From contig CAVVPN010000003.1 in NCBI GenBank assembly GCA_963750165.1, positions 3,392,001-3,456,000 of the forward strand: 64,000 nucleotides of DNA, written 5' to 3'. Positions 1 through 64,000 of the stretch are shown here, piece by piece (the first letter of the stretch is position 1; the number at the start of each line of letters is the position of its first letter). Below the pieces are notes generated by a model. It worked only from the letters and a program-made list of their open reading frames with translations, did not search any database and had not been told where the DNA came from. The translations under genes and the position numbers were made by a program. Source of the DNA: an uncultured Gemmataceae bacterium (lineage in GTDB: Bacteria > Planctomycetota > Planctomycetia > Gemmatales > Gemmataceae).

Positions 1-28
1 GGAAAAATCCATGAGCCGCGGGGACGCC

Positions 29-520
29 TCATTCCGTCGGTCCTTCCAGCATTTTCTCAAAGCACACACTGCGCGGGTCGTCGCGGTAGTAGCCATAACA
101 CTCGATCCGGTGGTAGCCGGCTGTCTCATACAACTGCATCGCTTCGGGCTGCATGATGCCCGTCTCCAGGCGGAGGCGGAGGAAATCTTGCTGCCGGGCA
201 AACGCCTCCAGCTCGGCCAGGATACGACGGGCGATGCCGCGGCGGCGCGCCTCCGGCGCGACGTACATGCGCTTGATCTCGGCCAGGTCCGGACCCAGCG
301 GCCGCAGCGCCCCGCAGCCGACGGCGCGACCGTCCAGCCGGGCCAGCAGGAAGACGGCGCGCGGCGCCAGCACCTGCTCGGGCAGGAAGTCGCCGGGGCC
401 GTCGTCGCCGTAGCGGCGGCCGAATTCTTGCAGCAGGCTGGCGATCAGCGCCGCGGCCTCGGACGCGCGCGGATCGGCGGGTTCGATGAGCAGTTCCGCA
501 GTGTTAGCGTCGGGGGTCAT
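29..520 (-). CDS. GNAT-family N-acetyltransferase
   Basis: Start reassigned to MTPDANT (ATG at 520), which overlaps the upstream stop (ATGA). Motifs VGCGALR, AEIKRMYVAPEARRRGIARRIL (acetyl-CoA loop) and LETG..QPEAMQLYETAGY. Confidence 0.9.
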   Translation of the reverse strand: MTPDANTAELLIEPADPRASEAAALIASLLQEFGRRYGDDGPGDFLPEQVLAPRAVFLLARLDGRAVGCGALRPLGPDLAEIKRMYVAPEARRRGIARRILAELEAFARQQDFLRLRLETGIMQPEAMQLYETAGYHRIECYGYYRDDPRSVCFEKMLEGPTE

Positions 521-954
521 GGGTGGGCTCGGCTCCAGCGGGCGGCCAGCACTTCGCCGCCGGCCCCGACGGCGACGCCGACAGTGTAGCAGGCGAGGTC
601 GCTCCATGCAAACGTGTCGCCCAGCACCAGTTGCCCGGGCAGCGTCCGCCGTAGTGCATCGATCCAGGGAGCGTGATACAGCTGGCTGATTTCGATCAGG
701 AAGGCGAAGCCGAGCGCCAGCACCGCCACGCGGCGCGTGGCCAGCCGCGGCAGCAAAAAACCAAAGCCGAGGAACACCACCAGGGCCCACAACGTATCGC
801 CGGCGTAGGCGGCGACGAACGGCGGCAGTGGGACGTGTCTGGAGCGCGAGCCGAGGCCGAGCGGGATGACGACTGCGATGAACAGGGCGTATGCCAGGCG
901 CCACCGCGGCCGGGCCGCCGCGTCGGGGTGGACCAGCCAGAGGTTGCGGAGCAT
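517..954 (-). CDS. DUF2809-like membrane protein
   Basis: ATG at 954 with AGGAGG RBS. Hydrophobic protein with LGLGSR, YAGDTLWA, IEISQLYHAPWIDALRRT..GQLVLG..F.WSDL..Y motifs. Confidence 0.85.
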   Translation of the reverse strand: MLRNLWLVHPDAAARPRWRLAYALFIAVVIPLGLGSRSRHVPLPPFVAAYAGDTLWALVVFLGFGFLLPRLATRRVAVLALGFAFLIEISQLYHAPWIDALRRTLPGQLVLGDTFAWSDLACYTVGVAVGAGGEVLAARWSRAHP

Positions 955-1018
955 GAAGGGAATCCTCCTGCGGCGTAGGCTAACACAGCAGGAGGACCGC
1001 GGCAAGGCGCTGCGGAGG

Positions 1019-1636
1019 TCAGCCCCGACCTGCCCGCCGGCGCCAGCCCCAGCGTAGTCCCAGGGCACCGGCCGCCAGGCCAGCCAGTGTGAGCGTGGCC
1101 GGCTCCGGGACGCTGGTGACCGGCGGCGGCGTCGGGTTGCCGCCGCCACTGCCCGGGACCACCATCACGTTGGCTCCGATCATGCCCTGCACGCCCGAGC
1201 CCGTCGGCCCCGGAGCGGCGAACAGGCCGATGACCACACCGTAGTTGTTGCCGCCCAGCATCGCCTGCTGAGTCAGGGGGCTGTTGAATTGGTTGAGCAG
1301 CCCCTGGTCGGTCGTACCGCTCAGCACGCCGCTGAAGGACAGGTCGGCCGTCGTCCCGGAGGCCTGATCGGTCAGGTGCATGGTGAGCGAGTAGGCCCCG
1401 TTGGTGACGACGCCGGTGGGGCCGAACGCTTTGAGCATCACGGCCGGCACACCATCTTCGCCGTTGGTCCCACTGCCGAACGACGGGATGAACTGAACGC
1501 CGCCGCCGGTGTTGTTGAGCACCTCGGTGGTGCCCGACCAACCGTAGTTCCAGGAAATGTTATCCGCCCGGGCGCTGGCCGCCGCGCAGGCGAGCCAGCA
1601 GACCAGGATACCGAGCAGCGCCCGAACGTTTCGCAT
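1019..1636 (-). CDS. PEP-CTERM (exosortase-target) surface protein
   Basis: Signal peptide MRNVRALLGILVCWLACAAASARA-D. C-terminal VPEPATLTLAGLAAGALGL followed by a basic tail (RWGWRRRAGRG). Confidence 0.9.
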   Translation of the reverse strand: MRNVRALLGILVCWLACAAASARADNISWNYGWSGTTEVLNNTGGGVQFIPSFGSGTNGEDGVPAVMLKAFGPTGVVTNGAYSLTMHLTDQASGTTADLSFSGVLSGTTDQGLLNQFNSPLTQQAMLGGNNYGVVIGLFAAPGPTGSGVQGMIGANVMVVPGSGGGNPTPPPVTSVPEPATLTLAGLAAGALGLRWGWRRRAGRG

Positions 1637-1851
1637 GGGTCGGGTCCTTTTTCCGTGGGGTCGCGGGGTCGGGCGTTTGTCGGCGCCCGGTTGCGGAAAA
1701 GTCGGGAGGATATGTAGCAACATTCCGGAAAGAATCAATGCTGAATCAGTCCAGCGTGCGCCTCCGAAATTTGACGCGCGGCGCGGCGGGCGCCGGCACC
1801 TGCTCAAATCCAGAGGCATACCCAACAGCGACAATCGACCTGAAAAAGCGC

Positions 1852-1882
1852 TTGACGGACAGGGTATCGTCTGTTTTATTCT
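1852..1882 (+). promoter_or_regulatory. Possible sigma70-like promoter for the asd operon
   Basis: TTGACG at 1852-1857 and TATTCT at 1877-1882. The 19-nt spacer is longer than ideal. Confidence 0.3.
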
Positions 1883-2078
1883 ACCTTTACCAGCGTTCCG
1901 ACAGGCGGCGGTGACTGGGCGACGCCGACGCCGGGGCGCTGGCCATTTTCTTTTCCAATCCCCCCATCCCTTCAACGTTTCCAGGGATTCGGACTTCCCT
2001 TGTCAAGGGGGCGAGCGTCCCCTTAAATAGCGGAAAAGTTGTCAGCCCGTTTTCTCTGCTTGCGAAAGGAACTCAAGC

Positions 2079-3104
2079 GTGGTCCCAAGCGTTGCGGTGG
2101 TCGGCGCGACCGGTGCGGTCGGCGAAATCATGCGGCAGGTGCTCACCGAGCACGCATTCCCTCTGCGTGCCATTAAATTCCTCGCCTCCGAACGTAGCGC
2201 GGGCAAACCCATCGAGTTCCAGGGCAAAAAATACCTCGTCGAGCCGCTCCGTCCCGAAGCGTTCCTCGGCGTGGACATCGTGCTGTCCAGCACGCCGGCA
2301 CTGGTCAGCCGCGAGTACAGCCCCATCGCCGCGAAGGCCGGCGCCGTCGTCGTGGACAACTCCAGCGCCTGGCGCATGGACCCGGAGGTGCCGCTGGTGG
2401 TGCCCGAGGTCAACGCCCACACGCTGGAACGCATCCCCAAAGGTATCGTCGCCAACCCAAACTGCTCGACCATTCAGATGGTGGTGGCGCTGAAACCGCT
2501 GCACGACCTGGCGAAGATCAAGCGCGTGGTCGTCTCGACGTACCAGGCGTCGTCCGGCAAGGGCGCGACGGGCTTGATGGACCTGGACGCGCAACTGCGG
2601 TCGATTGGCCGCGGTGAGAAAATGCCGGCGGCGAAGGCGCACGCGGCGCAGCTGGCGGGCAACGTGCTGCCGCACGACTGGAAGGCTGGCGACGAGGGCT
2701 ACTCCGAGGAGGAGTGGAAGATGGTGCGCGAGACGCGCAAGATCATGGGCGACGACGCCATTCAGGTGTCGCCGACAACGGTGCGCGTGCCGGTGCGCAT
2801 CGGCCACTCCGAGGCGGTGAATATCGAGTTCCATAACCCCATCACGGTGGAGCAGGCTCGCGCGGCGCTGCGCCGCGCCCCCGGCGTGGTGCTGCTGGAC
2901 GACCCGGCCAGGGGCGAGGTGCCGCTGCCGCTGCACTGCGAGGGCCGCGACGAGGTGTTCGTGGGCCGCATCCGCCGCGACTCGACGGTCGCCAACGGCC
3001 TGAACATCTGGGTGGTCGCCGACAATCTGCGCAAGGGCGCCGCGACCAACGCGGTGCAGATCGCCGAGGTGCTGGTGCAGCGCGGCTGGCTGCCACGGAA
3101 GTAA
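2079..3104 (+). CDS. asd: Aspartate-semialdehyde dehydrogenase
   Basis: VAVVGATGAVG, VVDNSSAWRM, PLVVPEVN, catalytic ANPNCST, YQASSGKG, RVPVRIGHS and WVVADNLRKGAATNAVQIAE. GTG start after AAAGGA. Confidence 0.97.
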   Translation: MVPSVAVVGATGAVGEIMRQVLTEHAFPLRAIKFLASERSAGKPIEFQGKKYLVEPLRPEAFLGVDIVLSSTPALVSREYSPIAAKAGAVVVDNSSAWRMDPEVPLVVPEVNAHTLERIPKGIVANPNCSTIQMVVALKPLHDLAKIKRVVVSTYQASSGKGATGLMDLDAQLRSIGRGEKMPAAKAHAAQLAGNVLPHDWKAGDEGYSEEEWKMVRETRKIMGDDAIQVSPTTVRVPVRIGHSEAVNIEFHNPITVEQARAALRRAPGVVLLDDPARGEVPLPLHCEGRDEVFVGRIRRDSTVANGLNIWVVADNLRKGAATNAVQIAEVLVQRGWLPRK

Positions 3105-3111
3105 AGAGGAT

Positions 3112-3207
3112 TTCACCGCAGAGCACGCGAAGCGCGAGAGAAAAGACAAAAGAATTGTTGATCCATTTCTTTGTCTTCTCTCTGCGCTCCGCGTGCTCTG
3201 CGGTGAA
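3112..3207. repeat. Long palindromic (REP-like) intergenic element
   Basis: 18-bp perfect inverted repeat TTCACCGCAGAGCACGCG (3112-3129) / CGCGTGCTCTGCGGTGAA (3190-3207), extended inward by imperfect purine/pyrimidine arms. Confidence 0.8.
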
Positions 3208-3214
3208 TTTTTTT

Positions 3215-3955
3215 ATGAGGAACATCAAGCTGACGGTTTCCTATGACGGCACGGACTTCAATGGCTGGCAGACGCAGCCCGGCTACCGCACCGTGCAGGA
3301 GACCCTGGAGAAGGCGCTCGCGGAGTTGACCGGCGAGCCGCGCGTCCGCGTCAACGCCAGCGGCCGCACCGACGCCGGCGTTCACGCCGTCGGCCAGGTC
3401 GTCAACTTCTACACCAACACCCACCACAGTCCCGAAACCATCGTCCGCGCCGTCAACGCCCGGTTGCCGCACGACCTTGCGGTGCGCGACGGCTGCGACG
3501 TGCCGGAGGCGTTCGACGCCAACCTCGACGCGCTGCGCAAGCTGTACCGCTACGTCATCCACGACGGGGCGGTGCCGGACGTGTTCCTGCGCCGCTACTG
3601 TTGCCAGGCCCGCCGGCCACTGGACGCCGACGCCATGCGCCGCGCCGCGGCGCCGCTACAGGGGCGGCATGATTTCCACAGCTTCGAGACGGACTGGCCG
3701 AATCGCATGTCGAGCGTGCGCACCATCACGCACCTGGGCGTCAGCCGCTTCGGCGACTGGATCTGGATCGACGTGGAGGCGGACGGCTTCCTGTACAATA
3801 TGGTGCGCGCCATCGCCGGTACGCTGATGAACGTCGGCCGCGGGTTCTGGCCGGTGGAGTGCGTGGCGGAGATTCTCAACGCCGAGGACCGCGCCCAAGC
3901 CGGGCCGACGGCGCCGGCGCAGGGGTTGTTTCTGATGCGAGTGACGTATGCCTGA
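3215..3955 (+). CDS. truA: tRNA pseudouridine(38-40) synthase
   Basis: Start at MRNIKLTVSYDGTDFNGWQ (ATG 3215). SGRTDAGVHAVGQV, G.HDF.SF, GFLYNMVRAIAGTL and AGPTAPAQGLFL motifs. Confidence 0.97.
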   Translation: MRNIKLTVSYDGTDFNGWQTQPGYRTVQETLEKALAELTGEPRVRVNASGRTDAGVHAVGQVVNFYTNTHHSPETIVRAVNARLPHDLAVRDGCDVPEAFDANLDALRKLYRYVIHDGAVPDVFLRRYCCQARRPLDADAMRRAAAPLQGRHDFHSFETDWPNRMSSVRTITHLGVSRFGDWIWIDVEADGFLYNMVRAIAGTLMNVGRGFWPVECVAEILNAEDRAQAGPTAPAQGLFLMRVTYA

Positions 3956-5258
3956 CACGCAGCCGAATTACCCGCCGCAACTTGAAATCGTGCCGCTGAC
4001 AAAACCGCCACAGGCGACAGTGCGCGTGCCGGGGTCGAAGAGCATCACGAACCGGGCGCTGGTGCTGGCGGCACTGGTCGGTAAGGGAAGCGATTGTGAA
4101 TTACGAGGCGCACTGAGGAGCGAAGACACGGAAGTCATGATCGCGGCACTGCAACAATTAAAGTTTCGAGTCACGCCGCGGTGGGGTGCCGACCCGCCGC
4201 TGCTCACGGTTTACTCTGAGGAAGCAGACCTCATTCCCGCCTCGTCCGCCGACCTGTTTGTGGGCAATTCCGGCACGACTATGCGATTTTTGACGGCGAT
4301 GTTGAGCCTGGGCCACGGCCGCTATCGCCTGGACGGAGTGCCGCGGATGCGGGAGCGGCCCATTGAAGATCTGTTAGCCGCCTTGCGACAACTCGGCGTC
4401 AACGCCTACAGTGAAAGCGGCAACGGCTGTCCGCCGGTCGTCATCGAGAGTCGCGGACTAAACCCTGGAACGGTGCGCATCCGGGGGAATGTCAGCAGTC
4501 AATTTTTGAGCGGTTTATTGATGGCGGCGCCGTTCGCCCACGGCGACATCGTCATTGAACTCGACGGGCCGCTGGTGTCCTGGCCCTATGTCAGCATGAC
4601 CGTTGAAATGATGCGACGCTGGTGTTTAGAAGTTGAGGTAGAAGAGCAGCGCCGATTCCGTGTTGCGCGGAAAACCTACGGCCTCCTGGGATTTGAGATT
4701 GAGCCGGACGCCTCCTCCGCCAGCTATTTCTTCGCCGCAGCGGCCATCGCCGGCGGCACCGTGCAAGTCCTCGACCTGACCGCCCACAGCCTGCAAGGGG
4801 ACGTACGCTTCGGCGATCTCCTGGAGGAGATGGGTTGTCAGTTCGTGCGCGGCACGTCCAGCCTGACGGTGACCGGTGGCCCGCTGCGCGGCATCGACGC
4901 CGACCTGAACGACATCAGTGACACCGTGATGACACTCGCCGCCGTCGCCTGCTTCGCGGAGGGGCCGACCACCATCCGCAACGTCGCCCACATCCGCCAC
5001 AAGGAGACCGACCGCCTCAGCGCCCTTGCCGCCGAGCTGCGCCGCCTCGGCGCCGGCGTGGACGAGTTCGCGGACGGCCTGACCATCACGCCACAGCCGT
5101 TGCACGGAACGACCGTGCAAACGTATAATGACCACCGCATGGCGATGAGCCTGGCGCTGATCGGCCTGCGCGTGCCGGGTGTCGTGATCGACAACCCGGG
5201 CTGCGTGGCCAAGACGTATCCGGGCTTCTTTGCGGACCTGGAAAAACTCAGGGAATGA
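3948..5258 (+). CDS. aroA: 3-phosphoshikimate 1-carboxyvinyltransferase (EPSP synthase)
   Basis: PGSKSITNRAL, GNSGTTMRF, RMRERPI, SSQFLSGLLM, EPDASSASYF, RHKETDRL, DHRMAM and CVAKTYPGFF. Overlaps the truA stop. Confidence 0.97.
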   Translation: MPDTQPNYPPQLEIVPLTKPPQATVRVPGSKSITNRALVLAALVGKGSDCELRGALRSEDTEVMIAALQQLKFRVTPRWGADPPLLTVYSEEADLIPASSADLFVGNSGTTMRFLTAMLSLGHGRYRLDGVPRMRERPIEDLLAALRQLGVNAYSESGNGCPPVVIESRGLNPGTVRIRGNVSSQFLSGLLMAAPFAHGDIVIELDGPLVSWPYVSMTVEMMRRWCLEVEVEEQRRFRVARKTYGLLGFEIEPDASSASYFFAAAAIAGGTVQVLDLTAHSLQGDVRFGDLLEEMGCQFVRGTSSLTVTGGPLRGIDADLNDISDTVMTLAAVACFAEGPTTIRNVAHIRHKETDRLSALAAELRRLGAGVDEFADGLTITPQPLHGTTVQTYNDHRMAMSLALIGLRVPGVVIDNPGCVAKTYPGFFADLEKLRE

Positions 5259-5276
5259 GCGAAAGGAGTTGCCCCA

Positions 5277-5975
5277 ATGACCACTCCCATGACACAAACG
5301 GGCGTGCCGCCGTTGGAGCAGGGGGATCATTTAACCCGCGATGAATTTGAGCGGCGCTATGAAGCCATGCCTCAGGTGAAGAAGGCGGAGCTGATCGAAG
5401 GAGTCGTCCACATGCCCTCCCCCTTGCGCTGGCAGCACCACGCCTCTCCGAACGGAGACATTAACGCCTTGTTCAAGGTTTACCAGGCTCACACCCCCGG
5501 CACGCGGGCCGGGGTGAATGGCACGCTGCGCATTGATTTTCAAAATGAATTCCAACCGGACGCCACCTTGGTTATTGAGCCGGAGTACGGTGGCCAACTC
5601 CGCTACAGCCAGGACGATTACCTCGACGGTGCCCCCGAATTGGTCGCGGAAGTTACTGCGAGTACCGTCAGCATCGACTTGAACACCAAACTCCGCGTCT
5701 ACCAACGCAACCGGGTTTGCGAATACCTGGTGTGGCGTATCCAGGATCAGGCTTTTGACTGGTTCGTATTGCGGCAGGGCAACTACGACCGCCTGTCGCT
5801 CAACGCCCTGGGTCACTACCAGAGCGAAGTCTTCCCCGGCCTTTGGCTCGACCCCGCGGCGCTGGTCCGCTTTGACCTGGCCGCCGTCCTGCAAGTGCTT
5901 ATGCAGGGCCTGGCCAGCCCCGAGCACACCGCCTTCGTCACCAGGTTGCAGCAAGCTCGCAAGCCAACGCCGTGA
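5277..5975 (+). CDS. Uma2-family (DUF820) putative restriction-type endonuclease
   Basis: AAGGAG RBS. KAELIEGVVHMPSP, QPDA, APELVAEV, K..VY....V.EYLVW and SEVFPGLWLD motifs. Confidence 0.9.
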   Translation: MTTPMTQTGVPPLEQGDHLTRDEFERRYEAMPQVKKAELIEGVVHMPSPLRWQHHASPNGDINALFKVYQAHTPGTRAGVNGTLRIDFQNEFQPDATLVIEPEYGGQLRYSQDDYLDGAPELVAEVTASTVSIDLNTKLRVYQRNRVCEYLVWRIQDQAFDWFVLRQGNYDRLSLNALGHYQSEVFPGLWLDPAALVRFDLAAVLQVLMQGLASPEHTAFVTRLQQARKPTP

Positions 5976-5983
5976 CCGCCGCG

Positions 5984-7018
5984 TCACTCCTCGCTCATCA
6001 GCCGGGCCAGCGGCCAGGTGTCGGAGAGGTTGGCCAGCACGATCTTCAAACTCGTCAGCATCGGCACCGCCAGCAGCAACCCGACGATGCCCCACGTCCA
6101 GCCCCAGTACGCCAGGAACGCCAGCAACAAGCTCGAATCCACGTTCAACTGCTTGCCGGTCAGGCGCACCTCCAGGAAGTCGATCCACAGGGAACGGTTC
6201 GCGATGAGCAGGCCGCCCACGACCACCGCCACCCAGGGATTGTCGTACTGCAGCAGCGCCACGACCACCGGCGGCACCAGCGCCACCATGCTGCCGATGT
6301 ACGTGATGTAGTTCAGCAGGAAGAACAGGAACGCCCACAGGAACCAGTAGTCCAGGTCGAACGGCGCCAGAATGGCGGCGGCGCAGCCGGCCATGGCCAG
6401 ACTGATGAGCGTCTTGACGCGCAGGAAATAGCCCATCTGATCGGCGATCTTTTGGGCCACGGCTACCACCCGCTCGGCCTTCTCCGGCGTCAGCGCCCGT
6501 TGCACCCGGTGCTTCATCTTGCCCACGTCCAGAATCAGGAACATCAGGTAGAAGAACGTCATCGCCGCGAATTCCAGCACGTTCAGGGCGGTGCCGAACA
6601 GCACCCGCACCAGATCTTCGGCAGACAGGGCCAGGGTGTTGATTACGGTGCGGCCCGCGTCCGGGACGACGGCGTCCACCAGGTTGGTCAGTCGTTTCTG
6701 ATACTCCGGCCAGTGGCGGCGGAACGACAGGGCGGTGTCCTGCGCCAGGTAGCCCAGGATCCCGAACGCCGCGACCACGATCAGCAGGAGCAGCGTGTAG
6801 CTCAGCAAGGAGGGGATGCCGATCCGGCGCAGGGCCTCCGCGGCTGGCCGCACGGCGTAGAAGAGGAACACGCCGACCAGCAACGGTTGCAGCACCGGGC
6901 CGGCGTAGGTGATGGCCGCGGCGCTCACCACCGTGGCGATCACGATCAGCGCGATGGTGTTGGTCCGCGACCGCTTGCTGGGCTTCGTCGGTGTCGTCGG
7001 CTCGGCGACCGTGCTCAT
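5984..7018 (-). CDS. AI-2E family transporter
   Basis: Multi-TM protein with LFFLLNYITYIGS and YWGWTWGIVGLLLAVPM signatures. Confidence 0.9.
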   Translation of the reverse strand: MSTVAEPTTPTKPSKRSRTNTIALIVIATVVSAAAITYAGPVLQPLLVGVFLFYAVRPAAEALRRIGIPSLLSYTLLLLIVVAAFGILGYLAQDTALSFRRHWPEYQKRLTNLVDAVVPDAGRTVINTLALSAEDLVRVLFGTALNVLEFAAMTFFYLMFLILDVGKMKHRVQRALTPEKAERVVAVAQKIADQMGYFLRVKTLISLAMAGCAAAILAPFDLDYWFLWAFLFFLLNYITYIGSMVALVPPVVVALLQYDNPWVAVVVGGLLIANRSLWIDFLEVRLTGKQLNVDSSLLLAFLAYWGWTWGIVGLLLAVPMLTSLKIVLANLSDTWPLARLMSEE

Positions 7019-7264
7019 GGCTGCCCCTCGATCATTCGCCCGAGAGTTCGCTTACCCCAGGTGAATACAGGACGCAAGTTTTGTGCCACGAGCCGGCGTG
7101 CCCCTCGGGAAGAGCATGGGATCGCGCGCTCATTTCGGAGCACGTCACTGGTTGCGACTCGACCTGCAAACGGGTAACATCGTTCGTAACCCCACGGGCC
7201 TTTGCTCACCCACCAGGCCCCCGCAAAATGAAAACAGTGGTCTCCCACCAGAAAGGGCCCTCCC

Positions 7265-8671
7265 GTGCTCACCCTCCTGAATCGTCAGCCTGTCCGGCAT
7301 TGCCAGGGCCTGGGCCGCCGCGAATTCCTCAAAGTTGGCGGCCTTGGCCTGCTCGGCAACCTCACGCTCCCCCTGTTGTTGCGGGCCAGGGCGGCGGCGG
7401 CCGCGGAAGGCCGGACGGTCAGAGACAGGTCGGTCGTGTTGCTTTTCCTCCAGGGCGGGCCCTCCCACATCGAGTTTTTTGACCCGAAGATGACGGCCCC
7501 CGCGGAATTCCGCAGCATCACCGGCGAGGTGCAGACCCGTTTGCCGGGGATTACGTTCGGCGGCACCTTCCCGCAACTCGCCCGCCTGGCGGACAAGCTG
7601 GCGGTCGTCCGGTCTTACGCCACCGGCAACGCGGACCACACTTACCAGCTCGCCACCAGCGGCGGCAACCCGACGTGCGCCAGCATGGGTGCCCTGTATG
7701 CCCGGGTCGCGGGCGTGAACCACCCGCACACCGGCATGCCGAACAACGTCCTGGTGCTCCCGGAGGCGGTCCAGCCCGGTCTGCGCCTTCAGGGGAATTT
7801 TGAGACAAGCGCCCTGCCCACCCTGACCAGCCCCGGCGAACTGGGGGCGAGCTACCAGGCGTTTAACCCCAGTGGCACCGGCGAGGTCCAGCGCAACATG
7901 CAACTGCGCCTCCCCGCGGATCGGTTTGCGGATCGCCGTTACCTGCTGGAACAACTGGACACCATGCGCCGGGACGTGGACGCCGCTGGCTCCCTGGCCG
8001 GCGCCGACCGGTTTCAGCAACAGGCGTTCGAGGTCGTGACGCGGGGCGTCGCGGCGGCGTTCGACCTGTCCCGGGAATCCGCGCGGGTCGTCGCCCGCTA
8101 CGACACCAGCCACCTGTTCCGCAACGAGGAGCTGCAACGCTATTACGACATGCGGCGGGCTTCCAACCTGCTCGGCAAGCAGTTGCTGCTGGCGCGGCGC
8201 CTGTGCGAGGCGGGCTGCGGCTTCGTGACGGTCTCCGACTGCGGCTGGGACATGCACGCCAACAATAACAGTCCGCGGCACATGGCCGGGCTGGCGCCGA
8301 TGACCCGGCAGGTGGACCATGCCGTGTCGGCCTTCATCGAGGATCTGGAGGCGCGCGGCCTGAGTGAGCAAATTCTGCTGGTCGTCACGGGGGAAATGGG
8401 GCGCACGCCGCGGTTGAACAACAACGGCGGCCGCGACCATCACGCCAACCTGACGACGCTGGCCTTCGCGGGCGGCAGCTTGCGGATGGGCCAGGTGATC
8501 GGCCGTTCGGATCGGTTGGCCGCAAGTCCCGCTTCGGAACGGTTCGGCCCCGGTCACTTGCTGGCGACGGTGATGCACCACCTCCTGGACCTGGGCGAGG
8601 TGCGCGTGCAGCGCGGGCTGGGCCGGGTGGCGACGGCGCTCACGGCAGGCCAACCGATCCCGGGGCTGTAG
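7265..8671 (+). CDS. DUF1501 protein with twin-arginine-like N-terminus
   Basis: GRREFLKVGGLG, SVVLLFLQGGPSH..FDPK, LGKQLLLARRLCEAG..FVTV..GWDMH and GEMGRTPRLN..GGRDH. Confidence 0.92.
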   Translation: MLTLLNRQPVRHCQGLGRREFLKVGGLGLLGNLTLPLLLRARAAAAAEGRTVRDRSVVLLFLQGGPSHIEFFDPKMTAPAEFRSITGEVQTRLPGITFGGTFPQLARLADKLAVVRSYATGNADHTYQLATSGGNPTCASMGALYARVAGVNHPHTGMPNNVLVLPEAVQPGLRLQGNFETSALPTLTSPGELGASYQAFNPSGTGEVQRNMQLRLPADRFADRRYLLEQLDTMRRDVDAAGSLAGADRFQQQAFEVVTRGVAAAFDLSRESARVVARYDTSHLFRNEELQRYYDMRRASNLLGKQLLLARRLCEAGCGFVTVSDCGWDMHANNNSPRHMAGLAPMTRQVDHAVSAFIEDLEARGLSEQILLVVTGEMGRTPRLNNNGGRDHHANLTTLAFAGGSLRMGQVIGRSDRLAASPASERFGPGHLLATVMHHLLDLGEVRVQRGLGRVATALTAGQPIPGL

Positions 8672-8856
8672 TGTTCCTCCCTCCGGGGCCGTTTTCCGCA
8701 GCCGGTGCCGGGCGCAGCAAATGAGTTCGGCTGCCCAGGATGCCCTGGCTTCAGGTTGGCCACCGTGCCCAGTGCCTGTGGGCAACAAGAGCGGTTCGCA
8801 GGCGGAGTGCGCACGGGTGGGGTGGCGGACACGGCCTGACGTGCGGCGGCCTGCAC

Positions 8857-9026
8857 TGCCACAGCAAGGGGGCCAAGGGGGCCAAGGGGGCCAACTTTTT
8901 CATACGTCGAGATGCGGCGCCCTGGCTCCGTAGGGGTGGCACGGCGCGACAGCCAACGGCGGCGGTTGCCACAGCAAGGGGGCCAAGGGGGCCAACGTTT
9001 TCACACGTCGAGAAGCGGCGCCTGGC
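8857..9026. repeat. Two ~60-70 bp direct repeats containing tandem CAAGGGGGC 9-mers (3 and 2 copies)
   Basis: TGCCACAG-(CAAGGGGGC)3-CAACTTTTTCATACGTCGAGATGCGGCGCCCTGGC at 8857-8926 and TGCCACAG-(CAAGGGGGC)2-CAACGTTTTCACACGTCGAGAAGCGGCGCCTGGC at 8967-9026. Confidence 0.9.
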
Positions 9027-9309
9027 AGCGCGGGCTTGCCGTTCGTGGTCCTTGCGACGGCAAACTGCTCTATTCTGGCAGGGGCAGACGGTGGTTACAT
9101 TTTCATCGAAACTTTTTGTCTCCGGGAGGGTTTATCTCTTACCAATAATCATCTGCGATTCATTAAGCCCCCCTAACACTTGGAGGGATTCATGGGTGCC
9201 GGCGTCCTGCGCTGATACCATTGAGGACCGTTCTGGGGGCGCGATCCTTTCCTGCACTCTCGTGGTAGTCGGCGTGTGCCCAAAGATGGGGGCATGCGCG
9301 CCGCCTTTG

Positions 9310-9412
9310 AGAAGATTAAAAAAAATTCCGAAATTCTGGTTTAACTCTGGAAATTCAAAAAAAAAGGGTTACAACATTTATTCAGCAAGATTTTTGGCTT
9401 GATACTACCAAG
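9310..9412 (+). promoter_or_regulatory. AT-rich putative promoter region of the giant adhesin gene
   Basis: Strongly AT-rich island with A8 (9318-9325) and A9 (9357-9365) tracts and GAAATTC repeated at 9330 and 9350. It lies directly upstream of the structured leader. Confidence 0.45.
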
Positions 9413-9423
9413 TTTGTGTCGCT

Positions 9424-9755
9424 GCGGCACAGGCGATACCCGAAAGGTGTGCGCAGCGCCATTGGCCTGCCCCCGCACCATCTGTGGGTGTGGGGTTCTG
9501 TCCACAACCAGCCTCCCTGATGGGAGACCGTGGGAGTGTACGGCCATTGGTTGGAACCGAGAAAGATGACGGTTGCGTCCTGTGGTGAACCACTGGCTTC
9601 TGGCATAAATTCTTGCATCCCAGTGGTTCCCGCTTCTCGTTGGCGAAATCCGGCTCTGGGTTGCCGCCCGGTGCGCGAAGGCTGCTCGGAACGTCGTACA
9701 GGTTTGCCTGTATAAGTGGCTGTCAGTTCTCTCCCTTGAGAAAAGTGAGTTTCTC
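9424..9755 (+). ncRNA. Candidate structured 5' leader RNA; the 5' part loosely resembles a c-di-GMP-I (GEMM) riboswitch
   Basis: Stems: ATACC-CGAAA-GGTGT; GCCATTGGCC/GGCCATTGGT enclosing CCCCGCACC/GGTGTGGGG and CTCCC/GGGAG; GAACCACTGG/CCAGTGGTTC (9587-9629); TACAGG-TTTG-CCTGTA (9697-9712). Confidence 0.35.
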
Positions 9756-9866
9756 ATGACCTTCTCCTCATGGCGCAAGTTTGTCCAGGGCATCGTTCCC
9801 AAAATACATTCTGGACGACGAAAGCCACAGTTGCTGGTTCCGCCGACCGAATCCTGCTCGGGATAA
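9756..9866 (+). CDS. 36-aa uORF or remnant resembling the adhesin leader N-terminus
   Basis: MTFSSWRKFVQGIVPKIHSGRRKPQLLVPPTESCSG*, versus adhesin MTLSTWRKLV. Upstream context AAGTGAGTTTCTC-ATG versus AAGTGAGCTTCCC-ATG. Confidence 0.45.
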   Translation: MTFSSWRKFVQGIVPKIHSGRRKPQLLVPPTESCSG

Positions 9867-10066
9867 CCACCTGGCTGGAAGGTGCGGCCACACTTTCCCG
9901 CCGAGCGATCCGGTCTGGAACATCCCGTCCCTTCCGTGGTGGACGAACTCCAATCCGTTGTTTCTTTCGCCGCCCCCCGCCCCGCCCTCGAGGATGGCGT
10001 GATTACCTGGACCCTTTTTGGCACGAATCTGTGAAAACCCCCCCCTGAAAATCAAGTGAGCTTCCC

Positions 10067-13000
10067 ATGACTCTCTCCACGTGGCGAAAGTTGGTGCATC
10101 TGGTCCGCGAAACCCCGCGCCCGGCCCGCCGTGGCCAGCGCCTGGCGACCGACGACCGTTTCTTCCGCGGCCTCTGGCTCGAGCCGCTCGAAGACCGCAC
10201 CCTCCTCTCGACATTTCAGTGGCTCGGCGGCGGCGCCACTGCGAACTGGAACGACCCCACCAACTGGAATCGGACTGCCGGCACCACCGGCACCTTTCCC
10301 AGCGTCGCTGGCGACATCGCCCGCTTCACCGGCACCTACACGGCGGCGCAGACGGTCACGGTCAACGTGGCGATCACGGTCGGTGAAATCGACTTCGGCA
10401 CCGCCAGCAATGTCACGATTGCCGCCAGCGGCAGCAACCTCCTGACCCTGCAGAACGCCACCGGCAACGCCGTCCTCAACGTCGGCAGCGGTGCCCTCAC
10501 CAACAGCGGCGTCGACCAGATCAACGCCCCGCTGGTCGTCAGCACCACCGACGCCGCCACCAACCCCGCCGCCCTGAGTGCCACCGTCGGCGGCGGCACC
10601 CTGCAACTGACCAACACCGCCACTGGCGCCACCGCCAACGTCCTGGGCTCCACCAGCACCTTCACCGTCAACACCGGCGGCACCCTGCGCGCCAGCGCTG
10701 CCGGCTCCGGCTCGCTGGTGACCGCCAACCTGGTCGATACCGGCGCCCTCGGCAGCGCCGCCGTCAACCTCGCCGGTGGCACCTTCACGCTCGACCCCAC
10801 CGCGTCCACCGCCAGCAACGGCCTGGCCAGCCAGTTCATCGGCACCACCGGCGGCACCCAGGAAAACCTCCTGAACTTTAACGACCCGACGGCGCTCTTG
10901 ACCGGCAGCCCGACCTTCGTGACATCGGCGGCAAGCACCACGGCTGGCCTGGCCAACACCATCAGTTTCGGCACCGCGGGCGGCACCGTGCCCTTCTACG
11001 CCAGCCAGACACAGAACACGAACTTCGGGGTCCGCCTGCAAGGCATGATTAACATCCCCCAGGCCGGCGCGGTCGCGTTCACCTCCAGCAGCGACGACGG
11101 CACCCGGCTGTTCGTCGATGGCACCCTGGTGGTCACCGACGACGGCCCCCACGGGGTGCAGAACCATTCCAACACCATCAACCTGTCCGCGGGCCTGCAC
11201 GACATCCGCCTGGACTTCGCGCAAGGCGGCGGCGGCGACGTGGCCCAGGTCTTCTACACCGTCGGCGGCATCACGCAACCGATCCCCTTCACCGCCCTGT
11301 ACACCCCCGACCCGCTCACGCTGGGCAACGCCGTCACCGTCTCCGCCAACTCCACCATTCAGCTCAATGGCAGCGCCTTCACCGACATCGGCCTGGGCGC
11401 CCTGACCGTCACCGGCAACAGCGCCCTCACCGTGGCCGGGGCCGCGGGCAAACGCCTCAACTTCGCCAGCAGCACCTTCACGGCCGGGGCCACGGGCGTC
11501 ACTACCCAGACCCTGACCGACACCCCGGATGTCAGCCTCGGCGTGGTCACCGCCACGCCGACGTCGCCCGCCACCCTCATCCTGGCCAAGGCCGGTCCCG
11601 GCCAACTCATCCTCGACAACTCGGTGGGCACGGCCAACGCCATCACCGGCACGACCATCGACGTCCAGGCCGGCAATCTGGCGGCCGTGGGCAGCGGCGA
11701 CCCGGCGGCAACCGATCCGCTCGGGTCGGCCTCCCTCATTCTCGACGGCGGTACCCTGACCCTGGACTCCCAGTTCGCCAACCCCACCGTGCCCTTCGAT
11801 AATGCGGTCGCCGTCAACCAGTCCAGCACCATCGTGGCCCCGATGGGCGGGGTGACGGTCGTCCTTGGCAGCGCGGCCAACGGCATCACCATCGCCAGCG
11901 GCAAGACCTTGACGCTCGCCCCCGTCGCCGGCGATCAACAGATTGCGGGTGCCACGCTGCAAATCAACGGCACGATCAGCGGCGCCGGCAGCGTGGTCGT
12001 GACCACCCTGCCCCTGGGAACCGCCCTGCCCCCGGGCGTCTCCTCGACCGCGGCGCTCGGGCTGACCAACACGATTACCGCCTTCGGCGCGACCGTCTAC
12101 ACCGCCAGTGGCTCGGTCGTCCTGGCCAACGCCGCCGCCAACACTTACACCGGCTCGACGGCGATCAACGGGGCCAACCTGGTGGTGCAAGGGCCCGCGG
12201 GCACGGGCGCGCCGACCGCGGCCATGGGCACCCTCACGCTGAACTTCGGCAGCAACCTCATCGTGAACAACGCCGGGACCGTGACGGGCACCACCGGCTT
12301 TGTCGTCAACCCGGGCGTCACGTTCCTCGTCGATGACAGCAGTTCCCCCGTCGCCGATCGGATCGGCGACACCGCGACCTTGACCCTCAATGGCGGCACG
12401 TTCACCTACCTGGCCAACGCCGCCGGCTCCACCGAGACCCTTGGGGCCCTGACCCTGGGTTTCGGCCAGTCCACCATCAACGCGGGAGTGACCGGCGGCG
12501 CCAACTCCACCTTGACCTTCGCCAGCCTGGCCCGCAACCTGGGCGCGACGGTCAACTTCACCGGCGGCGTCAACGGCACCGGCGACAACGTGGTGTTCAC
12601 CACCGCGACCTCCGTGACCGGCCTGCTCCAGGGCGTCGGCATCGGCAACGGTGGTGCCGGCATCCTGCCCTTCGCCGAGGTCAACGGCGGGGCCAACGCG
12701 GGCGATTTCGCCTCCTACAACCAGACCGGCACCATGGGCATCGCCGCCTTCACCGGCTACAACGTCCAGACCTTCAGTGGAGCCGGGCAAGTGACCGCGG
12801 CCGCGACCGACATCGTCCAGATCGAGGTGGGCGCCGGGCCGTCAACGGCGTTCACCATCACCGCGCCCGCCAACAACATCGCCGGCCTGGTGATCAACAA
12901 CACGTCCGGCCAGAACGTCAATTTCGCCCCCCTGCCGGACACCACCCTGAACATCTCCAGCGGCGGCATCATCACGCAAGGCAGCAGCGGCACGGTCACC

Positions 13001-14125
13001 CTCGGGAACAACACCTCCCAGAACAACGTGGCCGTCCCGCTCACGGGCGGCGGCTACTTCAGCCTGGGCAGCGGCACTACGCCGGAAGGCATCCTCTTCC
13101 AGAACGCCAGCGCCAACAACACCACCTTCAACTCGCCCATCGTCGATCCCGCGAGCGGCCATGGCAGCCTGACGATCTCCGGCACCAACACCGTCAGCTT
13201 CCCTGCGCTGAATCTGGGCAGCGCCTTCACGAACACGACCATCAACCAGAACGCCGCCCAGACCCTGACCATTGACCCGGCGGCCACCGGCGGCACCTTC
13301 AAGCTCACGTTCAACGGGCAGACCACGGCCCCCATCCTCTACGTGCCCGCGACCCCGGCCACCACGGCCACCAACATCCAGAACGCGCTCAACGCGCTGC
13401 CCGGCGTCGGCCGCGACGCGGTTGGCAACAACAACTTCACCGTCTCGACCACCTTCGCGGCCGCCGGCAGCAACGAAGTCTTCGTCATCACCTTCATCAA
13501 CCAGCTGGGCGGCCAAAACTTCCCGGAGATGACGGTGGACACCTCCGGCCTGGTGGGCGCCACTCCCGCCAACAGCTCGGTGGTCACGACGATCAACGGC
13601 GGCCAGGCGGACACGTACACGGGCACCACCACGATCAACGCGGGCACCACCATCATTCAGAACAACCGGAACTTCGGCAGCGGCCCGCTGGTCCTCAATG
13701 GCGGCACCCTGCAGAGTTCGGGCACCACGGGCACGGGCTCCGGCAACGTCCTGAACAACCCCACCACCATTAACGGCCCGGTCACCCTGACCACCAACAA
13801 CGGCCCCAACGTCGGCCTGACCGGCAACACCAGCAGCGCCAACGCCACCTGGACGTTCGCGGGCCCCATCACGCTGGCGCCCACCAACCGCCTCACGGTC
13901 AACGGCGGCAACAGCCCCGTGGCCTTCACTGGCGTCGTCAGCGGCGCGCAGTTGTACATGGCCGGCGGCAACAGCGCCACCAGCGGCTTGCAACTGCTCA
14001 ACCCCGGCAACACCTTCGCCGGCACCACCCTGGCCGGCGGCACCATCACCGTGGGCGCGGCCGGCGCTGCGGCGCGGGCACCCTCACCCTGGCGGGCGGC
14101 AGCCTGGACTCCTTCGCCGACGTGA
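10067..14125 (+). CDS. Giant adhesin segment 1: planctomycete extracellular leader, beta-helix repeats, PA14 domain
   Basis: LWLEPLEDRTLLS leader, autotransporter-associated beta-strand repeats (NTYTGSTAING) and a PA14 domain at ~10815-11300 (SSDDGTRLFVDG, LHDIRLDFAQGGG). Confidence 0.85.
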   Translation: MTLSTWRKLVHLVRETPRPARRGQRLATDDRFFRGLWLEPLEDRTLLSTFQWLGGGATANWNDPTNWNRTAGTTGTFPSVAGDIARFTGTYTAAQTVTVNVAITVGEIDFGTASNVTIAASGSNLLTLQNATGNAVLNVGSGALTNSGVDQINAPLVVSTTDAATNPAALSATVGGGTLQLTNTATGATANVLGSTSTFTVNTGGTLRASAAGSGSLVTANLVDTGALGSAAVNLAGGTFTLDPTASTASNGLASQFIGTTGGTQENLLNFNDPTALLTGSPTFVTSAASTTAGLANTISFGTAGGTVPFYASQTQNTNFGVRLQGMINIPQAGAVAFTSSSDDGTRLFVDGTLVVTDDGPHGVQNHSNTINLSAGLHDIRLDFAQGGGGDVAQVFYTVGGITQPIPFTALYTPDPLTLGNAVTVSANSTIQLNGSAFTDIGLGALTVTGNSALTVAGAAGKRLNFASSTFTAGATGVTTQTLTDTPDVSLGVVTATPTSPATLILAKAGPGQLILDNSVGTANAITGTTIDVQAGNLAAVGSGDPAATDPLGSASLILDGGTLTLDSQFANPTVPFDNAVAVNQSSTIVAPMGGVTVVLGSAANGITIASGKTLTLAPVAGDQQIAGATLQINGTISGAGSVVVTTLPLGTALPPGVSSTAALGLTNTITAFGATVYTASGSVVLANAAANTYTGSTAINGANLVVQGPAGTGAPTAAMGTLTLNFGSNLIVNNAGTVTGTTGFVVNPGVTFLVDDSSSPVADRIGDTATLTLNGGTFTYLANAAGSTETLGALTLGFGQSTINAGVTGGANSTLTFASLARNLGATVNFTGGVNGTGDNVVFTTATSVTGLLQGVGIGNGGAGILPFAEVNGGANAGDFASYNQTGTMGIAAFTGYNVQTFSGAGQVTAAATDIVQIEVGAGPSTAFTITAPANNIAGLVINNTSGQNVNFAPLPDTTLNISSGGIITQGSSGTVTLGNNTSQNNVAVPLTGGGYFSLGSGTTPEGILFQNASANNTTFNSPIVDPASGHGSLTISGTNTVSFPALNLGSAFTNTTINQNAAQTLTIDPAATGGTFKLTFNGQTTAPILYVPATPATTATNIQNALNALPGVGRDAVGNNNFTVSTTFAAAGSNEVFVITFINQLGGQNFPEMTVDTSGLVGATPANSSVVTTINGGQADTYTGTTTINAGTTIIQNNRNFGSGPLVLNGGTLQSSGTTGTGSGNVLNNPTTINGPVTLTTNNGPNVGLTGNTSSANATWTFAGPITLAPTNRLTVNGGNSPVAFTGVVSGAQLYMAGGNSATSGLQLLNPGNTFAGTTLAGGTITVGAAGAAARAPSPWRAAAWTPSPT

Positions 14126-17100
14126 CCCTCGCCAACCCGGTCGCGTTCGCCCCTGGCGTCACCAGCGTCATCAGCGGCAGCAATAATCTCAACCTGGCCG
14201 GTCCGATCGTCCTGTCGGGCGTGGGTTTGCTGAGCGTCACGAACACCGCCATGACCACCCTTTCCGGGGCCATCAGCGGCCCCGGTTACCTGACCATGTC
14301 GGGCTCCGGCACTCTCAGCCTGGCGGCCAGCGCCAACACCTTGGGCGGCATCGCCGTGGTCGGCGGCACGCTCGTGCTGCCCAGCGCGGCGGCCCTGGGC
14401 ACCGGGTCGCTGGGCCTGGGTGGCGGCACGCTCCTGGCCTCCGGCCCGCTCTCGCTCGCCAACCCCCTGCTCCTGACCGGCACCAGCTCCCTGGCCGGCA
14501 GCAACGCTCTGACCTTCACCGGCACGACCACCCTGGAGGGGAACACCACGCTCAACGTGGCCAACTCGACCACCCTGAGTGGGGTCGTCGGCGAGGTCGG
14601 CGGGTCCAGGTCGTTGACCGCGGCCGGCAGCGGCACGCTGTCGCTGGCCGGCGCCAACACTTTTTCCGGCGGCTTCAACCTGAGCACCCCGGTCACGTCG
14701 TCCGCCCCGGGCCTGCTCGCCATGTACTACGACCTGGCCTTCTCCCCCACGAGCCTGGCCAGCGTCAACTACAACGCCACGCCCAACGCCACCCGCGTCG
14801 AGGCGTCGATCAGCTACCCCAACATCCTTACCTCCTTACCCGCCGGCATCAACCAAACCAACATCGCCGCCCAGTGGGTGGGCCTGCTCAACATCGTCCA
14901 GGCCGGCACGTACGTCTTTGACACCAACAACGACGACGGCGCCGGGACCTACGTGGACGGCGTCGCGGTGGCCGTGCTTGACCGCCTCGCCGGCTTCAAC
15001 GCCACGCCGGCGGCCGGCGCCCCGATCTTCCTGTCGGCGGGCCTGCACACCTTCCGCACGCTCTTCTACCAGGCCGGCGGCGGCGCCGGCGTTGTCGTCC
15101 GCTACACCGGCCCGGACACCGGCGGCAACCCCCAGGTCGTCGCGGCCCAGACCACCCCAGGCGGCCCCGGGTTGGTCACGCCCCAGGCCACGGCCGTGGG
15201 CAAGCCCACCGTCGTGGTGGGCACCAACACCTCCCTGGGGACCGGGCCGGTGGCGCTCAACGCCGGCGTGCTCCAGGCGAGCAGCGCGGTCACCCTCGCC
15301 AACCCCCTCGCCGTCAACAGCGCCCCGAGCGCCCCGGTGACGTTCGCGGGCAGCGCCATCACCTTCACCAGCCCGCTCAGCGTGGCGAGCGGCATCGGGG
15401 TGGCGGCCAACAACACGACCACCTTCACCGGCGCCATTACCGGGCCCACCACCGCCACCGCCGGTTCGTTCGTCACGGGTTTCGGCGGCGACGGCACGGG
15501 CTGGACGTTCAACAGCGCCGGCATCGGCGGCACGCCGGTCACCACCGACATGCTCACGCTCACCGACGGCGCCAACGGCGAGTCCCGGAGTGCGTTTTTC
15601 AACACGCAGGTGCAGCCGACGGGCGGCTTCACGGTGGCCTTCACCTACACGCCCGGCGGCAGTCTGGGAGCCGACGGCACGACCTTCACCCTGCAGAACG
15701 ACCCGCGCGGCACCGCCGCCCTGGGGGGAGGCGGCGGCAGCTTCGGCTACAACGGCATCATCAATAGTGTCGCGGTCGAGTTGAACATCTACACGGGGGC
15801 GGCCGGCGGCATCGGCACGGCCCTCGGCACCGCGGCCACCCCGATCCCCGCCGCCACCCCCGTCACCCCCGTCACCCTGAACAGCGGCGACCCGATCAGC
15901 GTTATCCTGGTCTACAACGCCAGTGCCCAGACGATCACCGAAACCCTGACGGATTCGATCGCCAGCACCACCAAGACCACCACGTTCGGCGGCGTCAACC
16001 TGTTGAGTCTCCTGGGCAGCACCAGCGCCTACATGGGCTTCACCGGCGCCACCGGCGGAGCCAACTCCATCCAAACCGTCAGCAATTTCGTCTACGTGCC
16101 GACAACGACCGTGCCCACCATTGGCCTGACCCAGGGGGGCACGGGCAACCTGGTGTTGACCGCCGCCAACACTTTCCCCGGCACCGTCACCGTCGGGAAC
16201 GGCACCTTGACCCTGAGCGGCAACGGCGCCTTGACTGCGGCGCCCGCCGCGAGCGCCGTCCAGACCCTGGTCTTCGGCGCCAACGTCACCGGCGGCACGT
16301 TCACGCTCACCTTCAACGGCCAGACCACGGCCCCGATCACCTGGGACCCGACCCCCGCCACCCTCGTCAGCAACATCCAGGCCGCCCTCAACGCGCTATC
16401 CACCATCGGTACGGGCAACACCCTGGTCGCCGGCACCGGGCCGTTCACCATCACCTTCCAGAACGCCCTGGCCAACCGCAGCGTCCCGACGATGACGTTT
16501 GACGCCACGAACCTGACCGGCGACACGATCCAGTTGCTCATCACCGTGACCCCCGGCGCCAGCGGCCTCCCCGCGGTAGCCGTCAACCAGGGCGGCACCC
16601 TGACCCTGGACAACACCGGCACCAACAACACCGACCGCATCGCCAACAGCGCCCCCATTACCCTCAGCGGCGGCACCCTCAACTTCCTGGGCAACGCCAC
16701 GGCCGCCTCGACCGAGACCGTGGGCGCCCTTACCCTGGGGGCGGGCACTTCAACGGTGAACACGACGCCGGGCACCGGCCAAACCGCTGCCCTGACCTTC
16801 GCGAGCCTGACACGCGCTGTCGGCTCGGGCGGCGCCGTCAACTTCACCGGCACGGGGCTGGGCGGTGCCAGCAACAAGGTGCTGTTCACGACCGCGCCCA
16901 CCCTGACCAGCGGCCTGCTGCCCTACGCCACAGTCAACGGCACCGAGCTGGCGAGCTACACGGCGGCGAACGGCGCCCAGACCTACACCGCCAGCGGCGG
17001 CACCTACAAGACGACGGTCACGGCCTCCACCGCCGCCACCGACAACGTCAACCTCGCGTCCAACGACACGGTCACGGCCAGCAAGACCATCAACTCGCTG

Positions 17101-20100
17101 ACGATCACCGGCGACCGCACCTTGACCATCAACCCGGGCGTGACCCTGACCGTCACCAGCGGCGCGCTCCTCGTCACCGGCACCACCGCCGGCGCCCAGA
17201 TCACGGGCGGCGGCACCCTGGTGCTGGGCCAGGCCATCATCACCACGGCCGCCGGCTCCATCCTGACCGTCAACACGCCACTGAGCGGCACCAACCTGAC
17301 TCTGGCGGGCAGCGGCACCGTCAACCTGCCGACGGCCAACGCCTTCACGGGCTCGACCACCCTGGCCGGCGCCACGCTGAACCTGGGCGACGTCAAGGCC
17401 ATCGGCGCCGGCGGCCTGGCGCTGGTGAGCGGTACCCTGACGGCCACCGCCACCGGCGGCCTGCTGCTGACCAACCCGCTGACGTTCAACAACAGCGTCG
17501 TCACCCTGGGCGGCACCAACCCGCTGCTGTTCTCCGGGGCGGCCAACCTGCTGGGCACCAACAACACGCTGACCGTGACCAACACGGCGGCCACCGTGCT
17601 CGATGGCGTGGTGGGCGGGGCGGCGAACTTGACCAAGGCGGGTCCGGGTACGCTGGTGCTGGCAGGCGCCAACACCTTCACGGGCCAGACCAACGTCAAC
17701 GCCGGCATCCTGCAGGCGCAGAGCGGCGCCGCCCTGGGGAGCGTGGTCGTGGTTGCCGCAGGCGCCAGCGTGCAGGTGCTGGGGTCGGGCCTGACCATCG
17801 CCAGCTCGATCTTCCTCAACGGCACCGGGGTCAACGGCGCCGGGGCCCTGGAGAACCTGGGCGGCGGCAACAATACCTGGTCGGGCGGCATCACGCTCCT
17901 CTCGGCCGCCACCATCAGCATCGACGCCGGCACCACGCTCACCGTCCCGGGCCTGGCCGGCCCCGGCGATTTCACCAAGGTGGGGGCCGGAACGCTGGTT
18001 ATCACCAGCTCCAGTACCTACACGGGCCAGACCAACATCAACCAGGGCGTGGTCAATGTGCAGAACGGCCTCGCCCTGGGTCTGCCTACCGGCGCCGTCA
18101 TGGTCAACACCGGCGCCGTCCAGAACCTGGCCTTCACCGGCGCCCCCACCGGCGGCACCTTCGTCCTGAACGTCAACGGCACCAACACCGCGGCCATCAC
18201 GTACAGCACGACCTTCAGCACGCTGCAGGCGAACATCAGCGCCGCGCTGGCCGCGCTGCCGGCCATCGGCTCAGCCGCCAACGTCGCCGTCAGCGGCACC
18301 GCGCGCAGCGTCGTCATCACCTTCCAGGGGACGCTGGCCGGCGCCTCCTGGGCGGCCATCACCGTTACCACCAACAGCCTGACCGGCGGCACCGCCCCGG
18401 GCATCCTGGTCACCACCAACAGCGCCAGCCTGCAGCTACAAAACACCATCACGGTTCCCGGCAAGAACATCACGCTCAACGGCCCCGGCTTCGGCTTCGC
18501 CGGCGGGCTGCCGCAGGGCGCCCTCGTCAACCAGGCCAACAACAACAGCTGGACCGGCGACATCACGCTGGCCAACGGCGCCATGATCGGCGGCGTGTCC
18601 GGCACCACGCTGACCGTCGGCGGCGTCGTCAGCGGCACCGACCTGACCAAGGTGGGCGCCGACGCCGTGATCCTGCTCGGGAGCAACACCTTTACCGGCA
18701 ACCTCACCGTCAACGCCGGCGTCCTGACCCTGTCCAACGCCAACGCCTATACCGGGGCCACCACCGTCAATTACGCGGCCATCGGCGGCACCGCCGCCAC
18801 CGGCAGCAGCCAGATCGCCGGCACCACCTTCGGCGCCACCGCGCTGGTCCTGAACAACTTCGGCACCATCCTGAACAGCAGCAGCATCACCCTGAACGGC
18901 GCGGTCAATCCGGTCAACACCCTCAATGTGAACAACAGGGTCGGCGGCACGTTGACGCTGGACAACACGGCGTACAACCTGGTCGATAACGGCACCACGA
19001 ACCAGGGCCGCCTGGGCAACACCACGCCGATCAACATGAACGGCGGCACGCTCAACTTCGCGGCGGCCATCAACCCGGGCGTCGCCTCGGCGGAGACGCT
19101 CGGCCCCGTGACGCTGGCCGGCGGCCAGTCGCTGATCCGCACCGGCTACATGACCGTCTTCGGGGCCAGCGGCGCCTCGAGCCTCGGCTTCACGGTCCAG
19201 CCAGCCGGCGCCACCTCGACGCTCACCTTCTCCAGCCTGGCGCGGAACCCCGGCGCCACCGTCAATTTCGACGGCGGCGTCAACAACTACACGCCGATCA
19301 ACACCACGAGCAACCAGATCGTCGTCACCGCGCCCCTGGCCGCAGCGATGAAGTTCGTCGGCCACCAGGGCACCATCCTGCCGTTCGCCGAGGTGGGCGG
19401 CGGCCTCAACGCCGGTGACCTCGCCGGCGTCACCACCACGGCCGGCGTCACCAACATCGTGCCGTTCACCAACTACCTGGTCCAGACGGTGGCCAACAAC
19501 GGCGGCTTCCCCAACCCCGTCGTCCTGACCGGCGGCCCGCTCGACATCGTCAAGTTGGTGTCCAACGGCAGCGGCGTGGACATCGCCGCGGTCAACGGGG
19601 CCACCGAGGTCGGCACGACCGCGACCATTACCACGACGACGCCACATGGCTTCGTGGTCGGCCAGATTGTCAACATCAACAACGTCAGCCTGAACGGCGC
19701 GGCGGTCGGCACCTACAACGGTCAGTTCACCATCACGTCCGTGCCCAGCCCCACGACCTTTACCATCACGACCGGCACTGCGAACACGGCTCCCGCGGGT
19801 GGCGGCGCCGTTTCCGCCACGACGGGCACGGGCTCCGGCATTATCGTCAACGCCGCCTTCAACCAGACGATCGGCGCCCTGGTCATGGCCAACAACGTTG
19901 TCGCCAACCCCACCGCCAACTCGATCCCACTGCAGATCAACACCAACGGCTCCTTCTCGGTGGCTTCCGGGGCCTACATCTTCACGAGCACCTCGGGGTT
20001 GCAGGCCAACGTGGTCAACATCCAGGCCAGCGCCACCAGCCCGATCGTCCTGCCCGGGGAGACCTACCTCTTCCAGAACAGCACGGGCAACGTGAACTTC

Positions 20101-23100
20101 GGCAACAACACCGGCTTTACCGGGACCGCCATCACCGGGCCCGGCAGCCTGGACATCGCCGGCACCAACAACGTGTTCCTCGGCAACAACACCACCAACA
20201 CCTACACCGGCGGCACCTACATCAACTCGGGCACCGTCATCAACCAGAACAGCGCCAATTTCGGCACCGGGGCGATCACCTTCACGGGCGGCATTTTCCA
20301 GACCAACAACAACCCAACCGTTTTCAGCAACGCCCTGAACCTCAACGGCAGCCAGGTGTTCACCAACAACCCGGTGGTCTTCACCGGCGCGATCACCCTG
20401 ACCAACAACGACGTCCTCAATTACACCAACCAGGTGTACCTCAACGGCAGCATCGGCGAGAGCGGCGGATCCAGGTCGTTGACCGTGGCCGGCACCAGCG
20501 CTACCACCCTGATCCTCAACAACGCCAACACCTTCACGGGCGGGACCATCCTGGCGACCACCACCAACTTCTTGCAGGTCAACAACCCGAACGCGCTGGG
20601 CACCGGCACCTTCACACTGACGAGCGGCGTGCTGGGCACCACACAGAACGTCGGCGCCAACAACTCCGTGACGATTCCCAACGCCGTGCTGCTCCCCAAC
20701 ACCTCGGTGACGGTCAACAGCATCGTCCAGGGCGTGAACGTCAACTTCGCCGGCCCGACCACGCTCGTCGGCAACAACACGCTCAACCTGAGCAGCTCCG
20801 GCACGACGGCCTTCACCGGTGGCGTCGTCGGCTCCGGCGCGCTGACCATGGGGGGCAGCGGTGTCCTCCAGCTGCCGACGGCCAACTGGTTCACGGGCGG
20901 ATTCGCCCTGAACGGGACGACCACCGTGCTCGGCAGCAACGCCGCCCTCGGGACTGGCCCGGTCAGCCTCGGCGGCGGCACCCTGACCGACTCCGCCCCG
21001 ATCACGCTGGCCAATGCCGTGGTGGTCTCGGGCACAAGCGCGGGTACCCTCGCCGGCACCAGCGCCATCACGTTTACGGGTTCCACCACCCTCCTGTCCT
21101 CCACCACGCTCACGGTGAACAACTCGGCCGGCGTGACCTTCAGTGGGGTCGTGGGGGAGGCCGGCGGGTCGAAAGCGCTCACCCTGGCCGGAACCGGCGC
21201 GGTGTCGCTCCTGGACGCCAACTATTTTTCCGCCGGTTTCAACCTGAACAATGTCGGCAGCCTGGGGGTGCTGGCCCAGTTCTACAACCTGAGTTTCGGC
21301 CCCGGAGGCGGTGCGCTGGTCGGCCCTCCCAACGGGACGCAAACGGTCTTCTTCAACCAGCTGACCCCGGTCTTCTCACGCATCGACAGCAGCATCAACT
21401 ACCCGAACAACGGCAACGGCTTCGGCAGCACCGTCTCCGGCGCCACCGGCAACTCGGCCACGCTGCCCGCGAGCGTGAATCCGTTCATGGTGGCCGCCCA
21501 GTTCAGCGGCAGCCTGAACATTGCCACGGGCGGCAGCTACACCTTCACCACGAGTAGCGACGACAACAGCGACCTCTATATCGACGGCGTCCTGGTGGTC
21601 AACAACGACTTCAACCAGGGCAACACCGCCCGGTCGAGCACCGTGACCCTGGCCGCCGGGCCGCACACCTTCCTGGCGCAGTACATCAATAACGGCGGCG
21701 GCGCCGCGATGACCGTCAATTATTCAGGGCCGGACACCGGCAACGCTTCGATCCTCATCCCGGCCGCCACCTCCCTCACCGGCCCGGGCTTGGTGACGGC
21801 AGGCGCGGCGAGCAACACCCTGCTGACCCTGGGCAACAATGCCGCCCTGGGGAGTGGCGCGGTGAACTTCACCTCGGGTGTGGTGACGGCTTCCGCCCCC
21901 CTCACCATCACCAACCCCGTTACCTTCTCGTCCAGCTCCTCCACCGCGAACGCCATCCCGCTGGCCTTCGCCGGCAGCCCGATCACCATCACCAGCAATG
22001 TCAACCTCACAAACGATGTCGTGCTGTCGGTCAACAACACCACCACCCTGTCCGGCGTCGTCTCGGGCACCGGTTCGCTGACCCTGGGCGTCCCGGGCGG
22101 CCTGGTCGCCGGCTCCACCACCCTTGCCGGCACCGGCAACCTGGTGCTCACCGCGGCCGAGACCTACACCGGTTCCACAACGGTCAACGCCGGCACCCTG
22201 ACTCTGAGCGGCGGCGGCGCCCTGACGGCGACCTCGGGCGGCACCAGTGCCGTGCAGACGTTGACCTTCAACCCGGCAGTGACCGGCGGCACCTTCACGC
22301 TCACGTTCGCTGGCCAGACCACGTCCCCGATCAGCTGGGATCCGACCCCCGCCAACCTCGTCAGCAACATCCAGGCAGGCCTCGACGGGCTGTCCACCAT
22401 CGGCGCGGGCAACACCCTGGTTGCGGGCACCGGCCCGGCCTACACCATCACGTTCCAGAGCTCCCTCGCCAACGCCAACGTGCCGACGCTGGCGTTCAAC
22501 GGCTCAGCCCTCACGGGCGCCGGCATCCTGTCGCTGGCCACCACCACCACGGGCGGCGCCGCGGTTAACGTCAACCAGGGCGGCACCCTGACCCTGGACA
22601 ACACCGGCACCAATAGCCTCGACCGCATCAACGACACCGCCGGCGTGACCCTCAACGGCGGCACCCTCAGCTACCTGAGCAACGCCAACGCCGCCTCGAC
22701 CGAGACCCTCGGAGCGCTCGCGCTGGGCGCCGGCAACTCCACCATCTCCTCCACGGTGACCACGGGCGGCAGCGGGGCCGCCGCCACCCTGACGTTCGCT
22801 TCCCTCACCCGCAACTCCGGCGCGACGGTCAACTTCGTCGGCGTCAACACGGCGCTGAGCGGCGCCGGCGCCAACCAGGTCGTGTTCACCACTACCCCGA
22901 CGACGACGACCGTCACCGGCGGCAACATCCTGCCCTACGCCACCGTCACCGGCCCGACCGGCTCGTTCGACTTCGCCTCCGCGGCGACCGCCAACATCGT
23001 CCCGTTCGCCGCCTACACCACTGCCGGCATCAACGGCTCCACCTCGGCCAACGATGTCGTCAAGGTGACGGCGAACGACACGCTGACCGGCGCCAAGACG

Positions 23101-26100
23101 GTGGCCGCCGTCCTGCTCAGCGGCAACGGCCTCACGGTCAGCGGCGCCTTCCCGCTCACCCTGGGGACCGGTGCGCTGCTGACCACGGGCACCACGACCA
23201 GCGGCGACACCATCTCGGTCGCCGGCCTGACTCTGGGCAGTACGGAAGGGATCGTCAACAACAACACCACGCCGGCCAGTGGCGCCAGCCTCACGATCAA
23301 CAGCGCCATCACCGGGACCGGCGGTTTCACCGTCGGCGGCAACGGGACGCTGGCGCTGGGTGGGGCCAACAGCCTCTCCGGGACGACCACCCTGAACGGC
23401 GGCACCCTGTCCCTGGCCAACCTCAACGCCCTCGGCGGCGGCAGCACCCTGAACCTGGTCGCGGGCACCATGCAGGGCGCCAGCACCTTGCCGGCGGGCA
23501 CCACCCTGACCGTGACCAACCCAGTGTCACTCACGAACAGCATGGTGAGCTTCGCCGGCACGGTGCCGCTCATCTTCAGCGGCACCGTCACCCTCAACGG
23601 CTTCACGGACGTGGTCTCGGCGGCCATCGCGGGCGGCGGCACCACCTTCTCCGGCATGGTCACCGGCGCGGCCAACCTGACCAAGCAAGGCACGGGGACG
23701 CTGTACCTCACCAACGCCCAGGGGTTCATCAGCAACTACACCGGCCAGACCAACATCAACGCCGGCATTGTCAATGTCCAGAGCAGCAGCGCCCTCGGCG
23801 CCAGTTCCAGTGTGGTCGTGGCCAATGGCGCCACGCTCCAGACCCAGCAGAAAGCCGTCCCGGTCAATAACGTCCAGACCGTCACCATTACCGGCCTGCC
23901 CACCGGCGGCAACTTCACGCTGGCCTTCAACGGGCAGCAAACGGCCAACATCGCCTTCAACGCCACCGCGGCGACGATCCAGACCGCCCTCCAGGCACTT
24001 TCGTCGATCGGGGCGAACAATGTCCTGGTTACCGGCAGCGCTCCGGGGCCTTTCTTCGTCACCTTCACCGGCGCCCTGGCTGGAGCGCCGCAACCCGCGC
24101 TCACCTTCACGAACCTGTTCGGCAACGTCGGCGTCAACCCGACGGTGGTGATTGTCGATGGCACCTCCGTGCAGTTGTCGCAATCGCTGGTCCTCAACGG
24201 CAGCGGCGTCGGCGGCAACGGCGCCCTGGAGAACGTGTACGGCAACAACTACGTGTTCGGCAACGTCTCGATGCTCACGCCGGCCACCATCGGTGTTGAT
24301 GAGGGCACCCTGACCCAGAGTGCCGGCAGCATCGGCGGGGTGGGCGACCTGACCAAGGTGGGCGGCGGCACCCTGGCGCTGACGGGGACCAACACCTATC
24401 TCGGCCAGACCAACATCACCAACGGCATCGTCCAGGTGAACACCAGCGCCTTTGCCCTGGGCTCGGTCGCCGGCAGCACTGTGGTCAACGCCGGGGCCAC
24501 GCTCCAGATCACCGGGACCGCGCCCATCAACACCTCCAATAATCCTGGGACCGGCTTTGTCTTCGGTGCGGAAACCCTCGTGCTCAACGGCACCGGCTAC
24601 GCTGGCGCCAATCTCGCCGGCGCCCTGGTCGTCGCTCCCTCGGTGCAGGGCATCCTCTCCACCAACTTGCAAGCCAACATCGTCCTGAACCCGGGCGCCA
24701 CGATCGGCGTCAATTCCGGCGTCAACCTCAACGCGACGGGCGTCATCAGCGGTTCGGGCGATCTGACCAAGGTCGGCACCGGCATCTTGAACCTGCAAGC
24801 GGGCGAGACCTACACCGGCAACACCGTGGTCGATGCCGGGCAGCTGGTGCTGCAGGTGGCCGGCAGCGCCCTGAATTCGTCCGGCTTCATTGTCAATCCG
24901 AACGCCTTTTTGCTGCTGGACAATAACGGCATGAGCGCCGTGATGCAGCAGGGGACCACGGCGGTGGCGGGCGGCACGCTCTTCTCCGTCAACATGACCA
25001 GTCGCCTCAGCGCCACCCAGGGTATCACGCTCAATGCCGGCACCTTCTCCTTCATCGGCAACCCCGGCCAGGGCCTGGCCCCGGTCGCCAGCAGCCAGTC
25101 GGTCGGCACCATCACCCTCGGCGCCGGCCAGTCCACCATCCAGGCGAGCACGGGCGGCATCGCCATCACCGGCAGCACGTCCGTGCTGACCATCGCCAGC
25201 CTGAATCGCCTGCCCGGCGGCACGGTCAACTTCGCCGGCTACGGCGGCATCGCCGGCGGCACGATCAGCTCGGCCGGCTACACCAGCGCCCTGGACGTCC
25301 CCTTCGCCCAGATCGCCCTGGCCACGGTGCCGACGCTGGTCGGCAGCAACGGCGGCATTTTGCCCTACGCCACCGTCAACGGCGGCGATTTCGCCACCTA
25401 CGACTTCGCCACCAACAGCATCGCGGCCTTCACGGGGTACGTCACCTCGCTGGCCGCCGCTGGGCCGAACGACACCGTCAAGTTGTCCGCGGCCGAAACC
25501 CTGACGGGCGACAAAACCGTCAACGCCCTGCTCCTGGCGGGCGGCACCGTCGGCGAAGCTGGCTACACCTTGACGCTGGCCGGCGGCGCCCTGGCGACCA
25601 CCGCCGGTTTCACCACCACCAACACCATCATCGGCGGCACGCTGGCCTTCGGGAGCAACGAGGGCATTCTCCAGACCAATGCCGCGGCGATTACCACGCT
25701 CAACAGCACCATCACCGGCTCCGGCGGCCTGACGATTGGCGGCGGCGGCACGTTGAACCTCCCCAACGCCAACACGTACACGGGCACCACCGTCCAGGGC
25801 AACGGCATCCTGAACGTGGGCAACAGCGCGTCCCTCGGCACCGGCACGGCCAGCTTCGTTAACGGCACCGTCCAGTCCCTCGCCGGCGTCACGCTCCCCA
25901 ACCCCGTGGCGCTCAACAACAGTTACGTCACCCTCAGTGGCCTGACGAACCTGAACCTGTCCGGTCCGGTCACGGCGACCGACAACCTCAGCAACGATCC
26001 CAACGGCGCTGCCTACACGAACACGGTGAACGTGTCCACCAACGTCGTGTTCACGGTGACCATTTCGGGTGCCATTACCGGCGGCACGCTCTCGTTCACC

Positions 26101-29100
26101 ATCAACAACACGGGCACGAGCAACATCCCCTGGAGCGGCAACGGGGCCGTGCTGGCCGCCAACATCCAGGCCGCGTTGAATGCGAACGCGACCGGCACGA
26201 ACACCACCATTTGGGGCCCCGGCAACACTCTGGTTACCGGGACTGGCCCGTTCGTCATTACCTTTATTGGTGGCATGGCCGGGGTTCCGCTGACGCTGAC
26301 CGCCAACAATAATCTCCTCGGCACCAACACGGCCATCGTGGTGACCTCACCGGTCAGCTTCCAGGGAGTTCCTTCGGGCAATGACGCGAACCCGGCCCTG
26401 GCCACGGGTTTGATGTCGCTGTCGGGGACCGTCAGCGGCACGGGCAGTCTGAACGTCCTGGGGACCGGGACCCTGGTGGTGTCCGGAAACAACACCTACT
26501 CGGGTGGCACGTTCCTGAACGGCCCCACCGTGGTCGCCGCTAGCAACACTGCCTTCGGCACCGGCGCCTTGACCCTGACCAGCGGCACCCTCATGGCCGA
26601 CGCGAACGCCCACACCCTGGCCAACAATCTCGTGATTAACGGCGGGATTACCCTGGGCGCCAGCAGCGAGGGTGGCACGACGGGCAGCACCAACAGCAAT
26701 CTCACCTTCAGCGGCAATGTGCTGTTGACCGGGACCACCTCGGCCCTCGTGGAAAACGCCGGCGTTTCGGTCAACCCCCAGACGATTGCCGGGACGCTGC
26801 CGCAGAACTCCCTCCAGGTTTACAACACCACCACCTTCAGCGGCAACGTGAGCGGCCCAGGCGGCCTGGTGGTGATGGGGCCGGGCAACCTCGTGCTCTC
26901 GGGTGCCAGCAACACCTACGCGGGCGGCACCACGCTCAACTCCGCGGGCGGCGGCCTCCAGGCCAGCTTCCTGAACACCGGCGGCACCAACAACATTGCC
27001 GCGACCAGCTTCAACACCGCACCGGCGTACTCGCGCATCGACCCCTCCGTCGATTACCCGGACAACGGCAACAACGGCCTCACGTACCCAACTCCGAACG
27101 GACTCTCGCTGTCGCCATCGGTGCCCATTAACAACATCGCCATCACGGAAAACGGCTATTTGAACATTGTCAACCCGGGTCTTTACACCTTCTTCTACTC
27201 GGTGGACGACGGCGGCACGATGTTCATCGACGGGACCATGATGGCCGACAACGATGGTGCCAAGGGCCCTGCCGGCTGCAGCGCCACCGTGAACCTGTCG
27301 GGCGGCTTGCACACATTCCTGGTGAAGTACTACCAGGGCGGTGGCGGTGCGGGGATCGCCATCACCTACCAGGGGCCGGACACCAACAACGTCGCCATTC
27401 TCGTCCCGCCCAGCGCGTACGCGAACCCGGATGGCACCGCCGGCACCCTCCAGATTGCCAACAACAATTCGCTGGGCAGCGGCCCGGTGTCGCTGTCCAA
27501 CGGCGTGCTCCAGGCCAACGCCGCCGTTACCCTGGCCAACACGGTGCAGCTGGCGGGCGGCCCGCTGCCCGTGGCCCTGGCCGGCAGCGCCATCACCATT
27601 ACCAACAACGCCCTCCTGACCGGCAATATCAACCTGTCGGTCAACAACACGACCACCTTCAACGCCGACATCGCCGGCACGTCCGCGCTGACCCTGACGA
27701 ACCAGCCCGTGGTGGTGGGGACCGCCGCCCCCCTCACCGGCACCGGCAACCTGGTCATCACCTCGCCGGTGAGCTACACCGGTTCGACCACTGTCAGCGC
27801 CGGCACCTTGACCCTCAGCGGCAACGGCGCCCTCACGGGGACCGCCAGCACCAACGCCGTCCAGACCCTGTTCTTCCCGACCTCCCTGAACAACACCCAG
27901 CAGGGGAACGTCACCGGCGGCAACTTTACGCTCACCTTCAACGGGGCGACCACCGGGGCGATCACTTTCAGTCCGACCGCGGCCACGACCGCTGCGAACA
28001 TCCAGACCGCCCTCAACACGCTGCTGGGCAACAGCACCAGCGTGGTCGTCTCGGCGCAAACCAGCCCCATCGCCAGCCTGGTCGTCAACAACTCCAGCGC
28101 CGGCGGCATCTACATCACCATCACGTTCGCGGGCGCCCTGGCCGGGGCACCCCAGCAGTTGATGACCGTTAATAACGTGAGCCTGACCGGGACCAACATC
28201 GCGTGGTCCATCGCCACGACGACCGTCGGCAGCCCGGCGCTGGTCATCAACAGCGGCGGCACGGTCACGCTGGACAACACCACCGTCAACAACAACGACC
28301 GCATCAACGACGCGGCGGTCGTGGTGTTCAACGGCGGCAATCTCAACTTCCTGGGCACCCCCGGCGCCGCCTCGACGGAAACCCTGGGCACGACCCTGTA
28401 CAACACCGGCAACTCCACGATCACGACGACCGCGGGGGCCGGCGGCTCGGTGGTCCTGACCGCGAACGTCCCGGGGCGCAACGGCGGCGGCACGGCCAAC
28501 CTCGTGGCCGGCAACGGCCAGATCCTGGGCAGCGCCACCAACCAGATCATCCTCAACGTGCCGGCCTCCGCCATCCTGAATAACGGCATCATCAAGGGCT
28601 TCACGGTCACCGACGGCAGCACCGGCGGTTTCAACCTGGCGACGGCCACCGGCACCTCCACGGCCACCGTCGCTGCCCTGACCACCTATGCGACGTTGTC
28701 CACCAGTGGCGGCAACACCAGCGCCGACAACGTGCTGGTCACGGCCTCCACCGCCCTGACGGCCAGCGACACGGTCAACGCCATCCTCATCCGCGGCGAC
28801 GGCATCAACATCAGCGGCGCCGCCGGCACCACGCTCACCGTGGGCGGGACTTCCGGGTCCGGCACCATGATCGTTTCCAGCGGCGGCACGACCACGGGGG
28901 ACACCATCTCCGTGCCGACCCTGGCACTGGGCAATCAGGAAGGCGTCTTTATCACCAACAGCGGCAGCACGACGGTCACCGGCACCATCACCGGCAGCGG
29001 CGGCCTGACCGCTTCCGGGGCGGGCAGCCTGACCCTGGCGAGCCCGGACACCTACACCGGCACCACCACTCTCAACGGCGGCACGCTCACCGTTGCCAGC

Positions 29101-30324
29101 AACTCCGTCCTCGGCGCCCTGACCCTGAACGGCGGCACCCTCAAGAGCAGCACTTCCGTGACGCTGACCGGGGCCGTCACCCTGAACAACAGCGCCGTCA
29201 CCCTCGGCGGCAGCAACGCGCTCGTGTTTACCGGGGCCTGGAACCTGGCTGGCCAGAACGATACCCTCAATGTCACCGACACGACCCCCGTCATCATCCA
29301 GGGCGTCATCCAGGACGCCAACAACCAGGGCGCGGTCATCCCGACCGGCGCCAACTCCCCCGCCAAGACGTTTACGAAGACGGGAGCTGGGACGGTGATC
29401 CTGACCGGCACCAACACCTACACCGCTTTGACGTACATCCTGGGTGGCACCGTCAACCTGCAGAACAGCGCCGGCCTGGGCAGCGTCCCCAGCCAGTCTC
29501 CGATCACTTCCGCCGGGGCAGGGTTCCCGGCCACGGCGCCGGCCGCGGACGGCACCCTCGTGGGCAGCGGCGCGACCCTGCAACTGCAGGGCGCCATCAC
29601 GCTGAACGAGGTGCTGGCCCTCAACGGCGGCACCCTGGAAAGCCTGTCCGGCAATAACCAGCTCAACGGCGGCATCCTCCTGAACGCCCCCAGCACCATT
29701 AACGTGGACGTGAACCAGTTGACCGTGACCGGCTCGATTTCCGGCGCCTCGGACTGGACCAAGACCGGTGGCGGCACCTTGATTCTCACCGGCTTCAACA
29801 CGTACACGGGCCAGACGAACATCAACGTCGGCGTTGTGCAGCTCGCCTCCTACGTTTTCACGGCCAGCAACACCACGACGTCCAATCCGATCTCGGCCCT
29901 GGGTGCGCAGACCGGTAGCGTCGTGGTGAACTCCGGCGGCACCCCGGGCAGCAGCGGCACGCTCCAGCTCGACTCGAGTTCCGCCACGACCTACTACAGC
30001 AAGACCCTGGTCCTGAACGGCCCGGGCTTCGGTTTCAACTTCTCCAGCCTGCTGTTGCCCACGGGCGCCCTCGAAGACCTCAACACCACCAACAACAACC
30101 AGTTCATCAGCACCTGGACCGGCAACATCGTCCTGAACACCGATTCCACGATCAGCGCCGCCAGCGCCACCACGGTCACCACCCCGGCCAACCTGGCGAT
30201 CACCGGCGCCATCAGCGGGACGGTGCGCGCTCACCAAGGTGGGCATCGGCCAGCTGCAACTCGGCGCCCCCGACAGCTACTCCGGAGCCACGACCGTCGC
30301 CGCCGGCACCCTGGTCCTGAATAA
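14122..30324 (+). CDS. Giant adhesin segment 2: beta-helix repeats, three PA14 domains, L-type lectin, inserted small domains
   Basis: Many LTK.G.GTL.L...NT(Y/F)TG repeats. PA14 at ~14710, ~21265 and ~26950. Lectin at ~15475-16095 (GADGTTFTLQN, NSVAVEL, AYMGFTGATGG). Confidence 0.85.
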   Translation: MTLANPVAFAPGVTSVISGSNNLNLAGPIVLSGVGLLSVTNTAMTTLSGAISGPGYLTMSGSGTLSLAASANTLGGIAVVGGTLVLPSAAALGTGSLGLGGGTLLASGPLSLANPLLLTGTSSLAGSNALTFTGTTTLEGNTTLNVANSTTLSGVVGEVGGSRSLTAAGSGTLSLAGANTFSGGFNLSTPVTSSAPGLLAMYYDLAFSPTSLASVNYNATPNATRVEASISYPNILTSLPAGINQTNIAAQWVGLLNIVQAGTYVFDTNNDDGAGTYVDGVAVAVLDRLAGFNATPAAGAPIFLSAGLHTFRTLFYQAGGGAGVVVRYTGPDTGGNPQVVAAQTTPGGPGLVTPQATAVGKPTVVVGTNTSLGTGPVALNAGVLQASSAVTLANPLAVNSAPSAPVTFAGSAITFTSPLSVASGIGVAANNTTTFTGAITGPTTATAGSFVTGFGGDGTGWTFNSAGIGGTPVTTDMLTLTDGANGESRSAFFNTQVQPTGGFTVAFTYTPGGSLGADGTTFTLQNDPRGTAALGGGGGSFGYNGIINSVAVELNIYTGAAGGIGTALGTAATPIPAATPVTPVTLNSGDPISVILVYNASAQTITETLTDSIASTTKTTTFGGVNLLSLLGSTSAYMGFTGATGGANSIQTVSNFVYVPTTTVPTIGLTQGGTGNLVLTAANTFPGTVTVGNGTLTLSGNGALTAAPAASAVQTLVFGANVTGGTFTLTFNGQTTAPITWDPTPATLVSNIQAALNALSTIGTGNTLVAGTGPFTITFQNALANRSVPTMTFDATNLTGDTIQLLITVTPGASGLPAVAVNQGGTLTLDNTGTNNTDRIANSAPITLSGGTLNFLGNATAASTETVGALTLGAGTSTVNTTPGTGQTAALTFASLTRAVGSGGAVNFTGTGLGGASNKVLFTTAPTLTSGLLPYATVNGTELASYTAANGAQTYTASGGTYKTTVTASTAATDNVNLASNDTVTASKTINSLTITGDRTLTINPGVTLTVTSGALLVTGTTAGAQITGGGTLVLGQAIITTAAGSILTVNTPLSGTNLTLAGSGTVNLPTANAFTGSTTLAGATLNLGDVKAIGAGGLALVSGTLTATATGGLLLTNPLTFNNSVVTLGGTNPLLFSGAANLLGTNNTLTVTNTAATVLDGVVGGAANLTKAGPGTLVLAGANTFTGQTNVNAGILQAQSGAALGSVVVVAAGASVQVLGSGLTIASSIFLNGTGVNGAGALENLGGGNNTWSGGITLLSAATISIDAGTTLTVPGLAGPGDFTKVGAGTLVITSSSTYTGQTNINQGVVNVQNGLALGLPTGAVMVNTGAVQNLAFTGAPTGGTFVLNVNGTNTAAITYSTTFSTLQANISAALAALPAIGSAANVAVSGTARSVVITFQGTLAGASWAAITVTTNSLTGGTAPGILVTTNSASLQLQNTITVPGKNITLNGPGFGFAGGLPQGALVNQANNNSWTGDITLANGAMIGGVSGTTLTVGGVVSGTDLTKVGADAVILLGSNTFTGNLTVNAGVLTLSNANAYTGATTVNYAAIGGTAATGSSQIAGTTFGATALVLNNFGTILNSSSITLNGAVNPVNTLNVNNRVGGTLTLDNTAYNLVDNGTTNQGRLGNTTPINMNGGTLNFAAAINPGVASAETLGPVTLAGGQSLIRTGYMTVFGASGASSLGFTVQPAGATSTLTFSSLARNPGATVNFDGGVNNYTPINTTSNQIVVTAPLAAAMKFVGHQGTILPFAEVGGGLNAGDLAGVTTTAGVTNIVPFTNYLVQTVANNGGFPNPVVLTGGPLDIVKLVSNGSGVDIAAVNGATEVGTTATITTTTPHGFVVGQIVNINNVSLNGAAVGTYNGQFTITSVPSPTTFTITTGTANTAPAGGGAVSATTGTGSGIIVNAAFNQTIGALVMANNVVANPTANSIPLQINTNGSFSVASGAYIFTSTSGLQANVVNIQASATSPIVLPGETYLFQNSTGNVNFGNNTGFTGTAITGPGSLDIAGTNNVFLGNNTTNTYTGGTYINSGTVINQNSANFGTGAITFTGGIFQTNNNPTVFSNALNLNGSQVFTNNPVVFTGAITLTNNDVLNYTNQVYLNGSIGESGGSRSLTVAGTSATTLILNNANTFTGGTILATTTNFLQVNNPNALGTGTFTLTSGVLGTTQNVGANNSVTIPNAVLLPNTSVTVNSIVQGVNVNFAGPTTLVGNNTLNLSSSGTTAFTGGVVGSGALTMGGSGVLQLPTANWFTGGFALNGTTTVLGSNAALGTGPVSLGGGTLTDSAPITLANAVVVSGTSAGTLAGTSAITFTGSTTLLSSTTLTVNNSAGVTFSGVVGEAGGSKALTLAGTGAVSLLDANYFSAGFNLNNVGSLGVLAQFYNLSFGPGGGALVGPPNGTQTVFFNQLTPVFSRIDSSINYPNNGNGFGSTVSGATGNSATLPASVNPFMVAAQFSGSLNIATGGSYTFTTSSDDNSDLYIDGVLVVNNDFNQGNTARSSTVTLAAGPHTFLAQYINNGGGAAMTVNYSGPDTGNASILIPAATSLTGPGLVTAGAASNTLLTLGNNAALGSGAVNFTSGVVTASAPLTITNPVTFSSSSSTANAIPLAFAGSPITITSNVNLTNDVVLSVNNTTTLSGVVSGTGSLTLGVPGGLVAGSTTLAGTGNLVLTAAETYTGSTTVNAGTLTLSGGGALTATSGGTSAVQTLTFNPAVTGGTFTLTFAGQTTSPISWDPTPANLVSNIQAGLDGLSTIGAGNTLVAGTGPAYTITFQSSLANANVPTLAFNGSALTGAGILSLATTTTGGAAVNVNQGGTLTLDNTGTNSLDRINDTAGVTLNGGTLSYLSNANAASTETLGALALGAGNSTISSTVTTGGSGAAATLTFASLTRNSGATVNFVGVNTALSGAGANQVVFTTTPTTTTVTGGNILPYATVTGPTGSFDFASAATANIVPFAAYTTAGINGSTSANDVVKVTANDTLTGAKTVAAVLLSGNGLTVSGAFPLTLGTGALLTTGTTTSGDTISVAGLTLGSTEGIVNNNTTPASGASLTINSAITGTGGFTVGGNGTLALGGANSLSGTTTLNGGTLSLANLNALGGGSTLNLVAGTMQGASTLPAGTTLTVTNPVSLTNSMVSFAGTVPLIFSGTVTLNGFTDVVSAAIAGGGTTFSGMVTGAANLTKQGTGTLYLTNAQGFISNYTGQTNINAGIVNVQSSSALGASSSVVVANGATLQTQQKAVPVNNVQTVTITGLPTGGNFTLAFNGQQTANIAFNATAATIQTALQALSSIGANNVLVTGSAPGPFFVTFTGALAGAPQPALTFTNLFGNVGVNPTVVIVDGTSVQLSQSLVLNGSGVGGNGALENVYGNNYVFGNVSMLTPATIGVDEGTLTQSAGSIGGVGDLTKVGGGTLALTGTNTYLGQTNITNGIVQVNTSAFALGSVAGSTVVNAGATLQITGTAPINTSNNPGTGFVFGAETLVLNGTGYAGANLAGALVVAPSVQGILSTNLQANIVLNPGATIGVNSGVNLNATGVISGSGDLTKVGTGILNLQAGETYTGNTVVDAGQLVLQVAGSALNSSGFIVNPNAFLLLDNNGMSAVMQQGTTAVAGGTLFSVNMTSRLSATQGITLNAGTFSFIGNPGQGLAPVASSQSVGTITLGAGQSTIQASTGGIAITGSTSVLTIASLNRLPGGTVNFAGYGGIAGGTISSAGYTSALDVPFAQIALATVPTLVGSNGGILPYATVNGGDFATYDFATNSIAAFTGYVTSLAAAGPNDTVKLSAAETLTGDKTVNALLLAGGTVGEAGYTLTLAGGALATTAGFTTTNTIIGGTLAFGSNEGILQTNAAAITTLNSTITGSGGLTIGGGGTLNLPNANTYTGTTVQGNGILNVGNSASLGTGTASFVNGTVQSLAGVTLPNPVALNNSYVTLSGLTNLNLSGPVTATDNLSNDPNGAAYTNTVNVSTNVVFTVTISGAITGGTLSFTINNTGTSNIPWSGNGAVLAANIQAALNANATGTNTTIWGPGNTLVTGTGPFVITFIGGMAGVPLTLTANNNLLGTNTAIVVTSPVSFQGVPSGNDANPALATGLMSLSGTVSGTGSLNVLGTGTLVVSGNNTYSGGTFLNGPTVVAASNTAFGTGALTLTSGTLMADANAHTLANNLVINGGITLGASSEGGTTGSTNSNLTFSGNVLLTGTTSALVENAGVSVNPQTIAGTLPQNSLQVYNTTTFSGNVSGPGGLVVMGPGNLVLSGASNTYAGGTTLNSAGGGLQASFLNTGGTNNIAATSFNTAPAYSRIDPSVDYPDNGNNGLTYPTPNGLSLSPSVPINNIAITENGYLNIVNPGLYTFFYSVDDGGTMFIDGTMMADNDGAKGPAGCSATVNLSGGLHTFLVKYYQGGGGAGIAITYQGPDTNNVAILVPPSAYANPDGTAGTLQIANNNSLGSGPVSLSNGVLQANAAVTLANTVQLAGGPLPVALAGSAITITNNALLTGNINLSVNNTTTFNADIAGTSALTLTNQPVVVGTAAPLTGTGNLVITSPVSYTGSTTVSAGTLTLSGNGALTGTASTNAVQTLFFPTSLNNTQQGNVTGGNFTLTFNGATTGAITFSPTAATTAANIQTALNTLLGNSTSVVVSAQTSPIASLVVNNSSAGGIYITITFAGALAGAPQQLMTVNNVSLTGTNIAWSIATTTVGSPALVINSGGTVTLDNTTVNNNDRINDAAVVVFNGGNLNFLGTPGAASTETLGTTLYNTGNSTITTTAGAGGSVVLTANVPGRNGGGTANLVAGNGQILGSATNQIILNVPASAILNNGIIKGFTVTDGSTGGFNLATATGTSTATVAALTTYATLSTSGGNTSADNVLVTASTALTASDTVNAILIRGDGINISGAAGTTLTVGGTSGSGTMIVSSGGTTTGDTISVPTLALGNQEGVFITNSGSTTVTGTITGSGGLTASGAGSLTLASPDTYTGTTTLNGGTLTVASNSVLGALTLNGGTLKSSTSVTLTGAVTLNNSAVTLGGSNALVFTGAWNLAGQNDTLNVTDTTPVIIQGVIQDANNQGAVIPTGANSPAKTFTKTGAGTVILTGTNTYTALTYILGGTVNLQNSAGLGSVPSQSPITSAGAGFPATAPAADGTLVGSGATLQLQGAITLNEVLALNGGTLESLSGNNQLNGGILLNAPSTINVDVNQLTVTGSISGASDWTKTGGGTLILTGFNTYTGQTNINVGVVQLASYVFTASNTTTSNPISALGAQTGSVVVNSGGTPGSSGTLQLDSSSATTYYSKTLVLNGPGFGFNFSSLLLPTGALEDLNTTNNNQFISTWTGNIVLNTDSTISAASATTVTTPANLAITGAISGTVRAHQGGHRPAATRRPRQLLRSHDRRRRHPGPE

Positions 30325-33300
30325 CGTCGGCCAGCTGCTCAACACCTCCGTTGTGAACCTGAACCCCAGCGTCCAGGCGGTGGTGACCCCCAACCCCGCC
30401 ATCCCGGCCCTGACCCTGGACAACACCGGGTTCAACGTGTCCGGCCGCCTGATGAGCGGGGCCACCCCTGCGAACATCAACTTCAACAACGCGGTGCTGA
30501 GCTTCGTGGGCAACAACACGCCCGGCGTGCTCACAGCGGAGACTCTGGGGACGGTCACCTTGAATCCGGGCGCTTCGTTCATCAGTTCGGCGAACGGGCT
30601 GGGTGTGGGAGCCATGGCGCAACTAACGATCAATACCCTGAACCGCAATCAGGGCAGCACCCTGGGCTTCCTGCCGGGCGTCTCGCAAAACTTCAGCCAG
30701 AACATCAGCAACCTGAACACCCCCTTCAACCAGATTCTGGTCAACTCCTTCGGCCCGGGGGCCGCGATGGTCAACGGCATCCTGCCCTATGCCACAGTGG
30801 CGAGTGTCGGGGCCACCCCCAACCAGTTCGACTTCGCCACCACCGTCGCCGCAGGCACGGCCAGCAGCATCGCCGCCTTCACCAACTACAAGAGTTCGCT
30901 GGCGGCTGCCGGCCCGACCGACACCGTCCGGCTGACGGCCAGCGAGACCCTGGCCAGCAACAAGGTCGTCAACGCGATTCTTTTTGCCGGCACCACCACC
31001 AATAACGGCGTTGGCAGCATCACGATTAACCAGAACACCGGCTCCAACAACCTCTTCACCCTGGGCGTGACCAGCGGCGCCATCATGGCCATGGGTAACA
31101 ACACCCTGACCATCACCGGCGGGACGGTGGACTTCGGTTCGGCCGAGGGCATCCTCAACGAGAACAACGCCAACATCACGTTCAACAGTGCCATCGCTGG
31201 CACCAACGGCCTGACCATCAGCGCCACCGCGGCCGGCCAGATCGCTTTGAACCCCAGTTTCAACGGCAGCATTACCGGCGGCAACGGCGTCGGCAGCAAC
31301 ACCTACCTGGGCAACACCTGGATCAACGGCACCGGCACCGGCCTGGTGCTCACGAACTCCATCAGCGGGTTCAGCAATGGCACCGTGGTGATGACGGCCG
31401 GCGAACTGGGGAACAACAACAACGCCAACCTCGCCATCCCCAACCCCTTCGTCTTCAACAACAGTCTGGTGTCGCTGGGGGACAACAACCGCACGACCTT
31501 CACCGGCCCCATGACCTTGACGGGCACCAACACGTTCAGCCTGGCCAATTTCGGCAACGGCAACCAGAACCCGGTCGTCCTCGGCGGAGTCATCAGCGGC
31601 ACGGGTTCGCTCAATCTCATCCAGGGCGGCAACGGCCTCATCCTGGCCAACCCGGACAACATTTACTCGGGCGGCACGGGCCTGACCACGGGCGTCGGCG
31701 GCAGCAACGGCCAGCTGCAGGTCACCGCGAGCAGCGTGCTCGACAGCGCCGGCCATCTGCTCAGCGGCCCCCTCGGCACCGGGCCGCTCAACCTGATGGG
31801 CGGCGTCCTGCAGAACACCAACACCAACGGCAACACCACCGAGTATGGCGCGAACCTGGTGACGCTGTACAACGCGGTCAACATCCTCAGTACCCCGACC
31901 TCGATCAACAACGCCGCGGCCACCGGCCAGACCACCATCATCGGCGGCGGCAACGCCGACGGCGGCGGCGACATCAACCTCGCCGGCCCGGTCACCCTCG
32001 CGGGCAACACCAACACCATCTCGGTGTCGAACAACGTCAACTTCAGCATCTCCGGCGTGATTTCCGGCACCGGCGCCCTGACCAAGATCAACACCGGCCT
32101 GCTGTTCCTCGACGGGGCCAACACCTTCACCGGCGGCGACAACATCACGGCTGGCACGGTGATCGTGGGCAACAGCGCCGCCCTGGGCACCGGCCTGGTC
32201 ACCATCAACGGCGGCACCCTGCAGGACTCCGGCCGGAATTCCTACACGTTCGCCAACCAGGTGGTGATGAGCGGCGCCGCGACGATCAACGCCATCAACC
32301 CCGCGACCACCCTGACGTTCAGCGGCAACATCAGTGGCACGGGCGCGCTGACCAAGACCGGGCCAGGCAAGATCGCCCTCACCACCGCCGACACCTACAC
32401 CGGCGCCACCACGATCACCGGCGGCACCCTGGCGTTGAGCGGCGGCGGCGCCCTGCTGAACACCGCCAGCCTCGCCGTCAGCAACATCTCGGCACTGACG
32501 CCGGCCCCCAGCACTTACGTCGTGCCGTCGCCGGGCGGGGTCAACGCGGTGCAGACGCTGACCTTCAGCACCGGCATCACGGGCGGCACGTTCACGCTCA
32601 CCTTCAACGGCCTGACCACGGCCCCGATCACCTTTAGCGCGACCGCCGCCACCCTGGCCGCCAACATTCAGGCCGCCCTCACGGCGCTGCCGAACGTCGG
32701 GCCCAACAACACGCTGGTCGCCGGCACCGGGCCGTTCACCGTCACGTTCCAGAACGGCCTGGGCGGCACCAACGTGCCCACCCTGACGTTCAACGCCGCC
32801 GGCCTGGCGGGTGGCTCCATCACGTCCATCATCACCACGACCACCGGCGACACGGCCCAGACGAACAGCGTCGGCGGCACGCTGACGCTGGACAACACCG
32901 CCGGCAACAATATCAACCGGCTCAACGACGCCGCCGCCATCACGCTGGCCGGCGGCACCCTCAACGTCCTGGGCGCTGCCAACGCCGCCTCGACCGAATT
33001 GATCGGCGCCATCACGCTGAACGCCGGGCAGTCGCAAATCCAGACGACCGCAGGCACCGGCGGGAGTATCGCCCTGACCAGTAGCGCCACCCTGACCCGG
33101 AACGCCGGCTCTGACATCAACTTCGTGGCCGGCGGCGGCCAGACGCTCGGCAGCGCCACCAACCAGATCATCTTCAACGTGGCGCCGACGACGCTGCTGA
33201 CCGGGACCACCAACGGTATCGTCAAGGCCGCCACGGTCACCGACGCGGCCACGGGCGGCTTCAACCTGGCAACGGCCACCGGCACCACCACGTCCAGCAT

Positions 33301-36300
33301 CGCCGCCGTGACCACCTACCAGACCCTGATGGCCGGGGGCGGCAACGCGGCCACCGATAATGTGTTGGTGACCGCCAGCACGGCCATGACCGCCGCGGAC
33401 ACCGTCCAGGCCATCCTGATCCGCGGCGACAGCATCACGGTGAGCGGCAGTGCCCTGACGGTCGGCAGCGGCCTGATCGCCAGCTCGGGCGGCACCACCA
33501 CCGGCGACACCATTTCGGCCCCGGTGACGCTGGCCGCCGTCGAGGGCGTGATCGTGAACGGCGCCGGCTCGACGCTGAACCTCACCGGCGCCATCACCGG
33601 CACCGCCGGCATCACCTTCGGCGGCAGCGGCACGACGAACGTCGGGGTGGCGAACACCTACACCGGGACCACCACCCTCAACAGCGGCACCCTGGGCCTT
33701 GGCATCGCCACCGCCCTCGCCAGCGGCACCGGCCAGGTCAACGTGGACGGCGGCACGCTCCAGACCACGGCGGCCGGTCTGACCATCGCCAACCCCGTCG
33801 CGCTGAACACCGGCCCCGGCGCACTCACCGTCACGGGGACGAACAGTCTGACTTTGAGTGGCGTCCTGAGCGGCGCCGGTTCGCTGATCGAAAACATGCC
33901 CGCCGTCACCAGCACCATCGCCGCTTCCCCAACAGGGGCCACCGAGACCGGCGCCCAGGTGACCATCACTACCACGGCCGCGCACCCCTTCGTGGTCGGG
34001 GAGACGGTCACGATTGCTGGCGTCGGTGTCACCGGCTTCAACGGCACCTTCGAGATCACCTCGGTGCCGTCCACCACGTCCTTCACCTACACGGACCCCA
34101 ACGTGGGTCTGGCCGCTTCGGGCGGCGGCACCGCGACCGCAACGGCCGCGCTCACCCTGGCCGGCGCCGCGGCCAACACCTTCACCGGCAGCACCATTGT
34201 GGACAACGGCGCTCTGGTCCTGGGCAAGACCGCAGCCGTGGGGGCCGTGGTCGGGCCACTGGTCATCGGCGACGGCGTCGGCGGCACCAACGCCGACGCG
34301 GTCATCCAGACCGGCCAGTCCGGCCAGGTGACCAACTCCGTGGTGGTCAACAGCTCCGGCGTGTTGAACCTGATCGGGGTCAACGATACCCTCGCCAGTC
34401 TGCTGCTGAACGGCGGCAACGTGAGCACGCTGCCGGTGGCGGCCGCGGCCGCGTTTGGCACCCTGACCCTCGGCGCCAACGTCGAGAGCCTGGCCGCCGC
34501 CACGCCAGCGTCAATCAGCGGCCTGCTCGTGCTGAACGGCAACCGCATCTTCGATGTCAACCCGGGCGGCAGCGGCAACGACCTGAACGTCTCGTCCCTG
34601 ATCTCCGGCGGCAATGAAATCACCAAGACCGGCACCGGCACCTTGACCTTCAACGGCTACCAGGCCAACACCTACTCCGGCCAGACCACTGTCGCGGAAG
34701 GCACGCTGAACCTCGGCATGCAGGGCAACCTGCCGGCGTACGCGGGGCCGCTGGTGGTCGGCGATTACGGCAACACCGCCACGGTCCAGATCACGACGCC
34801 CTTCAACCAGACGAACTCGGGCCAGAGCGTGTACGTCACCAATTCCGGCGTCCTGGACCTCAGCGCGACGCCGGTGTCGCAGACCATCGGCACGCTGGAA
34901 GTGCGCGGCGGCAGCGTGAATGGCCCCGCCAACAACATCGTGCAGGACATCGTCCTCAACGCCACCAACACCACGGTCACCGGCGGCACCTTCACGCTCT
35001 CCTTCAACGGCCAGACCACGCCCGCCATCGCCCAGAACGGTGCCATCGTTGCCTCGGCCAACGGGGCCGTCGTGGACGGTTCTGGCAACGTGACGATCGT
35101 GACCACGGGCGTGCACGGCTTTACCGTCGGCCAGATGGTCACGATCGCCGGGGTGGGTGTGGCCGCTTACAACGGCACCTACATGATCACGGCCGTGCCC
35201 ACGCCCTTCACCTTCACCTACATGGACACTGCCGCCATCGGTTCGGCGGCTTCGGGCGGCGGCACCGTGAATCTCGCCACCATTGCCACCGGGGGTGCCG
35301 TCGAGTTGGGCAACGTCGTGACGATCACCACCGCCGCCGCCCACGGCTTCACGGTCGGGCAGACGGTCATGATCCAGGGCATTACGCCGACCGGCTACAA
35401 CGGCATCTACACGATCACGGCCGTGCCCACCCCGACCTCGTTCACCTATACGAGCCCCTACTACGGCCTGGCCAATTCGACCGCGGCGGGGACCGCGTTC
35501 CTGGCGACCAATTCGGCCCTGGCCATCCAGAACGCGCTGAGCCAGCTGCCGAACGTCGGCGCCGGCAATGTCACCGTCACCCCCATCCAGGGGATCGGAC
35601 TCAACTTCCAGGTGACCTTCCAGGGCAACCTGTTGACGGGATCGACGGTCCCGCTCCTGAGCCTGGCCAGCGTCCCGACCGGCGCCGCGAACGCCACGGC
35701 CAATGTCGGCCCCGCCCTGGTGGTCACCGGCGCCACCGTGACCGGTCTGGCCTCCACCACGTCGGGCTCGATCAGCAGCAACCTCCTGCTGAACAACAAC
35801 CCGACGGGCTTCAACGTCGCCGACAGCGGCTCCGTCCAGGCCCTGAACATCTCAGGCGCCATCGTGAACAACACGGGGGCCGCCGTCGGCATCACCAAGA
35901 GCGGCGCCGGCACCCTGGTACTCAGTGGCAACCTGCCCAACACCTACTCCGGCACCCAGACGGTCACCGTCGCCGGCACGTCCACGAATAACGTGGGCAC
36001 CTACGTCCAGTCGGGCACGCTGCTCCTCGCGGACACGGGCGGCCTGGCCCTGCCCAGCACCACCGTGGTCGTCGGCGATGGCCTGGCCGGGTCGGGGACG
36101 ACCAAGGGCGCCACGCTGCGCTACCAGGCCACCTTCCAGTCCATCGTCTTCGGCACCAACGTCACCGGCGGCACGTTCGCCCTGACCTTCAACGGCCAGA
36201 CGACCGCCGCCATCAGCTGGAGCACGACCGCCGCCACCCTGGCGAGCAACATCCAGTCCGCGCTGGCGGCGTTGTCGAACGTCGGCACCGGCAACGTGAC

Positions 36301-39300
36301 CGTCACCGGCACCGGGCCGTTCACGGTCACCTTCGCCCCCAGTGTTGCCAACCAAACCCCGATGTTCGTGGCCAGCAACCTGCTCACGCCCTCCGGCACG
36401 GCCATCAGCGTCAACTCCCAGCTGCCCGCGAACGCCGGCGTCCAGGTGAATTCCAGTGGGCTGTATGATTTGAACGGCAACGCGAACCAGATCCTCAGCG
36501 GGTCTATCCTGCCGCAGGTGCTGGGCGCCACCACCACCGCGTTGAACATCAGCGGCGGCACCGTGAGCACGGGGTCCACCGGGTTGCTGACGCTCGGCGG
36601 CAACGTGTTCGGCCAGGCCAACCTGAGCAACGTGGTCCCCGCGACGATCAACGGCAACCTGTCGCTGGGCGGCGTGACCCGCCTGGTGGACGTTCAGGCA
36701 GGCGCCCTCCCCGGCGCCCCGAACGACATGATTATCAACGCTCAGATCAGCAACGGCGGCGCCGCGGCGGGCCTGAACAAGCTGGACGCCGGCAAGCTCC
36801 AGCTGGCGGGCAACAACACCTACACCGGCCCGACCACCGTCAGCGCGGGCACCCTGCTCATCGACGGCACGCAGCCGAACAGCCCGGTCACCGTCCTCAC
36901 GGGCGCCATCCTGGGCGGCACCGGCACGGCGGGCGGCATCACCACCCTGGGCGGCACGGTGAATCCGGGCGACCCCATCACCAGCAAGGCCACCCTGAAC
37001 GCTGGGGCGACGAACCTCAGCAGCGGCAACCTCACCGTGCAACTGTCGGGATCGACCGGCAGTTTCAGTTCCGACCTGTTGAACCTGGGCAGCAACATCC
37101 TGACGCTGGGCGGCAGTTCGACCTTGACGGTGGACCTCGCCGGCCTGACGACGACGACGGGGGCGCCGATCACCGTCATCCAGGATGGCGGCAACACCGG
37201 GACGTTCACGCACGTCCTCGTCACCAACAACCCGAACAACTTCCAGGTCAGCGTGAGTTACACCGCCAACGCCGTGAAGGTCACCGTCAACGCCGCCCCC
37301 GCCACCCACTTCACCGTCACCGCCCCCAGCAGCGCCAGCAGGGGCGTGGCGTTCGACATCACGGTCACGGCCCTGGACTCCTTCAACAACGTGGCGACGG
37401 GCTACGTGGGGACGGTACACTTCACGACGACGGACATGGGCATGGGCGTGGTAGTCCCGGCGAACTATACGTTCGTGGCCGGCGACAACGGCGTGCATAC
37501 CTTCACGGGCGGTGTTACGCTCGTGACCGCCGGCAACCAGACCGTCACCGCCACCGACACCACCACCAGCACGATCACCGGCACCAGCGCCGCCATCGCC
37601 GTCACCGCCCCCGCCGCGGCCACGCATTTCGGCGTCACCGCCCCGGCCACGGCCTCGGTCGGTAGCGCCGTCAGCTTCACGGTGACGGCCCTGGACGCCT
37701 CCAACAATCCGACCACGGGCTACACCGGCACCGTCCACTTCACCAGCACCGACGGCACCGCCACGTTGCCCGCCAACGCCATGCTGACCAACGGCGTGGG
37801 CACCTTCAACGTCACCTTCCAGACGGCCGGCAACCAGACCGTCACCGCCACCGACACCACCACCAGCTCCATCACCGGCACCAGCAACACGGTCATGGTC
37901 AGCACCTCCTCCAACCCCGCCACGCACTTCCTGGTGAGTGCCCCGAGCAGCGCCACGGCGGGCGCGGCCTTCAGCTTCACCGTGACCGCCCTGGACGCCT
38001 CCAACAACCCGGTCTCGGGTTACCTGGGGACGGTACACTTCACCAAGAGCGACAGCGGCACCGGCTCGGCCGTGCCCGCCGACTACACCTTCGTGGTCGG
38101 CGACCACGGCGTCCACACCTTCACGGGCGGTGCCACCTTCGTCACCGCCGGCAGCCAGACGCTGACGGCCACCGACACCGTGACCAGCACGATCACCGGC
38201 AGCGCCACCGTGACTGTCGCCGGCGCCACCGCCGCCACCTTCACGGTCAGCGCCCCGAGCAGTGCCACCGCCGGCACGGCCTTCCTCTTCACCGTGACCG
38301 CCAAGGACAGCTTCGGCAACACCGCCACGGGCTACGCCGGCACGATCCACTTCACCAGCACCGACGCCGCCGCCATCCTGCCCGCCAACGCCACGCTCAC
38401 CAACGGCACCAGCGCCTTCATCGCCACCATGAAGACGACCGGCAGCCAGACGCTGACGGCCACCGACACCATGACGAGCACGATCAACGGCACCAGCGGT
38501 ACGATTACCGTCAGCGCCGCCGCGGCGACGACGTTCACGGTGACCGCCCCGGCCACGGCCACGGCGGGCGCGGCCTTCAACCTCACCGTCACGGCCAAGG
38601 ACGCCTACGGCAACACGGCGACCGGCTACGTCGGCACCGTCCACTTCACCAAGTCCGACAGCGGCACCGGCGCCACGGTCCCCGTGGATTACACCTTCGT
38701 GGCCGGCGACCACGGCGTGCATACCTTCACAGGCGGCGTCACGCTTGTGACCGCCGGCAGCCAGACCGTCACCGCCACCGACACCACCACCAGCAGCCTC
38801 ACCGGCACCAGTGGCCCGATTACCGTCAGCGCGGCGACAGTGGCGGCGTTCGCGGTGACGGCCCCGACCAGCGCCAAGGCGGGCGTGGCCTTCACCTTCG
38901 TCGTCACGGCCAAGGACGCCTTCGGCAACACGGTCACCGGCTACCTCGGCACCGTCCACTTCACGAAGACGGACGCGGGCACGGGCTCGGCGGTGCCGGC
39001 GAACTACACGTTCGTGGCCGGCGACAGCGGCATGCACACCTTCACGGGCGGCGCCACCCTCGTCACCGTCGGCAGCCAGACCATCAGCGCCACCGACACG
39101 GTGACCAGCAGCATCACCGGCACCAGCGCCGCCATCGCCGTCAGCGCCGCCGCTGCCAGCCACTTCACGGTCAGCGCCCCGGCCACGGCCAACGCGGGCA
39201 CGGCCATCAGCTTCACGGTGACGGCCCTGGACGCCTTCAACAACACCGCCACCGACTACAGCGGCACCATCCACTTCACCAGCACCGACGTCAAGGCCGT

Positions 39301-40081
39301 CCTGCCCGCCGACGCCATCCTCACCAACGGCACCGGCACCTTCAGCGCCACCCTGAAGACTGCGGGCAACCAGACGCTGACCGCCACCGACACGTTCACC
39401 AGCAGCATCACCGGCACCAGCGCCGCCATCGCCGTCAGCGCCGTCGCCCTGGACCATTTCCTGGTCAGCGCCCCGGCCGGCGCCACCACGGGCACCGCCT
39501 TCTCCTTCACCGTCACCGCCGTGGACGCCTACAACAACGCCACCTCCGGTTACAGCGGCACCGTCCACTTCACCAGCAGCGACGCCGCCGCCGTCTTGCC
39601 GGCCAACAGCATGCTGACCAACGGCGTCGGCACCTTCAGCGCCACCCTGAACACCAGCGGCGCCCAGACCCTGACCGCCACTGACACCGTCACCAGCAGC
39701 CTGACCGGCACCAGCACTGCCATCGCCGTGCGCAGGCCTGGTGGTCACCACCTTCACGCCCACGGCCACCGGCTTCACCGTCGCCTTCAGCAAACCGTTC
39801 GTCAACAGCAGTGCCAGCCCGATCAACCTCTACGACGCCGGCTCCGCCGGCTACGGCGCCGCCGACGTCACCCTGGTCGGCACGTCCGGCACCATCAAGG
39901 GCTCGCTCGTCATCGATCCGAGCAACCAGAGCTTCACCTTCCTCAAGACCGATGTCGTGGCTGGCGGCGGCACCACCGGTCTGCTACCAGCCGGCACCTA
40001 CACGGCGACCATCGTCAGCGGCAGCACTGCCTTCAAGGACGCCACCGGCGCCCCGCTCGACGGCAACAACGACGGCATTAA
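30239..40081 (+). CDS. Giant adhesin segment 3: end of beta-helix plus 8 Ig-like repeats
   Basis: Beta-helix repeats run to ~37280 and include the terminal GAILGGTG..GGTVNPG motif. ATHF.V.AP...YxGTVHFT repeats follow at ~37295-39730. Residues after ~39731 are out of frame. Confidence 0.85.
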   Translation: MGIGQLQLGAPDSYSGATTVAAGTLVLNNVGQLLNTSVVNLNPSVQAVVTPNPAIPALTLDNTGFNVSGRLMSGATPANINFNNAVLSFVGNNTPGVLTAETLGTVTLNPGASFISSANGLGVGAMAQLTINTLNRNQGSTLGFLPGVSQNFSQNISNLNTPFNQILVNSFGPGAAMVNGILPYATVASVGATPNQFDFATTVAAGTASSIAAFTNYKSSLAAAGPTDTVRLTASETLASNKVVNAILFAGTTTNNGVGSITINQNTGSNNLFTLGVTSGAIMAMGNNTLTITGGTVDFGSAEGILNENNANITFNSAIAGTNGLTISATAAGQIALNPSFNGSITGGNGVGSNTYLGNTWINGTGTGLVLTNSISGFSNGTVVMTAGELGNNNNANLAIPNPFVFNNSLVSLGDNNRTTFTGPMTLTGTNTFSLANFGNGNQNPVVLGGVISGTGSLNLIQGGNGLILANPDNIYSGGTGLTTGVGGSNGQLQVTASSVLDSAGHLLSGPLGTGPLNLMGGVLQNTNTNGNTTEYGANLVTLYNAVNILSTPTSINNAAATGQTTIIGGGNADGGGDINLAGPVTLAGNTNTISVSNNVNFSISGVISGTGALTKINTGLLFLDGANTFTGGDNITAGTVIVGNSAALGTGLVTINGGTLQDSGRNSYTFANQVVMSGAATINAINPATTLTFSGNISGTGALTKTGPGKIALTTADTYTGATTITGGTLALSGGGALLNTASLAVSNISALTPAPSTYVVPSPGGVNAVQTLTFSTGITGGTFTLTFNGLTTAPITFSATAATLAANIQAALTALPNVGPNNTLVAGTGPFTVTFQNGLGGTNVPTLTFNAAGLAGGSITSIITTTTGDTAQTNSVGGTLTLDNTAGNNINRLNDAAAITLAGGTLNVLGAANAASTELIGAITLNAGQSQIQTTAGTGGSIALTSSATLTRNAGSDINFVAGGGQTLGSATNQIIFNVAPTTLLTGTTNGIVKAATVTDAATGGFNLATATGTTTSSIAAVTTYQTLMAGGGNAATDNVLVTASTAMTAADTVQAILIRGDSITVSGSALTVGSGLIASSGGTTTGDTISAPVTLAAVEGVIVNGAGSTLNLTGAITGTAGITFGGSGTTNVGVANTYTGTTTLNSGTLGLGIATALASGTGQVNVDGGTLQTTAAGLTIANPVALNTGPGALTVTGTNSLTLSGVLSGAGSLIENMPAVTSTIAASPTGATETGAQVTITTTAAHPFVVGETVTIAGVGVTGFNGTFEITSVPSTTSFTYTDPNVGLAASGGGTATATAALTLAGAAANTFTGSTIVDNGALVLGKTAAVGAVVGPLVIGDGVGGTNADAVIQTGQSGQVTNSVVVNSSGVLNLIGVNDTLASLLLNGGNVSTLPVAAAAAFGTLTLGANVESLAAATPASISGLLVLNGNRIFDVNPGGSGNDLNVSSLISGGNEITKTGTGTLTFNGYQANTYSGQTTVAEGTLNLGMQGNLPAYAGPLVVGDYGNTATVQITTPFNQTNSGQSVYVTNSGVLDLSATPVSQTIGTLEVRGGSVNGPANNIVQDIVLNATNTTVTGGTFTLSFNGQTTPAIAQNGAIVASANGAVVDGSGNVTIVTTGVHGFTVGQMVTIAGVGVAAYNGTYMITAVPTPFTFTYMDTAAIGSAASGGGTVNLATIATGGAVELGNVVTITTAAAHGFTVGQTVMIQGITPTGYNGIYTITAVPTPTSFTYTSPYYGLANSTAAGTAFLATNSALAIQNALSQLPNVGAGNVTVTPIQGIGLNFQVTFQGNLLTGSTVPLLSLASVPTGAANATANVGPALVVTGATVTGLASTTSGSISSNLLLNNNPTGFNVADSGSVQALNISGAIVNNTGAAVGITKSGAGTLVLSGNLPNTYSGTQTVTVAGTSTNNVGTYVQSGTLLLADTGGLALPSTTVVVGDGLAGSGTTKGATLRYQATFQSIVFGTNVTGGTFALTFNGQTTAAISWSTTAATLASNIQSALAALSNVGTGNVTVTGTGPFTVTFAPSVANQTPMFVASNLLTPSGTAISVNSQLPANAGVQVNSSGLYDLNGNANQILSGSILPQVLGATTTALNISGGTVSTGSTGLLTLGGNVFGQANLSNVVPATINGNLSLGGVTRLVDVQAGALPGAPNDMIINAQISNGGAAAGLNKLDAGKLQLAGNNTYTGPTTVSAGTLLIDGTQPNSPVTVLTGAILGGTGTAGGITTLGGTVNPGDPITSKATLNAGATNLSSGNLTVQLSGSTGSFSSDLLNLGSNILTLGGSSTLTVDLAGLTTTTGAPITVIQDGGNTGTFTHVLVTNNPNNFQVSVSYTANAVKVTVNAAPATHFTVTAPSSASRGVAFDITVTALDSFNNVATGYVGTVHFTTTDMGMGVVVPANYTFVAGDNGVHTFTGGVTLVTAGNQTVTATDTTTSTITGTSAAIAVTAPAAATHFGVTAPATASVGSAVSFTVTALDASNNPTTGYTGTVHFTSTDGTATLPANAMLTNGVGTFNVTFQTAGNQTVTATDTTTSSITGTSNTVMVSTSSNPATHFLVSAPSSATAGAAFSFTVTALDASNNPVSGYLGTVHFTKSDSGTGSAVPADYTFVVGDHGVHTFTGGATFVTAGSQTLTATDTVTSTITGSATVTVAGATAATFTVSAPSSATAGTAFLFTVTAKDSFGNTATGYAGTIHFTSTDAAAILPANATLTNGTSAFIATMKTTGSQTLTATDTMTSTINGTSGTITVSAAAATTFTVTAPATATAGAAFNLTVTAKDAYGNTATGYVGTVHFTKSDSGTGATVPVDYTFVAGDHGVHTFTGGVTLVTAGSQTVTATDTTTSSLTGTSGPITVSAATVAAFAVTAPTSAKAGVAFTFVVTAKDAFGNTVTGYLGTVHFTKTDAGTGSAVPANYTFVAGDSGMHTFTGGATLVTVGSQTISATDTVTSSITGTSAAIAVSAAAASHFTVSAPATANAGTAISFTVTALDAFNNTATDYSGTIHFTSTDVKAVLPADAILTNGTGTFSATLKTAGNQTLTATDTFTSSITGTSAAIAVSAVALDHFLVSAPAGATTGTAFSFTVTAVDAYNNATSGYSGTVHFTSSDAAAVLPANSMLTNGVGTFSATLNTSGAQTLTATDTVTSSLTGTSTAIAVRRPGGHHLHAHGHRLHRRLQQTVRQQQCQPDQPLRRRLRRLRRRRRHPGRHVRHHQGLARHRSEQPELHLPQDRCRGWRRHHRSATSRHLHGDHRQRQHCLQGRHRRPARRQQRRH

Positions 40082-41633
40082 CGGCGACAACTACGTCGCC
40101 ACCTTCACCGTGGCGGCCAACACCGCGGTGGTGGTGACCGTGCCCGACTTCGCCCGCGGCCCCGACGCCACCGACCCGATCAACGTTCCCAACAACAGCA
40201 CCAATGGCATCCCCATTGCCCTGAGCAACGGCCTCGGCGTCACCGACGGCAGCTTCGTGCTCAACTACAACGCCAACCTGCTGACCATCACCGGCGGCAC
40301 CGTCAACTCCGCCCTCACCGGGGCCACCTTCACCGTCAGCACCTCGGGCACCGGCACCAGCGCTCAGGCCACCATCACCTTCCACAGTCCGACGGCGCTG
40401 GCAACTGGGGCGGTGCGGCTCGGCGGCCTGACGGCCACGGTGCCGGCCAACGCGCCATACAAGTCCAAGGAACTGCTGCACTGGGCGAGCCTGTCGCTCA
40501 ACGGTGGTGCGATCACGGCGGTGGGCGACGATGCCCTCCATGCGGTGGCGTTCCTGGGCGACACCTCGGGAGACGGCACCTACACCAGCGCCGACAGCGT
40601 GCTGCTCTCGAACGTGGCGGCGGCCAAGGACAGCGGCTTCGCGGCCTTCCCGATCCTCGACCCGGTCATCCTCGCCGACCTCAACGGCAACGGCCTGGTG
40701 CAGTCCAACGACGGCGGCCTGCTCAACAATTACCTGGGCGGCGCCACGGTCGCTCAGATACCCAACTACCCCGGCGCTCCGTCCAACAACCCGTCCGGCC
40801 CCGACCCGACGCTCAGCATCCCCACCAACCTGAGCGCGAGTCCCGGCGGCACGGTGACGGTGCCGGTCAACATCGACGACCCGCACCCCAAGGGCAGCAC
40901 CGGCATGACCCAGGCTCTGCTGGCGCTGACCTACGACCCCACGGTCTTTACGGTGACCGCGGCCGACATCCACCTCGGGACGGTGCCGGCGGCGGGCAGC
41001 GGCTGGGTGTTGCAGACCCGGGTGGACGCGACCACGGGCCAGATTGCCATCATCCTGTTCAGCGCCACGCCCATCGCCAGCTCGGCCGGCGGCAGCCTGG
41101 TGACCATCGACTTCCACGTCAAGCCTGGAGCGGCACCGGGGGCCAGCCCGATTAACCTGGCGGCCGAGGTCAACCCCAACGGTCAGGGGGTGGTCCGCAC
41201 GGCGGTCGATGACAACCAGGGGCCGTACACGCTGACCCCGGCGCCGACCGACTCCCCCACCGACCCGGGCGTGGACGGGCTGGTGAAGCTGACCGCCGCC
41301 GACCCGGCACCGGCGGCCCCGGTCCCGGTTGTCAAGCCCAGCGGCGCGGTCGGGCCGGCGGCATTCGTGAACTCCGGCTACGGGGCCGTCCCGCCGGTCA
41401 ACCCGGTGGTCGCCGTGACGACGCCGGGCAACGGTTTGTCGTTGCCCGGGGGCGTGGCCAAGGCGCTGACGGATCAGGTATTCATCGACCTGAACGACGG
41501 GACGAACGGCACACCGCCCGCGGTGCAGACGCCGCACGCATGGGACGCCCTGGTCTGGGACGGGGCGGGTGAAACCGACTGGGTGGCAGATCTCAACCCT
41601 GCCCAGTCGGGCGCCGGCAAGGCCATTCTGTAA
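39741..41633 (+). CDS. Giant adhesin segment 4: Ig-like domain, cohesin-like, dockerin, cohesin, Pro-rich/acidic tail
   Basis: Dockerin duplicated Ca-binding loops GDTSGDGTYTSAD / ADLNGNGLVQSND (~40557-40739). Cohesin motif PGGTVTVPVNI...LTYDPTVFTV...GSLVTIDFHVK (~40800-41290). Confidence 0.8.
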   Translation: MVTTFTPTATGFTVAFSKPFVNSSASPINLYDAGSAGYGAADVTLVGTSGTIKGSLVIDPSNQSFTFLKTDVVAGGGTTGLLPAGTYTATIVSGSTAFKDATGAPLDGNNDGINGDNYVATFTVAANTAVVVTVPDFARGPDATDPINVPNNSTNGIPIALSNGLGVTDGSFVLNYNANLLTITGGTVNSALTGATFTVSTSGTGTSAQATITFHSPTALATGAVRLGGLTATVPANAPYKSKELLHWASLSLNGGAITAVGDDALHAVAFLGDTSGDGTYTSADSVLLSNVAAAKDSGFAAFPILDPVILADLNGNGLVQSNDGGLLNNYLGGATVAQIPNYPGAPSNNPSGPDPTLSIPTNLSASPGGTVTVPVNIDDPHPKGSTGMTQALLALTYDPTVFTVTAADIHLGTVPAAGSGWVLQTRVDATTGQIAIILFSATPIASSAGGSLVTIDFHVKPGAAPGASPINLAAEVNPNGQGVVRTAVDDNQGPYTLTPAPTDSPTDPGVDGLVKLTAADPAPAAPVPVVKPSGAVGPAAFVNSGYGAVPPVNPVVAVTTPGNGLSLPGGVAKALTDQVFIDLNDGTNGTPPAVQTPHAWDALVWDGAGETDWVADLNPAQSGAGKAIL

Positions 41634-41644
41634 GCGGCGATCAC

Positions 41645-41682
41645 TTTCCCGGCCCGGGTGCGTGGCACACCGGGCCGGGAAA
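41645..41682. terminator. GC-rich stem-loop after the adhesin stop
   Basis: 13-bp perfect inverted repeat TTTCCCGGCCCGG/CCGGGCCGGGAAA starting 12 nt after the TAA. There is no U-tract, so it may be an mRNA stability hairpin rather than an intrinsic terminator. Confidence 0.5.
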
Positions 41683-41971
41683 AGCTCAGGGCCGTTTATT
41701 CCGGATGCGCTGGTCGTAACGGCGGCTTTTCCCCGGCCCTCCGGATTGAATGAACAGAAGGCATTTCCCGATTTTGTCGGTGAACTGGGGAAGTTGCGAA
41801 AAAAAAATGGGCTCCGGGCCGATACTGGGCCGGTAAGGCTGTGTTAATTCGTGTAAGCTAGATAAACTATTGCGGATTTGTCATGGCACCCAGGGAAGGG
41901 GCATTCGCCCCGGCATCTGACCCCGACAGTCAGCAATCCCTCTCCGAGTCTTCACACAAGCGAGTAACATC

Positions 41972-44900
41972 ATGTTCTCCTCCTGGTGGCGCGGCCTGAC
42001 AGCACGGGGCAACAAGAGTGGGACTTACCGCCGCGGGCGTTCCCGGTCCCGCGGGCGGTTGTGGGCCGAGACGCTGGAGGATCGCGTCGTGCCCGCCAGT
42101 TCCGCCTACTTCAGCATGCCGACCAACCTCGCGGCCAACCAGGGCACCACGATCACCGTGCCCGTGAGCATCAACAACCTCACCGACACCAGCGGCAACC
42201 TGGGCCTGAACTCGGCCGATGTGGTCCTGACCTACGACCCGACCGTCTTCAGCGTCGGCAGCGCCGATGTCACCCAGGGGTCGCTGCTCACCAACGCGCC
42301 CCCCAACGGCACCTGGGCCTTCACCCCCAACGCCAGCACCCCGGGCGAAATCGACATCAGCCTGTTCAGCTCCGACCTCGGCCACGACGTCACCACTTCG
42401 GCGGGCGGGGTGCTGGCCAACATCCAGTTCCACGTCAAGGGCAGTGCCCCCACCGGCAGCAGCACCATCCATGTGGTGGTGCCGCCGGCGACCTCTCCCA
42501 GCAACGGTCTCAGCAGTGACGCCACCCCGCACTCCGGTCCCGATTCCATCCAGGGCGCAGCCGACGGCTACACCCTGAGCCCGGCCGACCAGCAGGACGG
42601 CGTCATCAACGTGCAGAACTTTGCCCCGATCAGCACCCTGAGCGTGCCCACGAACGTCACGGCCATGCCCGGTGGCACCGTTACAGTGGCGGTGAACGTC
42701 AGCAACCCCGATCCCAACGGCAGCGCGGGCATGACCTCGGCGGACGCGGCCATCCTGTTCGACCCGGCCGTGCTGAGCGTGGCGGCCACGGGGGCAGTGG
42801 CTGCTGGCAGCGTCGTGCCGACCAGCGGCTGGAACGCCTTTTACGGCGTCGATACCACCCACACCAACCCGATCGACTCGACGAAGGATACGCTCGGCCT
42901 GCACCTGGTCAACACCAACGGCACGCCGCTGACGAGCACCACGGCAGGCAGCCTGTGGTTGGTCACCTTCAACGTCGTCGCTGGGGCCAGTGGCACAACG
43001 ATCCTGAACCTGGTGCCGAGCGTCCAGGTGGGCTCCTCGACCACCAGCACCAACGTCACCGGCGCCAACAAGGTCTACCAGTTGACCCCGGCGCCGACGA
43101 ACGCCACCACGGACGCGGTGGACGGCAGCGTGACCGTGTCTGCGGTCGCGACCGCGACGCATTTCAGCGTCAGCGGCCCGTCCACGGCCACGGCCGGGAC
43201 TCCCGTCAGCTTCACGGTGACCGCCCTGGACGCCAGCAACAACCCGGTCAGCGGCTACACGGGCATGGTGCATTTCACCAGCAGCGACGGCCAGGCCGTG
43301 CTGCCCGCCGATGCGACGCTGACCAACGGCACCGGCACGTTTAACGTCACGTTCCACACGTCCGGCAGCCAGACCCTGACCGCCACCGACACGGTGATCA
43401 GCAGCATCACCGGCACCAGCGGCCCGGTCACCGTCAGCGCCACCGCCGCCACGCACTTCAGCGTCACCGCTCCGGCCACGGCCACGGCGGGCAGCGCCTT
43501 CAGCTTCACGGTGACGGCCCTGGACGCCTTCAACAACACCGCCAGTGGCTACACCGGGACGGTCCACTTCACCAGCAGCGACGGCCAGGCCGTGCTGCCG
43601 GCCAACAGCACCCTGACCAACGGCACCGGCACGTTCAACGTCACCCTCAAGACGGCCGGCAACCAGACGCTCACGGCCACCGACACGGTGACCAGCACGA
43701 TCACCGGCACCAGCGCCGCCATCGCCGTCAGCGCCGCGGCGGCCACGCACTTCAGCGTCACCGCCCCGAGCAGCGCCACGGCGGGCAGCGCCTTCAACTT
43801 CACGGTGACGGCGCAGGACGCCTTCAACAACATCGCCACGGGCTACACGGGCACCGTCCATTTCACCAGCAGCGATGGCCAGGCCACGCTGCCGGCCAAC
43901 GGCACGCTCACCAGCGGCACCGGCACCTTCAGCGCCACGCTGAAGACTTCGGGTAGCCAGACGCTGACCGCCACCGACACGGTGACCAGCACGATCACCG
44001 GCACCAGCGCCGCCATCGCCGTCAGCGCCGCCGCCGCGACGCACTTCACGGTCACGGCCCCGGCCACGGCCACGGCGGGCAGCGCCTTCACCTTCACGGT
44101 GACGGCGCTGGACGCCTTCAACAACACCGCCACCGGCTACACGGGCATGGTCCACTTCACCAGCACGGACAGCCAGGCGGTGCTGCCAGCGGACGCCACC
44201 CTGACCAACGGCACCGGCACCTTCACCGTCACGCTCAAGACCACCGGCAACCAGACGCTGACCGCTACCGACACGGTGACCAGCACGATCACCGGCACCA
44301 GCGCCGCCATCGCCGTCAGCGCCGCCGCCGCGACGCACTTCACGGTCACGGCCCCGGCCACGGCCACGGCGGGCAGCGCCTTCAGCGTCACGGTCACAGC
44401 CCTGGACGCCTTCAACAACACCGCCAGTGGCTACACCGGGACGGTCCACTTCACCAGCAGCGACGGCCAGGCGGTGCTGCCCGCCAACAGCACCCTGACC
44501 AACGGCACCGGCACGTTCAACGTCACCCTCAAGACGGCCGGCAACCAGACGCTGACCGCCACCGACACGGTGACCAGCACGATCACCGGCACCAGCGCCG
44601 CCATCGCCGTCAGCGCCGCGGCGGCGACGCACTTCAGCGTCACCGCCCCGGCCACGGCCACGGCGGGCAGCGCCTTCACCTTCACGGTGACGGCGCAGGA
44701 TGCCTTCAACAACACCGCGTCGGGCTACAGCGGCACCGTCCACTTCACCAGTACCGACGCCACCGCCACGCTGCCGGCCAACAGTACGCTCACCAACGGC
44801 GTCGGCACCTTCAGTGCCACCCTGCACACGGCCGGCAGCCAGACGATTACTGCCACCGATACGGTGACCAGCACTATCACCGGCACCAGCAACGCCATCA

Positions 44901-47900
44901 ACGTCGGCACCTTCCCCGCCACGCACTTCGCCGTCAGCGCCCCCAGCAGCGCCACGGCGGGGACCGCCTTCAGCTTCACGGTGACAGCCCTGGACGCCAG
45001 CAACAACCCGACCGCAGGGTACAGCGGCACGGTGCATTTCACCAGCAGCGATGGCCAGGCCGTGCTGCCGGCGGACGCCACGCTGACCAACGGTGTCGGC
45101 ACCTTTACCGTCACGCTCAAGACCGCCGGCAACCAGACGATTACCGCCACCGACACGGTGACCAGCAGCATCACCGGCACCAGCGCTGCCATCGCCGTCA
45201 GCGCCGCCGCCGCCACGCACTTCACCGTCACTGCCCCGGCCACGGCCACCGCCGGGACGGCATTCAACTTCATGGTGACGGCCCTGGACGCCTTCAACAA
45301 CACCGCCACCGGCTACACGGGCATGGTCCACTTCACGAGCACGGACAGCCAGGCGGTGCTGCCGACGGATGCTACCCTGACCAGCGGCACCGGCACCTTC
45401 AGCGCCACGCTGAAGACGGCCGGCAGCCAGACGCTGATCGCTACCGACACGGTGACCAGTTCCATCACCGGCAGCAGCAACAGCATCGCCGTGAGCGCCG
45501 CCGCCGCCAGCCACTTCAGCGTCACCGCCCCCAGCAGCGCCACCGCGGGCAGCGCCTTCAGCGTCACGGTGACGGCCCTGGATGCCTTTAACAACACAGC
45601 GACGGGCTACACCGGCACGGTGCATTTCACCAGCAGCGACAGCACCGCCGTGCTGCCGGCCAACAGCACCCTGACCAACGGCGTCGGCACCTTCAACGTC
45701 ACGCTGAAGACCGCCGGCAGCCAGACGCTGACCGCCACCGACACGGTGACCAGCACGATCACCGGCACCAGCGCCGCCATCGCCGTCAGCGCTGCCGCCG
45801 CCACCCACTTCAGCGTCAGCGCCCCGGCCACGGCCACGGCGGGCAGCGCCTTCAGCTTCACGGTGACGGCCCTGGACGCCTTCAATAATACTGCCACGGG
45901 CTACACGGGCACCGTCCACTTTACCAGCAGTGACGGCCAGGCCGTATTGCCGACCGACAGCCCTCTCACCAGCGGCACCGGCACCTTCAACGCCACGCTG
46001 AAGACATCGGGCAACCAGACGCTGACCGCTACCGACACGGTGACCAGCACGATCACCGGCACCAGCGCCGCCATCGCCGTCAGCGCCGCCGCCGCCACGC
46101 ACTTCACCGTCACCGCCCCGGCCACGGCCACCGCCGGGACGGCATTCAACTTCACGGTCACGGCCCTGGACGCCTTCAACAACACCGCCACCGGCTACAC
46201 GGGCATGGTCCACTTCACGAGCACGGACAGCCAGGCTGTGCTGCCGGCGGACGCCACCCTGACCAGCGGCACCGGCACCTTCAGCGCCACGCTGAAGACT
46301 TCGGGCAGCCAGACGCTGATCGCTACCGACACGGTGACCAGCACTATCACCGGCAGCAGCAACAGCATCGCCGTGAGCGCCGCTGCCGCCAGCCACTTCA
46401 GCGTCACCGCCCCCAGCAGCGCCACCGCGGGCAGCGCCTTCAGCGTGACGGTGACGGCCCTGGACGCCTTTAACAACACCGCCACCGGCTACAGCGGCAC
46501 CGTCCACTTCACCAGCAGTGACGGTCAGGCCGTGCTGCCGGCCAACAGCACCCTGACCAACGGCGTCGGCACCTTCAACGTCACGCTGCAGACCGCCGGC
46601 AACCAGACGATTACCGCCACCGACACGGTGACCAGCACGATCACCGGCACCAGCGCCGCCATCGCGGTCAGCGCCGCCACCGCCACGCACTTCAGCGTCA
46701 CCGCCCCGGCCACGGCCACGGCGGGCAGCGCCTTCAGCTTCACGGTGACGGCCCTGGACGCCTTCAATAATACTGCCTCAGGCTACACGGGCACCGTCCA
46801 CTTTACCAGCAGTGACGGCCAGGCGGTGTTGCCGACCGACAGCCCCCTCACCAGTGGCGTCGGCACCTTCAACGCCACGCTGAAGACGGCCGGCAGCCAG
46901 ACCCTCACCGCTACCGACACCGTGACCAGCACCATCACCGGCACCAGCGCCGCCGTCACGGTCAGCGCCGCGGCGGCCACGCACTTCAGCGTCACCGCCC
47001 CGAGCAGCGCCACCACGGGCGGCCCCTTCAGCGTGACGGTGACGGCCCGGGACGCCTTTAACAACACCGCCAGCGGCTATCTGGGGACGGTCCACTTCAC
47101 GACGACGGACAGCGGCAGCGGCGCGGCGGTGCCCGCCGATTACACCTTCGTGGCCGGCGACAACGGCGCCCACACGTTTACCAACGGCGTCACCCTGGTC
47201 ACCGCCGGCAGCCAGTCGGTCACCGCCACCGACACCGTCACCAGCAGCATCACCGGCAGCGCCACCATCACGGTCAGTGCCGTGTCGGCCACGCATTTCA
47301 GCGTCAGCGGCCCGGCCACGGCCACGGCCGGCACCGCCGTCAGCTTCACGGTGACCGCCCTGGACGCCAGCAACAACCCGGTCAGCGGCTACACCGGCAT
47401 GGTGCATTTCACCAGCAGCGACGGCCACGCGGTGCTGCCGGCCGATGCGACGCTCACCAACGGCACCGGCACGTTTAACGTCACGTTCCAGACGGCGGGC
47501 AGCCAGACCCTCACCGCCACTGACACGGTCACCAGCAGCATCACCGGCACCAGCGGCCCGGTCACGGTCAGCGCCGCGGCGGCCACCCACTTCGCCGTCA
47601 GCGCCCCGGCGACCGCCAACGCGGGCAGCGCCTTCACCTTCACGGTCACGGCGCTGGATGCGTTCAATAACGCCGCCACCGGCTACACGGGCACGGTGCA
47701 TTTCACCAGCAGCGATGGCCAGGCCGTGCTGCCCGCCGACAGCACCTTGACCAGCGGTGTCGGCACCTTCAGCGCCACCCTCAAGACGGCCGGCAACCAG
47801 ACGCTAACCGCCACTGACACGGTGTCCAGTTCGATCACCGGCACCAGCGCCGCCATCGCCGTCAGCGGCGTGGCGGCCACGCACTTCAACGTCACCGCCC

Positions 47901-50900
47901 CGGCGAACGCCACGGCGGGCAGCGCCTTCAGCTTCACGGTCACGGCGCTGGACCCGTTCAACAACACGGACACGGACTACACGGGCACGGTCCACTTCAC
48001 CAGCAGCGACGGCCAGGCGGTGTTGCCCGCCGACAGCACCTTGACCAACGGCGTCGGCACCTTCAACGCCACCCTCAAGACGGCCGGCAGCCAGACCCTC
48101 ACCGCTACCGATACCGTCACCAGCACCATCACCGGCACCAGCGCCGCCGTCACGGTCAGCGCCGCGGCGGCCACCCACTTTAGTGTCAGCGCCCCGAGCA
48201 ACGCCACCACGGGCGGCCCCTTCAGCGTGACGGTGACGGCCCAGGACGCCTTTAACAACACCGCCACCGGCTATCTGGGGACGGTCCACTTCACGACGAC
48301 GGACAGCGGCAGCGGCGCGGCGGTGCCCGCCGATTACACCTTCGTGGCCGGCGACAACGGCGTCCACACGTTTACCAACGGCGTCACCCTGGTCACCGCC
48401 GGCAGCCAGTCGGTCACCGCCACCGATACGGTCACCAGCAGCATCACCGGCAGCGCCACCATCACGGTCAGTGCCGTGGCGGCCACGCATTTCAGCGTCA
48501 GCGGCCCGGCCACGGCCACGGCCGGCACCGCCGTCAGCTTCACGGTGACCGCCCTGGACGCCAGCAACAACCCGGTCAGCGGCTACACCGGCATGGTGCA
48601 TTTCACCAGCAGCGACGGCCAGGCGGTGCTGCCGGCCGATGCGACGCTCACCAACGGCACCGGCACGTTTAACGTCACGTTCCAGACGGCGGGCAGCCAG
48701 ACCCTCACCGCCACTGACACGGTCACCAGCAGCATCACCGGCACCAGCGGCCCGGTCACCGTCAGCGCCGCGGCGGTCACCCACTTCGCCGTCAGCGCCC
48801 CGGCGACCGCCACCGCGGGCAGCGCCTTTAACTTCACGGTCACGGCTCTGGATCAGTTCAACAACACGGACACGGGCTACACGGGCACGGTCCACTTCAC
48901 CAGCAGCGACGGCCAGGCGGTATTGCCCGCCGACAGCACCTTGACCAACGGCGCTGGCACCTTCAGCGTGACGCTCAAGACCGCTGGCAGCCAGACGCTG
49001 ACCGCCACTGACACCGTCACCAGTTCCATCACCGGCACCAGCGCCGCCATCACCGTCAGCGCCGCGGCGGCGACGCACTTCGCCGTCACCGCCCCCAGCA
49101 ACGCCACGGCGGGCAGCGCCTTCAGCTTCACGGTCACGGCGCTGGACCCGTTCAACAACACAGACACGGGCTACACGGGCACGGTCCACTTCACCAGCAG
49201 CGATGGCCAGGCGGTATTGCCCGCCGACAGCACCTTGACCAGCGGCACTGGCACCTTCAACGCCACGCTGAAGACAGCCGGCAGCCAGACCCTCACCGCT
49301 ACCGATACCGTCACCAGCACCATCACCGGCACCAGCGCCGCCATCAGCGTCAGCGCCGCGGCGGCCACCCACTTGAGTGTCAGCGCCCCGAGCAACGCCA
49401 CCACGGGTGCCCCCTTCAGCGTGACGGTGACGGCCCTGGACCCGTTCAACAATACGGACACGGGTTATCTGGGGACGGTCCACTTCACGACGACGGACAG
49501 CGGCAGCGGCGCGGCGGTGCCCGCCGATTACACCTTCGTGGCCGGCGACAACGGCGCCCACACGTTCACCAACGGCGTCACCCTGGTCACCGCCGGCAGC
49601 CAGTCGGTCACCGCTACCGACACCGTCACCAGCAGCATCACCGGCAGCGCCACCATCACGGTCAGTGCCGTGGCGGCCACGCATTTCAGCGTCAGCGGCC
49701 CCACCACGGCCACGGCCGGGGTCGCCTCCAGTTTCACGGTGACCGCCCTGGACGCCAGCAACAACCCGGTCAGCGGCTACACCGGCACGGTCCACTTCAC
49801 CAGCAGCGACGGCCAGGCCGTGCTGCCGGCCAACGCCACGCTGACCAACGGTGTCGGCACGTTTAGCGTCACGTTCCACACGTCCGGCAGCCAGACCCTC
49901 ACCGCCACTGACACGATCACCAGCAGCATCACCGGCACCAGCGCCGCTGTCGCCGTCAGCGCCGCCGCCGCCACCCACTTCAGCGTCAGCGCCTCCAGCG
50001 CCGCCACGGCGGGCAGCGCCTTCAGCTTCACGGTCACGGCCCTGGATCCGTTCAACAACACTGCCACCGGCTACACCGGCACGGTGCATTTCACCAGCAG
50101 CGACGGCCAGGCCGCCCTGCCCGCCGACAGCGCCCTCATTAGCGGCGTCGGCACCTTCAGCGCCACCCTCAAGACCGCCGGCAACCAGACCCTCACTGCC
50201 ACCGACACGGTGTCCAGTTCGATCACCGGCAGCAGTGGCACCGTCAACGTGAGCCCCGCCGCCGCCAGCCACTTCAGCGTCAGCGCCCCGGCCACGGCCA
50301 CGGCGGGCAGCGCCTTCAACTTCACGGTCACGGCCCTGGACGCCTTCAACAACACCGCCACAGGCTACACCGGCACCGTCCACTTCACCAGCTCCGACAC
50401 CGCCGCCACCCTGCCGGCGGACGCCACCCTGACCAGCGGCACCGGCACCTTCAGCGCCACCCTGCAGACGGTCGGCGCCCAGACGCTGACCGCCACCGAC
50501 ACCGTGACCAGCAGCATCACTGGCACCAGCGCCGCCATCACGGTCAGCAGCACCAACCCCAACACCACCTTCCTGAACAATGCCTACCTGGATCTGCTCG
50601 GCCGGCCCATTGATCCGGCCGGCCTGTCGTACTGGTCGTCCGTCCTCGATCAGGGCTACTCCCGCACCTACGTCCTCGCGGGCATCCAGGCCAGCAACGA
50701 GTACAAGACGGATCTCGTCACTAAACTGTTCACGCAACTGCTCGGCCGCGCTCCCGACACCACCGACCTGACCAACTGGGTGTTGTTCCTCAACCAGGGC
50801 GGCACCGTGGAAGAACTCAAGGCGGGCATCATGGGCAGCGCCGAGTTCCTGGCCCACAACGGCGGCACCGACACCGGCTTCCTGCAGGGCGTCTACCAGG

Positions 50901-52477
50901 CTGCCCTCGGCCGCTCCGCCTCCGCCAGCGAGTTGACCGGCTGGCAAGCGGAACTGACGGCCGGGACCTCGCTCTACGGCGTCGCGCTGCAAATCCTGAC
51001 CACTCCCGAGGCCTACCAGTTCTACGTCAAGAGCGAGTTCGCCAGCCTGCCGCACGCCACCGCCCCCGCCAGCTCTGCCAGCCAGTTCGTCACCCTGCTC
51101 CAGCAGGGGGTGCGCGACGAGTCCATCGTCGCTGGCATCTTCATCAACAACCTGGCCGGCTCGGCCAATTACGACGCGATCACCAAGACCGTGGCCTCCA
51201 GCAGCACGCCGCCGGACACGGGAAATGGCTTCCTGGCGCAGGTCTACCAGGACGTGCTGGGCCGGGCCATCGACGCGACCGGTCTGGCGAGCTGGTCGCC
51301 GCTGCTCGACGAGGGCATCTCCCAGCAGGACGTGGCGGCGGACATCCTGGCCACGCCGGAGGCGAACACGTACCTGGTGCAGGGGCTGTATACGCAGTTG
51401 CTGGGCCGGCCGGCGGACCCGACGGGCCTGGCGGGCTGGGTGGGGGTGCTGGCGCAGGGCGGCACCGTCGAACAGGTCAAGGCGGGCATCATGGGCACGG
51501 ACGAGTTCCTGACGCACAACGGCGGCACCGACACCGGCTTCCTGCAGGGCGTTTTCCAGGCCGCCCTCGGCCGCTCCGCCTCCGCCAGCGAGTTGGCCAA
51601 CTGGCAACAATTGCTGAACGCCGGCACGTCGCGTTCCAGCGTCGCGTTGTTTATCCTGACCTCCGACGAGGCCCACGGTTACCTGGTGCAGACCTACTAC
51701 CAGGACCTGCTGTTCCGTGACGGCCAGAGCGCCGAGGTGATCGGCAACGCCCTGGCCCTGAAGGGAATCGGGACCGACCAGTCGGTCGAGGCCGCGGTGC
51801 TGGGCTCGGCGGAGTATCTCTCCTACACCGACAGCAGCACGCTGAACAATCCGGTGCTGTCCACGGAGTCTGCCTTCCTGGGGCAGTTGTACCAGGACGA
51901 ACTGGGGCGGGCGATCAATGCGTCGGAGGAGGCGGGCTGGTCGTCGTTCCTGGCCCAGGGCACCACGCGCGCGATGGTGGCCGAGTCGGTCGTGAACTCG
52001 ACGGAGGCAGAGACATATCTGGTGCAGGGGCTGTACCAGCAGTTGTTGGGCCGGCCGGCGGACCCGACGGGCCTGGCGGGCTGGGTGGGGGTGCTGGCGC
52101 AGGGCGGCACCGTCGAACAGGTCAAGGCGGGCATCATGGGCACGGACGAATTCCTGGCGCACAACGGCGGCACCGACACCGGCTTCCTGCAGGGCGTCTA
52201 CCAGGCGGCCCTCGGCCGCTCCGCCTCCGCCGCCGAACTGGCCGGTTGGCAGCAACAGTTGGCGGCGGGTACGTCGCGGACGAGTGTCGCCCTGCAGATT
52301 CTGACCACCACGGAGGCCCGCGGCTACCTGGTGAGCAGCTTCTACCAGTCCCTGCTGCACCGCGCTCCCAACCCCACCGAGCAGGCGCAGGGGGCCGCCG
52401 CCCTCCAGTACGTCACCGACCAGGTTCTGGAGACGGCCATCCTCTCGTCGCGGGAATTCGACGTGAACCTGCAATGA
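41972..52477 (+). CDS. Scaffoldin-like surface protein: leader, two cohesin-like domains, 25 Ig-like repeats, DUF4214 repeats
   Basis: LWAETLEDRVVPA leader. Cohesin-like domains at ~42108-42615 and ~42635-43145. 98/104-aa repeats at ~43150-50555. FL...Y.D.LGR..D..GL..W motifs at ~50560-52470. Confidence 0.9.
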   Translation: MFSSWWRGLTARGNKSGTYRRGRSRSRGRLWAETLEDRVVPASSAYFSMPTNLAANQGTTITVPVSINNLTDTSGNLGLNSADVVLTYDPTVFSVGSADVTQGSLLTNAPPNGTWAFTPNASTPGEIDISLFSSDLGHDVTTSAGGVLANIQFHVKGSAPTGSSTIHVVVPPATSPSNGLSSDATPHSGPDSIQGAADGYTLSPADQQDGVINVQNFAPISTLSVPTNVTAMPGGTVTVAVNVSNPDPNGSAGMTSADAAILFDPAVLSVAATGAVAAGSVVPTSGWNAFYGVDTTHTNPIDSTKDTLGLHLVNTNGTPLTSTTAGSLWLVTFNVVAGASGTTILNLVPSVQVGSSTTSTNVTGANKVYQLTPAPTNATTDAVDGSVTVSAVATATHFSVSGPSTATAGTPVSFTVTALDASNNPVSGYTGMVHFTSSDGQAVLPADATLTNGTGTFNVTFHTSGSQTLTATDTVISSITGTSGPVTVSATAATHFSVTAPATATAGSAFSFTVTALDAFNNTASGYTGTVHFTSSDGQAVLPANSTLTNGTGTFNVTLKTAGNQTLTATDTVTSTITGTSAAIAVSAAAATHFSVTAPSSATAGSAFNFTVTAQDAFNNIATGYTGTVHFTSSDGQATLPANGTLTSGTGTFSATLKTSGSQTLTATDTVTSTITGTSAAIAVSAAAATHFTVTAPATATAGSAFTFTVTALDAFNNTATGYTGMVHFTSTDSQAVLPADATLTNGTGTFTVTLKTTGNQTLTATDTVTSTITGTSAAIAVSAAAATHFTVTAPATATAGSAFSVTVTALDAFNNTASGYTGTVHFTSSDGQAVLPANSTLTNGTGTFNVTLKTAGNQTLTATDTVTSTITGTSAAIAVSAAAATHFSVTAPATATAGSAFTFTVTAQDAFNNTASGYSGTVHFTSTDATATLPANSTLTNGVGTFSATLHTAGSQTITATDTVTSTITGTSNAINVGTFPATHFAVSAPSSATAGTAFSFTVTALDASNNPTAGYSGTVHFTSSDGQAVLPADATLTNGVGTFTVTLKTAGNQTITATDTVTSSITGTSAAIAVSAAAATHFTVTAPATATAGTAFNFMVTALDAFNNTATGYTGMVHFTSTDSQAVLPTDATLTSGTGTFSATLKTAGSQTLIATDTVTSSITGSSNSIAVSAAAASHFSVTAPSSATAGSAFSVTVTALDAFNNTATGYTGTVHFTSSDSTAVLPANSTLTNGVGTFNVTLKTAGSQTLTATDTVTSTITGTSAAIAVSAAAATHFSVSAPATATAGSAFSFTVTALDAFNNTATGYTGTVHFTSSDGQAVLPTDSPLTSGTGTFNATLKTSGNQTLTATDTVTSTITGTSAAIAVSAAAATHFTVTAPATATAGTAFNFTVTALDAFNNTATGYTGMVHFTSTDSQAVLPADATLTSGTGTFSATLKTSGSQTLIATDTVTSTITGSSNSIAVSAAAASHFSVTAPSSATAGSAFSVTVTALDAFNNTATGYSGTVHFTSSDGQAVLPANSTLTNGVGTFNVTLQTAGNQTITATDTVTSTITGTSAAIAVSAATATHFSVTAPATATAGSAFSFTVTALDAFNNTASGYTGTVHFTSSDGQAVLPTDSPLTSGVGTFNATLKTAGSQTLTATDTVTSTITGTSAAVTVSAAAATHFSVTAPSSATTGGPFSVTVTARDAFNNTASGYLGTVHFTTTDSGSGAAVPADYTFVAGDNGAHTFTNGVTLVTAGSQSVTATDTVTSSITGSATITVSAVSATHFSVSGPATATAGTAVSFTVTALDASNNPVSGYTGMVHFTSSDGHAVLPADATLTNGTGTFNVTFQTAGSQTLTATDTVTSSITGTSGPVTVSAAAATHFAVSAPATANAGSAFTFTVTALDAFNNAATGYTGTVHFTSSDGQAVLPADSTLTSGVGTFSATLKTAGNQTLTATDTVSSSITGTSAAIAVSGVAATHFNVTAPANATAGSAFSFTVTALDPFNNTDTDYTGTVHFTSSDGQAVLPADSTLTNGVGTFNATLKTAGSQTLTATDTVTSTITGTSAAVTVSAAAATHFSVSAPSNATTGGPFSVTVTAQDAFNNTATGYLGTVHFTTTDSGSGAAVPADYTFVAGDNGVHTFTNGVTLVTAGSQSVTATDTVTSSITGSATITVSAVAATHFSVSGPATATAGTAVSFTVTALDASNNPVSGYTGMVHFTSSDGQAVLPADATLTNGTGTFNVTFQTAGSQTLTATDTVTSSITGTSGPVTVSAAAVTHFAVSAPATATAGSAFNFTVTALDQFNNTDTGYTGTVHFTSSDGQAVLPADSTLTNGAGTFSVTLKTAGSQTLTATDTVTSSITGTSAAITVSAAAATHFAVTAPSNATAGSAFSFTVTALDPFNNTDTGYTGTVHFTSSDGQAVLPADSTLTSGTGTFNATLKTAGSQTLTATDTVTSTITGTSAAISVSAAAATHLSVSAPSNATTGAPFSVTVTALDPFNNTDTGYLGTVHFTTTDSGSGAAVPADYTFVAGDNGAHTFTNGVTLVTAGSQSVTATDTVTSSITGSATITVSAVAATHFSVSGPTTATAGVASSFTVTALDASNNPVSGYTGTVHFTSSDGQAVLPANATLTNGVGTFSVTFHTSGSQTLTATDTITSSITGTSAAVAVSAAAATHFSVSASSAATAGSAFSFTVTALDPFNNTATGYTGTVHFTSSDGQAALPADSALISGVGTFSATLKTAGNQTLTATDTVSSSITGSSGTVNVSPAAASHFSVSAPATATAGSAFNFTVTALDAFNNTATGYTGTVHFTSSDTAATLPADATLTSGTGTFSATLQTVGAQTLTATDTVTSSITGTSAAITVSSTNPNTTFLNNAYLDLLGRPIDPAGLSYWSSVLDQGYSRTYVLAGIQASNEYKTDLVTKLFTQLLGRAPDTTDLTNWVLFLNQGGTVEELKAGIMGSAEFLAHNGGTDTGFLQGVYQAALGRSASASELTGWQAELTAGTSLYGVALQILTTPEAYQFYVKSEFASLPHATAPASSASQFVTLLQQGVRDESIVAGIFINNLAGSANYDAITKTVASSSTPPDTGNGFLAQVYQDVLGRAIDATGLASWSPLLDEGISQQDVAADILATPEANTYLVQGLYTQLLGRPADPTGLAGWVGVLAQGGTVEQVKAGIMGTDEFLTHNGGTDTGFLQGVFQAALGRSASASELANWQQLLNAGTSRSSVALFILTSDEAHGYLVQTYYQDLLFRDGQSAEVIGNALALKGIGTDQSVEAAVLGSAEYLSYTDSSTLNNPVLSTESAFLGQLYQDELGRAINASEEAGWSSFLAQGTTRAMVAESVVNSTEAETYLVQGLYQQLLGRPADPTGLAGWVGVLAQGGTVEQVKAGIMGTDEFLAHNGGTDTGFLQGVYQAALGRSASAAELAGWQQQLAAGTSRTSVALQILTTTEARGYLVSSFYQSLLHRAPNPTEQAQGAAALQYVTDQVLETAILSSREFDVNLQ
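43154..50555 (+). repeat. Coding tandem array of 25 Ig-like units (22 x 294 bp, 3 x 312 bp)
   Basis: The His codon of the ATHF motif recurs at 43160, 43454, 43748 ... 46982 (294-bp spacing), then 47294 (+312) and onward to 50270. Confidence 0.95.
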
Positions 52478-52591
52478 CCCGGGCCGGTGTATCACATTCC
52501 GGCAGACCCTGGAGTTGTGGACATCCCGCATTTGGCAGGAGAGGAGGAGTTCGGTTCGTCGGTCGCCATACCGCGCGACCGACGAACCGAA

Positions 52592-55537
52592 TCAGTCTTG
52601 CGACTCGATCAATTTCTTGAATTCTGGCCGCTCCCGGAGACCCTGGGGAAACGCCGAGTCGCCCCGGATCAGCGGGATGGGGTCCGGGCCCTTGCGCTCC
52701 CTGCGCCACAACTCCACTTCCCGGTACAGGCAGGCCAGGGCCAGGTCCTCGTACTCCCGGGCCCGCTTCGGGGCCTTCTCCGACAACTTGCCATACACGC
52801 AGGCGACGTTGTGCAGCACGAGATAGTCCCCCGACCCGTGCAGCGTCGCCTCCAGAGCGCGGCGGCTGGCCTCGGCCGGCGCCTTGCCCTGGCACGCCTC
52901 GACGTAACCCAGCCAGGCGTGCGCCTCGGCGTGGGTGGGTTCGAGCTTGAGCGCGGCGGTGAAATCGGCCAGCGCCTCGTCGTACCGGTCCAGGTCCACC
53001 AGCACCGCGCCGCGCTTCACCCGCAGCCGCGCCTCCTTCGGCGACAGGGCAATCGCCTGGCCATACGCCTCGGCCGACTGGGGTAGCTGGTTCAGGTCCT
53101 GGCTTACCAACCCCAGTTGGTCGAACAGGCCGGGGTTCCTGCCGCCCAGGGCGACCGCCTGTTTCAACTCCGCCTGGGCCAACAGTCGCAACGTCTTGCG
53201 GGCCGCGCCGGGCAACTCCGCCGCCAGCAGTCGCAATTGCCGCCCGCGCGCCTCGTGTCCCGCGGCGCTCTTCGGGTCGAACGCCCCACCCCGGGTCAGG
53301 TAGCTCTCCACGTCGGCCAGGCCCTTGTCGAGGTCCCCCTGGGCGAAGTAAATGACGGCGCGGCGCAGGTATGCCGCCCGTGGGCCGCGCTTCTCCGAAA
53401 CCGCCAGGCTGAAGTCCGCCAGCGCCCTGTCCACGTCGCCGCGCTCCAGGTGCAGTCGGCCGCGATAGAAGGCGGCTTCCAGCAGGCGCTGCTCGGCGGG
53501 CTCCGCCAGCACGGTGGCGAAGTCGGCCAGGGCGGCGTCATATTGCTTGTGCAGCCAGTGGACCACGCCGCGGTTCAGGCGCGCGGGCCGCAGCGTGGGG
53601 TCGAGCCGGACAGCCTCGTTCAGGTCCGCCAGGGCTTCGGGGTAGCGCTTCTGCAAGCCCAGCACCAGGCCGCGCAGCGTGTAACCCCACGGCAACTTCG
53701 GCCGCAGAGCCACGCACGCCCCCAGGGCCTCGACCGCCAGGTCTCCCTGCCCGAGCGCCAGGTAACATTGACCGAGCTGGAAGTGCGACCAGAAGTGCCC
53801 CTGTTCCAAAGCCAGTGCCTTGCGGTAGTACTCGATGGCCTGGATCAACCGCTTCCGGGCGGCGGACTGGCCCGCCGGCTTGCCCTGGTCCTCTTCCCGG
53901 GGGTCGTGCTGGGTGCGGTAGCGCTCCGCGGTCAGGAAGTGATCGACGGCCCGGGTGGGGGTGTTCGGGTCGCCGGCCCGGTGCTCCTCGGTGGCGGCCC
54001 GGTCCCTGTCCCCGAGCAGCTGGTAGGCCGCGCCGCGCAGGCGGTGATACCCCACCGTCGTCGGCCGCAGCGGTTCGGCCCGATCCAGCAGGGCCAGCAT
54101 TTCCTTCCCCACGGTTTCGCCAGCGACCCCGGTCGCCCCGGCGCGACGACCGGTGGTGTAGGTCACCAGCAGCAGCAGGTCATACAACTCCGCTGCGAAA
54201 GCGGCACGGTCCTCGGCCAGTGGGAACTGCTCCAGCCGTGGCCCGTAGGGGCCGACGACGGCGAGGGCCTCCCGGGCGGTGGTCGCCCCCTTTTCGGGGT
54301 CGTAATAGGGCATGTGCTCCGCCCCCGGGTCCTGGAAGGCGGCATACAACTGGGTCTCGTTGGCCAGCCGGCGGAACGCCTGCAGGTCCTGGCCAGCCTT
54401 TTGCCGGGCCGCCAGGTTCGCCGCCTCCCGCTCGGCTTTTTCCTGCTCCACCTTCGCCTTCCGAACTTTCAGGGCGTTCCGGATGCTGGCCTCGCGGAGT
54501 TCCTGATCCTGGGCGTCCTGCAAATCCTGCAACTCCTGCTCGTGCCGGGCCCTGGCCTGCAGGTACTCGTTGACCCCGAACCCCAGCAGACCGAGGAACG
54601 CCACGGCGACCGCGGCCCGCAGGAGGGCGACACGATGCCGTTTGGCCCAGCGCAAAAGTCGCTCCCAGGCGTTCTCGCGGTAAGCCAGCACGGGCTCGCC
54701 GGCCAGGTGGCGCTGCACGTCCTCGGCCAGGGCCGCGGCGCTCTGGTAGCGGTCCTCCTTGCGCAGCGCCAGCGCCTTCATACAAATGGCGTCGAGATCC
54801 TTGGGGATGGCCGGGTTCAGTTTGCGCGGGACCGTCGGCGTCTGGGTGCTGGCCATCAGGATCAGTTCGGGAAGTTTGCGGGCCTGGCGCGGCTTCTTGC
54901 CGGTGAGGATGTGGTAGAGGATGCCTCCCAGCAGGAAAACATCGCTGACATGATCGACGGCCTCGACCCGGCCCTCGGCCACCTCGGGGGACATGTACGC
55001 ACCGGTCCCCTTGATGGTCCCGGCCTGGGTCTCCAGGGTTTCGCCCGAGAAACTGTTGCGGATCTGCACACCAGTACCCGGTTCCTCGGGAACTCCCATG
55101 GGCTTGGCGAGGCCCCAGTCGAGGACCAGGGTTTCGCCGTAAGCGCCGACCATGACATTGTCGGGCTTGAGGTCGCGGTGGATCACCCCGCGGCTGTGGG
55201 CGTACGCCATCGTCTGGCAGACGTGGAGGAAAAACTGGAGCAGCCGCAGCCCCTGGACCTCGCGCGGCACGTCCCCCCTGGGCGGACTGGCGTGGAATTC
55301 GTCGATGACTTCCGTGAGTGTGCGCCCCTGGATGAATTTCATCGCGTAGAAGGGCTGGCCCGCCTCGTCGCGGCCCAGTTCGTGGATGGGGACCACGCCG
55401 GGGTGTTCCAGCTGGCCGGTCACCTGGGCTTCCCGGAGGAACTGGTCCTTCGTCGCATCGTTGGGGTTGCCGCGAATCTTTTTCAGGGCCACGGGCCGGC
55501 CGAGGTCGCCGTCCTCCGCCAGCCAGATTTCTCCCAT
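52592..55537 (-). CDS. Ser/Thr protein kinase with TM segment and TPR repeats (main part; N-terminus lies in the upstream frame)
   Basis: (ARGG)MGEIW, VALK, HRDLKPDN, DWG and GTGAYMSPE. TM segment VAVAFLGLLGFGV, then a coiled coil and multiple TPRs. Confidence 0.92.
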   Translation of the reverse strand: MGEIWLAEDGDLGRPVALKKIRGNPNDATKDQFLREAQVTGQLEHPGVVPIHELGRDEAGQPFYAMKFIQGRTLTEVIDEFHASPPRGDVPREVQGLRLLQFFLHVCQTMAYAHSRGVIHRDLKPDNVMVGAYGETLVLDWGLAKPMGVPEEPGTGVQIRNSFSGETLETQAGTIKGTGAYMSPEVAEGRVEAVDHVSDVFLLGGILYHILTGKKPRQARKLPELILMASTQTPTVPRKLNPAIPKDLDAICMKALALRKEDRYQSAAALAEDVQRHLAGEPVLAYRENAWERLLRWAKRHRVALLRAAVAVAFLGLLGFGVNEYLQARARHEQELQDLQDAQDQELREASIRNALKVRKAKVEQEKAEREAANLAARQKAGQDLQAFRRLANETQLYAAFQDPGAEHMPYYDPEKGATTAREALAVVGPYGPRLEQFPLAEDRAAFAAELYDLLLLVTYTTGRRAGATGVAGETVGKEMLALLDRAEPLRPTTVGYHRLRGAAYQLLGDRDRAATEEHRAGDPNTPTRAVDHFLTAERYRTQHDPREEDQGKPAGQSAARKRLIQAIEYYRKALALEQGHFWSHFQLGQCYLALGQGDLAVEALGACVALRPKLPWGYTLRGLVLGLQKRYPEALADLNEAVRLDPTLRPARLNRGVVHWLHKQYDAALADFATVLAEPAEQRLLEAAFYRGRLHLERGDVDRALADFSLAVSEKRGPRAAYLRRAVIYFAQGDLDKGLADVESYLTRGGAFDPKSAAGHEARGRQLRLLAAELPGAARKTLRLLAQAELKQAVALGGRNPGLFDQLGLVSQDLNQLPQSAEAYGQAIALSPKEARLRVKRGAVLVDLDRYDEALADFTAALKLEPTHAEAHAWLGYVEACQGKAPAEASRRALEATLHGSGDYLVLHNVACVYGKLSEKAPKRAREYEDLALACLYREVELWRRERKGPDPIPLIRGDSAFPQGLRERPEFKKLIESQD

Positions 55538-55560
55538 GCCGCCCCGGGCGTGGAACTTCT

Positions 55561-56094
55561 TCAGGATGTAGCGCCGGATCGCATTTCCGGCGCCTCCGCG
55601 GGGGGGTAAGCCCCCGCGGAGGCGGCGCCGGTGGCCTCGACGGCGCGGCGCTGCCCCGTTTTCTGCGCGGAGCCGGAATCGGCCGCCGACTCGGAACGCT
55701 GCTCGGGGGGCGCGTCGATGGTGGCCCCAAACTCGGGGCTCGGTTCGGACAGCCGGGCGGGGATGTCAGTCGTGGCGTCGGGGTTCGGGTCATCCACCGG
55801 GGGCGTGCGGCCAGCCGGCACATCGACAGTGCCGTCCGGGTCGGACGGTTGCTTGGGGAAGTCGATGGTGCCATCGTGGGTCGGGTCGTCCACCGGAGGC
55901 GTGCGGCCGGGCTGGAAGTCCATCGTTCCCGCCGGGACTGGCTGCGGACACGCCGCGGGTGGGGCGTCAATGGTCCCATCCTCCGGCGCCGGCCCGACAG
56001 GTTGGCTGCCCTTGCCCGGCGCGGCCGGCAGGTCAGTGGTGCCCTCGTCGAGGACCTCGGTTGGCTGTTCCTGCCAGTTGGGATCGACGGACAT
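55561..56094 (-). CDS. Low-complexity N-terminal part of the kinase, separated by a frameshift at ~55582
   Basis: AGAAGGAGA RBS before the ATG at 56094. Adding one base at GAA ATG CG ATC joins it to IRRYILKKFHARGGMGEI, the kinase subdomain I. The joined product is ~1167 aa. Confidence 0.8.
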   Translation of the reverse strand: MSVDPNWQEQPTEVLDEGTTDLPAAPGKGSQPVGPAPEDGTIDAPPAACPQPVPAGTMDFQPGRTPPVDDPTHDGTIDFPKQPSDPDGTVDVPAGRTPPVDDPNPDATTDIPARLSEPSPEFGATIDAPPEQRSESAADSGSAQKTGQRRAVEATGAASAGAYPPAEAPEMRSGATS

Positions 56095-56127
56095 CGGGGA
56101 GTCTCCTTCTCGGGCGAACGGTGCAGG

Positions 56128-59100
56128 TCACCGGGTCAACCCCACGACCTGGGAGCGGCGCTCCTCGGAATCGAACCCAAGCAAGGTGGGCTGGAACAGT
56201 CCCGCGGCAATCGCCGCCAGGCCGGCCATGCCGAGCCAGTCCACCGGTGGGTTCTCCACGGACCACACCTGATCCACGGGCGTTGCCGGGACAGCCGGTT
56301 CGCTGGCGGCATCGTCTACCGGCTCCAGCGCGTCCGGCGGCGGCGGCGTCACCGGGCCGGGGTCGGGCAGGGGCGCGGGCCGTGGGCAGGGCTCGGCTGC
56401 CGGAGTGGTGGGTGGCAGGGGTTGACCACCTGCGGGAGTCGATGCCACCAGGGGGTCCACGGGGTCAACGACCAGCGCGTCCTCTTCCGATTCGGGTGGC
56501 GCCTCTGGTTGCGGCCCCGGTGGTGGGGCCACGCGGGGGCGGGGCGGCCTCATTTGGTTGGCCTCCCGGAACTGTTGAAGAATCCATGCCAGGGCTCCGT
56601 TTGGCGGGACCACCCCGCCGCCGGCGCGGCCGGCACCCAGCTCGGGGAGGTTCTCCCAGTCGTCGTCGAGGTTTTCATACTCGCCGGGGTTGATGGTAAG
56701 CCCCCCCAGGAGCAGGGCGCCCTCACCGGACAGGCCGTCCTCATTGTCGTGTGTCTGGCTCGCGTTCAACGGGGCGGTCGATGACAGGGAAGTCGTCAGG
56801 GCCAGGGATGCTGCCAGCAGAAAGGCACCGGTCGTGGCCGCGATGCTCGTCCCCGAGAATCCGGACGGCTCCGTCAGCGCTGCCGACTCTCCCGGGAGCG
56901 TACCTGACCCCGCGAGCGTATCCACCGGGGTGGCGAGCACGACCGCGGCGGCGATGTCGGGGGCGGTCAGGTCGAAGTTGAAGGTGCGCTCTCCGCCGCG
57001 GATGGCGTCGGTCAGGGCGAAGGTCTCTGTCTGGCCGCCGTTGAAGAGGACCGCGCCGCCGCGGGACGACGCCTGAACATCGGAGAGGTTCAGGGTGAAC
57101 GACTCCCCCCCCAGGCCGGCCAGGACGAGCACCTCAACGTTGTTGGCCACCTCGATGTAGGTCCGCGCCAGGTTGTTGCTGAGGGCGTTGGACTGCTGGT
57201 TGAAGATCAGGCGCTGCCCCTGCGAGTCGGCGGCGTCGGCAGACACCGGGTCGAGCCAGATCACCAGCACGGTCAGCCCCCCCACGGCTGGCAGGAAAGA
57301 AGTCACGGTCTGGGCGTTCAGCGCCGGCGTGATGCTCGGGTCGTCGCCACCCCGCGTCTGCTGCAGGGAGGTCAGCAGTGCCCCCTGGTTGTCGTGGTAC
57401 TGCGTCAGGAACTTGTTGCCGGCGCTGAGTTGGTCCAGGTCGATGGGGCTGGGCATGGGCACCAGCCCGGGCATTGTCTTCTGGTTGTTCGGGGCGATGA
57501 CGCCAGCGGCCACCGTGACGACGGGGTGGCCGTTGAAGGCGGCGCCGCCGACCAGCAGTTCGGCTTCCGTGCTGTTGTAAGCCGCCGCCTGGACGGCTGG
57601 GGACACTTCCACGCGATATGTGCCGGGCTGCAGTGCCTGGGCGAAGTAGAGGGTCACGGTCTGCTCCGCCTCGGCGGGGTAGAACCGCCCGGTGGCGACG
57701 CCGATGTTCACCCCCGCGGCGTACACGGCCTGGAGGCCGTTGCCCGGGGCTGCCAGGGGGATGACCTGTGGCTGAGGGTTGGGGCCGGTGGGGTTCGGGG
57801 TGCCGAGCCAGGTCACCGTGTAGTTGGCTGGGTTCTGCGCGGCCGCGAGGTCCAGGTGGTCACCCTGGAAGGTGAGAATGAGCGTGTTGGCCGGGCCGCC
57901 CGACGTGCCGTTCGCCCCAGGGAATGACCCGGGCGCCTGGACGGAGGCCAGCTGGGGCAACACGTCCAGGTCCAGGGTGTAGACCCCGGCGCCCCCCGCG
58001 ACGCCGAAAACGTGCAGGGTCAACACGGTCCCCTGAGGCGCCAGGACACGAATCCGCGCCCCGATGGCGGTGTGGGTTTCCTGCAGGATGCTCCCCGGCG
58101 ACAGGGCGTGACCCTGGGCGTCGAGCACTTCGAGGTCCAGGCCGTTGCCGACCGAATACTGGAACTGGGCGGAGATGTCGATCACTTGCGGCCCGGTCCC
58201 CGGGGCCGCCTCGGTTGGGACCGTGTAGGAGAAGTAAGCGTCCGCGTGACCGGTGACAATGGCCAGCGGTTGGGTGAGGAGGTGCGTCGCAGCGCCCAGG
58301 TTGCGTGCGTGCGCGAGGTCGGTGTTCGGCGCCAGCACCAGCGGCTGGCCGTAGATGACCGTGACGCCCCCCTTGTCGGCAACGGCCAGGTCCGTGGCGC
58401 CGTCGTTGTTGAAATCGCCGGCGACGATTTGCCCGGCGGTCCCCACCTGGGCGAGCACCAGCGGCGCGCCGAATGTGTAATGGCCCTGGGCGTCCACAAT
58501 CCCGGGCAGCAGAATCACCTCGGCCGTCCCGGCGCCGCCGCGGATGGATGCGGTGACGACGATGTCCGTGTTCCCGTACGACATTCCCGAGGGGAGCGTG
58601 GGGGCGTTTGCGGGCAGGGGGAACTGGTTGACGACGGCCAGGCCGACCACGCCAACATCCTCGCCCTGCCGCGGCGCCATGGCCTGGTAAACCTGCGCCG
58701 GTTGAAACGTCCCGTCGCCGTTGCCCAGCAGGACGTAGACGTTGCCGGTGTTGGTGCCGGTCAGCACCAGATCGAGGTTGCGGTCGCCGTTCAGGTGGAC
58801 CGCCTGGGCGTTGAAGATGTTCTCGGGGGTAGCGAACGTCACCCCCGCCTGGAAGGTGCCGTCGCCATTGCCACGGAAGAATTCAGCCGTTGCGGCATTT
58901 TTGCTGAAGACGATGACATCCAGTTTGCCGTCGCCGGTAAAATCGCCCACCACCAGCGGGCCGGCACCGTCCGTGAAGGTGGTCGTGTTGAACGGTTGCA
59001 GCGGCGGCGAAAACGTCCCATCCCCGTGGCCTAGCAGGACCACGAACTGCGACGGCTGCCCGTTGTTGTAATTTTCGAGCACGACCGCGTCCGTTTTGCC

Positions 59101-62100
59101 GTCCCCGTTGAAGTCTCCCGTGGCGATCCAGTCGGGATGGTTGATCGCGTCGAACACGCGCTGGGGCTGCACGGTGCCGTTGCCGTTGCCCAGCAACAAC
59201 GAGACATCGCCCGAGCGGGAGTTCGGGACGAGCACATCCGGGTTCCCATCACCGTTGAAGTCGGCTACCGCAATCTGCCGGTTGCCGGAGGGCTGACCGG
59301 GGGCATCCAGGCCCGGGCCGATGTCGAACTGTCGTTCCGCCTGAAACGTGCCGTCGGTGTTGCCCGTCAGGACACCGAGGGTGTCCGAGGCTGTCGTGTT
59401 GCTCACGAGCAGGTCGGCCGGCTGGTTCGGGCCCGCCAGGTTGGCCACGGCCAGCGAAGTCGGATCGCCCTGCGTCGGGAAAAAGTGGGTCGAGGTCACG
59501 GCGAAGTTGGTCACGGTCATCGTGTAATTGGCCTGGTCCCCGGGGTTCTGCGGGTTGTTGGGGTCTGAGGAAACCCGGACGTACACGGTTTCTCCCGCGG
59601 TCACCGAAGGCACCGTAAAGGTGAGGGTGCCGCCGGAGGTGACATATTGGTTTCCAGCAACCAGCGCCGTCTTCGCCGAGTTCACGATCCGAACTTTGAG
59701 CTGTCCTGCATAACCGCCACTTGTGTTGAGCGTCACTTGCAGCGTGCCGTTCAGCGTGGCGGTCACGGCGTAATCTTGATTCGACAGCGTTGGCTGCGGC
59801 ACCGTGCGCGCGTCACTGATGGTGCCTTCGACCTGCGTCCCGGTCAACGTGTAAGCGGCCTGGTCTCCGGGATTCTGCGGGTCGTTGGGGTTTGTGGAAA
59901 CCCGGATGTACACGGTTTCTCCCGGTGCCACCGCCGAGAGATCGAAGGACGCGCTGCCGCCGGATGCAACATATTGATTGCTGGTGCCGGCAACGAGGGC
60001 CGTCATCGTCGAGTTCACGGCCCGGACTTTGAGCGTTCCCGCGTAACCGCCGCTCGCGCTGAACGTCACCTGCAGAGGAGTTCCGTCCGCCGGCGCAGTC
60101 ACGGCGTAGTCCTGATTCGCCAGCACCGCCGCCGGCAGCGAATTCGATTCGCTGATGGCGCCTTCCACCTGCGGTTCCGTATTTTCGTACTGGTCGAGAT
60201 TGGTGAATTGCAGCGTGAAACTACCCGAGGAAGCAGCGTCTGCCGCCGACACTTCGATGAGCATGACCTCACCCTGGGTCACCGGCAGACGGAACTGTGC
60301 CTGCGGGTTGTCGGTGGTGATGGTCGCTGGCGTGGGTGAGGCGGCCAGTACGGTTTGGCCATCGGCGCCGAGTATTGTCAGGGTGAGCCCCGATCCTTGA
60401 AGGGCCGTCCCCGTCAAGTCGATCTGCATGAATCCGGTGACCGCCGCAGCGAGGCGATAGATATTTTTGTCACCCGCCGCCAACGCATCGGATCGGGTGC
60501 CTGCCACCTGCGTCCCGAGATCCGCCGTCAACGATTCCACGGTGAGCTGATAATGGAGGGCCGAGGCGCTGCTACCGGAGACGTGGATCTTGTAGGTAGT
60601 GCCCGAAACCCCATGAATTTCGAGGGATTGACCGAGCACCGCGCCCGTCGCATCCTGAACATTGGTAAGGGCCGCCGGCAACAGATTGCCGTCGGCATCC
60701 GTCAGCTGGAGTTGCAGGTTACTGCCCCCACTGACGGCAGTTGCCGAAACACTCAGAACGCCATTGGCGCCGGCCTGGAGGCTGAACCACTCGTTGGCGT
60801 CGGTGGGGAGCAGGGTCAGCTGGGGCACCTCTTGCTGAACCGTCACCGATCCCAGGTTGGTAGCCGTCTGCGCTGTCTGGTTGGGCGCGAACCGGTCGGC
60901 GGCTGCTGGCGGAACCGGAGTCAGAGCGTAGCTGCCGAAATAGACATCCTGGTCGCCGGCGGTGACGGCCCGGGTCCAGACGGCATAGGCGGTGCCGCTG
61001 GTGGTCGTCGCCACGCCGAGCTGATCGCCGAGGTAGTAGGTCTGGGTGCCGTTGCCGCCGGTGAAAACGCCGAGGTTGGGATTGAAGGAAGTGTTGGTCA
61101 CGGCAAAGTTGGCGCTGAAATGCTGGCCGGCGTCGGTGCTCACCGTGCCCCAGACGCTCAGGTTCTGGCCGTTCGGATCGCTGCGCGTGTCGTACCAGAT
61201 GACGGTGAGATCGCCCTGGGCATTGACCGAGAGGGTGGGCAGCACCTGATGGGAAACGACCTGGCCTTGCGACGACGAGGCGAACCCCGGGTACTGGCCG
61301 CCGTTGTCGTCGTTGAGGACCGGGAAGTAGTTGCTGTCGAGCTGCGTGGCCGTCAGTTGTGCCGCGGCTTCATTTCCCACCGTGAAATTGGACACCCAGC
61401 TCTGGCCGTAGTCGTGCGAGACGGCGAAGACGATGCCGTTGGCGGCGGCGGAGCTGCTCTGCGCTACCTGGTCTTGCGCGGCGGCCGCCACGGCATAAAG
61501 CACTCCCGGTCGGGTTGGATCCGCGGCAATTTCCCGGGTGTTCAGCGTGCGGAAGTTGTCCAGCGTGGCGTCGGTATCGATCTGGGGCCCGCCCCCGAGC
61601 GCGGCCAAATTGAAGGGAACGCCCAGCAGGGTATTGATGTTGGGCGAGGTAAAGCTGCTAACCGGGTCCGTGGCGGGGCCACTGCTACCGCCCTTGGTCG
61701 AGGCGTAGACGGTGAAATAGCCCCCGAGGTAGGCGGAAACGAAGACCGCCCCCCCCGCCCCGACAGTCACCGACGGATAGGCGATGAAGCCAGTCCCCGC
61801 GCCGCCGTGGTCCAGGCTGCCGGCAACGGGATCCTTGATCGCACTGACCAGCCCGGTCCCCGCCCCGGTCCCCGGCAGGTTTTGCATCTGGATGGCCCAG
61901 GCCGTGCCGCCGTTGCTGGTGTTCGAGATGGCGAACAGCACGTCGCTACCGTTCGTGGAACCGGAATCCCCGGGAAACTGGCCGGCCGGGTAAAAGCGCG
62001 TCCAGGTCACGTAAATGCTGCCGAGGTAGGGACTGCCCGGGATCGTATCAATGGCCAGAGCCGGGAAGCAGTCAAAGGGCACGGCCGTGCCCGTGTAGGT

Positions 62101-63900
62101 GTGTTCGGCCACGGGCGCGGCGGGGCCCCAGGACAGGCCGTTGTTCCCGCTGGCCCTGCTGCTTTCCGCCACGAAAATGCCGTTGTTTGACTGGAACCCG
62201 TCGGCGCGCTGCGTGCCGTCGGGGTTGGTCAAGGTGGGTTGCGCCCCCTTGAAGGTGGCCGCCATGAAGCTGACGTAGACGTTGCCCTGGGCGTCGAAGG
62301 CCACCGCCGGCGCCGCCGCCCCCTGATCAAAGCCCGCGGGCAGGTCAATCGAACTGGGCGTCCAGGTGGTGCCGCCATCGGTCGAGACAGCGATGCCAAT
62401 GCCCGCATAACCCGCGGCGTGTGGCGTGAGTGGGGAGTAGTCCAGGTAGGCCGTGACCAGGTGCTTCGGGTTGATCGGGTCCACGGCAACCGTGGGCGCC
62501 TGTTGCACGCCGGCCGCCGCGGTCACGTCAGTGTTGGCGGGAGGAGTTCCCAGGAGGGCCAGGTCCTTGCCGACCCCCTGTTTGCTGTTGGTGGACCTGT
62601 CGGTCTGGGCCACCGCGTTGGCCGGGTCGATGTCCAGCGCGAGGTAGGTGGTGGACAGGGAGTCGAACCCGGCCGGGGCCTGGGTGGGCAAGGTCACCGT
62701 CACCGTGCCACTGACCGAGGCTCCCGCCGCGAGGGGACCAAGGTGCAAGAGCGGGGCGGACAGGACCGTTCCTTGCAGCGGCCCCGTGCCGGACAGTTCG
62801 CTGGCGGTCGCCAGCTGCAGGTTGGCGTCAAAGGCCGGCGCGGCGCCGAGGCCCTGGTTGGTCACCGTGTACTGAATCGTGACGGTCTGCCCCCAGGCGG
62901 TCGCCGGGGCGGCAAGGCTGAACGAGGTTCCGACCAGATCGGGAAGCGCTTTCAGGCCGAAATTGACGCCGTTGGTGGCCTGACCATCGACGAGCGGCAC
63001 GGTCTGGGCGGCGCCGCCCGGGGATGTCGCCTGATCGCCCTGCGGCACGACCAGATCCACCGCGACATTCGGGGGGGAGGGGACGGTGGCGCCTGTGAAC
63101 GAAAAATTGCCGGCCGCGTCGGTGGTGGTGCTCGGTTCGGGCTGGGTCAGGGTGAGCGACCAGTTGTTCAGGGTTAGACCCGTGCTGTTATCGGTGGGAA
63201 GCTGAGCCACCAGATACCAGGCGCCGTTCGGGTCCTCGTTCTCGATCAGCACCTGCGGGTTGTTAAAGGCCATCTGCGGCGCGTAAGGATGGTCCGGGGT
63301 GGTGTTCGGAACGGGGCTGCCGGCCCCGTTCACGTAATTGGTCGAGTTGCCGTCGAAGGTGCCTGTAAAGTGCTGACCCGCCGCGAGCGTGAAGACAGTG
63401 GCCGCCACGCCCGTACCGGTGTTGAGCCCCACGGGGCTTAGCAGGAAAACGGGCACCGCATTGGTAGTGTTATTGGTCAGGTCCAGGCTGAGGGCGACAT
63501 CGGTTAAGGTCTGAGGGATGTTGCTCTCGTTAATGGGCGAACCGAAATAGCCGCCGCCAAAATCGGTCCAGGCCAGATCGGCGGGCGCCGCGTTCACGGT
63601 CGTGGGGTTGTTCAGTTGGCCGGTTCCTTTGAGGTCCAGGAAAAGCACCTGGCCCGCCAGCCCTGGATCGGCGGGTTGGCGCAGGCCGTCGCCGTTCAAA
63701 TCGTTAAAGACGCTACCGAAGATCGAGGCCGACAGCAAGGTGCGGTCTTCGAGGATCTCCAGCAAGAGGCGCGTCCGCCACCGCGCCCGGTGGGCACGGC
63801 GGCGCGCCGCCAGTCGGCCCCCCCTGGCCAGGCACCAATCCGCCAGGAACTGGTGAGTGAGGTCAATGCAGATGAAGGAAAGACGGGGCAGGGGCAACAT
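56128..63900 (-). CDS. Large planctomycete surface protein: leader, SdrD-B-like, P-domain-like, CARDB, Asp-box propeller, PPC-like domains, FG-GAP repeats, Pro-rich linker, C-terminal hydrophobic segment
   Basis: AGAAGGAGA RBS and LLLEILEDRTLLS leader. Asp boxes STDGGTTW, SHDYGQSW and STDAGQHF. FG-GAP motifs (ADFNGDGNPDV, GDFNGDGKTD, LLGNGDGTFQ) at ~59470-58350. Confidence 0.9.
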   Translation of the reverse strand: MLPLPRLSFICIDLTHQFLADWCLARGGRLAARRRAHRARWRTRLLLEILEDRTLLSASIFGSVFNDLNGDGLRQPADPGLAGQVLFLDLKGTGQLNNPTTVNAAPADLAWTDFGGGYFGSPINESNIPQTLTDVALSLDLTNNTTNAVPVFLLSPVGLNTGTGVAATVFTLAAGQHFTGTFDGNSTNYVNGAGSPVPNTTPDHPYAPQMAFNNPQVLIENEDPNGAWYLVAQLPTDNSTGLTLNNWSLTLTQPEPSTTTDAAGNFSFTGATVPSPPNVAVDLVVPQGDQATSPGGAAQTVPLVDGQATNGVNFGLKALPDLVGTSFSLAAPATAWGQTVTIQYTVTNQGLGAAPAFDANLQLATASELSGTGPLQGTVLSAPLLHLGPLAAGASVSGTVTVTLPTQAPAGFDSLSTTYLALDIDPANAVAQTDRSTNSKQGVGKDLALLGTPPANTDVTAAAGVQQAPTVAVDPINPKHLVTAYLDYSPLTPHAAGYAGIGIAVSTDGGTTWTPSSIDLPAGFDQGAAAPAVAFDAQGNVYVSFMAATFKGAQPTLTNPDGTQRADGFQSNNGIFVAESSRASGNNGLSWGPAAPVAEHTYTGTAVPFDCFPALAIDTIPGSPYLGSIYVTWTRFYPAGQFPGDSGSTNGSDVLFAISNTSNGGTAWAIQMQNLPGTGAGTGLVSAIKDPVAGSLDHGGAGTGFIAYPSVTVGAGGAVFVSAYLGGYFTVYASTKGGSSGPATDPVSSFTSPNINTLLGVPFNLAALGGGPQIDTDATLDNFRTLNTREIAADPTRPGVLYAVAAAAQDQVAQSSSAAANGIVFAVSHDYGQSWVSNFTVGNEAAAQLTATQLDSNYFPVLNDDNGGQYPGFASSSQGQVVSHQVLPTLSVNAQGDLTVIWYDTRSDPNGQNLSVWGTVSTDAGQHFSANFAVTNTSFNPNLGVFTGGNGTQTYYLGDQLGVATTTSGTAYAVWTRAVTAGDQDVYFGSYALTPVPPAAADRFAPNQTAQTATNLGSVTVQQEVPQLTLLPTDANEWFSLQAGANGVLSVSATAVSGGSNLQLQLTDADGNLLPAALTNVQDATGAVLGQSLEIHGVSGTTYKIHVSGSSASALHYQLTVESLTADLGTQVAGTRSDALAAGDKNIYRLAAAVTGFMQIDLTGTALQGSGLTLTILGADGQTVLAASPTPATITTDNPQAQFRLPVTQGEVMLIEVSAADAASSGSFTLQFTNLDQYENTEPQVEGAISESNSLPAAVLANQDYAVTAPADGTPLQVTFSASGGYAGTLKVRAVNSTMTALVAGTSNQYVASGGSASFDLSAVAPGETVYIRVSTNPNDPQNPGDQAAYTLTGTQVEGTISDARTVPQPTLSNQDYAVTATLNGTLQVTLNTSGGYAGQLKVRIVNSAKTALVAGNQYVTSGGTLTFTVPSVTAGETVYVRVSSDPNNPQNPGDQANYTMTVTNFAVTSTHFFPTQGDPTSLAVANLAGPNQPADLLVSNTTASDTLGVLTGNTDGTFQAERQFDIGPGLDAPGQPSGNRQIAVADFNGDGNPDVLVPNSRSGDVSLLLGNGNGTVQPQRVFDAINHPDWIATGDFNGDGKTDAVVLENYNNGQPSQFVVLLGHGDGTFSPPLQPFNTTTFTDGAGPLVVGDFTGDGKLDVIVFSKNAATAEFFRGNGDGTFQAGVTFATPENIFNAQAVHLNGDRNLDLVLTGTNTGNVYVLLGNGDGTFQPAQVYQAMAPRQGEDVGVVGLAVVNQFPLPANAPTLPSGMSYGNTDIVVTASIRGGAGTAEVILLPGIVDAQGHYTFGAPLVLAQVGTAGQIVAGDFNNDGATDLAVADKGGVTVIYGQPLVLAPNTDLAHARNLGAATHLLTQPLAIVTGHADAYFSYTVPTEAAPGTGPQVIDISAQFQYSVGNGLDLEVLDAQGHALSPGSILQETHTAIGARIRVLAPQGTVLTLHVFGVAGGAGVYTLDLDVLPQLASVQAPGSFPGANGTSGGPANTLILTFQGDHLDLAAAQNPANYTVTWLGTPNPTGPNPQPQVIPLAAPGNGLQAVYAAGVNIGVATGRFYPAEAEQTVTLYFAQALQPGTYRVEVSPAVQAAAYNSTEAELLVGGAAFNGHPVVTVAAGVIAPNNQKTMPGLVPMPSPIDLDQLSAGNKFLTQYHDNQGALLTSLQQTRGGDDPSITPALNAQTVTSFLPAVGGLTVLVIWLDPVSADAADSQGQRLIFNQQSNALSNNLARTYIEVANNVEVLVLAGLGGESFTLNLSDVQASSRGGAVLFNGGQTETFALTDAIRGGERTFNFDLTAPDIAAAVVLATPVDTLAGSGTLPGESAALTEPSGFSGTSIAATTGAFLLAASLALTTSLSSTAPLNASQTHDNEDGLSGEGALLLGGLTINPGEYENLDDDWENLPELGAGRAGGGVVPPNGALAWILQQFREANQMRPPRPRVAPPPGPQPEAPPESEEDALVVDPVDPLVASTPAGGQPLPPTTPAAEPCPRPAPLPDPGPVTPPPPDALEPVDDAASEPAVPATPVDQVWSVENPPVDWLGMAGLAAIAAGLFQPTLLGFDSEERRSQVVGLTR

Positions 63901-64000
63901 AAGGGTTTCTCCTTCTACCGGTCAACACTCGTTGGTGGCCCGAGCACTTGGACTGGGAGCTTGCCCCTTTGGGCGCTATTGGCCTGAAGGTGTTGTAAGC

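Follow-up and report, generated by a model that had tools for sequence, protein, structure and literature searches.

The Cag_2038 and Cag_2037 proteins of Chlorobium chlorochromatii have been proposed to bind each other, on the basis of a model, and to have a role in adhesion, as set out in the accessible part of a preprint (bioRxiv 10.64898/2026.03.19.712371). For Nemodlikiaceae, the available text of PMC6461901 describes a hypothetical 'planctosome' made of an anchor protein, an adaptor with dockerin and cohesin, and peptidases, and adhesion or polypeptide degradation is proposed for chains of ANME archaea, SRB partners and Ca. Stygibacter in the available sections of three further papers (PMC9012536, PMC10553843, PMC8542988). 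An assembly of cohesins and dockerins without cellulolytic function in a diderm, as the first-pass annotation read the present locus, had already been proposed in print. Many giant planctomycete proteins lack a recognised anchor, and the partners of non-cellulosomal dockerins are mostly untested. Here we analysed a window of 64,000 nucleotides (the whole stretch of DNA examined) from an uncultured Gemmataceae bacterium, in which two successive genes on the + strand, A and B, carry such modules. The four-domain cassette that ends A (X–Coh1–dockerin–Coh2) had no description in the literature searched, which covered few subscription papers.

Gene A extends from 10067 to 41633 (about 10,520 codons) and is read in four reading-frame pieces (10067-14125, 14122-30324, 30239-40081 and 39741-41633). 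The 630-aa ORF at 39741-41633, initially taken to be a complete gene, is the last of these pieces, and a stand-alone gene at this position was rejected. The N-terminus of A carries the planctomycete-type export motif LEPLEDRTLL, and four PA14 domains follow at 11006..11236, 14704..15129, 21490..21741 and 27121..27372 (Pfam 40.9, 35.6, 43.2 and 33.0 bits, respectively). An L-type (legume) lectin-like domain at 15535..16083 matched Lectin_legB with 28.3 bits (cut-off 26.3), while its score against Lectin_L-type_dom, 49.6 bits, was under the cut-off of 78.3. From 14122 to 37150 we found PATR, or autotransporter-type, beta-strand repeats (PF12951 and TIGR02601 matches) with small domains inserted among them, and this stretch likely forms a beta-helix rod. 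Despite these repeats, a type V autotransporter was rejected for A: the C-terminal beta-barrel translocator was not found, since no barrel family was matched in Pfam and TIGR scans and the C-terminus consists of the cassette and a tail. Eight Ig-like repeats, identified by motif count and with Big_1 matches under the cut-off, occupy 37151..39730 and are of the same type as the stalk repeats of B.

To characterize the cassette, we scored cut-out domains against Pfam (cut-offs 24.1 for cohesin, PF00963, and 22.9 for Dockerin_1) and compared an AlphaFold2 model covering Coh1, dockerin and Coh2 (mean pLDDT 92.3, pTM 0.60) with solved structures. The X module (39741..40112; 124 aa) is an Ig-like beta-sandwich, all-beta in its structure model and conserved as part of the unit in the cassette alignment; it had no Pfam match and was assigned to no family in profile searches. 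Coh1 (40119..40541) scored 21.1 bits, under the cohesin cut-off, although its modelled fold was still that of a cohesin (Z 13.8, rmsd 2.3 over 124 to PDB 2w1n). It joins the dockerin without a linker, its conserved residues cluster at the dockerin junction, and A138–I310 was the strongest coupling between domains, which suggests that Coh1 is likely a stabiliser of the dockerin and not a receptor. The part of Coh1 that corresponds to the dockerin-binding face of cohesins is polar and variable. In cellulosomal X–dockerin dyads, the X module plays this stabilising role. The dockerin (40542..40775; 23.9 bits) matched PDB 2ccl_B in the model (Z 9.1, rmsd 1.6 over 62) and has two Ca-binding loops. 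Each loop keeps Asp at its positions 1 and 12 in A, and this pattern holds for 181 of 191 cassettes. A proline-rich linker (40776..40799) of conserved length follows. Among 114 matched sequences, 81 have an IP…GPDP span of 18-19 aa. The linker was the sole segment with pLDDT <50 in the three-domain model. Coh2 (40800..41300), a type I-like cohesin of the same class as those of B, scored 49.1 bits and matched PDB 4uyp_A (Z 16.5, rmsd 2.0 over 138, model). The pTM of 0.60, together with the high confidence outside the linker, is consistent with a rigid Coh1–dockerin unit and a free Coh2. The motifs quoted in the first-pass annotation were all at the positions given there, and its reading of a dockerin with cohesin-like domains was borne out by the Pfam scores (sub-threshold for Coh1) and, for A, by fold matches: the cohesin and dockerin domains of A and B are genuine. 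The tail of A (41301..41633) is Pro-rich and acidic, with no Pfam match and, by hydropathy (maximum 1.1), no transmembrane segment. In relatives, tails after the cassette have a median length of 117 aa, and many cassette tails, inspected by eye, finish with a brief acidic stretch of amphipathic character.

Gene B (41972..52477) is intact, encodes 3,501 aa and starts with a planctomycete export motif (Planc_extracel 13.5 bits, under the cut-off). Its two cohesins lie at 42101..42619 (61.3 bits) and 42632..43147 (35.2 bits), and the proposed homology to the last cohesin of A holds, with 39% identity over 173 aa (E 7e-26) for the second one. The stalk (43148..50548) has exactly the 25 Ig-like repeats first counted, as determined by motif count and profile scans, and is followed by a DUF4214 region (50549..52474; 284.5 bits), also confirmed, with nine stretches matched by Pfam and three blocks of ~210 aa; the matching Atlas clusters were DUF4214 as well. 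This region is a candidate cell-surface anchor. Profile scans agreed with the claim that neither A nor B has a catalytic domain, and B, with its two cohesins, is a multi-cohesin non-catalytic protein of the scaffoldin type. A paralog, B', has six cohesins as three near-identical pairs, which could be an assembly duplication.

The cassette is reused across this genome, with 15 copies in 14 ORFs, and it matched ~2,000 database clusters, some of them peptidase-fused. One copy here sits on a subtilase-family peptidase, and elsewhere it is joined to peptidases or a lipase; scans of the cassette loci of this genome other than A (10 of 13, some partly) gave Ig, PATR and propeller domains and one S8 domain. 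The view of the system as a non-enzymatic assembly thus stands for A and B themselves, but the peptidase and lipase fusions of the same cassette indicate that the system is not purely non-enzymatic. Homologs were labelled Planctomycetales, Pirellulaceae, Rhodoferax and Rhodobacteraceae. An Atlas search with the cassette returned unnamed or fragment clusters only, and a phylum-wide sample of 400 genomes, in each of which only seven candidates were scored, gave one partial match. Each cassette-type dockerin of this genome has a cohesin after it in its own chain. Six further Pfam dockerin matches were found outside cassettes in five giant ORFs, by which we rejected the idea that all dockerins of the genome belong to cassettes.

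Taken together, the reading that we favour, at a probability of roughly 0.45, sees in A an adhesin-like giant with a dockerin that likely engages, by means of calcium, the cohesin of a different chain, and in B a two-cohesin Ig stalk that is likely one surface tether for A. Under this reading, A and B would leave the cell by means of the N-terminal export motif and Coh1 would pack against the dockerin, stabilising it. The dockerin would then engage Coh2-class cohesins in trans in the presence of calcium, the candidate partners being the cohesin pair of B, the six cohesins of B' and Coh2 of other cassette proteins, while the DUF4214 repeats of B would hold the stalk at the outer surface. Adhesins and some peptidases would in this way be joined into a surface layer. 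Since every cassette chain carries both a plug (the dockerin) and a socket (the cohesin), such a layer would form in preference to a private pairing of A with B, and B is not the sole possible partner, because no B-type gene adjoins 12 of the 14 ORFs with a cassette and A has a receptor-type cohesin of its own. A bolder version, which we consider possible yet rather unlikely, has the cassette as a polymerisation unit in which each dockerin enters the cohesin of the next chain, giving Ca-dependent chains or a mesh of giant planctomycete adhesins and peptidases seeded on multi-cohesin stalks like B. If true, this would be a surface polymer built by cohesin–dockerin contacts and not a hub of the cellulosome type, spread over ~2,000 protein clusters and unrecognised as a unit.

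The binding surfaces were examined by sequence comparison. On strand 3, the B cohesins have S-A-D, which resembles the T-A-D and S-G-D of type I cohesins with solved structures, and the Asp position, mapped by sequence motif only, is Asp in both B cohesins and Leu in Coh2 of A. By its motif, this residue is the probable counterpart of Asp39 of the C. thermocellum cohesin. In that cohesin, Asn37 and Asp39 touch the dockerin, according to the available part of PMC5772552. Enrichment of the strand-3 Asp in free cohesins was rejected, as it was no commoner there (18/49) than in cassette cohesins (108/259; p 0.63). The two dockerin halves shared 203 identities at the recognition positions, which were picked after inspecting the cassette conservation data, as compared with 96 expected (z 13.5; 54 sequences, <50% identity), while five comparison positions gave 62 as compared with 53 expected (z 1.8). 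The halves of A's own dockerin are only partly symmetric. The symmetry between halves across these sequences is the kind described for dual-binding dockerins in the accessible text of PMC12484212 (section 3.1). Complex prediction for the B cohesin pair with Coh1–dockerin of A scored 0.26 and 0.00 (mark 0.32), with the controls unfolded, and counts neither for nor against binding.

A different arrangement, unlikely in our judgement, would have the dockerin close onto the Coh2 that its own chain carries, or a closed dimer arise by a swap between chains, the B cohesins then serving other dockerins or being structural. The dockerin and Coh2 do nearly always occur together, the full cassette being present in 139 of the 150 best matches (partly by search construction), the linker length is tightly conserved, and the genome has other dockerin-bearing giants. 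However, closure in cis is not predicted by the AlphaFold2 model, given the pTM of 0.60 and the disordered linker (global scores only). Mean-field coevolution on 191 cassettes, which has low power for dockerin–Coh2, recovered mainly intra-domain pairs (top inter-domain coupling A138–I310), and dockerin–Coh2 contacts were at noise level (best z 5.8 as compared with 7.3 for a Coh1–Coh2 pair).

The first-pass annotation had B alone capturing A, with the dockerin of A specific for the B cohesins, and we regard such a dedicated pair as quite improbable. A cassette gene is followed by a B-type gene at four loci in three genera (twice in this genome, G000, and in G023 and G088), so that the order of the pair recurs at a paralogous locus and in two other genera; a locus scan of the genome contigs returned only two loci. 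Of the five stand-alone B-type genes identified, four come immediately after a cassette gene (the exception is in G108), and in G128, G064 and G044 a single gene, read across frameshifts in each case, has a cassette together with the cohesin head of the B type. The adjacency at the four loci, the Ig repeat type shared by A and B, and the Leu in Coh2 of A at the strand-3 Asp position all favour the pair. Conversely, a stand-alone B-type gene follows the cassette in just 2 of the 14 ORFs that carry one here and at 2 of the 38 cassette loci inspected in relatives, and a third close paralog (C3:2565765), with a cassette 84% identical, has no adjoining B; the 12 ORFs without a B neighbour indicate that the cassette does not need an adjacent B. 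A and B are also separated by a 338-nt gap with a strong hairpin (41645..41682) just past the stop codon of A (-41.4 kcal/mol, z -5.0 for the region), which has no T-run on the + strand and was not called a terminator; a promoter and terminator scan of this interval found nothing. The first-pass idea that B captures A is in keeping with the folds, the recurring order and the strand-3 Asp of B, but is too narrow for the cassette as a whole.

It is about equally doubtful that the cohesin–dockerin links are real while B does not fix the assembly to the cell, with DUF4214 and the other B-type C-termini acting in export or matrix binding and the acidic tail of A perhaps being its own sorting signal. 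B-type genes end in DUF4214, FG-GAP or dockerin-like regions, three unrelated domains, of which the latter two were seen in relatives, and this genome has 32 ORFs with DUF4214-like matches; the acidic end motifs seen by eye on cassette tails point the same way. The suggested resemblance of DUF4214 to RsaA was not borne out by sequence, which also suits this alternative: the RsaA_NTD profile (PF19198) had no match in this genome at E <= 1 while it matched the Caulobacter control, and no RsaA chain was among the PDB matches. On the other hand, the tail of A lacks a membrane segment, and the available part of a preprint locates a DUF4214 protein, Psh of Pseudomonas putida, at the cell surface, proposing O-antigen binding from modelling and inference (10.64898/2026.09.02.748959).

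Gene A shifts frame at ~14068, ~30225 and ~39733. Its paralog at C3:3184541-3218776 is open over 11,412 aa and lacks the last of these breaks, and several other giant genes of the assembly have similar isolated frame changes, as sequencing error would give; errors of the assembly probably account for all three breaks. That this copy is a true pseudogene, with B serving other cassette proteins only, is the least likely reading, since the three frame changes (0/3 in a homopolymer run) are set against 31.5 kb with zero in-frame stops, a GC3 of 0.88-0.96 in all 1.5-kb bins without a frame change, and those lone changes in other giant genes.

Our main explanation draws on the fold matches, the conserved Asp of the Ca loops, the symmetry of the dockerin halves, the S-A-D of the B cohesins, the model with its confident Coh1–dockerin and free Coh2, the B-type genes directly behind cassette genes or merged with a cassette, and the O-antigen binding proposed for Psh. 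Several of these observations also count against it, namely the rarity of B neighbours, the lack of dockerin–Coh2 coevolution and of strand-3 Asp enrichment, the six extra dockerins as alternative ligands for B, the missing RsaA_NTD match, the modelling and inference behind O-antigen binding by Psh, the post hoc choice of symmetry positions, the partial symmetry of A's own dockerin and the three breaks of A as assembled.

In comparison with known systems, the Cag_2038/Cag_2037 pair is similar in layout, being adjacent diderm genes of which the first encodes an Ig-rich protein with its dockerin at the C-terminus and the second an Ig-rich protein with its cohesin at the N-terminus. Unlike A and B, that pair, as far as the available text goes, has a single cohesin and dockerin, is exported by RTX/T1SS and includes a region predicted to be an alginate epimerase/lyase, with no X–Coh–Doc–Coh cassette or family of plug-plus-socket chains described. 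The planctosome is likewise a planctomycete, non-cellulolytic cohesin–dockerin assembly whose adaptor has both modules, but its available description gives a lamin-tail anchor and a Doc–HYR–Coh adaptor and no giant lectin/beta-helix adhesin or DUF4214 stalk; profile scans found no lamin-tail, P-domain or Doc–HYR–Coh architecture in A or B, which resemble the planctosome just in their general outline. The ANME, SRB and Ca. Stygibacter proteins similarly have a dockerin and several cohesins per chain, although they belong to other lineages with other anchors, and no fixed four-domain cassette is reported in the sections available. A cellulosome was rejected, as no dockerin-bearing cellulases or hemicellulases and no CBM-bearing scaffoldin were found in A, B or the scanned cassette loci. 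The clostridial cellulosome (PDB 4uyp, 3kcp, 2ccl) nonetheless shares with A and B the same folds, the two Ca loops and the symmetric dockerin face, B resembling an anchoring scaffoldin and A an adaptor, while A and B differ in having no recognised cellulase or CBM3, in the cohesin fold of the dockerin-fused module and in the cohesin that comes after each dockerin of the cassette type. Small, well-predicted domains (Coh1–dockerin, Coh2 and the B pair) and 15 natural copies in one genome make partner choice, self-polymerisation and DUF4214 anchoring directly testable, and, if borne out, a cohesin-fold stabiliser of a dockerin and plug-and-socket chains would mean wider uses of these modules than in the systems described.

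The gene A (window 10067–41633, +) carries near its C-terminus a four-domain cassette consisting of an X module, a cohesin-fold domain (Coh1), a dockerin (Doc) and a second cohesin (Coh2). The downstream gene B (41972–52477, +) is uninterrupted and encodes 3,501 aa; a pair of cohesins is followed by 25 Ig repeats and by DUF4214 repeats, the composition claimed for it in the first-pass annotation, whose quoted motifs were all found in the sequence. The DUF4214 stretches number nine. Of the excised domains, A's last cohesin scored 49.1 bits against Pfam and those of B 61.3 and 35.2 (cut-off 24.1), and A's dockerin 23.9 (cut-off 22.9), while A's first cohesin-like domain, at 21.1 bits, stayed below the cohesin cut-off. 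Homology of A's last cohesin to those of B was likewise upheld, with 39% identity to B's second.

Coh1–Doc–Coh2 was modelled with AlphaFold2 from a 45-sequence alignment; the mean pLDDT was 92.3 and the pTM 0.60, the Doc–Coh2 linker being the sole segment with pLDDT <50. The modelled domains found solved counterparts in a structure search: type I cohesins for Coh2 (Z 16.5, rmsd 2.0), a cohesin of Clostridium perfringens for Coh1 (Z 13.8, rmsd 2.3) and 2ccl_B for the dockerin (Z 9.1, rmsd 1.6). Since no linker separates Coh1 from the dockerin, Coh1's conserved residues gather at that junction, and the top inter-domain coupling in the coevolution analysis joins Coh1 A138 to Doc I310, we infer that Coh1 is a stabiliser of the dockerin. 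The pTM would suit a rigid Coh1–Doc unit beside which Coh2 is free, as judged from summary numbers only.

The dockerin appears to be functional. In 181 of 191 cassettes, both loops kept Asp at positions 1 and 12. In 54 sequences with <50% identity, the dockerin halves were identical at positions 9, 10, 11, 14, 15, 17, 18 and 21 in 203 cases (96 expected) and at comparison positions 2, 8, 13, 16 and 19 in 62 (53 expected), both sets having been picked after residue conservation across the 191 cassettes had been viewed. Positions 10, 11, 17, 18 and 22, the recognition positions of dockerins in the literature, were each elevated in symmetry (z 3.6–11.4); the halves of A's own dockerin are only partially symmetric. 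Symmetry between the halves is described as a hallmark of dual-binding dockerins (PMC12484212).

The cassette is a general module. This genome holds 38 cohesin matches and 15 cassettes in 14 ORFs, with only two B-type genes (cohesin-headed Ig stalk genes like B). In a family survey, 27 of 250 genomes had cassette profile matches, some partial, and the profile matched 1,979 clusters (50% identity, E ≤ 1e-30). Of the best 150, 139 had all four domains in order, in part a product of how the search was built. The cargo is chiefly Ig, cadherin-like, FG-GAP and Calx-beta domains, and includes enzymes: S8, M12B or metallophosphoesterase domains occurred in 4 of 26 proteins scanned from the best 150, and peptidase or lipase families in 12 of 120 homologues listed. 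The proposed non-enzymatic character thus held for A and B, in which no catalytic domain was recognised, but not for the cassette at large, which in this genome is borne by one protein with an S8 domain (52.5 bits) and by a second that shares S8 motifs without a Pfam match. An N-terminal subtilase/sedolisin-like domain (EEALDV or EITLDV, GGTS motifs) was seen in the cassette proteins at C3:2456493–2462204 and C3:756197–765991. A C-terminal block of ~1,300 aa, comprising the cassette, an additional cohesin and a terminal FWRLFGD dockerin-like domain interrupted by an inserted domain, is nearly identical in five giant proteins (C3:756197, C3:2973510, C11:1210340, C12:112706 and C12:556201), which suggests recent module shuffling.

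The most likely role of the cassette is that of a calcium-dependent linker: its dockerin would bind Coh2-class cohesins of other chains, B and its paralogue B′ would serve as tethers, and chains bearing both plug (dockerin) and socket (cohesin) would extend the assembly. Against this reading count the absence of Doc–Coh2 coevolution across the cassettes, the lack of strand-3 Asp enrichment in free cohesins, and six further dockerin matches in five giant ORFs of the genome, which are possible B ligands. Non-cassette dockerins, mostly internal, lie in the giant ORFs at C4:235127, C3:556149, C3:1377831, C3:1695691 and C11:2077909.

A dedicated A–B pair is one rival reading. Both B-type genes of this genome directly follow a cassette gene. 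The A′–B′ locus (C3:3184541–3238831; L130, L131, L085) repeats the order: A′ stays open over 11,412 aa and has PA14 and lectin domains and PATR repeats, and B′ has three near-identical cohesin pairs, >40 Ig repeats and DUF4214. The survey of downstream genes covered 38 loci (43 cassette rows less 2 duplicates and 3 with <1.5 kb downstream), top matches rather than a random sample, and a cohesin-headed gene followed in four: two stand-alone (relatives G023 and G088) and two, both in G064, with a cassette of their own. In G023, a 10,631-aa A-type protein precedes one with two cohesins, a different Ig type and FG-GAP repeats; in G088, the B-type gene, read through frameshifts, follows a cassette gene and encodes a pair of cohesins and Ig repeats, with a C-terminus that is dockerin-like. 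Besides the two B-type genes here and those of G023 and G088, a fifth, truncated one in G108 has no cassette gene directly upstream. The A→B order thus recurs in the paralogous locus, G023 and G088, but the other 12 of the 14 cassette ORFs here have no B neighbour; from these counts, B-type genes usually adjoin a cassette gene and cassette genes rarely adjoin a B-type gene. In the tandem array at L081–L082 (G064, C16:225001–247200), which has several frameshifts, each gene has cohesin heads and a C-terminal cassette.

Closure of the dockerin in cis or as a dimer is another rival; the coevolution analysis, which had low power, gave no Doc–Coh2 coupling above noise.

The assembly might also be unanchored. 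A lacks a recognised barrel over its whole length, and its 110-aa tail after the cassette has no membrane segment, in line with the earlier description. DUF4214 membership was confirmed for B, whose repeats are a candidate anchor. Their supposed resemblance to RsaA was not borne out at the sequence level: the RsaA_NTD profile had no matches in this genome and matched the Caulobacter control, and the PDB search, a comparison by sequence, returned no RsaA chain. A preprint describes a surface role for an RTX–DUF4214 protein of Pseudomonas putida and, from modelling, proposes O-antigen binding (10.64898/2026.09.02.748959). One protein, P0240, combines DUF4214 repeats and a dockerin cassette. Both A and B start with a planctomycete export motif, consistent with the label Gemmataceae bacterium of the nearest named homologues; no secretion system was recognised within the window.

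That A is a real pseudogene at this locus is the weakest rival: the frame changes near 14068, 30225 and 39733, but there are no in-frame stops, GC3 of the coding frame is high throughout, A′ (215 kb away) is uninterrupted across the position of A's last junction, and isolated changes of similar kind occur in other giant genes of the assembly, so that we infer assembly errors. The ORF at 39741–41633, annotated initially as gene A, exists and is the continuation of a coding stretch beginning at 10067; the whole has four PA14 domains, one L-type lectin-like domain and eight Ig repeats, and PATR repeats are numerous. A strong hairpin (41645–41682), with a T-run on the minus strand only, lies right after A's stop, and an AT-rich stretch follows before B; the two genes may have separate transcripts. 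A Ser/Thr kinase with TPR repeats (52592–55537, −) is convergent with B. Another large secreted protein, of 2,590 aa, is encoded at 56128–63900 (−); it has a planctomycete export motif as well as CARDB and FG-GAP repeats. Upstream of A, 3948–9402 (+) holds an EPSP synthase, a Uma2-family nuclease, a DUF1501 protein and two unassigned ORFs.

Literature searches turned up no description of the fixed four-domain cassette; the supplements of PMC6461901 may bear on its novelty. Non-cellulolytic cohesin–dockerin assemblies have already been proposed for planctomycetes (the planctosome, PMC6461901), the adjacent Chlorobium pair Cag_2038/Cag_2037 (10.64898/2026.03.19.712371), ANME and their partners (PMC9012536, PMC10553843) and Ca. 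Stygibacter (PMC8542988), and the A–B locus is a real, testable variation on these known assemblies.
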